Position numbers and translations under genes: made by a program | DNA from: Takakia lepidozioides | Taxonomy: Eukaryota > Plantae > Bryophyta | NCBI GenBank assembly: GCA_030704615.1 | Contig: CM060733.1 | Location: 41,478,001-41,542,000 of the forward strand | Reading direction: 5' to 3' | Length of the DNA stretch: 64,000 nucleotides | Notes under the pieces: generated by a model | Databases searched by the model: none | What the model saw: the letters and a program-made list of their open reading frames with translations, nothing else | What the model was told of the DNA's origin: nothing | Shown: in pieces, positions 1 through 64,000 of the stretch | How the letters are laid out: every line of letters starts with the position of its first letter | Position numbering within the stretch: the stretch's first letter is position 1

Positions 1-67
1 CCCCTCATGACAGGTAATTCGGCGCCATTTTTCCAGTGCATGTTCGGACTTAGCCAGTTTTCGGCGC
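1..67. repeat. Fragment of the same palindromic repeat family as 2.8-7.2 kb
   Basis: caggtaattcggcgccatttttccagt...gacttagccagttttcggcgcc matches the modules at 4130-7160 and abuts the truncated end of the transposase. Confidence 0.75.
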
Positions 68-1794
68 CCGTACACCCTTCGGATGGCAGCCCAATTTGCT
101 TGTGCGTTGTCCGCCATGAAACCACGGAAATTGGGAGGGGGCAATCCCGCCTTGGCCATCTGTTTGTTTATTCCCTGCCAAAGAAGCATCTCCGATTGTG
201 TGTCCTCTCCTTTCATCTCACAAATAGCAATTGTCATTAGCATCCTGCAGTGGGTGTCGTAGACATGTGCACCCATTGTCACCCACTGGTGATTTGTAAT
301 TCGCTTGATATGGTCGAACATGACCCAACTGTTTGACAAGTTCCCACTCGTCATCCTGTCGACCAGTTCGACGCCGCTGCCAGGTCCACACGTGGACATT
401 TTGAATACGAAACAACGATCTGCCTCAGTCCCTTGTCCTGGAAACCTACTTCCATGAATGTAGTCATATCCACATCGTCGCTTCACCTCCAGAATGGAGT
501 GCATATCCGAGCCACGCCCAATTTTCTGTTTGCATGAGACAATGTGGTTTCGGACATTCGGTGAACATACGTGGGACACCGACTCCAGCAATGCCTCCAT
601 TTCCTTCTCGTCGAGAGGAACTCTATCGGAGCCGTCTTCCGACATAATTCTAGCCAATGCCATCTTATGGGCGGCTTGGAGCTGTATCTATTTGGGTTTG
701 GCACCCGGTCTCAACTTAACCTCCTCCTGAACGAGCTGCTCTGCTTTGTGGGCAGCCTCCCGCGAGTTCCCCCTCGCCAATTTGTGACAATGGGAACCAA
801 CGTGTATGCAAGCTCGGGTGAGGTCAGGGAAACGGTGCAACACATAGAACTGCTTGGCATTACAAACAGACATGTAGTGTGGTGGTTCTTTGCAATGTGC
901 ACACTTAAATGTGGAGTTCGGAACCTTCTCCTGAGCTCGAAATGGTTGATGAGCTGTGCCTGTCCAATCGGTCTCGTTCCTGTGACCTCTGGATTTAAAG
1001 TGGAAGCAAGTTGGGGAGAAACACCGCAACGCGCCCGCACAAACAACGTAGCGCACCCGCACACAATCGAGCATCTTCATGTTGGTGGTTTTGGTAACGC
1101 ACCAAGGATGACCGTCATGTTTTCTATCCATATCTGTCAACATTCCGGACGCCCTCGAGTAGTCCGCCCGAGGAGGGAACTCAAAGAAGATATTACCGTC
1201 GACGTCGGCGGGAAGGCATGTAACCGATTTAATTGCAAACTTGCTGTAGTCCAGCCCGGCCAGCTCCGACCGGTGTCCCTCCAGGTGAAGCCCTCGCAGA
1301 ATTTCAAGAATAGATCGAACTGCGGTGCTCGTGCTGGGAATATGACTCCCTCCTCCACTGACGTCCATTGAGGACTTGCCTGATCTCCAGGACGACCTCG
1401 GAACTTCCATGACCTCATCTGAGTCGGACAGGTTGTGAACAACCCGGTTCTCGCTCGTCTTCATGGATGGGTTCGGCTCTGGATTTATTTCGTTGCGGAC
1501 TTCTCTATTTGAGGTAGCCACTCTCTGATTCGCGGATTGTTTCGTGGAAGGCGCCAGGATAGAAGGTGCATTTGGCGGGCAAATGAAGTCCCCAACAGCC
1601 ATGTATATGACGCTGTCCGATGGTGGAACTCGCCATTCCCTGCCATCGCCGAAATCATCGTGGAGCACAACAATACTCTCGACAACAAGGCCGTTTGAGT
1701 CCTTCCTTCCTCCTCCAAAAAAACCGACCCCGGTTTCACGTGGTATCGAACGCACAGATGTTTCTCCATCACCCGGCAGATGTCCCCTCTGCAC
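68..1794 (-). pseudogene. Mutator/MULE-type DDE transposase with N-terminal GCM/WRKY-like zinc finger; one in-frame stop, C-terminally truncated
   Basis: ORF 688..1794 has DGHPW..TKTTN..CAGALRC..C..CAHC..C..GSHCH. Manual read-through of the TAG at 688-690 gives ...WVMFDHIKRI...HVYD...TIAICEMKGED...LW...NFRGFMADNAQANWAAIRRVYG, i.e. the two catalytic Asp motifs of a MULE domain. The frame runs into repeat sequence at ~67, before the CxxH and Glu motifs. Confidence 0.75.
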
Positions 1795-2079
1795 GGAAAT
1801 GAAGCTCTATGCTCGTGAGGAGGGCAGTACACTGTAGCGCTCGGGTTCTCCGCCATGGGAGATGTGCACACAGACTGCCAGGATGGCGTGCGGGGAAGCT
1901 CCCTGGTAGAAGGGGGATGCAGCGATGGGAAGGAACGCGGTGCCGATTTGTCCAAGCGACGAAGCCTGATCCAAATCCTGGGAGCCAACTATCTCAAAAA
2001 TCCAGAGTCAGAGTGTTAATGAACCTTGTCACCGGAATGCGGCCCTGGTCTTTGCGCAATAACTGCCAACGGTATGCAG

Positions 2080-2790
2080 TCAGAAAGTGGGGGGCCGTCC
2101 GGATGATGACGGCTGAAGGGGAGAAGCCGGCACCGTGCCGTCACATTACTACCCCCGAATGGAAATTCGGCACCCAATATCCAACTGGGGAAGCCCGGAT
2201 GAAGTTGCCTCGGGCGCAGAGTCCGGCGCGTGTGCGACAGAGAACATCCCCTGGATGGAGATTCGGCGCCGAATTTCCATCCGGGCCCCCCCAAAGGAAG
2301 TCGTGTCGGGGGGTCAGGCCGAAAACTGGCCGGCATAAAAACATCCCCAGATGGAAAAACGGCGCCGAATTTCCATCCGGGGCGGTTCGGATGCACTCGG
2401 GGAGGGGGGAGAGGCCGGCACTTGGCCGTCACATTTCAACCCCCGGACGGAAATTCGGCACCGAATATCGAACAGGGGACGCCCGGATGAAGTCGCCTCG
2501 GGCGTAGAGGTCGGCACGTGTTCGACAGAGAGCATCCCCTGGATGGAGATTCGGCGCCGAATTTCCATCCGGGCCCTCCCAAAGGAAGTCGTGTCGGGGG
2601 GTCAAACCGAAAACTGGCCGACATAAAAACCTCCCCAGATGGGAAAACGGCGCCGAATTTCAATCTGGGGCCGTTCCAATGCAGTCGGGGAGGGGGGAGA
2701 GGTCGGCACCTGGCCGTCATATTTCAACCCCCGGACGGAAATTCGGCACCGAATATCCAACAGAGCGGCGGAGAGGCCGGCACCTCTCCG
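2080..2790. repeat. ~288-bp tandem repeat (~2.3 copies), probably subterminal repeat of the MULE
   Basis: ga(a/g)g(c/t)cggcac..gccgtca recurs at ~2123, 2411 and 2699; each unit carries several degenerate copies of the ggatggaaattcggcgccgaatttccatcc palindrome. Confidence 0.85.
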
Positions 2791-2799
2791 ACAGAGACC

Positions 2800-4130
2800 A
2801 TCCCCCGGATGGAAATTCGGCGCCAAATTTCCATCCCGCAGGTAAGTGCAATCCCGGATGGATGGAAATCCGGCGCCGAATTTCCATCCTGCAGGTAATT
2901 CGAATCCCGGATGGATGGAAATTCGGCGCCGAATTTCCATCCACCAGGTAAGTGGAATCCCGGATGGACGGAAATCCGGCGCCGCATTTCCATCCTGCAG
3001 GTAATTCGAATCCCCGATGGATGCAAATTCGGCGCCGAATTTCCATCCTGCAGGTAATTCGAATCCCGGATGGATGCAAATTCGGCGCCGAATTTCCATC
3101 CTGCAGGTAATTCGAATCCCGGATGCATGGAAATTCGGCGCCGAATTTCCATCCAGCAGGTAAGTGGAATCCCGGATGGATGGAAATCCGGCGGCGAATT
3201 TCCGTCCTGTAGGTAATCCGAAACCCCGATGGATGGAAATCCGGCGCCGAATTTCCATTCCGCAGGTAAGTCGGATCGCTGGCGTATGGATATTCGGCGC
3301 CGAATTTCCATTCACCAGGTATTTCATGGCTCAGAATTACCTTCCTGCAGGTAATTCTGATCTAAGAATTACCTTCCTGCAGGTAATTCTGATCGATGAA
3401 GGTAGGAAGGTAATTCCTCGCTCAGAATTACCTGCACGAAAGTAATCCAACGATCAGAATTACCTGCAGGAAGGTAATTCTGAGCGATGAAATACCTGGT
3501 GAATGGAAATTTGGCGCCGGATTTCCATCCATCGGGGTTTCGAATTACCTGCAGGATGGAAAATCGGCACCGGATTTCCATCCATCCGGGATTCCACTTA
3601 CCTGCTGGATGGAAATTCGGCCCCGAATTTCCATCCATCCGGGATTCGAATTACCTGCAGGATGGAAATTCGGCGCCGGATTTCCATCCATCCGGGATTC
3701 CACTTACCTGGTGGATGGAAATTCGGCGCCGGATTTCCATCCATCCGGGATTCCACGTACCTGCTGGATGGAAATTCGGCGCCGGATTTCCATCCATCCG
3801 GGATTCCACGTACCTGCTGGATGGAAATTCGGCACCGGATTTCCATCCATCCGCTTCGGAATTACCTGCGTGAGGGAAATTTCGCGCGCCGCCCTACCTG
3901 CGCGGATGGAAATCCGGCGCCGGATTTCCATCCATCCGCTTCCGAATTACCTGCATGAGGGAAATTTGGCGCGCCGCCCTACCGAATTTGCAGCGCCGAC
4001 TTACCTGGAGGATGGAAATCCGGCGCCGGATTTCCATCCATCCGCTCTTCGAATTACCTGCATGACAGAAATTTTACGCGCCGACTTTTTGGCGGATGGA
4101 AATCCGGCGCCGGATTTCCATCCATCCGCT
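2800..4130. repeat. Foldback array of ~53-bp units built on a 30-bp palindrome, with a global inversion centre at ~3400
   Basis: GGATGGAAAT(T/C)CGGCGCCG(A/G)ATTTCCATCC every ~52-53 bp; 3301-3362 is the near-exact reverse complement of ~3452-3512, and the unit linkers switch orientation across the centre. Confidence 0.92.
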
Positions 4131-6027
4131 CTTCGAATTACCTGCATGACTGGAAAAATGGCGCCGAATTTCCGATTTTGGTGCCAGTCAGATCTCGGAC
4201 TTATCCATTTCCGGCCCCGAACAAGAAAAACGGCGCCGAAAAAAAAAAAAAAAAAAAAAAAAAAACGCCATTTTTTTCATTTCGGGACCGAAAACGGCTA
4301 AGTCCCAAATCTGACTGTCACCAAAATCGGAAATTCGGCGCCATTTTTCCAGTCATGGAGGTAATTCGAAGAGCGGATGGATGGAAATCCGGCGCCGGAT
4401 TTCCATCCATCCGCGCTCCGAATTACCTGCATGATGGAAATTTTGCGCGTCGACCTACCTGGCGGATGGAAATCCGGCGCCGGATTTCCATCCATCCGCT
4501 CTTCGAATTACCTGCATGACTGGAAAAATGGCGCCGAATTTCCGATTTTGGTGCCAGTCAGATCTGGGACTTGGCCATTTTCGGCGCCGAACAGGAAAAA
4601 TAGCGCCGAAAAAAAAAACAAAAAAAAAAACGCCATTTTTCCAGTTCGGGGCCGAAAACGGCTATGTTCCAGATCTAACTGGCACCAAAATCGGATATTC
4701 GGCGCCATTTTTCCAGTCATGGAGGTAATTCGAAGAGCGGATGGATGGAAATCCGGAGTCGTATTTCCATCCATTCGCGCTCCGAATTACCTGCATGATG
4801 GAAATTTTGCGGGTCGACCTACCTGGCGGATGGAAATCCGGCGCCGGATTTCCATCCATTCGCTCTTCGAATTACCTGCATAACGGAAATTTTGCGCGCC
4901 GACTTACCTGGCGGATGGAAATCCGGCGCTGGATTTCCATCCATCCGCTCTTCGAATTACCTGCATGACTGGAAAAATGGTGCCGAATTTCCGATTTTGG
5001 TGCCAGTCAGATCTGGGACTTGGCCATTTTCGGCCCCCGAACAGGAAAAATGGCGCCGGAAAAAAAAAAAAAAAAAAAAAAAAAAACCATTTTTCGAGTT
5101 CTTGGCCGAAAACGGCTTAGTCCCAGATCTGAGTGGCACCAAAATCGGAAATTCGGCGCCATTTTTCCAGTCATGGAGGTAATTCGAAGAGCAGATGGAT
5201 GGAAATCCGGCGCCGGATTTCCATCCATCCGCGCTCCGAATTACCTGCATGATGGAATTTTTGCACGCCGACCTACCGGGCGTATGGAAATCCGGCGCCG
5301 GATTTCCATCCATCCGCTCTTCGAATTACCTGCATGACTGGAAAAATGGCGCCGAATTTCCGATTTTTGTGCCAGTCAGATCTGGGACTTGGCCATTTTC
5401 GTCCCCGAACAGGAAAAATGGCGCCGAAAAAAAGAAAAAAAAAGAGAACGACATTTTTTCAGATCGAGGCCGAAAACGGCTAAGTCCCAGATCTGACTAG
5501 CACCCAAAATCGGAAATTCGGCCCTATTTTTCCAGTTATGGGCCTAGTCAGATCTGGGACTTAGCCGTTTTCGGCCCCGAACTGGAAAAATGGCGCCGAA
5601 AAAAAAACAAAAAAAAAGCCATTTTTTCTTGTTTGTAGCCGAAAACGGCTAAGTCCCAGATCTGACTGGCACCAAAGTCGGAATTTCGGCACCATTTTTC
5701 CAGTCATGGAGGTAATTCGAAGAGCGGATGGATGGAAATCCGGCGCCGGATTTCTATATATCCGCGCTCCGAATTACCTGCATGATGGAAATTTTGCGCG
5801 CCGACCTACCCGGCGGATGGAAATTCGGCGCCGGATTTCCATCCATCCGCTCTTCGAATTACCTGCATGACGGAAATTTTCGCGCGCCGATTTTTTGGCG
5901 GATGGAAATCCGGCGCACTCTTCGAATTACCTGCATGACTGGAAAAATGGCGCCGAATTTCCGATTTTGGTGCCAGTCAGCTCTGGGACTTAGCCATTTT
6001 CGGCCCCGAACTGGAAAAATGGCGACG

Positions 6028-6071
<44 letters not shown>

Positions 6072-6923
6072 ACGCCATTTTTCTAGTTCGAGGCCGAAAA
6101 CGGCTAAGTCCCAAATCTGACTAGCACCCAAAATCGGAAATTCGGCGCCATTTTTCCAGGTCTGGGCCCAGTCAGATCTGGGACTTAGCCGTTTTCGGCC
6201 CCGAACTGGAAAAATGGCGCCGAAAAAAAAAAAAAAAAAAAAACCATTTTTCCAGTTTGGGGCCGAAAACGGCTAAGTCCCAGATCTGACTGGCACCAAA
6301 GTCGGAAATTCGGCGCCATTTTTCCAGTCATGGAGGTAATTCGAAGAGCGGATGGATGGAAATCCGGCGCCGGATTTCTATCCATCCGCGCTCCGAATTA
6401 CCTCCATGATGGAAATTTTGCGCGCCGACCTACCTGGCGGATGGAAATCCGGCGCCGGATTTCCATCCATCCGCTCTTCGGAGTACCTGCATGACGGAAA
6501 TTTTGCGCGCCGACTTTTTGGCGGATGGAAATCCGGCGCCGGATTTCCATCCATCCGTGCTCCAAATTACCTGCATAATGGAAATTTTGCGCGCCGACCT
6601 ACCTGGCGGATGAAAATCCGGCGCCGGATTTCCATCCATCCGCTCTTCGAATTACCTGCATGACTGGAAAAATGGCGCCGAATTTCCGATTTTGGTGCCA
6701 GTCAGATCTGGGACTTGGCCATTTTCGGCCCTGAACTGGAGAAATGGCGCCGAAAAAAAAAAAAAAAAAAAAACTCCATTTTTCCAGTTCGATGCCGAAA
6801 ACGGCTGAGTCCCAGATCTGACTAGCACCCAAAATCGGAAATTCGGTGCCATTTTTCCAGTTCTGGGCCCAGTCAGATCTGGGACTTAGCCATTTTCGGC
6901 CCCCGAACTAGAAAAATGGCGCG

Positions 6924-6961
<38 letters not shown>

Positions 6962-7160
6962 GTCATTTTTCTAGTTTGGGCCCCTGTCAGATCTGGGATT
7001 TAGCCATTTTCGGGGCCGAAAATGGCTAAATCCCTAGGGTGGCTGGCACCAAAATCGGAAATTCGGCGCCATTTTTCCAGTCATGCAGGTAATTCGAAGA
7101 GCGGATGGATGGAAATCCGGCGCCGGATTTCCATCCGCCAGGTAGGTCGGCGCGCAAAAT
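4130..7160. repeat. Tandem array of long hairpin modules with poly(A) loops, interleaved with the 30-bp palindrome
   Basis: Nine A-rich tracts (~4239, 4609, 5059, 5426, 5599, 6028, 6223, 6753, 6924), each framed by aaaaatggcgccg...(cg)ccatttt and longer inverted arms (cagatctgggactt / aagtcccagatctg). Confidence 0.92.
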
Positions 7161-7548
7161 TTGGGGGAGAAGATGGGGGAGAAGATGCAGAAGATTCCCA
7201 GGAGGTGAGGTGGACAGTCCCCCAAGAGGACGGGATTTTTGAGAGGCATAGTGGAACTGATGCATCACAAAGCTCGGAGGATGAGGGGGATGAGGGGGAT
7301 GAGGAAGAAGGTGGGGCAAGTTCCTCGGAGGGTGTAGGAGAGTAGTGCCCATTCCGGCTATGACAGTTAGAACACACTTGTATAGACGTGGCTTGCCACA
7401 AAATTTGCAATAAAATGTTGCATTTCAAGTCCACTGGTGCCACATTCCAACTTCACATGACCCTATTTCCGTGCCTCCTAACCCTATTTCCGTGGACTCA
7501 CAATGGTCTGCTCATGTTTTTTTTTTTTTCCGCTCATGCTCATGCCGT

Positions 7549-8976
7549 TCATGAAATAGCAGCCCCCGTAGTAGCAACAGGGTCAGCTACTTGCACATGC
7601 ACTTGTTGTGGTATTGGTACCACTGGCCCTTTTACCACTGACATCTCCTGCACCCCCTGCGAAGAAGACTGAAAAATTAGAGTTCTGGCATGTAAATAAG
7701 TAGTCATCAGCTGCTCCTCAGGAACAAAGACTCTTTTGTCAATATTTGAACTCAGGTCATCCACTTGAGTTTGCAGGCTTTCCACATCCTCCTGTAGCTC
7801 CGCTATTCTACTATAGACATTGTCTATAGTAGTTGTGGCAATGTTCTGCACCTGCAATCTGAGCTCATTCATCTCGCCCTGGGTGAGCTTCCTTGGTGCT
7901 TTGCCTTCTACCGGTCCTTGTGCTAACCAGACCTGCATAAGGTGGTTATCCACCAAGTCCTGTGTGGCACCCCTGAGAGTCTGCTCCTCCGTGAGTCTGT
8001 ACACATCTAACTGCTGCTGTAAAGCCTCCATGCGCTTCGCATGAGGTTCAACCAGACCCGCATAGGCAGCAGCCAGATTATTGGCTTCCTTCCAAGCCTT
8101 GTCAGCCACAGAGAGTTCATTTCTATTGACCATGACTGTTTGTTGCAACTCCAGGATGTACCTCTCCTGGTCAGCCTCAACCTGTTTGTATTGTTGGAAA
8201 GTTTTCTCATTGCGACAGATTGTAGCCTGCAAATCAACAATGAGTTTCCCTTGCTCTATTATCTCAGCTTCTGCCGTCATACATCTCTCCCCTTGTCTTT
8301 TAACTTCTAATGCAGTTTGCTCTAGAGTAGTTGTAAGTATAGCACATTGTATGGTCATCCTCTGATGTACTGCCTCCAACTCTATATGGAGTACATTCAC
8401 TTCTTGCAACTTGCCCTCATGCTTCACCTGTAATTGGTATAACTGTTGCTTATGTGCTTCATACAACTGGTCCTGCTCGAGACCTGCTTCAATCAAATGT
8501 CCCTTAGCCAACTGCAAGGCAACCTTTGCGTCCTCCAGCTCTTGCTATAACTTGAGATTGACCTCCTCATCCACCTTGTTAGCACACTCAGTGGCAATTC
8601 GAGTCTCAAACTCCTTCCTGAGTTCTTCCTTCAAAGCTGCCAATTGGGTAGATGGAACATGGGATTTCACATAAGTGCCCAACAAATTGAGTGTCCTACT
8701 TATGGAACTCGTAAGCATGGCCTGCTGGGGGTCATCATGGTGAACTTGTTGCTGTTCCCCCTGATCTTCCACAATGTAATGCTTCACCAACCATTCAGGC
8801 CATTGCCCCACCAAATCCTCTTCCTGAACCACCTCATCCTCCACAGGTGCTGCAGTGTTCTTAATTCTACCCCTGGTACCTCCGTCACAGGTGTGGGTAT
8901 TACATGCACAGCAGGGATTTCCCTGGATAAACTCTGCACCTCTGGAACCACTGATTCCCTTACCAAGCCAGAGTTT
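7549..8976 (-). pseudogene. Fragment of a second copy of the gypsy accessory coiled-coil ORF
   Basis: ORFs 7549..8517 and 8545..9084 are in one frame, separated by a TAG; closely similar to the ~11075-12475 part of ORF 10349..12622; cut at 8976 by an LTR. Confidence 0.9.
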
Positions 8977-9940
8977 TGTCGAGCGGCTTTTACTCAACCA
9001 TCCCTTCGCTATCCGAGGTGGGAACTCCAAGATAGAAGAGTTGGAAATCTCTAAGCACTCAGTCCGCTCAGAACAATCAGTCATGACCTACAGCTAGTGT
9101 ATCATGGGGGTGTTTTCTATTTGTATTCCTTCCCATATTCATGTTAGCTAGTTACCTTACTGTTGGTATTTAAGTATCAGATTGCTTCAGCAAACTATCG
9201 GATTCCATCAACTCATCCATTCATTCCACAGCTTCACTCAGATCTCTCTACACAATGTGAGTATGAAGTATGTATCAGATTAATATCTATCAAGTATCAG
9301 GCTGAAGCCATGGTGTCTCTAATCTGCTCTACATTACAACTCTACTGCTTGCATTCATCTGGCATCAACAGATCGTTCTCCTCCTACTCCGTGCTCTCCC
9401 TCTTTCTGCTCAGAGATGCGCTCTCCGCTTCATTTCCCAGAAGTGATGCCAGAAGTCATCCCAGAAGCGATCCTCCCCCCAGAAGTGATCTCCATAAGTC
9501 CCCGCTCTTGGCTTTATCTACCTACAAGCTGTTCTAACCGCTTCTCTAACTAACCGTCATCCCTGTAGTACGCGTTCCTTTTGCATATGCCGTTCCCTCA
9601 CAGTTGTTCCCCGCCAATGATAACTGTCCCCCAAGTTGTGCCGAGCCGGGACTGGCTGTGTAAGGCTGTGTCTGGCTGTGTCGACCATGCAAGGCTGTGG
9701 CGGGCTGTGACTGGCTGTGTCGGGCTGTGTCGGCTGTGCGAAGATGTGTCAGGCTGTGTCGGCTGTGATTGGCTGTGCCATGCTGTGTCGGGCTGTGTCG
9801 GGCTGTGTCGGGCTGTGTATCTCCCCCCTAAAGCCTGTTGATGTCACCCCTAAGGCTCCTGTTGGTCCCATTCTATGTAAAAATTAAGGGTACCCCACAG
9901 ATCCCGTAAAAGCTTCTAAGTCCCAAGCAGCCCTCTAACA
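8977..9940 (-). repeat. 3' LTR (964 bp)
   Basis: TG...CA ends; homologous to 17583..18285; adjacent PPT; internal GGCTGTGTC-type tract at ~9645-9817. Confidence 0.92.
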
Positions 9941-9958
9941 TTTACCCCTCCCCCTCTC
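9941..9958 (-). other. Polypurine tract
   Basis: Minus strand GAGAGGGGGAGGGGTAAA immediately before the LTR start TGTTAGAGGG. Confidence 0.88.
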
Positions 9959-9979
9959 AAAAAGCCGTGTCCTCACGGT

Positions 9980-12900
9980 TTACTGTTTGGGATTAGCAAA
10001 CCTTTGTGAGCGAGCACCCTTCTGAGGTTGAGAGTCTCGTGTAGGACTCCGTGTGCGAGCCCGTGTCCTGTCACTGGTTGAGGGAGATGATTGAGCACTA
10101 CCTGGAAATGTCAGTCCCTCCTTTGGCTGATATCGAGGTAATCTCTCAGGCATAGGAGACCCCCGTCGCTTCTTCTCTGCCATCTGAATTGCATAGTCCT
10201 CTGGCATGTCAAAAGAGTCCGCTGAAGAACCAGTAGTATGAGAATCGTCTTCCCCCCTGAGGTGTTTTAACTGTCGAACTCTAACTGGAATCCTCTGGGG
10301 CATACAATGTGGTCCCACCATGTCTGGAAGTTTAATCTTTAAAACTTGTTATAAGCGCTGAATTGCAAAATGGGTGAAGACCCTGAACTCCTTGTCTGTA
10401 CAGATGAGTGGTGTGCCAATGACTTGAGAACAGTGCAAGTATTTCCATGCCTCATGTCCCTTAAAGAAAATATCGTCAGGCCCGAATTTCTGTGTTGACA
10501 AATTGTTCCAGGCTGAATGAAACCATGAACGAATTTGTGAATCCTTTTGCATCATAACTTTTGCCTCATATAGGTACATATGAGGTGGCACTGAAGGCAA
10601 GACCCAATGATCCCCACTAGAATAACTCAGAAAGCGCGATTGCATCTTCTGTTGCTCAATGTGATAACGTGCCAGAAAACAAGCAGCATAGTATAACCCG
10701 CAACCCATGACAATACTTGCTACCTCCTTGGTCTTGGTATAAATGTACCCATGTATAACTTGGAAGACAATTAATTCCTTCAACATGGTACTTGCCTCAT
10801 GCCAGTACCTCGCAAAGTGATGATCCTCAATGGGTCGATTGTTCGGAAGAACCTTAGTCCTAGTTGCCACTGGCAGCCAAATGCGCATGATCTGGTAGTA
10901 ATGTGCCAACGACTGTGGAAGACTAAATTCCTTCCAAACCAAATCCAACACAATGGGAATTTGGTTGAAGGGCATAATCATAGCTCGACTGTACTCCCGT
11001 GTAGCAGGAGTTTTAGGTGGGTTAAAAGCAGCATCCCCCCATACCTCCGGCTGTGGCGGTTGTGGTGGCTCTGGTGTGGCTGTAGTAACAACAGGGTCAG
11101 CTACTAACACAGTCACTTGTTGTGGTATTGGTAGCACTGGCTCTCGTACCACTGGCATCTCCGGCACCCCCTGCGAAGAAGACTGAAAAGCTAAAGTTCT
11201 AGCTTGTAAATAAGAAGCCATCAGCTGCTCCTCAGGTACAAAGGCTCTCTTGTCAATATTTGAAGTCAGGTCCTCCACTTGAGTTTGAAGGCCGTCTACA
11301 TCCTCCTGTAGCTCTGCTATCCTACTATAGACATTGTCTATAGTAGTTGTGGCAATGTTCTGCACTTGCAGCCTGAGCTCATTCATCTCGCCTTGGGTGA
11401 GCCTTCGTGGTGCTTTGCCTTCCACCGGCCCTTGTGCTAACCAGACCTGCATAAGGTGGTTATCCACCAAGTTGCTTGTGGCACCCCTGAGAGTCTGCTC
11501 CTCTGTGAGCCTGTACACATCTATCTGCTGCTGTAAAGCCTCCATGCGCTTCGCATGAGGTTCAACCAAACTCGCATAGGCAGCTGCCAGATTATTGGCT
11601 TCCTTCCAAGCCTTGTTAGCCACAGAGAGTTCATTTCTATTTACCATGTGAGTTTGTTGCAACTCCAGGATGTACCTCTCTTGGTCAGCTTCAACCTGCC
11701 TGTATTGCTTGAAAGTATTCTCGTTGCGACAGATCGTATTCTTCATATCAATAATGAGTTTCGTCTGCTCGAGATTATCGGCCTGTGCCTTCATACATCT
11801 TTCCGCTTGGTTGTTAACTTCTAATGTAGTTTGCTCAAGCGTAATTGTGAGTGTAGCACATTGTATGGCCATCCTCTCATGTACTGTTTGCAACTCCGTA
11901 TGTAGTGCATTCACTTCTTGCAAGTTGCCCTCATGTTTCACCTGCATCTGGTATAACTGTTGGTTATGTGCTTCGTGCAACTGGTCCTGCTCGAGGCCTG
12001 CTTCAATAAAATGTTCCTTGGCCAATTGCAAAGCAGCTTTTGTACCCTCTAACTCTTGCTGTAACTTGAGAGTGACCTCCTCATTTGCACACTCAGTGGC
12101 AAGTCGAGCCTCAAACTCCTTCCTGAGTTCCTCCCTCAAAGCTGCCAATTGGGTAGTTGGAACATGGGATTTGACATAAGTGCCCAACAAATTAAGTGTC
12201 ATGCTTATGGAACTCATAAGCATGGCCTGTTGAGGGTCATCATGGTGAGCTTGCTGTTGTTCTCCCTGATCCTCAACAGTGTGATGCCTCACGAACCATT
12301 CAGGCCATTGTCCCACCAGATTTTCTTCCTGAACCACCTCATCCGCTACAGGTGCTGTAGTGTCTTGACATTCTACCTGTGGTACCTCCGTCACAGGTGT
12401 GGGTATTACAACAACAGCAGGGTTTCCCCTGGACAACCGCTGTACCTCCGGAATCACTATTTCCCTGACCAAGTTTGAATTTTCATAGAGAAGGACCACC
12501 CTTCTCAATTTCGGCCACGACCTGCTCTGTAGTTGGTATGTCCAACCTTTCTCCTTCCAGAGCAATTGGTGGTGATGCCACAACATATAGTAATTGTGGA
12601 GCCTCCAAAACAACAGAGTCAATTGGTTGTGGTGGCTGTGACATCGAAGTGACTTCCTCCTCCCTCTCTGAAGGCCCTGCTTCCAATGATAGCAGCTCTA
12701 TGTGTTGTTGTGCCCCTTCCTGCACAAGAGCTTGGGAAACATTATCATGCGGTTTCCGTGAAGCCAGTGGATCCGCCACTACAGTCTTTCCCCTCCTCTG
12801 TCTCTTAGATTGGGGTTGCACTGCTAGTCCACCCTCACTATGTGAAGAGCCTTGCTCTTCAACTGCAGTGATTTCTGTTTCAAACACTCCCATCTCCTTT

Positions 12901-13538
12901 CTCTCCCGAGTATCAAATATGCAAGAATCAAGAATTATTTGAGCAATGATTGGACCAGACACAATGATTGGAGACTTTGCAGTAGTGCCCTGTAACCTCT
13001 TCATCTCGTCCACCAATCCGTTGTACATTAATTCCGCCCAACCGACATCCTCTCCCCTCAAAGCTTTCAGGATCTCCTCTGTGAAGGACCTGCTCAAATA
13101 CTGTTGGTTCTGTTTCATGGCAAATAGAACATTCAAGATTTGGCCAACCTCCCTAAGCCCTGGGCACTTGGCTTTGGTACAAGCAAAACCTTGAGTTTTA
13201 AAGAAACTCCCTTCTTGGAATAAATTTCCTATCTGCAATCTTGCCCTGTGCTCATCCACCTCCACATGTCCTGATGGCAAATCAAACAGTTGCTGCAGGT
13301 ACTGGGGAGTATTTTCTATATCTACTCCCCTCACCTGAGTAACTCATGTCCGAGGCTCAAAGTTTTGAAGAAATTGTATCATGAACTGCCGATGATGCAA
13401 GGACCAGTCCTTGCATAGCAATCCCTCCAATCGCAGCTCCTTCAGTAGCTGCACCGCCTGTGGTGCAGCGATTGTTTGTTTCTGTAAAATTGTGGTGCTT
13501 TTCACCCTGATATCTTCCATTCCTCTCACTCTCTTCAT
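9980..13538 (-). pseudogene. Gypsy accessory (env-position) ORF, ~1,180 codons: Athila-ORF/Transposase_32-like N-terminus, long coiled coil, aromatic-rich C-terminal domain
   Basis: 13344..13661 and 12483..13334 are in frame across a TGA; frameshift near 12483; 10349..12622 and 9980..10321 are in frame across a TAA. Motifs QFLQNF...VRGVDI...LFDLP and GEDVGWAELM...GPIIAQII. Confidence 0.75.
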
Positions 13539-14224
13539 TCTGGACAAACAGACAGGTTTTGGTTGCAACAATTGAAGAAACGCCTGCAGGGCACAAAACA
13601 TAAAAGTATGGTTGGCGCAGAATGCAATGGGTAAGTGCTTGTAAGCCTGTGGGGCTTGCAAGTGTCGACTTAGAGAAAATGTGCTCTCTGGTCGTTTGTC
13701 CTTGTGCCACTGCGTAAGTAGTAAGGCTATAGCTTTGATTGTCTCTCCCGTCGAGACGCCCGTTACTTGGAACGACGCCGACTCTTGCGCTCAGAATCCC
13801 TCCAATTTCTTGATTTCGCTTCTTGGAAAATACCTTCTGCACGTAATTCTGGCTCATGATTGGCTGTTGGCTGTGTGATTGGTTTTGTAATTTAATTCCC
13901 TTCCATGGATTTTCCACTATGGACTGTCCACTAGGATAGCACATGTGACATGGATTTCGCTTTTCGGTACTTTTAAAGGGTTCCGTTACCCCATCCCTGT
14001 ATGCATTAATGGGCCCATAATAAGTTAATGTGTCGGGTAGGTACTTTGACGGCCAGTTTTGTCTTCTTTCTTGATGACACCCGTTCTTGTACTTCATGTC
14101 CGGCTGTGTGTCTCGCCCTGGCGTCCACGTGTCCATTTCTAAACATGCCTCCATCCACTTTTCCGCTCGCCACTCTCCGGATGCTAACCCACGTCCACCT
14201 GTCACTAATCTTATGGATTGTGTA

Positions 14225-14355
14225 ACCCCAGTAGGCTGTGTTGAGCTGTGACAGGACGTGTCATACTGTGGTACGTTGTGATAGGCTGTGTCACGCTGTG
14301 ATGGGCTGTGATAGGCTGTGTCGCGCCGTGATGGGCTGTGATAGGCTGTGTCGCG
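14225..14355. repeat. 30-bp-period GGCTGTG-rich tandem repeat between pol and the accessory ORF
   Basis: gataggctgtgtc(a/g)cgc(t/c)gtgatgggctgt, about three copies; same core as the LTR tract. Confidence 0.85.
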
Positions 14356-14469
14356 CTTGTACTGCCCGTCTTGGTCATATACGCTCGGCCTAGCGACAAG
14401 TGCTCCATACCCCGTTGGTATCACTAGCGCAGCCCGTGACTGCTTCCGCGTTTCAACATGCAAATCGTG

Positions 14470-16221
14470 CTACAATGGCTTGTCATGGATACCACTGTAC
14501 CCCTTCAATTTATTGGCATTGACTCTTCCCAGCATCTCTTTGTTAATGGTTTGTAACATGGCGGTGTTGTTATCATACATCTTCTGTATGACATAAGGTC
14601 CTTTCCATGGTGATTTAAGCTTAGAAGCTTTAATCTTACCCTTCTTCTGCAACCACAAAACCAAATCCCCCGTCTTAAAAGTCTTTAACTTCCCTTCATC
14701 AAACTGGTCCTTCCTCTTCATTTGAATTCTGGTCATATTGTCAGCTGCATCAGCTCGTACTTCTTCCACATGGTATAATTCATGTTTCCTGACCTTAATT
14801 GAATCTTCCAATTCCATTCTTCTTCCCCATTCAGTTCTCATAGTAGGTAACAAGAACTCCACTGGAAGTAAAGCTTCCATACCATAAACTAATTGGAATG
14901 GTGTATACTTAGTGGTGACTTTATATAAAGTCCTGTATGACCACAAAGCTGTCAGCAGCTTTGTATCCCAATCTGTTCTGTTCGCATTGACTATCTTAGC
15001 CAAGATGGTACATAGTATTTTGTTGGTAGCCTCTGCCTGTCCATTACCCTGTGGGTAATAGGTTGTACTCTTTCTATGCACAATCGTGAACTCCTTAGTT
15101 AAGAGTTCTATGGTCTCATTGATGAAGTGACTTCCCTGGTCACTGATAAATTCCAGGGGACAACCAAATCGTGTAAGTATGTTCTCATACAAGAACCTGG
15201 CTGTGGACTTAGCTGTGTTGTCCCTCAGTGCTTTAGCTTCCACCCACTTCGTAGTATAATCAGTGGCTGTGATTATATACTTGTTCTGTGTATTCTTGGC
15301 TGGTGGGTTTATTGGTCCAACAAAGTCCAGTCCCCATTTTTGAAATGGTTCAGTAGGCATCGTAGGATGCAAAGCCATCTTTCCAGATCTCTGCAATGGT
15401 CCTAACCTCTGACACTCATCACAAGTTTTACAGTACTTGTGTACATCCTTGAACAAAGTAGGCCACCAGTACCCGACAAGTAATATCTTCCTACTGGTAG
15501 TCTCTTCTCCAAAATGGCCTCCTGCCACTCCTTTATGAACTTCCTCCAAAACTTTATTTACTTCATGGTGGTACAAGCATCGCTTCAGCACTCCATCTGG
15601 TCCTAGCTTATACATTTTGTTCCCTATCATTGTATAAGGTAAAGCCTTGATAACAATTCTCTTCCTCTGCTCCTTTCCATAACTTGGTGGGTACTGACCA
15701 TGAGTAAGGTAGTATCTGATTGGCCACTGCCAATCTAACCATTCATTTGCACTTCCTTGCACCTCCATTACAAATAAACTGGCATCAGGTAATTGATCGT
15801 CTACTCCTGTGGCGGCCTCTCCCGTTGTTAGTCGTGACAAATGATCTGCCACAAGATGCAAATGGCCAGGCTTGTAAACAACTTCGAACTCAAACTCGTG
15901 CAAGATTATTAACCACCTCGCTATCCTTCCACTTATCAAAGGCTTGCTCACCAGATATATCAAAGCCTGATGATCCACATAAAACATAAACTTTCTTCCC
16001 AATAGGTAATGCCTGAATTTCTTGACTGCATAAATCATTGCTAGTGCTTCTCTTTCAGTTGTGCTATAGTTCATTTCAGCACTGTTCATCAACCTGCTAG
16101 CATAGTACACAGGTGAATCTATATTTCCTGTAACATTTTGGGCTAACACCGCTCCCAACGCTTCTCCTGAGGCATCACAGTGAACATGAAATACTACATG
16201 CCAGTGAGGGTTAATTAGCAC
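14470..16221 (-). CDS. Gypsy pol: RNase H + integrase
   Basis: CDAS, NYSTTEREAL, DHQAL, ADHLSR; GGHFG...CDECQ; WGLDF, SDQGSHF, YYPQGNGQAE; GPY motif. Confidence 0.96.
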   Translation of the reverse strand: MLINPHWHVVFHVHCDASGEALGAVLAQNVTGNIDSPVYYASRLMNSAEMNYSTTEREALAMIYAVKKFRHYLLGRKFMFYVDHQALIYLVSKPLISGRIARWLIILHEFEFEVVYKPGHLHLVADHLSRLTTGEAATGVDDQLPDASLFVMEVQGSANEWLDWQWPIRYYLTHGQYPPSYGKEQRKRIVIKALPYTMIGNKMYKLGPDGVLKRCLYHHEVNKVLEEVHKGVAGGHFGEETTSRKILLVGYWWPTLFKDVHKYCKTCDECQRLGPLQRSGKMALHPTMPTEPFQKWGLDFVGPINPPAKNTQNKYIITATDYTTKWVEAKALRDNTAKSTARFLYENILTRFGCPLEFISDQGSHFINETIELLTKEFTIVHRKSTTYYPQGNGQAEATNKILCTILAKIVNANRTDWDTKLLTALWSYRTLYKVTTKYTPFQLVYGMEALLPVEFLLPTMRTEWGRRMELEDSIKVRKHELYHVEEVRADAADNMTRIQMKRKDQFDEGKLKTFKTGDLVLWLQKKGKIKASKLKSPWKGPYVIQKMYDNNTAMLQTINKEMLGRVNANKLKGYSGIHDKPL

Positions 16222-16256
16222 AGGTGAGTTGTTTAGTTACTGACAATGTAAGTTCC

Positions 16257-17400
16257 TCAAAAGCCTGTTTGACATTCAGCGTCCATGCAAACACTGCATC
16301 TTTTCTTCAGAAGCTTGCTCAATGGTGCTGCTATCTGTGCATACCTTTTGACAAATCTTCTGTAATAACTGGTTTGCCCAAGGAATCTCCTTAGACTCTT
16401 AACATCTACTGGAGGTGGTGAGGCTTTAATGGCCTCTGTCTTCCTGGGATCCACAAGAAGTCCCCTCTTACACACAATGTGTCCCAGAAGCACCCCTGAG
16501 TTCACACAGAAAGTACACTTCTCTGGATTCAGGCCCAGACCTCTCATTCTGCATCTGGCCAAACATAACTCCAATTTATGCAAGTGCTCATTCTTAGAGC
16601 TGTACACACTGAAATCATCCAAGAACACCTGCATGAAATCATCCAGATACTCATGAAAAGATTCACTTATCACTCTCTGAAGGTTGCTGGTGCCTTACAA
16701 AGTCCAAAAGGCATGACTTTGTATGCATAAGCACCCCAGTCTGTAATGAAAGTTGTCTTTCCCTGGTCTTCTTCTACCACTTGCACTTGATTATAACCAC
16801 TGAAGCCATCCATGAATGAGTACATCTCATGGCCTGCCACAGTGTCCAATACCGCTTCTGTGAATGGCAAAGGGAAAGGATCTTTCTTCGTGCAAGCATT
16901 CAACTTCTTATAGTTCACACAAACTCTCGGTTTACCATTCTTCTTGGAACTATCACAATGGGTGACAACCAAGTTGTATACTCTATCGGGTATATAAACT
17001 TAGCCTCAGCCAACTTCTTGATCTCTTCTCCAACTTCTGTGCATAGTTGGGGATTCATCTGTACCTTGCCTGTTTAATTGGTACTGACCCTTGTTCTAGT
17101 TCAATCTTATGCTGACAGATCTCAGGTGGTATCCCTTTTAGATCCTTGTAGCTCCAAGCAAATACATCTCTGTATTTGATGAACAAACTCTTAGCTTCCT
17201 CAAAGAATTTTGGTTACAAATCAGCTTCTACCTTCACCATCCTCGGTTCCTCTTTAGTTCCCACATCCACTTCTCTCACCTGCTCATCAGCTGTGATTGT
17301 CCAACCAGTCACCACTTCATCCTGTAAACTCACAGTGGCTGGTTCCTCTAGGATTTCCATTTTTTCCTTCTCTTCTTCATAGAAATGTTGTGGTAACTGC
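16257..17400 (-). pseudogene. Gypsy pol: reverse transcriptase (frameshifted)
   Basis: RVCVNYKKLN, MPFGLCKAPATF, VFLDDF, LNPEKC, FLGQTSYYRRF across ORFs 16670..16972 and 16257..16673. Confidence 0.93.
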
Positions 17401-17582
17401 TGGTTTCCTCTTCCAATTGGTGTTGCTGTCACTACACCACACAGATACCTTTTAAACAACTTAGGCCTTCTAGCTGCATCTCTGCAACCTGTTCCCACTC
17501 TGGGTGTGCAGTGAACAGAGTAGCTTCTTGTTCCTCATCCAGTCCTCCCATCCAATCATACTCCTTGACCCCTCGAGGTCTT

Positions 17583-18285
17583 TGTCGAGCGGCTTTTACT
17601 CACCCATCCCTTCGCTATCCGAGGTGGGAACTCCAAGATAGAAGAGTTGGAAATCTCTAAGCACTCAGCCCGCTCAGAACAATCAGTCATGACCTACAGC
17701 TAGTGTATCATGGGGGTGTTTCCTATTTGTACTCCTTCCCACATTCATGTTAGCGAGTTACCTTACTATCTGCAATTAAGTATCAGTTGCTTCAGATTTC
17801 TATAATAACTAACCGTCATCCCTGTAGTACACGTTCCTTTTTCAGATGTTGTTCCCCCACCGTCGTTCCTTGCCAATGATAACTGTTCCCCAGCTGTGCC
17901 AAGCTGTGACTGGCTGTATCAGGCTGTGGCGGGCTGTGACTGGCTGTGTCGAGCTGTGTAGGGCTGTGCGAAGCTGTGGCTTCTGTATCAGGCTGTGACT
18001 GGCTGTGTTGGGCTGTGTCGACTGTGCGAAGCTGTGACGACTGTGTCTGATTGTGTCGGCTGTGTCGGCTGTGTCGGACTGTGACGGGCTGTGTTGGCTG
18101 TGCGAAGCTGTGACGGGCTGTGTTGGACTGTGATGGGTTGTGACGGACTGTGTCGGGCTATGTATCTCCCCCCTAAAGCCTTTTGTTGTCACCCCTAAGG
18201 CTCCTATTGGTCTCAGTCTGTGTAAAAATTAAGGGTACCCCACAGATCCCGTAAAAGCGTCTAAGTCCCAAACATCCTTCTAACA
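17583..18285 (-). mobile_element. Solo LTR of the same gypsy family inserted in pol between PR and RT
   Basis: TG...CA ends, homology to 8977..9940, perfect 5-bp TSD GTCTT (17578-17582 and 18286-18290). Confidence 0.95.
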
Positions 18286-18290
18286 GTCTT

Positions 18291-18720
18291 CTCGTAGCAG
18301 GTACTCTACTAGATTTCTTAGTGGTAATTTGTATCTTGTGCATCCCATTATGCACAGTTAGTAACTGAGAATTCCAGTCATGGATTACCCTGCCCTGTTT
18401 CAGCCACGGACGTCCCAATAATAAGGAGTAAGCCTCCATGACTTCATCCATTTTCAACACAGTTACCGTGATCATAAAGATCATCTTTTGTATCTGTATC
18501 TTAACTCCTCTTATCAATCCCAATGGCTGTACACTTCTTTGATCTGCCATTGTTACTGTAAATGGGGCTGGTTTCATGTTACTTTAGAGACCAAGCTTCT
18601 GCCTTAATTGGTCTGTCATGATATTCACTCCATAGCCTCCATCTATCAGTACATCAGTTAGTTCTATGGTTCTAATTCTCAATTGGATTACTGGCATAGA
18701 ATCATCAAAGTCCATGACTG
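18291..18720 (-). pseudogene. Gypsy aspartic protease
   Basis: Manual translation DVLIDGGYGVNIM at ~18615-18655 and LLGRPWL in ORF 18173..18577, in different frames. Confidence 0.88.
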
Positions 18721-18887
18721 CTTCTCGCCCTTCCGGCTTCACATTATAACTGGTCACCTTGCTGTTCAGGTCTGTGTTTTTTCTGTCACATGGGCAATTC
18801 GATTGATTGCTTGATACAGCCTGTGTCTACAATAAGGTGCCACAGCCAATAGCTGTCCAATGGTAATCTCTGCTTTGGTCTGGCATA

Positions 18888-19595
18888 TTACTTACCAGCC
18901 AAAGTCCCTTCATTACTTTGCATGTCTGCAGCTTCTTTCTTCCCTTCATCCTCACTCACTTCCTCTTCTCCTTCAAAATCAGAGGAATCTGCCATAGGAA
19001 TATCAGTACTCTTCTGCATTTCCCTTATGGTATCGGCCACCTCCTTGTGCACTTCCTTCTCATCTCTCCAAGCCTCATCATCTTGAGGCACCTCACTGCC
19101 ATCTTCATTATCACCATCTTCCTCAACTACTGGAGGTATTAGTTTGGCTTTGCTTCTTGTTACTATCAATGTACTCACTTCTGGTACAACACATGGCCTA
19201 ACCATGTGAGCTGCCACCACTGGGCCCTCATTCACAGAAGCTCTCATCTCATTCTGGTGTCTAATCCCGAATGAACAGGCTGCCTTGCGATGTCCTGGCT
19301 GATTACAATAGTAACACAGTTCTTCACCATTGGGTCCTCGCGGGTCTGCTCTAGGATTATTTCTATAATCCTGATTCCCTGTCTGGTAACTCCCCCTTGG
19401 ATTACCCTGATAGTTGCCTCTGGAATTCCCTTGGTAATTCCCTCTTGAATTACCTCTCCCTTCCATGCCATTGTTATAACCACCAGGCCTACCATAGTGG
19501 TCCTGATCACTGTTTCTTCTTGGCTGGGGTTGCACTTGATGCACCCTTACTTGCCTAGGTTCTCTTGCAGCTGTCCTTCTGTTGTAGTAACAATT
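18888..19595 (-). pseudogene. Gypsy gag C-terminal part with CCHC zinc knuckle
   Basis: CYYCNQPGHRKAAC preceded by (GNSRGNYQ)-like repeats; N-terminus missing. Confidence 0.88.
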
Positions 19596-19599
19596 CTCA

Positions 19600-22500
19600 G
19601 TAGAAGGAGGCGGTGCCAAGACTTGCAAGGTAAACAACTACTCTTGTGAGTTGTATCAGGAAACTGGCGCCTTGCGTAAAGGGAGTCAGTTAATGTTTGT
19701 GAGTGGGATAATCTCCGGAACTAACATGTCGTTGTTGGTGGACACATGAGCGTCGCACTCCTTCATGACACCGGCAACGACACGGAAGTTGGGACTCCCG
19801 ACAAGTGATGTGGGGGCCTCTATTGAGGTGCGTTCTGCGAAAGGAGAACCACAATTGGCGATGAGGTTGGCGTTTGATGTTCCTCTTCAGCTCGGGAGTT
19901 GGGAGGGACGTGAGAACTTCACCATTTGCGAGATCGATGGAGTGGATCTCATTTTGGGGATGACCTTTTTTAGCAGATCCGGAGTGGTCATAGATGGCCA
20001 CAAGAGAGTAGTCACGCTACCGTGTGGGAATGGTGACGAAGTTTTACGAGTGTCGGAAATGCCCAACCCCGTGGGAGGGTGAATAAACCTTCTGTCAGCA
20101 AAGGAGTGGGCCGTGGAGGAGTCACACGAGCCCCAATTTTTGCTTTATGTAAGACAAGTGAAGGGAGAAGGCGATGGGGAGCCGATTGGATCAAGGGGAT
20201 TTTGGAGAAATACGAGGATGTGATGCCGGAGGATTTACCAAGCGGCTTGCCACCGCGAAGGGGAGTTGACCACAAGATTGAGGTGATACTGGGATCGGAG
20301 CCGCCTGCCAAGGCGCCCTACTGGTTGAGCCACAGAGAGTTTGTCGAGCTGAAGACTCAGCTCAAGGATCTAATGTCAAAGGGGTACATTCAGCCGAGTA
20401 AGTCACCTTACGGAGCCCCGGTGCTATTCGCAGACAAGAAGGATGGGACGCTGCGGATGTGTGTCGACTACAGGGCTCTGAATTAGGTGACTATCAAGAA
20501 CCGGTACCCTTTGCCAAGAATCGACAACCTCTTCAATCAGTTGGCAGGAGCGAAGTATTTTAGCCGAATTGATTTGCGCTCCGGCTACCATCAAATCCGA
20601 GTGGCGGAAGGAGATGAGGAGAAAACCACGTGCATGACAAGATATGGCTTGTATGAGTTCTTGGTGATGCCTTTTGGACTCACCAACGCACCCGTGACCT
20701 TTAGCACGCTGATGAACAGCCTTTTCCAGGAGTGGCTAGATGACTTTGTGATCGTGTACATCGACGACATCTTGGTATACTCGAAAACAAAGGAGGAGCA
20801 CCTGAAGCACCTCAAAAGGGTGTTCCAGAAATTGTGGGAAGGGAAGCTGTATGCCAAAGCTTCAAAGTGCGAATTCGGGGTCACAAAAGTGGAGTTCCTG
20901 GTGCATGTGATTACATAGGATGGGATGAAAATGGATGACAGAAAGGTGAGGGCGATCTTGGACTGGGAGCCTCCGACTTTGGTCCCGGGAGTGCGATCCT
21001 TCCTAGGACTCGCATCCTATTACCGGAAGTATGTGAGAAATTTTGCCAAGATCGCGGGGCCGCTGTCAGACCTTCTGTGTAAATCGTATGGAACACCTTT
21101 TGTGGTCAAGCTTTTGCCGAGTTGAAGCAGCGGATGGCGGAATCTCCAGTCTTCAAAATCCCGGAGTTCGACCGTCATTTGAGATTCATACGGATGCGTC
21201 GGACTTCGCTATAGGGGGTGTACTCATGCAGGATGGACGTCCAGTGGCTTACGAAAGTAAGAAACTGAATGAAGTAGAGCGATGGTGGCCTACGCATGAG
21301 AAGGAAATGAAGGCGGTGGTGCATTGCCTTGAGCTTTGGCACCACTATGTTGGTTCTAACCTGGTGAAGGTGTTCACGGACAATGTCACGGTGAAGTATT
21401 TTGCCACGCAGCCTAAGTTGTCCCCAAAACAACTTAGGTGGCAAGATACTTTGGCGGTCTTCAACGTGGATATCCAGTACAAACCGAGACGAGACAATGT
21501 GGTGGCCGATGCTTTAAGTAGAAAACAACAGCTTATATTAGTGTACAGGGGCGAGACGGCGCTCCAAAGGAAGATCCAGAAGGCTTACCGGAAGGATGAG
21601 ATAGCGAAGTCCGTGATGCGGGACTTGAGGATGGGGGTTAAATCGTAGTTCTACTTGCAAAATGGACTGCTCCGGTATAAGCAAAAACGTCTCTACGTGC
21701 CGAGATAGTCTCTTGAGAGAATGCCATGATGGCCCACTTGCGGGCCACGGCGGAGCCAAACGCACCGCGGCACTCTTGAAGAAAGAGTATTTCTGGCCCA
21801 AACTGAGGGAGGAGGCCGAGGAGTATGTCAAGACATGCACCACATGCCAACAAAACCGGAGCGAACACAAAAAGCAAACGGGGCTGTTACAACCCTTGCC
21901 GATTCCAGAGGGGTCTTGGGAAAGTGTCTCGATGGATTTCATGACTGCTATGCCGCTGTCAAAAGGATTCAATGCAATCATGGTGGTGGTGGATAGGTTC
22001 AGTAAAATGGGCCATTTCATCCCCACCAAGGAGACGACAACGACACAGGAGACGGGGCGACTTTACTTTGCCCACGTCTTCAAGCATCATAGACTCATGA
22101 AGGATATTGTCTCGGACCGCGATCCAAAGTTTACGAGTAAATTTTGGAGGGCACTTTGGAAGAAGATGGGGACGAGGCTCGAGATGAGCACCGCCTTCCG
22201 ACCTACGACAGATGGCCAAACGGAAAGGGTGAATTCCGTGGTGAAGCAGATCTTGCGGAATTACGTGTCGGCGGACCAATCGAACTGGGTGGAGCACTTG
22301 GACGCGGCAGAGTTTTGTTATAATAACACAAAACACTCCGCAACGGGTGTTTCCCCTTTCGTATTAGTCTATGGAAAAGCACCTCTAGTGCCGACAAGTT
22401 GGGCTGCCCAAGACGTTGAGGAACCGGCAACAACAGCGGTGTTGGAGGAACGCGAGCGCTTGTTGAAGCTCGCAAAGTACAACATCGCCAAAGCTAGGAA

Positions 22501-23030
22501 ACGGTATGAACGGCAGGCAAATCGGAAGCGGAGGGAAGTCAAGTTTGAGGCAGGCATGGAGGTCTGGTTGAACATCAAGAATTTTCGACTACCTCCAGAA
22601 GTGAGTCCAAAGTTCGTACCTCCGTATGCGGGACCCTTTTACATCCGGAAGGTTATGAATGAGGATGTGTATGAATTGGAGCTGCCGGCAAACAACAAGG
22701 TGCATCCGGTATTCCACGTTTCTTTTTTGAAGCCTTACTTCAAAGATGAAGCGCGTCCGAATCGGCATCAAGTGTTGCGTCCGCCACCTGTGCTGTTGGA
22801 TCATGAAAATGAACCTGAGTACGAGGTGGAGGCAGTGCTTAAGTCGAGGAGGTAAAAGAATCGAGAAACGGAGTATCTCGTGAAATGGAAGGGCTATCAT
22901 CATGTGAAGGTATCTTGGGTATGTGCCTCAGAATTGGAAAACGCATCCGAGGCGGTTGCAGCTTTCGAATGGCGACCTCAAAAGTGGAAGAAGCATTGAT
23001 GGGGATATCAACCTTGGATCGTGGGGAGCC
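19600..23030 (+). mobile_element. Chromoviral Ty3/gypsy pol (PR-RT-RH-INT-chromodomain), decayed, lacking gag and 5' LTR
   Basis: LLVDT*ASHSF; [24 protein letters not shown]; TDASDFAIGG; GHGG..CTTCQ, SMDF, SDRDPKF, TDGQTER, GPF; chromodomain YEVEAVLKSRR*..EYLVKWKGY..SW. Several stops and frameshifts. Confidence 0.95.
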
Positions 23031-23725
23031 CAGCTTAGCTGGCTTAGGAATCCGATTGCAAAAACTTATGTTGTACAAATTTTGTTATAAATGAAATGGT
23101 TTCCAATTGTTGCGCCTCCTATTTTGTTTGGAATGGTGATGCATGGTATGGTTGGCTAGTGTGTAGAATGCATGCTAGCTTACAAAAGTGGGAGAGGTAA
23201 ATTGGATTAATCATGTGTTTGCGCAGTGCCGAAATCGAGTGACTCCCATCAAAGGGGCAAGGAAATTGGCGCCTTCTTTGGGAGTTCACGTGCTAGTGCG
23301 CACTTGGCGCGTGCGCGTACTATAACTGCGCTACCGAGGGGGTTGCCTTGTAGTGCGGGCTAACGCGGAAGTTACGTGCTTCCGTTCACGTACTATAATC
23401 GTGTAGCCTCGGGACGAAGTCGTAGTGCGGCTTTGGCGTGTTCCCGTACCTCATGCCAGCATTCCAAGGCGGACCCAATTGTAGTGATTGGGGCGCACGG
23501 TTGGTTCAAGGTTATCTTCCTAGTAAAAAAGGGTTCAAGGTGAACCTTTGCTCAAGGTGATGCCAAAAGCGGCATCATGAGCGGTCGCAAGCAATGTTGT
23601 TGCAGTAAGGCGATTTGATCCTCGGGGAGGATCGTTCCTTGGCTGTGAAGTGGGCCAAGAAGAGTGCACTGGGAGGAGCTTGAGAGGCTCCACTCTTGGC
23701 GGGGACTTGGAGAAAGTCGGCCGAA

Positions 23726-25900
23726 CTAACTAGTGGAGAGTAGAGTCAAGTGTGGGGTTTGGTTCTTTGACATGAGACGCCATGGTGCGGAAACAAACTC
23801 CTTGATGTGGGACGCCACAACTTGGATGTTCGTTCTTCTACAAAATGGACAAGTCGATGAGGACATCGACTCCCTGTTGGTAGGGGTGTGTGTCGCGGCC
23901 CTTTGCTTTGAGGGTAGGGGGTCGGGACGTAGAGGGGCTACCCCTATGGTGGGGGCGATGGCAGCAATAGGTAGGGGGGGCTGAAGCACCCTTGAGTGCC
24001 CAAGGCACTCAAGGAGGTGGAGGCACTCACAGGTGGAGCCCCGCACACCAGGTTGCGGTGGGGGTGGCTCCACAAGGGGTGGTGGTAGTTTAGTGGGTCT
24101 TAGTGGGGGTGACATAGGACTCACCATTGGGCGGAGACCTTGTGGTGGGAGTCGTGGGGAGTCTTGGGACTCACCACGGTCCAATGGGGCCGTGGTGGGT
24201 GGGCCAAGACTCACCGCGACTTATCACCGGGAATCGAGGGTCTTCGTGGTGGTTCGCCATAAAATGGCATGGTTGTTTGTGAAACCCCCGCGGACAGCCG
24301 AAGCTCCGAGTTGGCCCGACGGCCAGGTTGGGAATTAGGCGCGCGCATCAAAGCGAGTAACTATGACTTGAAGGGGAGCTTACCGAAGTGAGGTGCGCGA
24401 CAAAATAACTTCGGTCCACCTCTAGGGGGTAGCGCCTGGCCATCTCTTCGCGGGGGGGGGGGGCCTCCCGGAGTGGGAACCTAGTGATCCATTGGTCCCA
24501 GTCATACACAGTCCCCAAAGGAGGTGGGATCCATCCGGGTTTTGCCGGAGGACTCGGATATGGACTAGGTGGCGGCTGTGGGGACGACAATGGAGGCCGG
24601 GAAGGGACATGTAGCCGGTCGACATGAGGGATTTCGCGTGGAGGTGGTACCGGCCGAGATGGCGATGGTGATGAGGAAAGAACATGTACAATAGGAGGAA
24701 CGGAAGATGCGGATGATGGTGATGATGGGGGTGGCAATGTCGAGGACGAGGAATGTGTATGCGCAGGTGGCAAGCGCCTGGCCCGATGCCCAAAAATAGC
24801 AAAACACGCATCGTACCCCGCTACCCTCACAAACTGCAATCTACGTCATGTTTGCGCGAAAAAAATGTTCACATCCGGAACAAGGTGGGGCTCGTAAGAA
24901 GGAAGAAACCCGCATCGGTATGCCTCTTCATCAAATAAATTGCGAGCTTGGACATCAAGACGGGGCTGCAAGATGCATGATATGAAATGCATCAATACTC
25001 AATTCACAAACGCGAGGTTTCATTAAATATAATACTTTTAATTGAGGAGTACGTGAGAAGGTATAATGACGACTTACCTTTGCTGTATCAGCAATCTTGT
25101 ACAAGCGGTAATGTTTTTACACAACTTGGGGGTCGCGTGCGCTGCAATCATCGTCTGGTGCACCCAACCGGTAGTCGTGCCCAACACCAACTGTACCACA
25201 CTCATCTTGGGGAGGCGGTCCAGGCGGGGTCTCCCCGGGGCTCGTGCCTCTGGACTCGGCGGCCTACGACCTCAGGGTGGTGGTCGTGGGGGCAAAGTTG
25301 GGTGGACATGGCGATGCCGCCTAACTCGCCAACGAGGCGAACGTGCTGTCTTGCCCTCAGCAGGTGGTTGTGGCACATCCGGTACGTCCGACAACGAATC
25401 CTCAAGCATGACACGTCGATAAACACGCGGCATGACCTAGCACGAGAGAGAGGTAGAGGACTTATTGCATCTTGACTATAAAAACCTAATTAACCGTATT
25501 CACACCCCCCTGGGGCGCCGGAAAAAAAAAACCCCAAATAAGTAAACCCTATCCTCCCAAGTGTAACCTCCATTGGAGTTCCGTTACTCCCAACCGTATT
25601 GTGACCCACTGTAACCTCCGGTGGAGTTACACTCCCAACCCTAGGAAAACCTTAAAACAAAAAACCCCCCTAAAAATAAAGCCATATGTCCCCACCCCGC
25701 AATAAAAAACCCTAAAAACAAAACTATATTGCAGCTAATCCTAAACTAACTATATTATAAATAACCCTAAACTAAACTATGTAACCCTTAAAACCCTAAG
25801 AACCAAAGACCCAAAAACCCAAATAATCCCTGCAAAACCCCATAAACCAAAAACCCAAAAAACAAAAAAAAAACAAAAATGAGGGGCAGCTTGAACTCAC
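23726..25900 (-). pseudogene. Degenerate spliced Pro/Arg-rich gene of unknown function, possibly a DNA-transposon accessory gene
   Basis: Minus-strand splice signals: GTGAGT donor ~25899 with T-rich intron to an acceptor ~25437, ATG ~25433, GTAAGT donor ~25077 to tgcag ~24967; Pro-rich ORFs 24348..24839 and 23726..24214; internal stops. Confidence 0.35.
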
Positions 25901-26341
25901 CTCTGCGCCAGAGCTACGACCGAACTGCGACTGCTATGCGACGTCCCCTGGAGGCAGCAACGCCCGTGCAATTCCCCCACTTCGCAGCGGCTTCTTCTCC
26001 TGCCAAGATGGCCGCCCTTCTCTCCCCTTCTTTCTCCCCTTCGTGAAGGCGCCTGATCGGCGCCGAGGTTTGCTGGCGGGGTCGCCACACTGGCGTGCCC
26101 GCGGCTGCACCGGCCACCTTCTCAATCTGATCTCTCTCTCCCCTCCTCCCTCCCCTCCTCCATCCATCCTACTTTGTTTTTTTTGTTCTCTAGCTCTCCC
26201 GGGCGCAACTACCCCGCAGCCACTGGAGCATTTTTTTCCTGCGGCGGGTGACGCAGCGCTAACGCGCCACGGCGTTCAACCCCTCGCACCCCTCGCACTC
26301 TCTCTCTCTCGGCCCCTATTCTCTCTCCCTCTTCTCCCTCT

Positions 26342-26800
26342 TTCTTGCTGCAGTTCTCTGGTGGCCGTTGGGGGTTGGGGTTGTTGGGGGCGGAGGGGGG
26401 GGGGGGGGGGGGGGGGGGAGGTGGGGGGGGGTGTGGGGGGGGGGGGGTTCTTGCTGCAGTTCTCTGGTGGCCGTTGGGGGTTGGGGTTGTTGGGGGCGGA
26501 GGGGGGGGGGGGGGGGGGGGGGGGAGGTGGGGGGGGGTGTGGGGGGGGGGGGGGGGGGCGGGGCGCGGGGGGGGGGGGGGGGGGGGGGGGGGGAAGGGGG
26601 GGGGGGGGGGGGGGGGGGGAGGTGACTGAGACCAAAGTGATAAGGAAAGGAAACAAAAAACAACCAGGAGGGAAGAGACAAATCAACACCCCCACCCCCC
26701 AACACCCCACCACCACACCCCCACCACACCCCCCTCCCCCCCCAACTTACTTGTACAGACCCCCCCACCCCCCCCCCCCAAACCCCCCCCCCCAACAGTC
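26342..26800. repeat. Poly-G then poly-C low-complexity tract with a ~107-bp tandem duplication
   Basis: ttcttgctgcagttctctggtggccgttgggggttgggg... at ~26342 and ~26449; G runs longer than 20 nt. Confidence 0.9.
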
Positions 26801-26827
26801 CCTCTCTCTCCCTCTCTTCCACATCCT

Positions 26828-27300
26828 GAGGGTCGACAGCAGTGCTTATTCTGATTGAAAGCTTTTGATCTTGAGAACCTTTTATTGATGGTTCACGATG
26901 AAACTCCTTTCAGGTTACTTCCGCATCACGTGAACATATTTCTGTGTTTGCGAATTATTATAGGAATTGGTGACGTAGGAAGAATGGGTTTCATTAAATT
27001 TTGGTGCCCTATATTCTTAATGAATTACAGTATGTAGGCAAGTCTTCTTAAATCTTCAACCAAATCAAGAAGCATGATTTCAAAGTGACTTCCATATTGT
27101 CCCAAAAATTTGACTGTGGGGTTTTAAACAGCCAGGGCGGGCACAAATTCTCTGTGGCAGAAGTTCAGGAACTAGATAGCATGATTGGCAATCTGAATAC
27201 ATCAGAAACCCCAGAGTATCCGCCTCTTTTGTTGGGCTGGGCTATCTTCCTTTGCCTTATTTCCTCCCTGCCTGCAGATGGTGGTCAAGCTCCTTATCAG
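26828..27300 (+). pseudogene. NUP188: Two-exon fragment of nucleoporin Nup188
   Basis: Exons ~26828-26912 (AVLILIE/AFDLENLLLMVHDETPF, with a +1 frameshift) and ~27132-27300 (FSVAEVQELDSMIGNLNTSE..PLLLGWAIFLCLISSLP) match plant Nup188 as recalled; GT-AG intron between them; no other exons recognised. Confidence 0.75.
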
Positions 27301-27495
27301 GTGTGCAATCACTACCTCAATAGCACCGTTGGATCTTGGGCTGATTACTGTAGTGTGGCAAAGTACAGTATTGATGCCGAACTTTGACAATTTGGATTAT
27401 GATTCTGACAACTGTGGATTGTCATTCTTGTCTTGGGGCTTTTACGGAACACTAAAAAACAAAGTAATATTTATTTATAATTACAAAGTAATATG

Positions 27496-27643
27496 CAGAC
27501 AGCTCATACAAAGACTCACCAGAACCTTAGCTCAAGAAGCCAACTGATTTAAGAGCACTGAGCTTGGCTCTACTGAGGCTCTAACTCCAGAGAAAGCATG
27601 CCTAAGGATGTATAAAGTTGCATAAACTGCCACACATGAATTA
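27496..27643 (+). repeat. 148-bp inverted repeat, left copy
   Basis: Reverse complement of 36569..36716; one mismatch seen. Confidence 0.93.
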
Positions 27644-28399
27644 TTAGTGTTCTCTGAAACTTGTCAAATCCAAGACTTGGGAAGTTACGGAGAATGTAAT
27701 TTTTTTTTTTAATAAACTAACATAGGGAAAGTAATTCAGAAATGGACTTCATTGTTCGTAAACGCTGTATCTGCCAGCTTCAATTTGACTATTTCGCAAA
27801 AAAATTAATTGCAAGCTCTAGACTTGACCTTTGAACATGGCGATTCCTTGTTTAGGGCATCTATTGTATGCATGTCGATGTGCATATCCCTCGTATGAAA
27901 TTAACGGAGGTCATTCAGAATCTCTGAGGAAAGGTAGAGCAGACCCTTGAGGAAGCGAAATAGGCGGTCAAAGTTACACAAATGATTTTTCTTCATGGAC
28001 GATTCCGATCAGCTTACAGATAACACAATTTTAAGGAGCATAAATCTGTATAGATATGTGCTGGCCTGTTTAAATGAATGAAGTTTGAGATCACATACAC
28101 TGACGTGAAGCAAGTTTCAAGAATGCATTGAGTTGTTGATGAACAAGTGCATATAGAAATAGGGATGTTAGGTTGCTTCATAGCTCTAAGAGGCCTCTCT
28201 CTTATGAAAATGGATGGGAGCTCAAAAACCTTGCAATGCAGGCATTTTGATGAAATGATAGTGCCATCAGTAGTGGCCAAAGTGGACATGGCTGATACGC
28301 AAGCTGCTTAGTGTACTGTGCTTCAAAAACCCGCTCTCTGTCATAGATAGAGGGTTCTTACCTTAGCTGTCCGAGACTACCCTTCCATTTCTGTCAAAA

Positions 28400-31300
28400 C
28401 TATCCAAGGCGTCCATCACAATTAAGTCCCAAGTGATTCTCCAATTCCTAATACTGTTAGAAGATTTTAACCTGAAACATGCATGTATACATCCAAAATG
28501 GAGCCACAGAGCTTACAACTTAAATCAGACAAGCCTACAATCAAACAAATGAAGGAAATGAAATTAAGGTGAAACTTCTCTAACAAGCCAAAAAGGGGAG
28601 TTCTCACAAAGCCAAATCAGCTAGGTATCCTCCTCTTTCTTGGTCTTCTTTATTGACCAAAAAAATAAGCATTACAGAATATTTGCCCCTTTAGAAACTA
28701 CAGGAACCTATTGCACAGGCCCAACTTTCAATTTACATGGGCCAATTTACATTCCGAGGCCTCACACAAGGGGGTGCCACCAAGACCTGTAGTCCAGCAC
28801 TTTCAGGCAGGCACAATGAATGTCCCAACCTGGAAAGCTGCCCAACATACCTAGAACATAGTCTTTACAAAACTTCATGATTACACAATTGTACAATCAC
28901 CTCAATTAAGGTGATGCAACCTACATGGCAAGAAACTTCGTCTCCAGCACATATTTGAGGTGACAATCTGGAAGTTACCTCCTACAGTTTGCTTGATATT
29001 TATTTCGAAGTAATGACAGCATCTTGAAATAAAGATATGATTTGGAAAGAGTCAGGCAACTGGGGCAATGACCTGTGGGACTTCTCTGGATGGAGGCTGG
29101 CTCAAGGATGCCTGAGTCTGCATCCAACACCACCACCCTCATCAGCCTAACCTCCACCAAAGGTCTTCCATACATGCCGGACAGAAAACGAAGAAAGAAA
29201 AGTTTGTTAGTTGGACAACCCCATGTAAGTATATGGCCCTGCACCAATGTGTTAAGCATACTAGTGGGCAATAGTGATTCCCAATTCATCTTGCAACAGC
29301 AGCAAGTCTCTCCTGCAAGTCTCATTACCACAATACACCAGCTAATATTCAGTTTTGACCTGATCATATAGCCCGGAAAATGGGCCCACGAGGTTTGCAA
29401 CCAACAACCATAAAGGTGGTCCCCTAGCTAGGCATGCCGTTGGAAGCTCTACTAAGGTAATGGATACATACAAACTTCAACTGTCCAACATCTGCATTGT
29501 TCATAGAAAGACAATTTTTACCTCCAGAACATTCAGCATACCACAACATCAGCAAATTTGTGGATTTTCTCCTAACCAGCGGAAACCAAGCACCCGTGAC
29601 ACTTTCAGGAGCAAACCTCCCCTGCAATTGTCATCGGAGATCAAGTTGCTACATCCGCTAGCACCAGAAGTCATCCAAAAACAGTCCCAACAGTCAAGGT
29701 CCATTGTAGTTGTTTACAGATCCATAGATTCTCGTTCAGAGTACATCTTGGATTTCAATATTATCCTAACTTGCTAGTTTTTTGTTAATGACGCTTTGGG
29801 TTGTAACAGCAACTGCATCATGCACTTTAGGGAAAGTAGGGAAAGGTAGAAGGTGTACCGCGTTGAGGTCTACAGAAATTGTGTACCGAAATTGATTGTT
29901 GGGCTTTGACTAAGTAACCCTGAACAGAATTCACATATGGCCAAGCCATCTAAAAGCAGCTCTCACTTAAACTGCCATCCAGGGGGTTCTTAAAGGACAC
30001 AAACCTGCAGTTGGGTAGGGTGGTGAGCGAGGTTAAGGTTTTCATGGAGGTCGCTGAAGGCTTTCTTTTCCATTCTCTGGAATATCCGTTGGAACAGCTC
30101 TCTCATGCCAACACTTCAAGATGAGACGTGCAGCGGTACCCAAGCCCAGTACCACTAAAACACCTGCAGCACAAGGCCTTCAACGTTGGGCTACATTACA
30201 TACCAGCTGACAACGCTATCTTGATATAACTTTTCAAAAGTACCCCAACTGAGATGGGATATCTGCACTGCTGTCAAGCAGTGAAGATCTTGGCATGCAA
30301 CATGATGATCCCCAGACTTTCATTATCCGTCAAGGGAACCAAGAAAGGTTACGTTCAGAAATACAAGTCACTAACTGCAACTACACCACTTACCAACCCA
30401 CTGACCAGCTAAGAAAGAGCTCCTCCAATTCTGTAACCTGTGCAAGGTCACCAGCTCTATTTGGTACAAGAAGACCTATTATCTAGAGTCACCCTATAGA
30501 GTACAAAACCCACGATTACCCTCTGCAGTGAAAACAAACGTTTGCAGTTCTAGTCATCAATCATGGTAGATGGAGTCAGGCTTCAGACCCAGTCACCATA
30601 GACATCAGAGAGAACTCACAGAAGCACCCACCACACACGTAAGTGCAAAATGAGATACTCTTCAGCCCTCTCTCCATTCAGTTAGTTGTGTGGATGACAA
30701 GCTTTAGAGTGAATATCAGGGACCAGGAAGGTAGAGGGAGTACCAATGATAATATTAACAGGTAGAGCAGAAGCGCCAAGGAAAATGGAGATGAGGACAT
30801 CAAACAAGAGCCCCGCGACCAGGATCAGCAGCGCCGCCCAGAGAGGGTGAAATCGGGCCTAGCCAACAAAAACATACACAGGACACAATCTCTAATCCGT
30901 GACCGCAAGGCCAATGATTTGCACACGAAAGCTTACCAAAAAAGAAGCCAATTGGCATTGCACCATATCCAACGGTTGACTCGTTGACGGCATCCACGAA
31001 GAGGTACGTCATGAAAACAAGCAAAAGCAGCCACAGCAGCATTATGCAAGGATTCCGTCTCCAATATGCTAAGCAGCACAGGTCGAATGACAGTATGTCT
31101 ATCGTAGAGCCCTACCCCTCCAGCTTCCTGTGGGATCGTGCAGCGCCCCCTCCTATTCCCCACTGCCAATCCTCCACACCCAGAAGTGTGGCTGTCCCCC
31201 ATCACACAACGCAGGGGAATTTCATCAAAATCTCTCCTCTGCTTCACCTCCGTTTCACAACTACTGCTCTTGCTGTCTTGCAAACTGGCATGATATTTTG

Positions 31301-33450
31301 ATGGGATTCGAGCATTGGGTGATACTTGTCCTCAGCTGTGGAAGTTGCGCCTTAAAAAAAAATATGAGATAACCAAGCCTTACTATCATAATTAGTGGCT
31401 AAACAGATCCGTTGACTGGCATGGTCTTGGCATTCATTTCATGAACAGAGCACAGCCTTGTCCCCTGGATTTATTCATTCTAGTCATTGAGGACCTTCAA
31501 ACATGCCATTTTATCTGGTAATAGATTGGAAGCAATGGATTCAGAGTTCTAGCACCTGTAACCATAAAATGAACAAGATACCTATGCACACCTGACAGGA
31601 TCATGCAGGGAGAGAACAACCTACCATGGGCTGTGTTGCTGGAGCAGGTACATTTGGTGCAACTGCCTGCCAATGGAGACCTATTGTTTAGGGTCAAGCC
31701 GCTTCTCAATCTATCTGGAGCTTCACCTTTACACAGGAGCAAACCAAAGAGGAGATAATTGCTAGTTTGACACCGAACATCCTCATCAGAGAAAGCTATC
31801 TCTTTTAAATATGGCAAAATCACTTGCAATGCTTACATTAAGAATTTACGCTGTAGTATTGAGAACACCCAGAAGAAAGGAAGAAACGCACTGACAGACT
31901 TCACATTTGTTGGAGCCTTTATTCTCAAACCATTGCTCTATGCAAGATCGGTGGGCCTTGGCCAGCTCCCCACGACAATAGCATCCAAGTTCAATCAGAG
32001 ACTCCTCCGTGTGCTGCTGGCATATCCTGCATCCACACTCGGCCCTATCAGTTTCAGACCCTCATAAAATTCAATTGGGTAAGGTGAAAGCAGGGCTATG
32101 ACCTTTTAAATACATTTCAAACCATGAGATGACCATTACGCTATAGAGGCTGCAATGTTCTCAAATATTTTGCTGAGTTTCAGGTGCCATAGTTTCCAAC
32201 TAAAGCACAATGTAGCCTCAAACAGAACTCGAGTGGGTACTTTAGGAGCCCGTTGAGCTGAAAACAATACAATGAGATGAGGGATTTCTGAAATTGAATG
32301 GACGAAACACCCACCTGCATGCCGTAATAAGACATAGTGATAATTGGGGTGGCGAGTTTTGTAGGTACTGACAGCATAGGAATTGACTTTGCAAAAAATC
32401 TGACAAGGAGGACCCAGGGGCACAAACGAACATTTCTCCTAGGCCAGCCGCTACTGACAGCTGGTAAAAAGAAATGGGCAAAGACCTGACCTGCAACATT
32501 CAGTCATGCTATCAGTGCTGAAATTGCGAGTGGTTGGCCAAACACTTGTTCCTCCATCGTTACCGTACCTACAGCTCTCCAGGTCCATAAGCTTGTTCAG
32601 TGTCCCGCATCAGGGAATGGGTCTATCGCAGTGCCTTGACTTGGTTCTCGCACTACAGGCGCAATAGGATTACCTCTGGTGCAGACAACTGTCCCTGCAA
32701 ATTCTATTGAACCAGCACCAGACACTTCCAGAATTGTGGGTACTGATGTTCTCTCTCCCTCCTTTGGAGATCTAAAATCTGCTGTGTCCCATTTGTTGCT
32801 CACTCCTGGGGTCTTCCCTAACGGACTAGAATCCATCAGTTCTGGCCTGGTAACCACCCCCTTGTTCTGGCTAGTTGTTTCAGACAGAGAATCGGACTTT
32901 ACTTCAGGACTCATTATTTGATCGCAGTAGGTCGTCTTTCAGCCCCTTCCAAATGAATTGCCCATATTCCACTCCTTTCTTTCTTGCTACCTCGACCCAT
33001 ACCTCACCCATAGGTCGTTGTCCCTCTTTCCAATTGACTTCAGGTTTTTCTCCAAATTGAGATTCTTTTGCATCGTCATTGTTGATGACAGAAGCCTGTC
33101 CATCCCAAGACTCCATTCTCTCACTATCCACTGCGTGTGAAATGTCATTCGGGACATGAGACACTGGTTGCTGCGTGGAAGGAGCGGCAGGTGGTACATC
33201 CTGCTGGTGAAATTGTTCTGTGGAGTCAGGTTGCACCTTTGTACCCTTGATCGCGGAATTGATCGCGCCTAAGCATTGTTACCAGCACAATGAGCCCAAA
33301 TTTATCTGTCTAGAGACACATGAATCCTTGTCAATTGCACATTTGAAAATGCGCTTGTCCCTGCACACATCGTCCATGCACTACAATTCAAATGAAGCAG
33401 TATGTGCTGAACTTTCTTCTAGGGGACAGTGACATAATGGGGTAGAACCT
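28400..33450 (-). mobile_element. Possible highly decayed L1-like LINE or other old TE remnant
   Basis: Low-complexity ORF1-like pieces 32904..33236 (WVEVARKKG) and 32597..32914; only faint zf-RVT-like residue near 28900; no intact RT motif found. Confidence 0.25.
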
Positions 33451-36400
33451 GCCCCACCTGAAGTTGATCAGTATTGGTCCATAGTCAATTTCAACCCCGT
33501 CAACCCCACCCCTAAAGAAAGGATTCTGGTGTGATAGGATGACCTCCACTTGCAAGTACTTCCAAGCTTGCTGGAATACCTGTTAGAAATTTAGAAAACC
33601 GACTGAATCAAACTAAAAAATATGAGAAAACTGAAAAGAGGGAAATTGCATCCTGTGACCTCAAAACCTTCATAGCAGTAATAAACTAGAAGTGCCTCCA
33701 AGGAGACTGCTGCCCGGGGGTTCCAGTAATTACTTTAGTGTAGCAACGCTCGAAAGGGACCTCCTGGAGAAGTTGCTTTTCTCGGTAGCAAATTGAAACT
33801 AATTGACAGACATCGTCCACTAATCACAACCATCTCTGTCCCCCCGTTCGCGGTAGCTAATACCGGTGTGACTTTTTTTAAGTGGAAGTGTGAATTGACT
33901 GCCTCTCAACACATCTGTGTGCCTCCTGCGTACTCAAAACTCTTCCGAGCGACATACTACAGTCCTAGCAAACGATCTTAGTGAAACCCGAAAGATCGAC
34001 TTTCGAGCTCCAAAGTGGTGGGTTACAGTACGACAGAAAGTGGGGAATCTGGATTTTGGGCAGCATAAACGACCAAACCCAATCAGAGTGACCTCCAGTC
34101 ATCATCCTCGGACAAGCTAGAGACAACAAAGCATAAGAAACTGGCAGGATGTCCAAACATCCAAATACACAGAAAAATTCAAGACGAAACGATGCGAAGC
34201 TTGGATCCACCCCGAAAAAGCTGTTAAGAGAACAATTCCACGCCAGTGGAAACATAAAAGTGGAACTGTCGAACAGAGAAAATGGGAGGAGATAAGCTGA
34301 TAAGTTCCCCAGTGCCAATTGAAAAAACTTCAAAAGCAATTCCAGGTACTGCACAAATTAAGATACAGAAAAAGGAAGTGGAAGAGTTCTTACAACTGCA
34401 GACCAATCGATTAGATGCAATCCAATCCTCTGCGCGGCACAAGCAGAGAGCCAAAAAACCTACGTAAACGTCAAACGACCAATGTAAGCACGATTCCCCA
34501 GGAGATGGCAACGCCACCACCAAACACAAACGAAGGCGAATGGGTGAAAGGACCTAATGGAGAAGAAGAGGGGTGGCCCAGTATGCGCAGCAAGCAGGCC
34601 TGCCTGCCTGCCTGGCTGCGTTGGTCGAGCAACATCACACTGCCCTAACCCCACCGCTCATCCCTAACTAACCCCCGCTTAGCGTAACAACGTGTGCATA
34701 CAGTGGCGCCCCCAATCATGCTGCGCGGCCCCACCAGAGTTAGGGTTGGTATGCGTGGATTACTGTAACCAGGGTCGTCGGGCTAACGTGGATTCGTGTA
34801 ACCGGTCGGTTGGATGATCATGGGTTAGTTTGACCAGGATTTGGTTGGGTTGGGTTGGGTTAGTAGTCTTGTAGGGTCTTTTTCCCTCCCATCTCGTCGG
34901 ACCGTTCCATCCTGCGGCACATGGCAGAGGCCATAGCCATATCTACACACGTGACACGAATAGGGTGGCCATGTCACACGTTCTTTGCACGTGTCGTCTC
35001 GCCACGCCTCCGACACGTCAATCCACTGCCATGTCACACGTGTGAGAGAATGGGAACAGGTTCCCCATGGCAGACGGCGAGGCGCACAAGAAGCGTGGTG
35101 GCGGGGCCGGTGGTTGGCACGCTGTGTCTCGCTGCTGGGGCGGGCGGCATGAGGCTCTTCTAGCTATCCTGACACGCCGCCCTGCGCACAGGGATCAATG
35201 CACTCTCCACCACCGTGATTGCAACACTGTGAGCATGCATACTTACATTGCATGTTGGAGATGATCTGTGGCGTGTTCCACCCTCGCCAGATCTTTGACA
35301 ACTTTACTGTGGTTGAGCTCACAGGTGAGTCATTAAAGAGGAGTGACCCAGCCGTCTCATGCGATGCATCTGCCGTGTACTGTAATGTCAACGAGTGTGG
35401 GCGTTGATTATTAGCGAGGCGCCTTTGAAATGAGCGCACCGTATCATAGTGCGTCTGCTAGGTACCTCTTGCCACTTGTCCGTGGAAGTAATCCTGCCTT
35501 TCACACTGGGTACCAATGATTGTGTTGAGCAAGTGATGTCGCACAGTTATTACAGTTCTCGGATTAGGATTGCCGTTGCAAACCTTCCTTCCACCATTAC
35601 CCTAGGTACCATTAGTCGCACTACACACAATTGAAGACCCTCCTTTCGAGAAACCCTTGATAGGTGCGCTTAAGGCATGAAGTAGTTGTAACTTAACTTA
35701 CCAGAAGTCACGAACTACAGGAAATTCCTTGCCTGTGGTGCTCTAGTGGAAGGTCAACCGCAGATGGCAATGTTCAGAAAAACCATTGGTCACCAAGTCC
35801 CCGAGAACAGTACAGAGCTTGGGAGTCGATCTAAATGATAGAGCTGCACTTCGTGCTTCTTTCATCTACAGATGACTTTCTTGGTTGGCTCTCCGTGCCT
35901 CAACATAGGCGGTGTTGATGATGATGCCATTCGCTTGCTCACAGTAGTGACGGGGAAATAAGTTTAATCGTAGTTCATCGACCTGTGTCCCATGAAAGCG
36001 TATGTGCATGAGGTGATGGTGCAATTGGAGCCGCATGGTGAAGCCCTGCAGACACTGAACAATCAATCCGTCAGGTACTGAGGTAGGATCGCGAAACTCA
36101 GCGTCATCACCTGTGATCAGTCATCAATCCTGGTCAAATGTAGCCTGCTGTGCTTTCTGGTTTCCTTCATACTGAAGCTCAGAACCATTGTTTATTCACA
36201 ATTGTATCTATACAAGTTTTACACTAGCTAACAAAGTTCGTTTGTCAATTGAATTCGTTTGCCCCTCTGACATCTCGCCGTTGTAGTCGGTCTTTGCAAC
36301 AGTCCACCCCATGCATGCTAACCCTGCCATGTACGGAGCCACATGAAGTCCGGTGAGAGGGCGGTGTGCTGAGTTCACTCAGCACTGAGAATCGCTTCAA

Positions 36401-36568
36401 GGGTCCAGAAATGTTTCTATTGCTTTTGGTGTTAGTCACCTGATGGAAGAGAATATGGTGACACATTGAGGTGCCGGCCACCGAACAATTATGCAGTGTG
36501 TCTATCACACCAATGCCGTGATTGATAGCGGATTAAATATACTGTCAGCCCCTGCAGGCATATATTAC

Positions 36569-36716
36569 TAATTCATGTGTGGCAGTTTATGCAACTTTAT
36601 ACATCCTTATGCATGCTTTCTCTGGAGTTAGAGCCTCAGTAGAGCCAAGCTCAGTGCTCTTAAATCAGTTGGCTTCTTGAGCTAAGGTTCTGGTGAGTCT
36701 TTGTATGAGCTGTCTG
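36569..36716 (-). repeat. 148-bp inverted repeat, right copy
   Basis: Reverse complement of 27496..27643; lies just downstream of the stop of ORF 36735..37325. Confidence 0.93.
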
Positions 36717-36734
36717 AAATCAGCAGCTTTTCAT

Positions 36735-39700
36735 TTAGCGACGTCTTGTATAGTCACATTGAAACAGATGGTTCTTAAGAGCTTCAAGGTCTTCCAGCTT
36801 TTGCACCAGATTTTCCATCCCCCATCGTCTACGCGCTCCATTAGCATGCAGTCTACTGATATGGCTTGGCACAATCTCCTCTTGAAAGCCTAAGGAACTT
36901 TGCAGGGGGTAGCCAGCATCCATAAAGTCTCTCAAATCCTTTTGAGCTTCGTTCATTGCTTCCTTGAGATCCAGACTGTCTCGTAACTCACATATGTAAG
37001 AAGACTTTGCTTCGAGATAGCCGTGGCACACCTCTTGGCTTGTATCATGGCAAGCCAAGTCGAGACCTCCGGAGATTTTGGAGGAAAAATGAGGCTTACT
37101 TTGAACTGACAATAGAACCTTTTGGCCTGTTCTAGCCATAAGATCAATGTCGCAAACAGCAGTGGCGGCAGAGACACTGGGCATGCTGGCCTCCCTTTGG
37201 ATCCCCTCCATAACATTCTGATAGGACTCATGGTTGATATCTTTCCCAAAGCCATTGTGTTCCAGTTTCTCACTGAGATTGCTCTGTAACCTCATCTTCT
37301 TGATTGGGGTCTTTCGCCTGTCCATATCATCAACTCGAACATGACATTCTGTCTGGCTAACTGAAACTGATGAACATGGGATCTGGAAGGTAATTGGTAT
37401 ATTGGGACTTGCTGGCTTTGTCGTACAATTAACCTGCTCAGGATCTGGGTGAGACAGGAGATGCCCTCTTCGATACTTCGATGAGAGGGCATGTTGCTCC
37501 CCAAGTAGAGCCTGAAGTTCCCTTTCTTTCTCGTCTGACCAAGTTGGATCTTGACTGCATCCAACTCAAAACAGAAGCTTCCAATCATCTATGTAATCAT
37601 CTTTTGCAGAGAAGTTTTATCTTTTCAAGCTAAGGTGTTTGTCAGTACTCACTTCCTCAGTCTAGATCTCTCTGTCTCTGTCTCTGTTCATGTCATCACT
37701 GCACTGTGCCTGAACTATGGCATCTTCAAATGTCATACCTTAGATAGTTGGTCCCGGCCATGAGCTCCGTGAGTTTTCCTCTCGGATGATCAAGGTTGTC
37801 CTCTGCTCTGAACAGGATTCACAGGAAGAGGGTATGAGTTTAAACTTTTCGAGTGCATGTGAGAGACAGAGATCCTGGCCGTTCCCTGTGGATATCAGCT
37901 ATGACATCATATCCATTAGGGCATCAACCCATAGCTTCTAAACCGTCCAGAGCTATTTAAACCTCTCAGAGTGTATGAAAACTGCCATAGCCCTTGCACA
38001 TAGTATGTGGCAAACAGATTGTAAAGGAGTTGATGGAGCTGCTTTAACCATGACTATGACATCATACCAGAAAGAGCATGATACTGACTGCGCACATCCT
38101 TCGACTAATATAGAAACCTCCCTCAGGAAGAGTACTGTTGGGTTTGGCAACAATAAAGACAGGCTACAAGCATTTGGAGCAAGGAATCATGAATGGCAAA
38201 CAAGAAAGCGATGATATTTATTGGTGATACTAGAAACCAGGCTGAAAGCTCTCACACAGTCCTTTGTGGGATGGTATGAGCCTTCTTCTTGTGCTTCTCC
38301 ACCATTTTCTCTAGCTGCTTCCAATCCCCACAGAGTTTAGACTTACTCCTCTTCCTCCACATCCCGCCATCTCCAAGCAGCGATTTAGTCCTGGTTCTAG
38401 TGATTGTTTGTATTGTTTTATCTTATTGCCTCATCCAGTACGTAAGTATTTATTATGAGAATTTATCTAGAGTGCATTGTTGTCGCCATCCTTGGGCCAT
38501 CTGACAACAAGTGGGTGTATACACAATAATGAATCCAGTGGAGTAAGGCAATGAGAAAGGAGGGTGCCGTTCAGAGACAGCACATTGTATCCAGCAACTG
38601 CAGTTCCCCTCCTTGTATGCTGCTTTCGTGCTACCTTCTGCCCTAGTGCTCGCATTGCCTGCCCAGCCCAGATGCACACCACTCATCTTTTTATGGAACT
38701 TAAGCAATTGCACTTTGTGTACATCTACATACAGAATTATTGACCTCAGCTCTTCAGGCGGTCCTCGTGCAATAGCAGTTGCTTTTTAGCTTCCCAAATT
38801 TCGTAGACCTGTACCTCTAATAAAGTATCTTGTGGTATGAGAGTCATACCATGTCCGCGATGTAGAGTCTGGACATGTGATCCCTCCCATTCACCAGATT
38901 GATTCAAACACCAACTAATCAGGTACCACTGTGCGACAACTCATGGTGGTGAGCAACAATGAAGTACCCGAGAATGTTGCTGGAAGATTGTTGCAAGGTC
39001 TTGCTTGGCAAGCCCAAGCATACGTTTAACCTCCTTTACAATCTCCTTTGCCGCTGCCTCTTTCTCCACCAGCCTTTCCTGCAACCCCCATTTCTCTTTT
39101 GCATCAATATCTTGGCGTCCTTTAGGATGGAAAATATCACCCTCATGTGAGTAAAAGCCGGCGTCAAGATAGTCTGGTAGTTCTTTCATGAAGCTGGGTG
39201 ATGATGAATAAGGCAGGTTCAACCTAAAGTAACTTGGGGGTTACAGGTGTACCTTGAGCTCACAGGTGTGTGCATACTCCTCAGTAAGCTGTGCCCTTGC
39301 CGTTTTCAGCAAAACCTGCTCATACACACCATCCATCAACTCTCAAACCTTACCTCTTCCCTCCCTATGTCTCTATCAAGCGTTTTCTCTCAAGCCTATT
39401 TTGAAAATAACTTCTTTGGACACCAGTCCATAAACATGATGGAGATGCCCAGCTGACTGGATGATTTGACACAGGTGTTGGTGTTAGTACGGACACGCTT
39501 GATCCATTTCCCATTTCCAAACAACCTTATACTGAATCCTGCCATCCCATGGTGTATACTGGAAAGATCATGACCTCAAGTTGTTCAACTCCCATTTCCA
39601 AACAACCTTATACTGAATACTGCCATCCCATGGTGTATACTGGAAAGATCATGACCTCAAGTTGTTCAACTCGTTGGCTGTGCAGAGTCATGGCATCTGC

Positions 39701-42224
39701 CATACTGGCTATCTCTGTCTCCATCTGCTCCATACGTTCTTTAATATTTTTCCTTTCCAGCTCCTCACCTGTGCTTTTAACCCAGACAAACTATGGAGTC
39801 AGTGCAAAATGGCACATCAGCCGTAGCTAACTTAGGTGTCTGTATGTTGTCTAAAATTAACTTCTTTGAGCCTTTGAGATTCCCCAGAGGCAGCTGCGAC
39901 ATCACTTTGCTCTGGAGTTGGTGTGTAAAATGCTTGGAGACGCTGTCAGTGTGTACCTTGAGGTAAAACATGACACTGCAGATGCCAAACAGAAATCACT
40001 AAAATCACTTTAAATGGAGAGGCCATATGGGTACACACATAGGTAATGTGTCACTCGACAACAACGCTATATCTTAACTTTAAAATTTGTTAAGGCCAGA
40101 TTGCTGACCAGGAGGCTGTACTGGAAGAAGGGAACAGCAGGGTGGTGGACGGGATCGAAGTAGCTTTACAGCCATAACCACGCGCCCTTGTGCATATTTC
40201 ACCCTGATTGCCTGGTTCTCCAGCCTGTATAACCCGGCGTCTGCCATTCCATTATTTGATTCTGCCTTGGTCCTTGCTCAGTGGGGTTTACCACTACATC
40301 CGGGACCCAAATTCCTTCATTGTACTTGCAAAGCAAGGAAAGTATTCTCCTCTAAAATCTTTGCCCTCAGACAGCAAGGATGGCGTGTAGGGCCACTCAC
40401 AGTTGTTACAGCAGGCACTACTAGGAGATGTATCCACGCTAACAGCTTTGACTCGGTGCACACTAACTTTGAACTACCACACAATGCTGTTACAGCCTGC
40501 TTCAAGGTGCAGCCATCCACTCCCTTACAACGATTATTACCAACAAACATAAGCTAGAAAATAACCAACCAACCAATTAGAGGTAGTCAAGTTCACTTTA
40601 TAGAGCCTGGACGCCCCAAAGGAGGCAGTAGCCATGAGGCGAAGTGGCTCTCAGTGGCTCTCAGTTACGGAGAGTGTTCTTCTAGCTGAACAAATTTTCA
40701 TGGTAATTTCTATAGGGCTCTATATGTTCCTTCAAGATTCCCCAAGGTTAGCATATTATACAGTATTCCTTCTTCTGTTTCTCCTGGCCCCCTGTCTATG
40801 TATCTCGCTCATTGGAGAAGCACTAGACGTTCTACCTTGAAGAGGCCTGAGAGAAGAGATCGAGCTGCGAGCAGGTCATAACGGAGTATGCATGCACTGC
40901 TTCGAAGATAGCATGAGCTACCCCCTCCACTTCCTTCACCACAACTTCTTGTTTATGGGCAGCTTCTGCCCTAAACTCCATCTCAGCTGCCCTACTCTGC
41001 TCCGACTGCAATTCATCGACACGCCGTTGCAACACCAGAATGAACACTTCACGGCGCCATCGTGCCACCATTTTGTCGGGTAAGCAACCCCTGCTTTCAT
41101 CCCTCTCTCGGCTCAGTTCCTGCTCTTGTATCTCCACTATCGTTTTCATGGCATCCAAGCGCACCTGCATGCCCATAAGAAACAGATCAGCGTGTCCTCT
41201 TTCAGGTTTGGCACTTGCACTGTTCAACTACAAACGTTCACCTACATGCAGGACCAAAGGTGCCGAAGGTGTCTGGGAAATTGACAGGTTCTTGGAAACA
41301 ACTTGTGGATGGTAGCGCGGATTACCTCTAATAAGGATACGAGGTTTTGAAGGCGTTTGATCTCCACGAGCCTGGAGACACCCTCTAACTCCTGCCCATC
41401 TCGTCGCCATGGAAACCTGTCAACCATCGTACTAGTGACAAGTGACAACGGCTCATCTGCCTTATAATCCATACCTCGCAACACAATTCACAACATTCTG
41501 GCTAGTAAATAGTGCCACAGAAATCAATTTCTCATGGGACACTCCGTCAACATGATGTAACATGAATGTCTCTGGAGAAAAACATCCGAAAATCTGCAGT
41601 CTTGCAAGATTAATGACATGTTATCTTCACACTGAGCATCATGCCGTCTGTTCATTTTTCAAAATGATAAAGAAAAGAGAAGGAGATCCTAAAAGTTCTC
41701 CTGAAGTCGATGTTATCAACAAGGGAGAGAGAAAAGGAAGAAGGAACTAGATATAATGTTGACCTTCTTCACCAACCAAATTGGATAACTAGTTGTTGCG
41801 AGAGAGCTGATTGAGGGCACGGCCCACTATTAGAGCCGATGCACAGATTCTAAGATTCCATCTACAGCTCAGGAGAAGACTCTCGAACTCTTTCCTTAAG
41901 AAGCATTTGTTGGACTGGGAGTGAGCGAAGTGTTATGGAGTGGAGAAAGTAGGATTAGGACAAGCAAGTAGTAGAGAGGAGAGGAGTGGCAGTATGTGGC
42001 GGGTAGAGCGTGCAAATAGTGTGGCCATAAAACATCCCTAGAAATCTGCAGAAAACAAAGTGAGAGCACAGTGTGGTTTCAACGGCAGAGAAGACAGTAG
42101 CAGTTACGAGTTCCGTTCCCGGGAAGGCGCATCCTGTGACGGTTATTACCGGTAAGGCCGCCGTGAATTCTCGTGAATCCTCCTTCATCCATCCATCCAC
42201 CCCTCCACACTCGAAACCATTCAT
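36735..42224 (-). CDS. Multi-exon coiled-coil protein, CCHCR1/HCR-like (exon structure only partly resolved; may be degenerate)
   Basis: Exon ~40837-41227 MQVRLDAMKTIVEIQEQELSR...ARWRREVFILVLQ resembles HCR LQVRVQSLTHILALQEEELTR...NRWREKVFALMVQ; further coiled-coil segments at ~41325-41484, 39660-39790, 38985-39222, 38600-38680 and terminal ORF 36735..37325. Confidence 0.55.
39510..39672. repeat. 81-bp tandem duplication
   Basis: cccatttccaaacaaccttatactgaat...gttgttcaact at 39510 and 39591, one mismatch. Confidence 0.95.
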
Positions 42225-42385
42225 TCGCTGGAGATGAGTTCTTGGCCTACTCTCAAACCCTAAAACGTTGTCAGGGCGTGGATTATGAGGGGGCCTATCG
42301 GTTTTGCAAGAATGACTGGGTTTCTTAAGACTCTGCTCTGCATTTGCATCCAAAGCTGCAGCAAGAGGGAAGCTCGGGGTACGTA
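42225..42385. promoter_or_regulatory. Short divergent intergenic region with telo-box
   Basis: AAACCCTAA at 42255-42263 between two head-to-head genes. Confidence 0.45.
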
Positions 42386-44260
42386 TGACAGGGGTTGTCG
42401 TAAGACGGACCACACTTCCACTGCAGCTTTTCGTATGCCTGCATCATGCTGATGGGAAGGCTCATCGAGCAATGTCGGCGATGATTGACTCACAATCGAC
42501 CGCCATGGAAAAGCGAGAGGCTGCTGCAAGGGACGCTAAGGCGCTGGAAGACGCGGCACGGGAGGATCGCCTGGATTTCACCACAGCTACCAGACTTCTC
42601 ATGTCCTCAAGACCCGAGAAGAAATTTGGGTGCATTCTCTCTCTCTTCCCGTTCATTTTCCTCATCTTAATCAATCCTTCCCTTTTTCTACACTTGGCAC
42701 GTGTCCTTAGAAATCGTCGTTAAGAATCCCATGCCCTTCACTACCATGCTGGCCATCTTTCGAAGTTTTGAGGCATTTTTTTGTCTTAGACATCTTACTG
42801 ATCGGCAGATGCTCAACAGTGGTAAAAAGGTTTCGGTTTCGAACATAAATTTTGTGACCAGTGCACCTACACCTCAATCCTAGGTAGTATACGTGCAGAT
42901 TATGCAATTCTTACATATTCCTTTTGGCAAAAATCCAGGGAAGGTGCTGAGAACAGCAGCCACTAGGGCCTAGATGAGCCTTGTTAACCCTTGTTAATTG
43001 ATTGAGCCAGTTGACTTGAGGATCTTGTTTGGGTGAGGGGCATTGTGTAGGGTTCTGGATTTAGGCTGTACCATGGTAGCAGTGATTCCCTAGTGCTCAG
43101 GTTTGGTATTAGGTATGCTTGGAAAGGGGATACGAGATCTCATTTTAGACAATCTAATCTTGCTTTATCATGGGGATAGTCAAGTCTATTTGTTCAGGTT
43201 TGTAGATATTGTTCATGTTTACAAATTGTATTAATACTCCAAGCCATTTAAAAATTTGCAGAGATGTTTTTCCCAGTTGCCTCTAATGGACATCCCCAAC
43301 ATTGCTACTTGATTGTGGGGGATCCCAATACATGGTAAGGTCCATGGCATTCAAAATCAAAGGCTTTGATGTGGCAAGGAACAACACCAGGTCTCAAGAA
43401 CAGAGGAGAGTTTAGGTAGCAGATGTTACTATTTGTTACTATTTGTTCTCAAATAAGTGGAATTCAACTTACACCATGTAGAATTTCTGCTGCCAATTGG
43501 CCTGTACAGGCCACCTAGAGATCTCTTATTGTTATTCTCCTCAATTGTTTAGTTATCATGTGTGTGTGTGTCAAGAGAGGGAGAGAATGTACTCGTAAGA
43601 CGTTGTTTACTGTAGCCTTGTGGTCCTGAGAGAGCAGCTCCTTAACTCCATTTCCATTCACTCTTAAAGGTTATAAAGCAGCCCACCATTGGTCACTACA
43701 GCCATTGCCACTTGTGAGAGGCACGCCCATTAATAAGCATGGGTCACCCCTGTAGTTTATTTTTGGAACATTCCGAGACTCGGGTGTAATCAAGGTACAT
43801 GGATGATTATAGAATCATCCTTCATGCATTTTCTTAATGTCACAATAGCTCACATTACGATTAAGATCAAGGTAGGGATGAAGCATAGGGTTAGGGTAGA
43901 GAGAACAGCCCAAGATGGAGAGAGAGATTGTACTCGTAACATGTTGTTTGCTGTAGCCTTGTGGCCATAGACCCCATGCCCAGCTTGGGTTATGTACTTA
44001 TGGATGAAGCATAGGGTTAGGGTAGAGAGAACAGCCCAAGATGAAGAGAGAGATTGTACTCGTAAAACGTTGTTTGCCGTAGCCTTGTGGCCACTGACTG
44101 CGCACCCAGTTTGAGTGGAACACATAGGGACAGAACTACCTTTGTCAGGGGCTGACACCGGTAGTATGACTTCCCTGGAAACATACAATTGATCGGAGTT
44201 TTCCAGATATTATCCTGTGTGTGATTCGCCCAATAACTAGACCCAAAAGGGCCTGGGCCG

Positions 44261-44316
<56 letters not shown>

Positions 44317-47300
44317 TGTCCATGGGAGGCCTGAAGAACACAGAACAAAACACAACCGTAGAACTACTTTGAAGAGAGAGAAACTGTACTATTCCCCCGG
44401 TAAGATGGGATAAAGACATTGGAAAGTGTTGAGCCTGTAGTGCTCGCTTTATTACTCAGTGGAAGATTTTCATACCTGCATAATTTTTTATCTTCCTGTG
44501 CACAAACTCAGTTAGAGAATGTTAGACTTTTATCTTTGTCGGATTCAATGAAACCAATTATCTTAGGATCACTCCTGGGCGGCCAGTGCTCCTAAGATCA
44601 TAGAAGCGATTCTGCAGAAAAGGGCTATACCTTCTTTTGCTTCACTACATCCAATGGGCAAACGAGTCTCACAGATCGGATGTGATCCTAAATGCACCAT
44701 TTCCCCCACCGATCCAGGGGAAGGGGAGGCCCAATGAAATAGTCGCATATCAAAACGACTTCTGGCATCATCTTGACCATGCTTAAGAGTTCTCATTGAG
44801 AATTGAGGGGAGAGAGAGAGAGACTGTACTCTCATAAGACGTTGTTTGCCGTAGCCTTGTGGCCATTGACCCCGCGCCCAGTTTGAGAGGAAACAAAAGG
44901 GACAGAACCTACCTCTGTCAGGGGCTGACGTTGGTAGTAAGACTTACCTTCATATATAGAATTAATCCGGGTTTTCCAGATATCCTCTAGAAATCCCTTC
45001 ACACAAGCATCAATCTGCTGTGTGTGATTTGCCCAAAAACTAGGGCTTTTGGCTCAGCCTCGAGACTTTCAAAGTTGGTAAACAGAGGTACAGGCACAAT
45101 TCCCTTGATAGATTTGAAGAGAGCGTCTCTTTGGTGAGAGAACCCCGGACAGTGTATCAGAAAATGAATACTGTCTTGAGATTGCCCACACAACGGGCAA
45201 TTGCACTCTCCCTTACCCTTGAGGTCGTCCAAGATGTCCTCCCCCATGTCACAGACTGGAAACAAGTTCAGGGAAGTTTTCTGCCTAACTTCATTTACAT
45301 CAGACAATCTCATGGCAACAGACATGGCTTTGGACACTACAGCCTCTAAGTCAGATTTATCCAGCAGGGTCAAGACTTGCGGCTCCAGGTCCAGGTCCTT
45401 CTACTCTCTTCTGCCGGGACTTAGCCTGTTTGACAGGGCGGTCCTGTTTCCAAGATATAGAGTCGATTAACTTAGGATATCTGGTGTTGGGCATATGTTG
45501 CAGCTGACCCCACCATCTGACCTTGAATTCATCTCGTCGGGAGCTTAAGGATGGAATGCCAAACTCACCTGTTTTGGAGCATGCTGACATACACTCCTTA
45601 AGCACCCCCACTTGAATGGATTCTAGAGACTTAGCCTGGTTGGAGTTATCAACCCATATTGCAGATCCGTACTCCAAGGCAGGTCTAATAACGCGACAAA
45701 GCATGGTTTTCTTAACCTCAGAGTGGACCCCTCTGCAGTGGAAAAATTTAGTGAGCCCCAGAGCTTTGCCCTTGCCAGTTTGAACAACTTTCCAGATATG
45801 TGCATCCCAATTACAATTGGAGGAAAACTCAACGCCCAGGTAAGTGAAGGAAGGGAGGACCGGGATCTCTTGGCTACCCCACTGCCACTTAAGATCACTT
45901 CCTCCCTCTCCTCTGTCGTTGAATGCTACCACTGCACATTTGCTGACATTAGCCTCTAGCCCCCAAAGATCAAAGTATCTCTTCGCGCAATCAATCAACT
46001 CCTGGAGATTGGTTGGAGTCTCCCCTATGCCTGCGAAGTCATCCGCAAACATAAGGGCTGGTATGGTGGTATCACCCACCCTTAACCCAAATCCCTCACT
46101 TTCCACATCCTCGAGGAGTTGATTGATGAAAACATTGAAGAGCAGAGGGGAGAGAGTACATCCTTGAGCTACACCTTGGTCTATGTCAAAGAAGTTGGAC
46201 TTATGTCCGTTAACAGTGACACAGCTTTTGGTGTGAGCATACAAGTTGTGGACAACTCTCCACATCTTTCCCTTGATCCCACAAGACCAGAGGCGGAACC
46301 ATAGGCCATCTCTCCACACTGTGTCATAAGCCTTTTTGACATCCAGGAAAAAAACATAAGTGGGTTTCCCTTCTTTTTCCTTCCCTGGATAATCTGGCTT
46401 AGAGTGAAGATATGATCCACACAGCCCCTGTTTCGTCGAAAGCCAGCTTGGCCTTCGTGGAAACAACCTCTAGACTCCAGATCAACCTCGAGACGAGTAC
46501 TTATAACTCTGCAGAATGTCTTGCCAACAGCATTGAGGAGCGTGATGCCACGGTAGTTCCCCGGTTCTTCTCTGTCACCCTTCTTGTATAGATTGACAAT
46601 GACCCCCTGTTGCCAGCGAAAGGGGATCATTTCAGTCTTCCAGATAAGGTTAAAGAGGAGAACTAGGGCCTCTATCATGGGATTCCCACCGTGCTTGATA
46701 AGCTCATTGACTATACCATCAGGTCCACCAGCTTTATATCTGTTTAAATGTTCAATTGCTTCCACAATCTCAGAAGAACTAATGGGAGCGTTATAAGCCA
46801 TTGAAATATACTCCAGTTCATCAGGGCTGTTTTGAATCATAGGAACAGTTTTTCCAACTGTGTCCCTCCATTCAGCAGAAGATCCCTCACTGTCAGACCT
46901 AGAAGTTCTGCCAAGGATACTGTAGTGAGTTTCAAAGGTTTTGACAATGTCAACCGATGAAGGTCACCACTGCACCTTTAGTAGTCTTCAGCGCTTGTAC
47001 TTGCTGACCGTTTTTCGGCTTGTACAAACATTGAAGGGCCAACCAGAATTTCTTGTCATTACCACAATGGTGGTTTGAGTTTATTTCACTGTATAACTTG
47101 TCCCAGTATAATTTCTTCTGAGACCTAACAAGCTGATTGATATCTTTACGGAGCTGGTAGTACCTCGCCCACAATTCTCTGTTGGTTTTCAAATTGCAGC
47201 ACTCTTTATAGAGGGCTCGTCTCTCAGCTATCTTGAGTTTAATCTCATTGGTCCACCAATTAACAGCTCTACCGCAGACAATTAGTTTCCTCCCAATGAT

Positions 47301-49937
47301 CTTGTCAGCCACAGAGGAAACGAAACTCTCCCAAGAGTCCACTGCTCTTTCGACTTCATTTCTTGCGTTGTCAGAGCGAGACTGAAGTTCTTGGAGCGAT
47401 TGGACAAAATGGGAGAGATTGTACTCATAAGACGTTGTTTGCCGTAGCCTTGTGGCCATTGACCCCGCGCCCAGTTTGAGCGGGAACAAAAGGGACAGAA
47501 CCTACCTCTGTCAGGGGCTGACGTTGGTAGTACGACTTACCTCCATATAAAGAATTAATCCGGGTTTTCCAGATATCCTCTAGAAATCCCTTCACACAAG
47601 CATCAATCTGCTGTGTGTGATTTGCCCAAAAACTAGGCCTCAGGAGGGCCTGGGCTTTTGGCTCAGCCTCGAGGCTTTCAAAGTTGGTAAACAGGGGTAC
47701 AGGCACAATTCCCTTAATAGATTTGAAGAGAGCGTCTCTTTGGCGAGAGAACCCCGGACAGTGTATCAGAAAATGAATACTGTCTTCAGATTGCCCACAC
47801 AACGGGCAATTGCACACTCCCTTTCCTCTCTGCTTCTGTTTGCTGTTCAAAGGTAGGCTTCCTGCCCTGAGTTTAAATTTCAGTCTAGTGCCGAGAGTGG
47901 GTAGACCCTTGAGGTCATCCAAGATGTCCTCCCCCATGTCACAGACTGGAAACAAGTTCAGGGAAGTTTTCTGCCTAACTTCATTTTCATCAGACAATCT
48001 CATGGCAACAGACATGGCTGAGGACACTACAGCCTCTAAGTCAGATTTATCCAGCAGGGTCAAGACTTGCGGATCCAGGTCCAGGTCCTTGAGAATCTCC
48101 TTGAGAATTCAAAATGGGAGAGAGAGAGAGAAGGAGAGGCTCTCTGTCTAAGCTGTAATATTGGTCCATTTTTGTTTCATTGAAGGGATTTGTTGCGTGT
48201 GTGGGACGGGGTCAGGTGGGATTTCCACCTCGTGCAATTCTTTTTTGCTTGTCTTCCTTCCTTGGGTAATCTACTCTACACCTCTCTTTTGTTATTCACT
48301 TTTGTTGGTCATATTCAGTTATTGTCCAGCACTTGTCATAGCTGGACTCAACTTGGTAGCTGGCTGTTCCATGATAGGGAGAAAAGAGTGGTTGGAGCTG
48401 CACACGCAATAATAGATTATGAAGTTTTTTGTTTTTGGATTCTGTCTCTATAAGGCAAGGTTTCTGCAAATTGGTGATACTTCTGCAGATAGTTTCTTTG
48501 TTGTGTTATTGCTTTTGAGTGGATGGAGAGGAAGAGAGAATGTATGAATAAGATGTTGTTTGCTGTAGCATTGTGGCCATAGACCTTACGCCCAGTTTGG
48601 ATGGAGAGGAAGAGAATGTACTCATAAGACGTTGTTTCCCAAGCCTTGTAGCCAAACGACTCCGTGCCCAGTTTGGGTGGATATGCAGAGAGAGATGTAT
48701 TGCATATGTTTCCAGGAGGAAGTTGAAAGGCAGGTGGTGAGAGCTGGAAGTTGATATATGGGCAACTTTTGACAGAAGGTGGGGTCTGCACTGCATGCAG
48801 CTGTTTACTTGACAGCGCAATATGCCCGCCATGAAATGCGACGCATGGAAAAGGTATGTACACATGTGAAATTTTGTCTGTTGATTTAAATCTTCAACGT
48901 CACATACATGGTGCCCTTATCATTTGGACATGCTTGTTATGAAGTCCTGTCTATAAGCATTCCATGTCAACCATACAAGCACGAACATGGTCACGAGCAG
49001 TTGACATTAGAGGGGTTATAACTAAGTGGTCTGCCTCGACAGTCTTATGAAAGAAGAGGCTATTTTGTAATTGGAGAAAAGATAATCTCTCTCTCTCAGT
49101 GTTCAAGTTACATCATAGCTTTAGTTAGATTTCAGGGCCAGCCTTGAAATCAACACTAAATCAACCCTACCGCTGTGTCCAAGAGTTGTGTGACAATGTT
49201 GGCCGAGTTCATACCCGGTAGAATTTGTAATGGCCAATAGTCAGAGGGCACTATCAATGATTAGATTCTTTTTCTCTTATGTCAAGTCATCTAGTGTTTG
49301 ATTCAAGGTATGCCTATGTGAAGTCAGTATGATGGTTGCTGCAGGAGCGGGATGAGAAGTTGGAAAAAGTTATTGACAGAGAGTTTGAAGTAGAACTTGA
49401 GTCAGAACTGGAAGAGGCTGCTACAGTCGTTGGGATTCATGGAACAGATTTGGTGGCACGCATTGAGGCAATCGAGGAGAAGCTGAAACAATTACAGCCA
49501 TCTCGGATAGGATCTGAGAACCAGAAGCAGAGAGATGAGGAGAAAGCTGGAGAGAAAGTAGGAGAGAAAGCAACTGAGACAGAGACAAGTGTTACGGAAG
49601 GAGGGAAGAGACACTTACATCCAAAAGTAAGTTTTCTCTTCCGTACTTTTTGGGTCATATACATCATCCATCATGTACAATCCTTGTTCAGAGTCACTGG
49701 AATTACTCTACTGTAGAATTCTTATGTGTTCATGGTCTTACTGTGCAGAAAATAATGGTTTCAGGAGAGCCAGACCTTTCTACAGGAATGGACCATCCTA
49801 AGGGGGAGGGCTACTGGAAGTGGTGGAGAGGGAAGAGAGGAGCAGCAATGGATGGGAAGCCTGGGCGCGAACAAGACCAGAAGCCAGATGTGCAGCTGCG
49901 GCCTGAAATGGAGCGAATGAAGGAAGAGGGTCATTAG
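42385..49937 (+). CDS. At1g80700/At1g80980-like ('stress response NST1-like') membrane/coiled-coil protein, 5 exons
   Basis: Exons ~42385-42629, 48216-48265, 48801-48853, 49345-49626, 49749-49937 splice in frame via GT-AG to give KKFG-WDFHLVQFFFACLPSL-AVYLTAQYARHEMRRMEK-ERDEK...; start codon uncertain. Confidence 0.85.
43580..44260 (-). mobile_element. Three short 3'-end fragments of the RTE/RTEX-like LINE
   Basis: gagaga(a/t)tgtactcgtaa..gttgttt.c.gtagccttgtgg at ~43585, 43925 and 44050. Confidence 0.85.
44261..44312. repeat. (GT)n(GA)n microsatellite
   Basis: Direct reading. Confidence 0.95.
44823..47404 (-). mobile_element. 5'-truncated RTE-group (RTEX-like) non-LTR retrotransposon, copy A: RT and C-terminal CCHC finger
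   Basis: KAGGPDGI, NYRGITLL, QAGFR, LDVKKAYD, QGCTLSPLLF, FADD, YLGV; CPLC..HFLIHC; (TC)n tail; frameshifts and small deletions. Confidence 0.93.
47419..48100 (-). mobile_element. Same LINE, copy B (3' ~680 bp, open C-terminal frame)
   Basis: ORF 47425..48063; flanked by caaaatgggagaga at 47405-47418 and 48110-48123. Confidence 0.93.
48530..48680 (-). mobile_element. Two tandem very short LINE 3'-end fragments
   Basis: Degenerate tgtactcataagacgttgttt...cccagtttgg after tggatggagaggaagaga at ~48520 and ~48598. Confidence 0.8.
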
Positions 49938-51414
49938 AAGCTGTAATGTTAAATCAGGTTGCTAGGGAAAGAAACATATTGCTCTGGGGCTTCAAATTTT
50001 CAACGAGTTAAATCTTAAATTATGTGGCCGTGCTCTGGTTCAGATGGCCGTGGTTCAAGAGGAGCACAAGAGGTATGAGTTATGAAAAGACTTGGGGGAG
50101 ATCAAGCTTACAAGCACTGGTCACCGATGTGTTTATTTAGCACATATTCTTGAAGGGTAACAAGTAAACTCATGCCAGCACGTGATAGGTGCTCAGAAGC
50201 TTTCCCCCTGCCGGTGATCTTGCATTTTTTCGTTTCTAAAGTGGCAGATTTTGATCCACATAACTCTTTTCCAATATGTAACCAGGGGTTCCCTGCTCAG
50301 TAATGCAAGATGCTCTTGCAAATGTGCACTTCTAGGATTTTCTAAACTGAATTAATCTGCAGGGTGTTTGGAATTGACCCCCTTGTTAGTAGGAAGATGT
50401 ACCTCATGCTTGTGGGCACCTACTCTAGGTGCCTTGTATCCACATACAAACTGGCAGTGGCAGACAGTTCTGTATTTATGCGTGGTATGAATCTATTCAC
50501 TCCTTCAGGTTTTGTGCAGGAGACCTGCGGGAAGGTGGATGTCCACATCATGATGGTGGTGGCTGTGCACAGGAGAGTCACACCAACCAGTGTTAGCAAT
50601 CATCACTGTCACTGACAAATCTGCACTACAAAAGGCCAGTAATCTTATGCTTGGCACTTTCACAGGGATCATGGTTGTGATTGCAACTTTTCATTACCAA
50701 CTACGCCACTCTTGACTCTACACAGTGTACACCCATGCCATGGATCTCTTACTAGCAATGATACTTAAATATATGTATTAGATTTGGGTGCCCCAGAAGT
50801 GATACCTAACGACCTGGCAGACCAGAACATGTGAGAATTTTTAGACTCTCTCGGTAGGGGTGTAGTAATCAATCTACCACCAGTAAAAATGTGACTGAGG
50901 AAACCATTGCACCGGCCCAGACAGTGCTAATTGTGTTGCAAAGTCTTGCAAATTTGACTTGTATTGGGTCCTCTACTGTGTAGTTTGTTCTCTTCAACCA
51001 CCAGACTACTGGAGACTCCCCTGATGTCTGGCCCTCTCCATTATGGGACAGGAGGAGGATATTAATTGGAAGCATAAGAAGAAAAGCGATTAGAAACTAA
51101 AGACTCATCTATTAATCTATAATTCTATAAGTCTTCTTCTATGGCTACTGTACTGTCCATTTTTCACGCTCCAGTAAAGAACATGGCTTTTTGATAAGGC
51201 TTTTGTCAATTAAAGTTGGCCCTAGAGGGACCCCTAAATATTAACTAAAGTACTTAATACACATATAAGTAGTGCGGTGAGCACCTCCTTATATAGCCTT
51301 GGGAGGCCCCCCTGGACACTTCCAGAAGAATCCCGCAAGGCGGTGGTGGAGCCACCAGAGGCTGGGCTGCTCCAATGCTGCGCCTAAACCCCACTATTTG
51401 ACACGTGTCTATAT

Positions 51415-51745
51415 ATCTGTAGCCCAAGTTTTATTTAAAAACAAATCAGCGAGTGAGAAGATGGCATGATGATGTGGAGGGGCAGGCGGAAAAAGAGGGG
51501 AAGGACAAATAGGGGGGCTTGACGAGTGGACAGGTGGGCCCGGGGCGTAGGGACACCTGGAAAGAGGGGGAGAGAATGTTTAATTTATGGAAATAGGCGC
51601 AGCATTGGAACAACCAATGGTGGGCTCAAATTAGAGTATTTGGGGGGTGCAATTACTAGTTTACTTTGGGCCCCTCCACATCATCTGCCATCTTCTCAAT
51701 CGCTGATTTAAGAAAAAAAATGAATCTTGGGCTAACATGTATATT
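51415..51745. repeat. Imperfect inverted repeat (MITE-like hairpin)
   Basis: tagcccaag..aaatcagcga.tgagaagatggca.gatgatgtggagggg (~51420-51482) versus cccctccacatcatctgccatcttctca.tcgctgattt..cttgggcta (~51671-51734). Confidence 0.7.
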
Positions 51746-52817
51746 AGCCGCTTAATTATTTTGGGAAACACTTGGGAGCGACAGCTCACAAATCAGTCCC
51801 GTTGGCCCGTAAGCACCCAATGGGAAAATTTGAATTTTTGGAAAAACCCCCAGCAGGGGACACAAAATTTGACTGCAACGAAAGGTACATAACCACCTCA
51901 CCCAGGGCTATGCAAATTTGCAGGCCAATCAGGTTAGATCCTGCAAAACCCCACCGTTGGGGGTGAGTCCATTTTTGGGCCCTAATTGGATAAAGAAAAA
52001 CAACTTCAGGTGTTTTCAGTTTTGGATGATCGGATGAAGGCAGATGGATCTGGGAGATTGTAACAGTGCGAGTACGAGGCCTTCATCCACTGGGGATGCT
52101 GCATCCAACAAGCCAAAAAACAACAAAATCTTGTAAAATCGGGGCCTTTTCCTGGATTTTGGACAACCCCAAACCAGCTCCCAATTGCACCCATTTACTC
52201 TATGAATGTGTTGCTTTGCAGGCCCAGTAACATGCTCACTGCCTTTGTCTTTATATGTTTCACATTGGCAGCCAAGGGATCAGAATTCAGGACTCCACCA
52301 CCAAACAACCATCCAAGTAAGGGCAGTCCCTGGAAGTCTCTCCGTTGACGGTGGGGACGCAACTTGCAAGTTGGACAACCAAGTTGTAGCACTTACCGGG
52401 TCCCGTGCGTCGAGACGGGACCGGTGAAGTGTTGTGAGTACAAAATGGTGTGCCACTTCAACCATTTAGCAAGTAAAGGTGAAACTGCTGGACTTGTGAA
52501 ATGATCTATAGCACTAAAAGCTCACAGCTACATATACTTAAATAGTCAGAAGATTCAAACCACACCCAAACTTATTGTGCCTTGACGAATTAGGATGTGG
52601 AAACCTTGCCTCATGGACCTCTTTGGTTTCTTTTCTGGCTCTCGTGTGAAAGCAGTGACTCTTCCCAGGTCCAACTAGGAACACATAAACTCACACAGAG
52701 GACAAGAGGAAGAGGAGTGGGTATATCTAGAGCTCTTTTACTTTCACTTTCTCTACTCAATGGAGGGGACAAGGGGCAGCCAAAAGAAAGAGACAGTGGA
52801 GAGGGACCCTCATTGTA

Positions 52818-55800
52818 CTATTGTCCTCCAGCAGCGTCCACATCTGGTGCGTTTACAAAAGCAGACCTGCCAAGCTTCCGAAAAGACACCACTGATCTGC
52901 GCCACTCTCGAGCAGGCACCTGCTTACACATAAACACGTTAGCTCCAGGGACTACGAAATAACAAAGATCACATGATCATTGGTTAATAACCCTCCTGAT
53001 TACATAGACCTCTTAGTTAGCTCTCACCATAACCAGGGATTGTTGGGGATTCACCCAGTTGCTCATCAAAAGGAATGGGAGGAATATGCACTGGGCCTAG
53101 GATAAGTGACAGTGGTCAGTTTCATGTACTGATCTAGTCCAATATAAACGTGGAATGAAGCCTTGTCCTTTGTGTGTGCATGCATCTGTGTCACAGAAAA
53201 AATTCACAGGGTGGGGACTCCACAATCACCCCTTGCCAAGAGGAAAGGGAGGAATAAGGGGCGGTGATCAGCCTTCTCTGACATACATCAGACTAGTCCA
53301 GTCTTAAACAAAGATGGAAAGTGGGTGGGTGTGCATCCGTCGGATCGGATCGAGCACCACTGGTTACTGATAGTATAGAGCTAAATACGAGGTTTGCAAT
53401 CACAGATGTACGTACACACACACGTCCAGAATTGCCAAAGAGAGAACAAGAGAAACAAACCGCAGGAAAACCTGCATAGTCGCCAGGCTCTTCAATGTTT
53501 TGCACTACACCACTCTTTGCTCCTATCCGCACCTGTCCTCCATGCCCACAGTTGCTATCCCTGCTTAATGTGTTTGTATTTGACGAACCCTATGGTACAA
53601 TACTAAAGCATAAACAACCCACCCTTCAAATCTATGTATTTGACATCCTGGGACTTTGTCCAACACAATAATGGCTATCAATCGATGATCAGGATATTGA
53701 AACACTAGCCTTAGTGGGGGTGAAACTCGCACTATTTCCTAGGAATCCATTTTGAGTGGCCAAATACCATTTCCCAAACACTTCATCATCTACACCAATC
53801 AAAGTTTTGAGCACTGGAGTATATGTGGAAACCTTGGAGACAACAGACACATGATCTGACACGCCAGCCTTCCCCCCCAGCACTACATAGTCCCCAATAC
53901 TGCAAGGACACATCACAGTCAACTGATCAGCCAGATTCCTAAACTCTACACCCATGACCTTAACTCACATACTTTCCATGTCTGCACACAGACAATAACT
54001 CACTCTTGCAAAGGCAGCCTTTGTAGGTTGCTTCACATATTGTCAATGTATGTTCCACCAATACAACCATAGTTTAGTGTTTTACAGAAGCATCTAGCAA
54101 GGATTTTGACTTGCTTGTAGTATTAATTTTAACAATACATACGTGCTCTACACCTCAAAATGTTTTCTTCTGTCCAGCGCCCCCTTCGCAATATGGTCAA
54201 GTGCCTGGAGCTCTCCAAGATGAAGGAGATTACCTGGAGGAACCACCGAGGCCAACTTGGCCACAAAGCATGCAGCAGCGGCCTACCACCACATTATGCC
54301 CTATCTGCACCACGGCTTAGGCCATTCATCATCTCAAAGGAGAAAATTCAAGTCCATCAGACGTTCCTTCTGCAAATTCTTTGTGCATTTTAACACTTGC
54401 TGCAATGGGCAGAGGAAAACACATATTAACGTAAACACAGCCACAGACAGGCATGAAGTTACCAGGGGAGGATGATGGAAGACAATTGACTAGAAGAATA
54501 TGCACAGAAATGAGGATTGGCAAGTGAAAAAAGTTTGCATAATATTATAGATAGCTAAAAAAGTATTAGTGTACAGATTTCTTGCCGATTGATCAGTCAC
54601 AAATCTCAAGAGCTCGCTTTGACCTGAAACCCTCTTACTTTGGAACAAGATTTTCCCTCCAACGCTGAAAGCAACAAATATAGGAGTGAGCGAATGTATA
54701 CCTGGACAAGATTATCAATTTTGGTATGGTCGCCTATCACAGTGTCACGCCAGCTGCCAACCCTCACCATTAATTGGGCCCCCACTTCCTGCCCTGACAT
54801 CCACACTGCCTCCCCCTTGGCACTCACTTCTAGCCTACTCATTTTTGTATCAAACATGAACATCTGTACACACAGACGTATGTTTTCACACATCTATAAA
54901 CAAGCTACCATTGGTATGAGCAGGCATCTGGCAGCAAACAGCTATGCAACAGCAATACTCTCTCCCCATTCCCTTCCCGGTCCCCTCTCCCCAAAGTTTC
55001 TCAGCTTCTGATTTTTACAATCAATAGATTATGGATTAGCTCATGTTGCTGATATAAACACCTTTGATGCTAGGAAGGAGGTCCAGCACACTGCCATTTA
55101 ACACCTCTAACATGGGAGGTTGATCTGGTCTGGTGTAAGAAATAAACCTGCCACGGTCAATACAAGTGTTGGCACCAATCTCTACATGGTTCCCAATTTG
55201 CACCCGTAACAACTGCACCAAGCACCCTCCAACATCTTTAACTCCTAGTGCATTCACCATAGAGCTTGGCATGTCTTCTTTCATCATTTTCGGTGATGTT
55301 TCACTCATGTATTACAAGAAGCAAACACTGGGCATGGTGAGATAATAATGAGTGATGGATTCAAAAGACTGATCAAATTCTTACTTCTGTCAGAGCGTTT
55401 TATGTGAAAGTGCCGAACTTTTTGAGCCTCTTGAATACCATCAGGACACCCTACTCACCGAAGGCCAAGTCTGGGAGATTACCTGCGGCTTCTTCACCAT
55501 TTCACCAGCATCATTCACTAGGAAGCCAAAACCTTCTCCAACCACATTCACACACAAAACGTGTCAGGCTGTCAATTGCATTAGTGATCTCCTTGCAATT
55601 CCTTGGCACAGTTGTAATCCAGAACCGTTGACCTGACACTCAAAAAACCAACAGTGGACACATGTGAAAGGCAAGCCACACCCCTGGCTATGAGTAAATT
55701 CCAGTGCACGCTGATGTCACACAGCACGGAGCCACACTACCAATCAGGATGGTAAGCTGTTGCCAGATTCAAACCATAGACTCTTTGTCTCTAGTGGCAT

Positions 55801-58800
55801 TGAGTTGTATTTGCAAAGCAAACGGCGCAGCAACCTCGACCCGCCCCACTAGCCACGAAAAATAAATAAAAACTCCGGTCCTGCTTCAGGACGGTTTCCA
55901 GAAGCATGGGTAGCCAGAGATCTCTTACCCTTAATAACCTGACCTGCCAAGCAGGAGACAGGAAGCGAGAGAGAAAGAGAATATACAGCTTGTGATCAAA
56001 CTGAAAATGATCTCACATAGAAACACATGGAGAGTCCTAGCACATCACTATACCTCCTTTTTCAGGCATCATCACAGACACCTGGGTAGTTTTCCAGTCC
56101 TCATCATGGCAATATGAGGACACATAGCTCATACCCCAGTCATATAAACTCCATTACAGTTGCTTGAGAGATCCTGACTTCTTAGTGAAAAGGTAGTAAA
56201 AAAAGCAGATTTGTAAGACATACAACTCTACTTAAAAGGGAGAGTGGGTGGGGATTATGTATACTCACCCCATTGGAACTGTTGGTGCCTAGTGCCTACT
56301 TGGCAACCATTGACATAGTAGCCTCACCCCAACCACAAGGATGGGAGGGTGAGCTTAGTGACTTCACAACTAACAAACACGCAGATCTGCCTCCTCACTT
56401 TCATATCTTAGGAAGCAACAAGTGAAATCCCTGTGGAACCCCAGGCTTAAACCACTTCACATTTGTTACCAATGTCATCCCTGCTACAGGTCATACTAGC
56501 AAAGGGAGGAGAGGTAAGGGAGGTCCTTTCAGCCATTTCAGTCACTATAGGTACAGAACTCAGAAGCACCTATTTCAGCCCATGCTCCAGAGGGAGGGGA
56601 TGTGATCTCATGTCACTAAGCACCCATTCCCAAAAGGAAGGTGTCACTAGAGCCAAGTACTCTTAGAGTATTCATAGAATCAGCGTAGAGCTAATCAAGT
56701 ACATGTAAGTAAGCATGACAATAACCACCTATTGCCAAAAGGAAGACCAAGTACTCAGGCAAAGGTGCACTTGGTTCGCAAAAGTATTCCTAGACTTGGA
56801 GTAGAGCTTAGTCAAGTCCATGTATGTCAACTCTCTTTGTGTTGCCATACTTAGCAGACTTTCGAAGTGTTGAAGGAGTCTGCATGGATACCTTGCTTGT
56901 AGGCATACTGTGGTCAGCTCCTTCAGCTCTTGCCTGCTCCTCTTCCAAATGCGAAGAGTGGCCAGGCTTTCTAACCTTATAGGGGAGCAGCTTTAGGTTA
57001 AGACCTAGGGTGAACCGTAATGAGACACCCTTGTGAGTCATCCTGTTATCCAATTTCCCGTTCCGCTCTAGACAAACAGAATAATGGGATCAGGCAATTC
57101 TTGAATGCTGTATATGAATCTTAGCCACATTCAAGGAGAGATTGTACTCATAAGACGTTTGCCGTAGCCTTGTGGCCATTGACCCCGCGCCCAGTTTGAG
57201 CGGGAACAAAAGGGACAGAACCTACCTCTGTCAGGGGCTGACGTTGGTAGTAAGACTTACCTTCATATATAGAATTAATCCGGGTTTTCCAGATATCCTC
57301 TAGAAATCCCTTCACACAAGCATCAATCTGCTGTGTGTGATTTGCCCAAAAACTAGGGCTTTTGGCTCAGCCTCGAGACTTTCAAAGTTGGTAAACAGAG
57401 GTACAGGCACAATTCCCTTGATAGATTTGAAGAGAGCGTCTCTTTGGTGAGAGAACCCCGGACAGTGTATCAGAAAATGAATACTGTCTTCAGATTGCCC
57501 ACACAACGGGCAATTGCACTCTCCCTTTCCTCTCTGCTTCTGTTTGCTGTTCAAAGGTAGGCTTCCTGCCCTGAGTTTAAATTTCAGTCTAGTGCCGAGA
57601 GTGGGTAGACCCTTCAGGTCATCCAAGATGTCCTCCCCCATGTCATGTCTTACAACAAAACAAACAGAGTATTCAACATGAAACCACTCAGCTCTGCTAT
57701 AAACTATACTCCCCTCACAGAAACATGAGGCTGTCGTCAAGCGTTGTACCACCCGTCCTTGGCAGTGGCTGCCTCATGCGATAGGTGGTTTCCATCATCT
57801 ATCCAATGTACTCTGTAGCAAAACTTAAACATATAGAAAGGTGAAGACCCTCACCTGCGCCCGTTCCAGAAACCACAACATCCAACAGAATGCATGTTAC
57901 TGAGGATGCGCGAGGTGAGTAGCAGGTCTTTCACGCTTGCTATCACTGTCCAACATGCAGATCTAAGCAAGTGCAAGATTGCAAGAGTAGTAGTAAAGGT
58001 GTGACATTTCACAGAACCTTGAAAGTTTGAGGCAGACCAGTCTACGAGGTTGCACATATCCGTTCACAAAACCAACAAGTAATTGCAAAGCAAATGCAAG
58101 GGCTGAGTGTAACTTCCTGTTCGTGTCCACAAATCAGCCATGGCTTCCCTATAACTGCATAGGGAGCTCGACCAACACAATGAAGGCAAGGTTGCACTTA
58201 AACCTTGCTGGCCGTCAAACAACTTTTGTAAATGAGTAATAATTTACAGGGTAAGGGTTCTGAAACCCTAAATTCAAACCAGCACTTGGGCATTCAATAA
58301 ATCCCACCAGGCCCTAGCCAGGGAATGACTTTTACAGCAAGTGTCTATTTGTCATTTTCAGGACATCCATAGGAAAAAATCACATTATTCCACTGAAATT
58401 TTCTGTCCTCTAGAAATCCCTTTACACAAGCGTCAACCTGCTGTGTGTGGTTTGCCCAATAACAAGGCCCTAAAAGGGCCTGGGCTGGCTCAGCCTTGAG
58501 TTGGTAAACAGAGGTACAGGCACAATTCCCTTGATATATTTATAGAGAGTGTCTCTCTGGTGAGAGAACCCCAGACAATGAATCAGAAAATGAATATTGT
58601 CTTCAGGTTGCCCGCACAACGGGCAATTGCACTCTCCCCTTCTGTTTGCTGTTCAAAGGTAGACTTCCCGCCCTAAGTTTAAATTTCAGTCTAGTGCCGA
58701 GAGTGGGTAGACCGTTCAGGTCATCCATGATGGCCTCCCCCATGTCACAGACTGGAAACAAGTTCAGGGAAGTTTTCTGCCTAACTTCATTTTCATCAGA

Positions 58801-59219
58801 CAATTTCCTGGCAACAGAGATATGGCTTCGGAGCCTCTAAGTCAGATTTATCCAGCAGGGTCAATACCTGCGGGCTAAGATTCAGATCCTTGAAAATCTC
58901 TTCTACTCTCTTCCGCCAGGACTTAGCCTGTTTGACGGGGCAATCCTGTTTCCAAGATATAGAGTCGATTAACTAAGGATATTTGATGTTGGACGTATGT
59001 TGCAGCTGACCCACCACCTGGCCTTGAATTCATCTCTTCGGAAGGGATGCCAAACTCATCCCGAACAGCCACATTGGCTGTTTTGGAGCATGCTGACATG
59101 CACTCCTTAAGCACCCCCACTTGAATGGATTCTAGAGACTTAGCCTCGTTGGAGTTATCAAACCCATACTGCAGATTCATACTCCAAGGCAGGTCTAATA
59201 ACGCGACAAAGCATTCTAC

Positions 59220-59261
<42 letters not shown>

Positions 59262-60515
59262 AAAAAATCCTGAAGCCTCTCATTTTCAGGTTGCCTAATG
59301 CTGATACAATGCTGATACAAGGCATTGGCTACAGTAGACCGGCCAAGAGAGCAATGTACATTGACTGGATCATGTAGAAAGGTGTACACATACTCTATTA
59401 TGCTGCTGCTGCAGGGCCTAGCACAAGATATCATGTATTAGTTTGCACATCAAATGTCGTGTTTGTTCAAGGATGGAGAAAGAGCCAGAGGCATCAGGCA
59501 GTTCTTCAGTGTTGTAACAAAGAACTTAGCCACATTCAAGTAGAGAGAGAGAGAGAGAGAGAGAGAATAGTTGGAAGATGGTGCCCACCATCCTGGCCTA
59601 CACAGACACCACTGTGAAGAATGCAGGAATCACCAACAGAGCAATTTTGCAGCACAACATTGTACCTGCCAGACCCCCCATGCCCTACTTGCAGGTCAAC
59701 TTGTGCCGCCAAAGTGTTAGCGTATTTGCTTCCAAATTCCACTGATGCAATACTACGTGTCTCGTGTGAGACCAACGCTCATCTAAATCACGAGAGGGAT
59801 CGGGTACCAACCCAAGAGTGGAGGAGGCGCCAACGCTGACATTTGGTCCCACAATGCAGCCAGACAAGACGTGTGTATGAGGGCCCACATGGGCATGCTC
59901 ATGCACCAGTGCTCCCACTTCAACCACAGCACTAGCGTCCACGCGTGCCAGACTGTGTACCAGCCCTCCGCCTTTCTCCCACTTCACATGCTGCCCTCCT
60001 CCTTCTCTTTGCTCTGCCTCAGCCGCTGCACAGGCCCCCAACCTCTCTCAATCATTCGTTCATCACCTATATATACATACTTCATACCATCTGTGCACGG
60101 ATGTGCACAACGTGTGTGGGCTGTGTGCGCACAACACATCACTACCTCAATTTTCCGTGTGCAAAAACTTACCAGAACAACGTAATCCCTGTGATCGTCC
60201 CTTTCTTCCACCAGAAACATGTTGAGTCATTGAGTGCGCACCCATGCCACATTGCATGCCCGCGGTATGAGAAAGTCCAGAGGAACTCCCTTCAACGACA
60301 AAAGGGCGGCCTCGTGCCTGATTCCACTGTGAGAGATGGGTCCCGTAAAGTGTAACCTTTAAGGACTGAAACCCGGGGAGAATTGTCGGGGGTTGGACTC
60401 TAAATTGGTGGAGTGCTCTGGAATTAGAAGGAGCTCGAGAGGGTGGGCCGCCAAACGGAGAGCGAAGGGGAGGAGCTAGCCGGCACAGCGGCCGCAGCAC
60501 TACCCCACCAGGCAT
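52818..60515 (-). CDS. LpxD: UDP-3-O-acylglucosamine N-acyltransferase (plant mitochondrial LpxD), ~10 exons
   Basis: Exons encode KWEKGGG..., NCSVGDSCILHSGVCVGQDG, FGFLVNDAGEMVKKPQ, VQIGNHVEIGANTCIDRG, SWRDTVIGDHTKIDNLVQ, IGHNVVVGRCC, IGDYVVLGGKAGVSDH, RIGAKSGV..GDYAGFPA, VPAREWRR..stop at 52818-52820; Arg/Pro/Ser-rich N-terminal targeting peptide. Confidence 0.95.
57141..57645 (-). mobile_element. Same LINE, copy C (3' ~500 bp) in an LpxD intron
   Basis: Near-identical to the 3' parts of copies A and B. Confidence 0.93.
58405..59215 (-). mobile_element. Same LINE family, older diverged fragment D
   Basis: Homologous to 44985-45705 with more substitutions and indels; followed by (GA)n at 59222-59258. 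Confidence 0.9.
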
Positions 60516-60979
60516 CGCTCGCGCTCGCTCTCTCTCTCTCTCTCTTTATTCGTGGGGGATTTTTACATTTCAAAATTCCCTGGCGTATTAGGCCCACTCG
60601 TACCTTGTGCACAGCCAGGTATGTAGCAAGGGGCTCACACCTGTGAAGCACCTCGCCTGGCTTGCTACCCTGCGTAAACAATTGGAAAAAAAAAATGCCT
60701 TGCCAGGCTGCCAGTGGCTTACACTCCGTAACGCCACTCGCCAGCCTGCCACTTTATTCCGCGAATTAAGCCCACTCGAAATACAAAGGAGTTTTTTGGA
60801 AAATTGCTTACGGAAGCAGAAACACGATGACCTCGGGACAGGGGAGTATCGAGTAGTCAGGGCTTCAACAGGATTGAGCAATCATGCCTTGGAGTTACGG
60901 GGTGGAACTAAAACAGTTTCAGATTGGTTTAGCATAGGTGCGTGTGAATGCCCACGTCAAGGATTTTGCCTGCCTAGTA

Positions 60980-61919
60980 CCGTCCCTGGACAACCGTTTA
61001 GGCATTTTTGCGCCTAATAATAAAATCAATCAATCAGAAAACTAGGCATGTTTTGAAAACAATTTCTCAAATTAGGCATCTTCATGCTATAATTTTTTAG
61101 AATTAGGCACATGAGAAGATAAAACATTTATTTTTTTAAGAATAAAATTACAAAATAGACACCCAAAGCCAATGGCCCCTTCCAGGCTCCAGCTACCTTT
61201 TATTGGCTCTCTTGTGGAGGGAGACTTTGCGGAGACATGCAAGTCAATGGAGAAAATGTGGTCAAAGTACCTTACACCGTGTCAAGGCGCTCATTGGTGT
61301 GTTGGGCTGAGTCATGCTCCCTAGTCTTACCTTCCTCTTATGTTGTGCCAAAGCAAAACAAGAGAGCCAATTTCCTTTGAAACCCTAAAAATGACCTAGT
61401 TTGTTGTTGTACGCGGTGTTCCAAGGATCAAGATGGTACGACAAGCTCTCCCTTCGCTCTCATACTTTAGGTGAGTTCAATATATTGATGGTTCACACTA
61501 GTGTAGGCAAGTTGGTACAGGGCTTTTGTACATTGGTCATTGGGTAAGCACGCTGGTTCAGGGCTTTGATACATTGGTCATTTGGTACACCGGTTTCCAT
61601 ATTGGTATGCTGGTGCATGGTGAAACCTCTTACATAATGGTACTCTTGAGTTGTGGTAGGCTGGTAGGTTAGTTATTTATTGATTTTTGTTCAAAGAAAT
61701 GTTGATCTTATTACAAAGAACAACCATGAGAAGAGGCTTGCAAGTTTTTTGGTGGAATTTTTGGGCATTAGGCACTTTGGTCCCATAATTTCCCAACAAT
61801 TAACAATTAGGCCAAAATCTGAAAAATTCACAGAATTGATTAGGCACTTTCATTTTGAATTAATAAAAATAAAAATAAAAATAAAAATAATTGTCGCCTA
61901 AACGGTTGTCCAGAGACAG
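60980..61919. mobile_element. Non-autonomous Tc1/mariner-type element (940 bp)
   Basis: TIRs CCGTCCCTGGACAACCGTTTAGGC / GCCTAAACGGTTGTCCAGAGACAG (22 of 24 match), TA on both sides (60978-79, 61920-21), repeated subterminal TTAGGCA. Confidence 0.85.
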
Positions 61920-62313
61920 TATGGCCGCTGACGTATTTGGAGGAGGATTAAAAAGCAGAATTCTACGTCTAGTGCCACTAGCACATTATGCCATTTGCAG
62001 TAGCACATTATGAAAACATAACGTGTTTGAATAACTTGCAGGCCAATGAGAGGGCGGCAGACGCAATCCCTTACGTTATGGATGGGCCACAACATGCCAT
62101 TATGGCGGTTTTGGCGGCAGCTCGCCACCACCGTACCCGCACAATGTCAGGTTGCGGCCCATTCCATAGTACAAAATATTTGTATTACGTTCAACATTTC
62201 AATCTCGAAACAAACGTCTGAGTTGGCAACTTGGGATTGGGTGATTCAGAAGTGACAGGGCTCGCTTGTTTGTGAGGGAGGCACGAGAGTGTGTCGACGG
62301 GAGAGTTTTGGAG

Positions 62314-63603
62314 ATGGCCGCTGCTGCCTCACTCGCTGTCACCCCCTTGCCATGTCTCATCAACACCCATCAAGGGTCCTCGCGGTCCATCACACCTCGC
62401 GCCTTTTACCATAAGGAATTGCAAATCCCTGATTTTTCTGCAAATAAGTTCTCTCTCCTTGGAAACTTATCCAGCAGATCATTCCACATCGGGGTGAAGC
62501 AGACAGACGAAGGCACATGGAAGAGATGCATTTCTGAGCTTGAGAAAGACGATTCTTATTCTCACAAGAGGAGATCGAATATAGTAAGGGCTAGTAGGAA
62601 TAGAGAAGACAGCAACACAGATGATGATGGGGTGATTAGGGATATGGAGCGTTACCTGAATGACTTGTCGATTGAGTATGACAGTGTCTGGGACACCAAG
62701 CCAGCATGGTACGTGGGTGTGTGGTCATCCTTACTAATCATTCAGGACAAATGTAGTAGTAAAGGGATTCATCGGTAGGGGTCAGGGTTTTGATGGCAAT
62801 CACAAAGTGTGCTCTCAGGAACAAAACAGAGGGAAAGAAAGAAAGTTTTCAGCGTCCAAGGCCCCGATTGTAAGCCAAGCGGGAGAGAGGACACCTTTTC
62901 AAGTGGGAAGTCAGGTGGAAAAAAAATGGTAGCAGCCCGCCCCTCACCATTAGGTACACCAATTGGGAAACAACCAGTATATAGCGAAAGATATGTACAG
63001 ATCGGGTAGAGTAATCTTGGTGGCTTTTTGCAGCCTAGGCTTCGGGTTGCCAATCTCCATCATGGTAGTGTAGCTGGTGTGATTTTTGAAAGGTTTGTTA
63101 AATACAGTAGTCTCTGTACTAAAAGAGTTTGTATGTCTTTGTTTCCTAAGCATTATACTTGCTTGGGTGTTCTGTCTGTCTACTTTTCTCTGTCTCTCCA
63201 TTGCAAATGGAGGAATCCCCTAGTGAATCGTGCCTGGAGATCCAAGGAGCTGGGACAAGTACCCGCACTCCTATGGGCACCCATTCTAAACCTATGTCCC
63301 GATGCTGTGTCAGTCGGAAGGTCAATATGAGCGGACAGAAAAGTGGAGACTTCTGGGCCTGTAGATTGACCTAGATACAGCTCTTTGATTACACTTCTTT
63401 GGCTAATGAGTTTGATACCCCAAGGATCGAAAGCAGTGTTGTGGCTGTTGGTTGCTGGCAGGTGCCAGCCGTGGACAATTATCTTGACAGGAGTGATAGG
63501 GGTCAGTGCATCCTGGTTGCTGTTTCACTGGGTGGTGCTCACTGTGGTTTTGTCACTGCTGGTGGCTGCATGGTGGTTCATTTTTCTCTACTCTTACCCA
63601 ATG
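62314..63603 (+). CDS. DAC: DUF6737 chloroplast membrane protein, DAC (At3g17930)-like; exons 62314-62708 and 63462-63603, last exon beyond the window
   Basis: Transit-peptide-like N-terminus; DMERYLNDLSIEYDSVWDTKPAW|CQPWTIILTG...WWFIFLYSYP joined by a GT-AG intron. Confidence 0.85.
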
Positions 63604-64000
63604 GTGAGTTGGCTTGGGCCTAGTATTTGAGGAAAGATACAAAATGCATTCGGCATGTCAGTAAGAGGTGAAGTTCTAACACAAGGACTTTCCTGGATTT
63701 AAGAGTCTGTGTGACCTGAGGGCAGACTAGAAAATCCAGGAAAGTTCTAGGGTAAGAAGCACTGGTTTCAAAGTACCCCCTGCCCCTGCCCAAATTATGA
63801 GAATGTCCGGGGCTTAGGGCTGTAATCCAGAACTGCCCGGGACAGAACAAGTAGTCCTGTGACAGGAAAAATGTGCTCGGGGATGTCCCTATATTAAGAA
63901 GAGAATTTTCGAACAGTGCTTGACAATGCCTTAGCATCGCAGTAGCATTTCCTGGTGTGTAGTTTGCTCTCAATCGCAGTTTCCTCCAGCTTGTGAACAG

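Follow-up and report, generated by a model that had tools for sequence, protein, structure and literature searches.

In the window, by which we mean the whole 64,000-nucleotide stretch of Takakia lepidozioides DNA analyzed here, a transposase reading frame lies beside about 5 kb of repeated DNA (2080-7162), a hairpin-forming block of 30-bp palindromes. This raises the question whether gene and repeat form one system and which part of the repeat, if any, is read by a protein. The original prediction was a foldback-type Mutator element whose amplified termini offer GCM-like sites to the GCM-like finger of its transposase. Our analysis led us to a different reading, namely that region 1-7162 is probably what remains of a Mutator-like DNA transposon of very high abundance, a copy now dead whose native palindrome cluster has been expanded in place (Table 1). 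The transposon is of the plant (bryophyte-type) Mutator-like kind, and its left end lies beyond position 1. The copy does not represent a new kind of system, since WRKY-GCM1-finger Mutator elements and foldback-type repeats are both already known. The anatomy and decay of the element, the modelled fold of its zinc domain, the abundance of its family and the palindromes of its relatives are what the analysis shows.

Table 1. Features of region 1-7162 of the window
Feature	Position	Strand	Basis
Repeat-family fragment (hairpin-module sequence) joined to mid-ORF	1-65	.	Repeat matches and contig joins
Transposase fragment, first part of catalytic core	66-687	-	phmmer and alignment A1
In-frame TAG stop within conserved region	688-690	-	Translations, alignment
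N-terminal transposase part including WRKY-GCM1 / GCM-like zinc domain (core about 769-1134)	691-1794	-	Alignments A1, A2
Decayed gene 5' end and upstream spacer	1795-2117	-	In-frame stops upstream of 1794
Sub-array A, 288-bp unit x2.2, palindromic sites every 96 bp	2118-2806	.	TRF
Sub-array B, 53-bp unit x9.8 (P30 + 23-bp spacer), foldback left arm	2807-3325	+	
Foldback centre, 32-bp AGAATTACCTTCCTGCAGGTAATTCT-type units	3326-3492	.	
Sub-array D, mirror of B (53-bp units, order reversed), foldback right arm	3493-3853	-	
Sub-array E, 85-bp units (P30 + AATTACCTGCAT spacer) alternating with nine hairpin modules	3811-7162	.	

The transposase fragment and its family

The transposase ORF occupies 66-1794 on the minus strand, and the pieces on either side of the TAG at 688-690 align to the family in register. 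The 66-687 piece has 450 relatives (phmmer, best E 1.2e-45) and carries the family motifs MFDH and FMADxAQANW; its homology stops at residue ~209, with the cut at codon ~208 of the piece. At 875 the window has a T where the genomic consensus has a C, which changes a conserved Cys to Tyr, and the window copy departs from the family at two of the 12 conserved Cys/His columns of the zinc domain. With its stop codon and private changes at conserved residues, the window copy of the transposase is dead. Upstream of 1794 the reading frame is interrupted by stops. At the other end the ORF is cut at 65/66, a point past which it runs on in other genomic copies; there the loose end before 66, reverse-complemented from genomic contigs, reads ..DPNVPMEGK.. 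and fits the family consensus GDxxxPMxxRERTC.

Reads were analyzed as assembled contigs, the summed depth of which is not a copy number. In run X2 this depth is uniformly high, about 480,000-680,000, over bins 1-2400, which hold the ORF, the 5' spacer and the start of sub-array A; it is about 310,000-400,000 over the remainder of A (2401-2800) and lower still in B to E. Contigs of run X5 cover 1803-2085 and 2056-2185 at a depth equal to that of the ORF. Runs X6 and X7, from other organisms, were left out, their 99%-identical, low-depth short contigs (one with an Illumina adapter at its end) looking like cross-run contamination.

None of the Pfam MULE, FAR1, DBD_Tnp_Mut and GCM models matches any family member searched: no Pfam match, MULE PF10551 included, was obtained with the window pieces (E up to 1), with 10 relatives (0.01) or with 22 sequences, namely 20 relatives and the two window pieces (E up to 10). 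An ESM Atlas feature search with residues 430-737 of the relative P0164 returned 29 MULE clusters among 30 named neighbours (scores 0.89-0.91), and the second-exon ORF of the intact relative L001 weakly matches SWIM (PF04434; E 0.0025, 17.8 bits, under the 19.6-bit cut-off), a part before which the window copy ends. The family also has a conserved FDH ... MADxAQANW ... CxFHW pattern, which we take to be similar to the MULE/hAT pattern. The transposase may be laid out as an N-terminal WRKY-GCM1 (GCM-like) zinc domain, an RNase-H-type core and, in intact relatives, a second exon with the weak SWIM match. The predicted Mutator-type transposase is supported, as a fragment with Mutator-like architecture.

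Other searches were less productive. The word-indexed homologue search with the 368-aa piece found no match, which is probably a length-window effect, because P0001 as query did bring up full-length relatives. The ESM Atlas neighbours of the same piece were of the zf-CCHC type and were disregarded as weak, at 0.83. In the cluster look-up every cluster of the family was without a name, and the closest small relatives, P0033 and P0002, are surrounded by at most a 1.3-kb contig.

For the zinc domain we used an alignment-based AF2 model (pLDDT 91.3) in place of a single-sequence model of the finger, which was unusable (pLDDT 38). The best Foldseek match was the GCM domain 1odh_A (E 6.7e-3, prob 0.99, TM 0.36/0.46), with NAC domains next; in VIA-align 1odh ranked second (Z 5.6 over 129 residues, 129/157 aligned), together with WRKY33 (Z 5.3), WRKY1 (4.4), AFT2 (4.1) and WRKY4. 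These matches, modest but specific, support a WRKY-GCM1 / GCM fold, and at this level the protein is GCM-like, as had been proposed. Both the family domain and GCM are multi-zinc beta-sheet domains; however, identity to 1ODH is 10-12% and rmsd 4.4-7.2 A, the GCM profile PF03615 matches neither window pieces nor relatives in the Pfam search, and a profile of 96 zinc domains found nothing related among PDB sequences at E up to 10. GCM itself, a transcription factor of animals, recognizes an asymmetric octamer as a monomer, with the consensus (A/G)CCCGCAT. Since the likeness to GCM is confined to the fold, DNA specificity does not carry over.

The palindrome array and the left flank

The 30-bp palindrome P30, GGATGGAAATTCGGCGCCGAATTTCCATCC, occurs in 35 copies at up to 3 mismatches and in 38 at up to 5, all in 2253-7136, where 0 are expected by chance. 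It is more conserved than the spacer (95% vs 85%). An exact search for P30 in JGI metagenome contigs gave 0 matches. TRF reports tandem periods of 288/96, 53, 85 and 364/454 bp. Sub-array A, with P30 at 2253, 2349, 2541 and 2733, adjoins the transposase and lies in bins of similarly high summed contig depth; the site context from 2764 persists into the first 53-bp unit, so that A is continuous with B. The units of B and D stand in mirror order, unit by unit, and the foldback arms (2961-3400 and 3414-3853) are 86% complementary across a 13-nt gap, with a DNA fold of -450 kcal/mol (z = -60). In sub-array E the periods are 85, 364 and 454, and the hairpin modules are closed by A-rich loops, their arms reaching 142 nt at 84-98%; one of the modules, 4090-4412, folds at -149 kcal/mol (z = -24). 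The last E unit is inverted, its arms at 7009-7162 being opposite in orientation to 4438-4591.

From this anatomy a history may be proposed. Sub-array A, with its 96-bp spacing, would be the native upstream palindrome cluster of the element, expanded locally. Tandem multiplication of a 53-bp unit might have followed, then inverted duplication of the array into a foldback with 440-nt arms, and later amplification of the 85-bp units and of the hairpin modules with A-rich loops, while an additional rearrangement would have fused repeat DNA to the mid-ORF at 65/66. The array at this locus would then have arisen as a side effect of slippage, unequal exchange and duplication driven by hairpins, and would not be a working platform.

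The repeat family does lie on both sides of the transposase, as had been noticed, in the form of the 1-65 fragment and the 2080-7162 array. Positions 16-37 recur with 100% identity at 9 places of the array, and 46-70 corresponds to arms of the hairpin modules. In other contigs 1-65 continues into CCAAAAAAG and then from 4330 onward, position 4989 is joined to position 1 over 14 letters, and genomic copies differ by length-variant joints. The junction at 65/66 is a rearrangement breakpoint within a repeat module fused to the mid-ORF, not a terminus, and the suggestion of a second terminus in this flank has to be given up, as other genomic copies keep the ORF going there.

In the window the octamer ACCTGCAT is found 25 times, where 3.0 would be expected. 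Within 3949-7090 there are 17 copies, 16 on the plus strand and one on the minus strand at 7083, in agreement with the earlier count of about 15 or more plus a reverse copy near 7083. Since the octamer is a single position of the 85-bp repeat unit, its count adds no independent evidence. Inside the array ACCTGCAT is confined to sub-array E and is missing from A to D, including the transposase-contiguous 2118-2806; ACCTGC is absent from sub-array A, in the 53-bp units the octamer-equivalent positions vary most, and (A/G)CCCGCAT has 0 matches in the array on either strand. Together with the fold-level nature of the GCM likeness, these observations speak against ACCTGCAT as a GCM-like site. The copies of ACCTGCAG, described as many, number 9, all within 2807-3810.

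Palindromes beside the genes of relatives

Three of four intact relatives have repeated 30-40-bp palindromes, and these lie upstream of the gene only, at a distance of 1.7-8 kb: a 32-bp palindrome is present 6 times in L001 and a 40-bp palindrome twice in L002, and in L004 there are 9 copies, each of which belongs to a palindromic unit of 146 bp. The palindromes are element-specific, differing in sequence while being alike in size class and position. Repeat and transposase thus co-occur beside intact relatives. No repeated palindromes were found in the decayed relatives L006-L019 from moss-associated metagenomes; the 15 metagenome loci with relatives of the catalytic piece are decayed fragments without arrays and of little weight either way. 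Helical phasing was considered as functional evidence and rejected, because it suits the short spacings in the window and fails for L001 and L004.

No TIR pair was found around the gene within 10 kb in L001-L004. The palindromes are likely internal to the element rather than terminal; element termini were found at no locus examined. Two long inverted tandem-repeat termini of the FB/Tm1 kind are likewise not seen in the window, where the array is one-sided and the foldback (2961-3853) internal to it.

Competing explanations and known systems

We consider it very improbable that the array is the amplified TIR region of a Foldback-type Mutator and that the transposase finger binds ACCTGCAT as a GCM-like site. 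In its favor, the fold is indeed GCM-like, the ORF has repeat DNA on both sides, ACCTGCAT differs from ACCCGCAT by one base, and composite tandem-repeat TIRs are known in Mutator/Foldback elements (Tm1; PMC3169594). However, neither ACCTGCAT in A-D nor (A/G)CCCGCAT is present, the octamer-equivalent positions are the least constant of the 53-bp units, the 1-65 flank ends in an in-module breakpoint across which the ORF continues elsewhere, the relatives' palindromes are one-sided with no TIR pair within 10 kb, and the identity to GCM is as low as 10-12%. It also appears unlikely to us that the array is essentially a satellite or foldback repeat without any protein partner, in which hairpin or cruciform DNA drives slippage, inverted duplication and intra-palindrome correction and a transposase fragment was trapped. 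Such a repeat would account for the extreme self-complementarity of the array, the higher-order tandem periods, the length-variant joints of genomic copies and the dead transposase, but not readily for independent relatives in other genomes whose palindromes, though different, agree in size class and in their place upstream of the transposase, or for a summed depth that is comparable between the sub-array A bins and the ORF.

The palindromes might also be parS-like sites of an element-encoded ParB-like/DNA-methyltransferase protein that marks or shields the element, the finger reading something else and the accessory gene having been lost from the window copy. We regard this as possible, if less than likely. 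A perfect 30-bp dyad is more in keeping with a helix-turn-helix protein that binds as a dimer than with a WRKY-GCM1 domain, for which short asymmetric sites are typical, and algal transposons with ParB-methyltransferase accessory genes have been reported (PMC12477816); yet no ParB or methyltransferase domain occurs in 79 window ORFs of at least 105 aa, nor in 82 ORFs of at least 85 aa within 10 kb upstream of L001-L004, three of which have palindromes, although short exons could escape such a search. The reading as a dead Mutator-like copy has its own difficulties, in that repeated palindromes are limited to three of four intact relatives, with none in the decayed L006-L019, and that the Pfam MULE model does not match the family. 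We prefer it nonetheless, for it agrees with the loose end before 66 that carries the ORF on as family consensus, the TAG at 688-690 and the Cys-to-Tyr change at 875, the GCM-like fold, MULE-cluster neighbours and weak SWIM match of L001, the upstream palindromes in L001, L002 and L004, the A-B continuity, B/D mirror order and conservation of P30 above its spacer, and the high summed depth shared by ORF, 5' spacer and start of A (bins 1-2400).

If the dead-copy reading is right, the putative cis-site would be the palindrome rather than ACCTGCAT, read by an element-encoded sequence-specific protein. A multimer of the GCM-like domain of the transposase or an accessory protein such as a ParB-methyltransferase may be candidate readers. 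As a tentative proposal, which we hold to be a possibility and not the expectation, the 30-40-bp palindromes could be operator-like sites of a protein of this bryophyte Mutator clade (a GCM-like domain dimer or a travelling accessory binder), with co-evolution of site and protein and arrays at whole helical turns (53, 74, 85, 96, 106 bp) that serve self-recognition, self-activation or anti-silencing. The valuable part of the locus is the family, a very abundant plant transposase clade unseen by Pfam, whose zinc domain has the shape of GCM and whose intact members have changing palindromes of their own on the upstream side of the gene.

Among known systems, MULE transposases in which a WRKY-GCM1 zinc finger stands at the N-terminus and a SWIM domain at the C-terminus (Babu et al., 2006, PMC1702500) resemble our family in its predicted domain order, a WRKY-GCM1-fold domain followed by a putative RNase-H-type core (D...D motifs) and, in the downstream exon of relatives, a weak SWIM match. 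Plant host and very high copy number are compatible as well. Our family, however, is invisible to the Pfam MULE, FAR1, DBD_Tnp_Mut and GCM models, and its zinc domain, with about 120 residues and 12 conserved Cys/His, is large beside the short WRKY/FAR1 versions and nearer to GCM in shape. Drosophila FB and the Mutator/Foldback element Tm1 of root-knot nematodes, which has composite tandem-repeat TIRs (PMC3169594), have in common with the window a Mutator-superfamily transposase with modular fold-back tandem repeats; theirs form two inverted termini with 9-bp target duplications, whereas the inverted duplication in the window is internal to a one-sided array. For the ParB-methyltransferase accessory proteins of algal transposons, binding and modification of the own element have been proposed (Ectocarpus Sola1-1; PMC12477816). 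The shared idea is self-binding or self-marking of a transposon by a prokaryote-type DNA binder, but Sola1 is another superfamily and the gene was found neither in the window ORFs nor near the four relatives. VANDAL MULEs encode VANC anti-silencing proteins, the short target motifs of which lie in tandem repeats and differ between related elements (Hosaka et al., 2017, PMC5735166). If an element protein does read the palindromes, the family would be a second independent case, after VANDAL/VANC, of private protein-site pairs in transposons, and orthogonal DNA binders could be drawn from it. VANC motifs are short and non-palindromic, VANC is a separate protein, and no VANC-like gene was seen at the window locus; in outline, however, the two systems are alike, both having element-specific motifs as tandem repeats in non-coding parts of MULEs that differ among related elements.

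The transposase family and its zinc domain

The transposase adjoining the palindrome array was read on the minus strand as two in-frame pieces (691-1794 and 1-687) with a TAG at 688-690 between them, and both align in register to relatives of about 700-760 aa. Neither piece was matched in a Pfam search. When the second piece (1-687) was searched exhaustively with phmmer, 450 relatives were recovered (best E 1.2e-45), the homology stopping at about residue 209 of this piece, which corresponds to window ~61-63. With the best match as query, over 200 proteins, each about 700-760 aa long, were found, and none of these full-length relatives carried a Pfam domain or a name. It is this transposon family of more than 200 members, lacking both Pfam model and names, that is of interest, rather than the window locus itself.

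The ORFs of the relatives all stop directly after the motif RYRQWGGFM. In all four fetched loci of intact relatives (L001-L004) a second ORF comes next (about 460-500 aa, but 289 aa in L003), and therefore an intron is likely at this point. The second ORF of L001 gave a weak, sub-threshold SWIM match. The catalytic part did not match the Pfam MULE model, even at E 10, and its protein-language-model neighbours were almost all MULE clusters; therefore, we call the transposase Mutator-like, in a divergent clade. The MULE layout consists of a WRKY-GCM1 domain, a catalytic core and SWIM (PMC1702500).

The AF2 model of the window zinc domain, built on an alignment of 96 zinc domains, reached a pLDDT of 91.3. 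Among 350,542 PDB chains searched with Foldseek, the GCM domain 1odh_A ranked first (E 6.7e-3, prob 0.99) and NAC domains came next. The top rows of VIA-align against 48,161 representative chains included 1odh (Z 5.6 over 129 residues), WRKY33 (Z 5.3), WRKY1 (4.4), AFT2 (4.1) and WRKY4. The finger predicted to be GCM-like thus deserves this name at the level of the fold and not beyond it, and the DNA specificity of GCM cannot be transferred to the window domain because the two share 10-12% identity.

Decay and genomic setting of the window copy

The window copy is a decayed member of the family; it is dead, and its left flank is a breakpoint. When contigs from same-organism runs were aligned to window 1-6000, thousands of variant pieces covered 66-2400. 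Their consensus preceding position 66, CCTTGCCTTCCATGGGAACATTGGGGTCTT, reads ..DPNVPMEGK.. when reverse-complemented in frame and agrees with the family consensus GDxxxPMxxRERTC; therefore, the ORF goes on in other genomic copies at the point where the window copy passes into repeat DNA. Elsewhere among the contigs, 1-65 runs into CCAAAAAAG and from there into 4330 onward, so position 65 is no natural module end either. Residues conserved in the family are altered privately in the window copy: at window 875 (codon 874-876) a T replaces the consensus C, turning a conserved zinc-domain Cys into Tyr, and at 1065 (codon 1063-1065), where the consensus C gives a conserved Gly, the window copy has Cys. 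Contigs connect 1803-2085 and 2056-2185 at a depth equal to that of the ORF. Summed depth over these contigs, which indicates abundance approximately and does not give a copy number, is high through sub-array A of the palindrome array and drops in sub-array E.

Runs X6 and X7, labelled as two other organisms, contain 99%-identical short transposase contigs matching window 66-622. Their depth is far under that of the runs' own long contigs and one terminates in Illumina adapter; they are probably cross-run contamination by the transposase repeat, which is very abundant.

The window is transposon-rich eukaryotic DNA, and ORFs for Gypsy-type reverse transcriptase, RNase H and integrase occupy much of it outside the array. 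Its sequence is present in a run labelled 'plant metagenome', and transposase relatives occur on plant-like contigs (Copia, DUF4216) and on JGI metagenome contigs. Directly right of the array lie duplicated blocks of a Gypsy-type retrotransposon (7568-8977 vs 11082-12483; 8956-9940 vs 17562-18285), 82-91% identical. A tandem array of ~10-bp steps (26332-26630, within ORF 26043-26858) probably explains the single 'Hexapep' Pfam match among the window ORFs.

The palindrome array and its counterparts

The repeats reported earlier were recovered: the 30-bp palindrome P30, GGATGGAAATTCGGCGCCGAATTTCCATCC, has 35 copies at <=3 mismatches, confined to 2253-7136 (0 expected), the octamer ACCTGCAT has 17 copies in 3949-7090, and window 16-37 and 46-70 is DNA of the repeat family. 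The foldback arms (2961-3400 / 3414-3853) have a computed fold of -450 kcal/mol (z = -60), and one hairpin module of E has -149 kcal/mol (z = -24). The site context runs unbroken from A into B, and D mirrors B unit by unit, which points to an in-place expansion, first by tandem and then by inverted duplication. With a helical turn of 10.6 bp, the short start-to-start spacings of P30 (53, 74, 85, 96 and 106 bp) equal 5.0, 7.0, 8.0, 9.1 and 10.0 turns; the long ones (217, 279-285, 448-539) do not fit whole turns, nor do those of relatives (L001 235, 250, 802; L004 255, about 455).

Features of the array, the window and related loci
Feature	Location	Description
Sub-array A	2118-2806	288-bp unit, palindromic sites each 96 bp
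Sub-array B	2807-3325	53-bp unit x9.8
Sub-array C	3326-3492	centre of foldback
Sub-array D	3493-3853	mirror copy of B, unit order reversed
Sub-array E	3811-7162	alternation of 85-bp units and nine hairpin modules, A-rich loops
Pol ORFs, Gypsy-type retrotransposon	window 10349-16221	
gag-like ORF	window 18888-19637	zinc knuckle
Second integrase	window 21662-22855	
Reverse transcriptase	window 45357-46466	
Split transposase genes	L001:10001-13810, L002:10001-13804, L004:10001-13766	public gene calls break right after RYRQWGGFM, at a likely intron
Palindrome TGAATGACATCC...GGATGTCATTCA	L013:12630-12661, L014:5572-5603, L016:13259-13289, L017:13259-13289	

The octamer had been proposed as a GCM-like site; the analysis does not support it as the site of the transposase finger. 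It is confined to E, ACCTGC is absent from A, which directly adjoins the transposase, B to D contain nine ACCTGCAG, and the canonical (A/G)CCCGCAT was not found in the array. Across the 17 copies of the 53-bp unit, conservation is 95% in P30 and 85% in the spacer, and the most variable bases of the unit are the two equivalents of octamer positions 6-7.

The loci of the four intact relatives were retrieved together with flanks of 10 kb, or as far as the contig reached. L001 has six AGGAACTGCTTTCGGAGCAGAAAGCAGTTCCT-type palindromes, L004 nine of AGATGAACACCAGCTCGAGCTGGTGTTCATCT type, each inside a 146-bp palindromic unit, and L002 two copies of a 40-bp palindrome, all of them upstream of the transposase gene, at distances of 1.7-8 kb; no copies were found in L003. 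The family thus shows a recurrent but not universal trait, palindromes ahead of the gene that are specific to each element, and in the window their counterpart is sub-array A. In flanks searched up to 10 kb, palindromes are absent downstream and the gene is not enclosed by an inverted pair, which makes it unlikely that the array is a terminal region. Decayed transposase fragments from metagenomes yielded no arrays. In several metagenome contigs the same single palindrome (see table) follows a decayed transposase match at 2-3 kb on the downstream side. A conserved gene with no Pfam match stands on the minus strand in two relatives (L003:2171-3790, L004:315-1937; 31-37% identity, E down to 5e-32), 6-8 kb ahead of the transposase. 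Possibly it serves the element as an accessory gene. Of the original prediction, the GCM-like fold and the Mutator-like transposase stand, and the ACCTGCAT site and the terminal array are not supported.

Candidate readers of the palindrome

Three readings of the palindrome carry roughly equal weight: it may be recognized by the transposase finger, it may be bound by an accessory protein, or it may have no binder. Accessory genes of ParB-like/methyltransferase type have been reported from algal transposons (PMC12477816); neither domain was found in the window or upstream of the four relatives, a search that short exons may escape. Analogues are found among known elements: in VANDAL MULEs the target motifs of VANC are element-specific tandem repeats (PMC5735166), and AtMu1 copies are reportedly self-activated by their own transposase (bioRxiv 10.64898/2026.08.24.746577).
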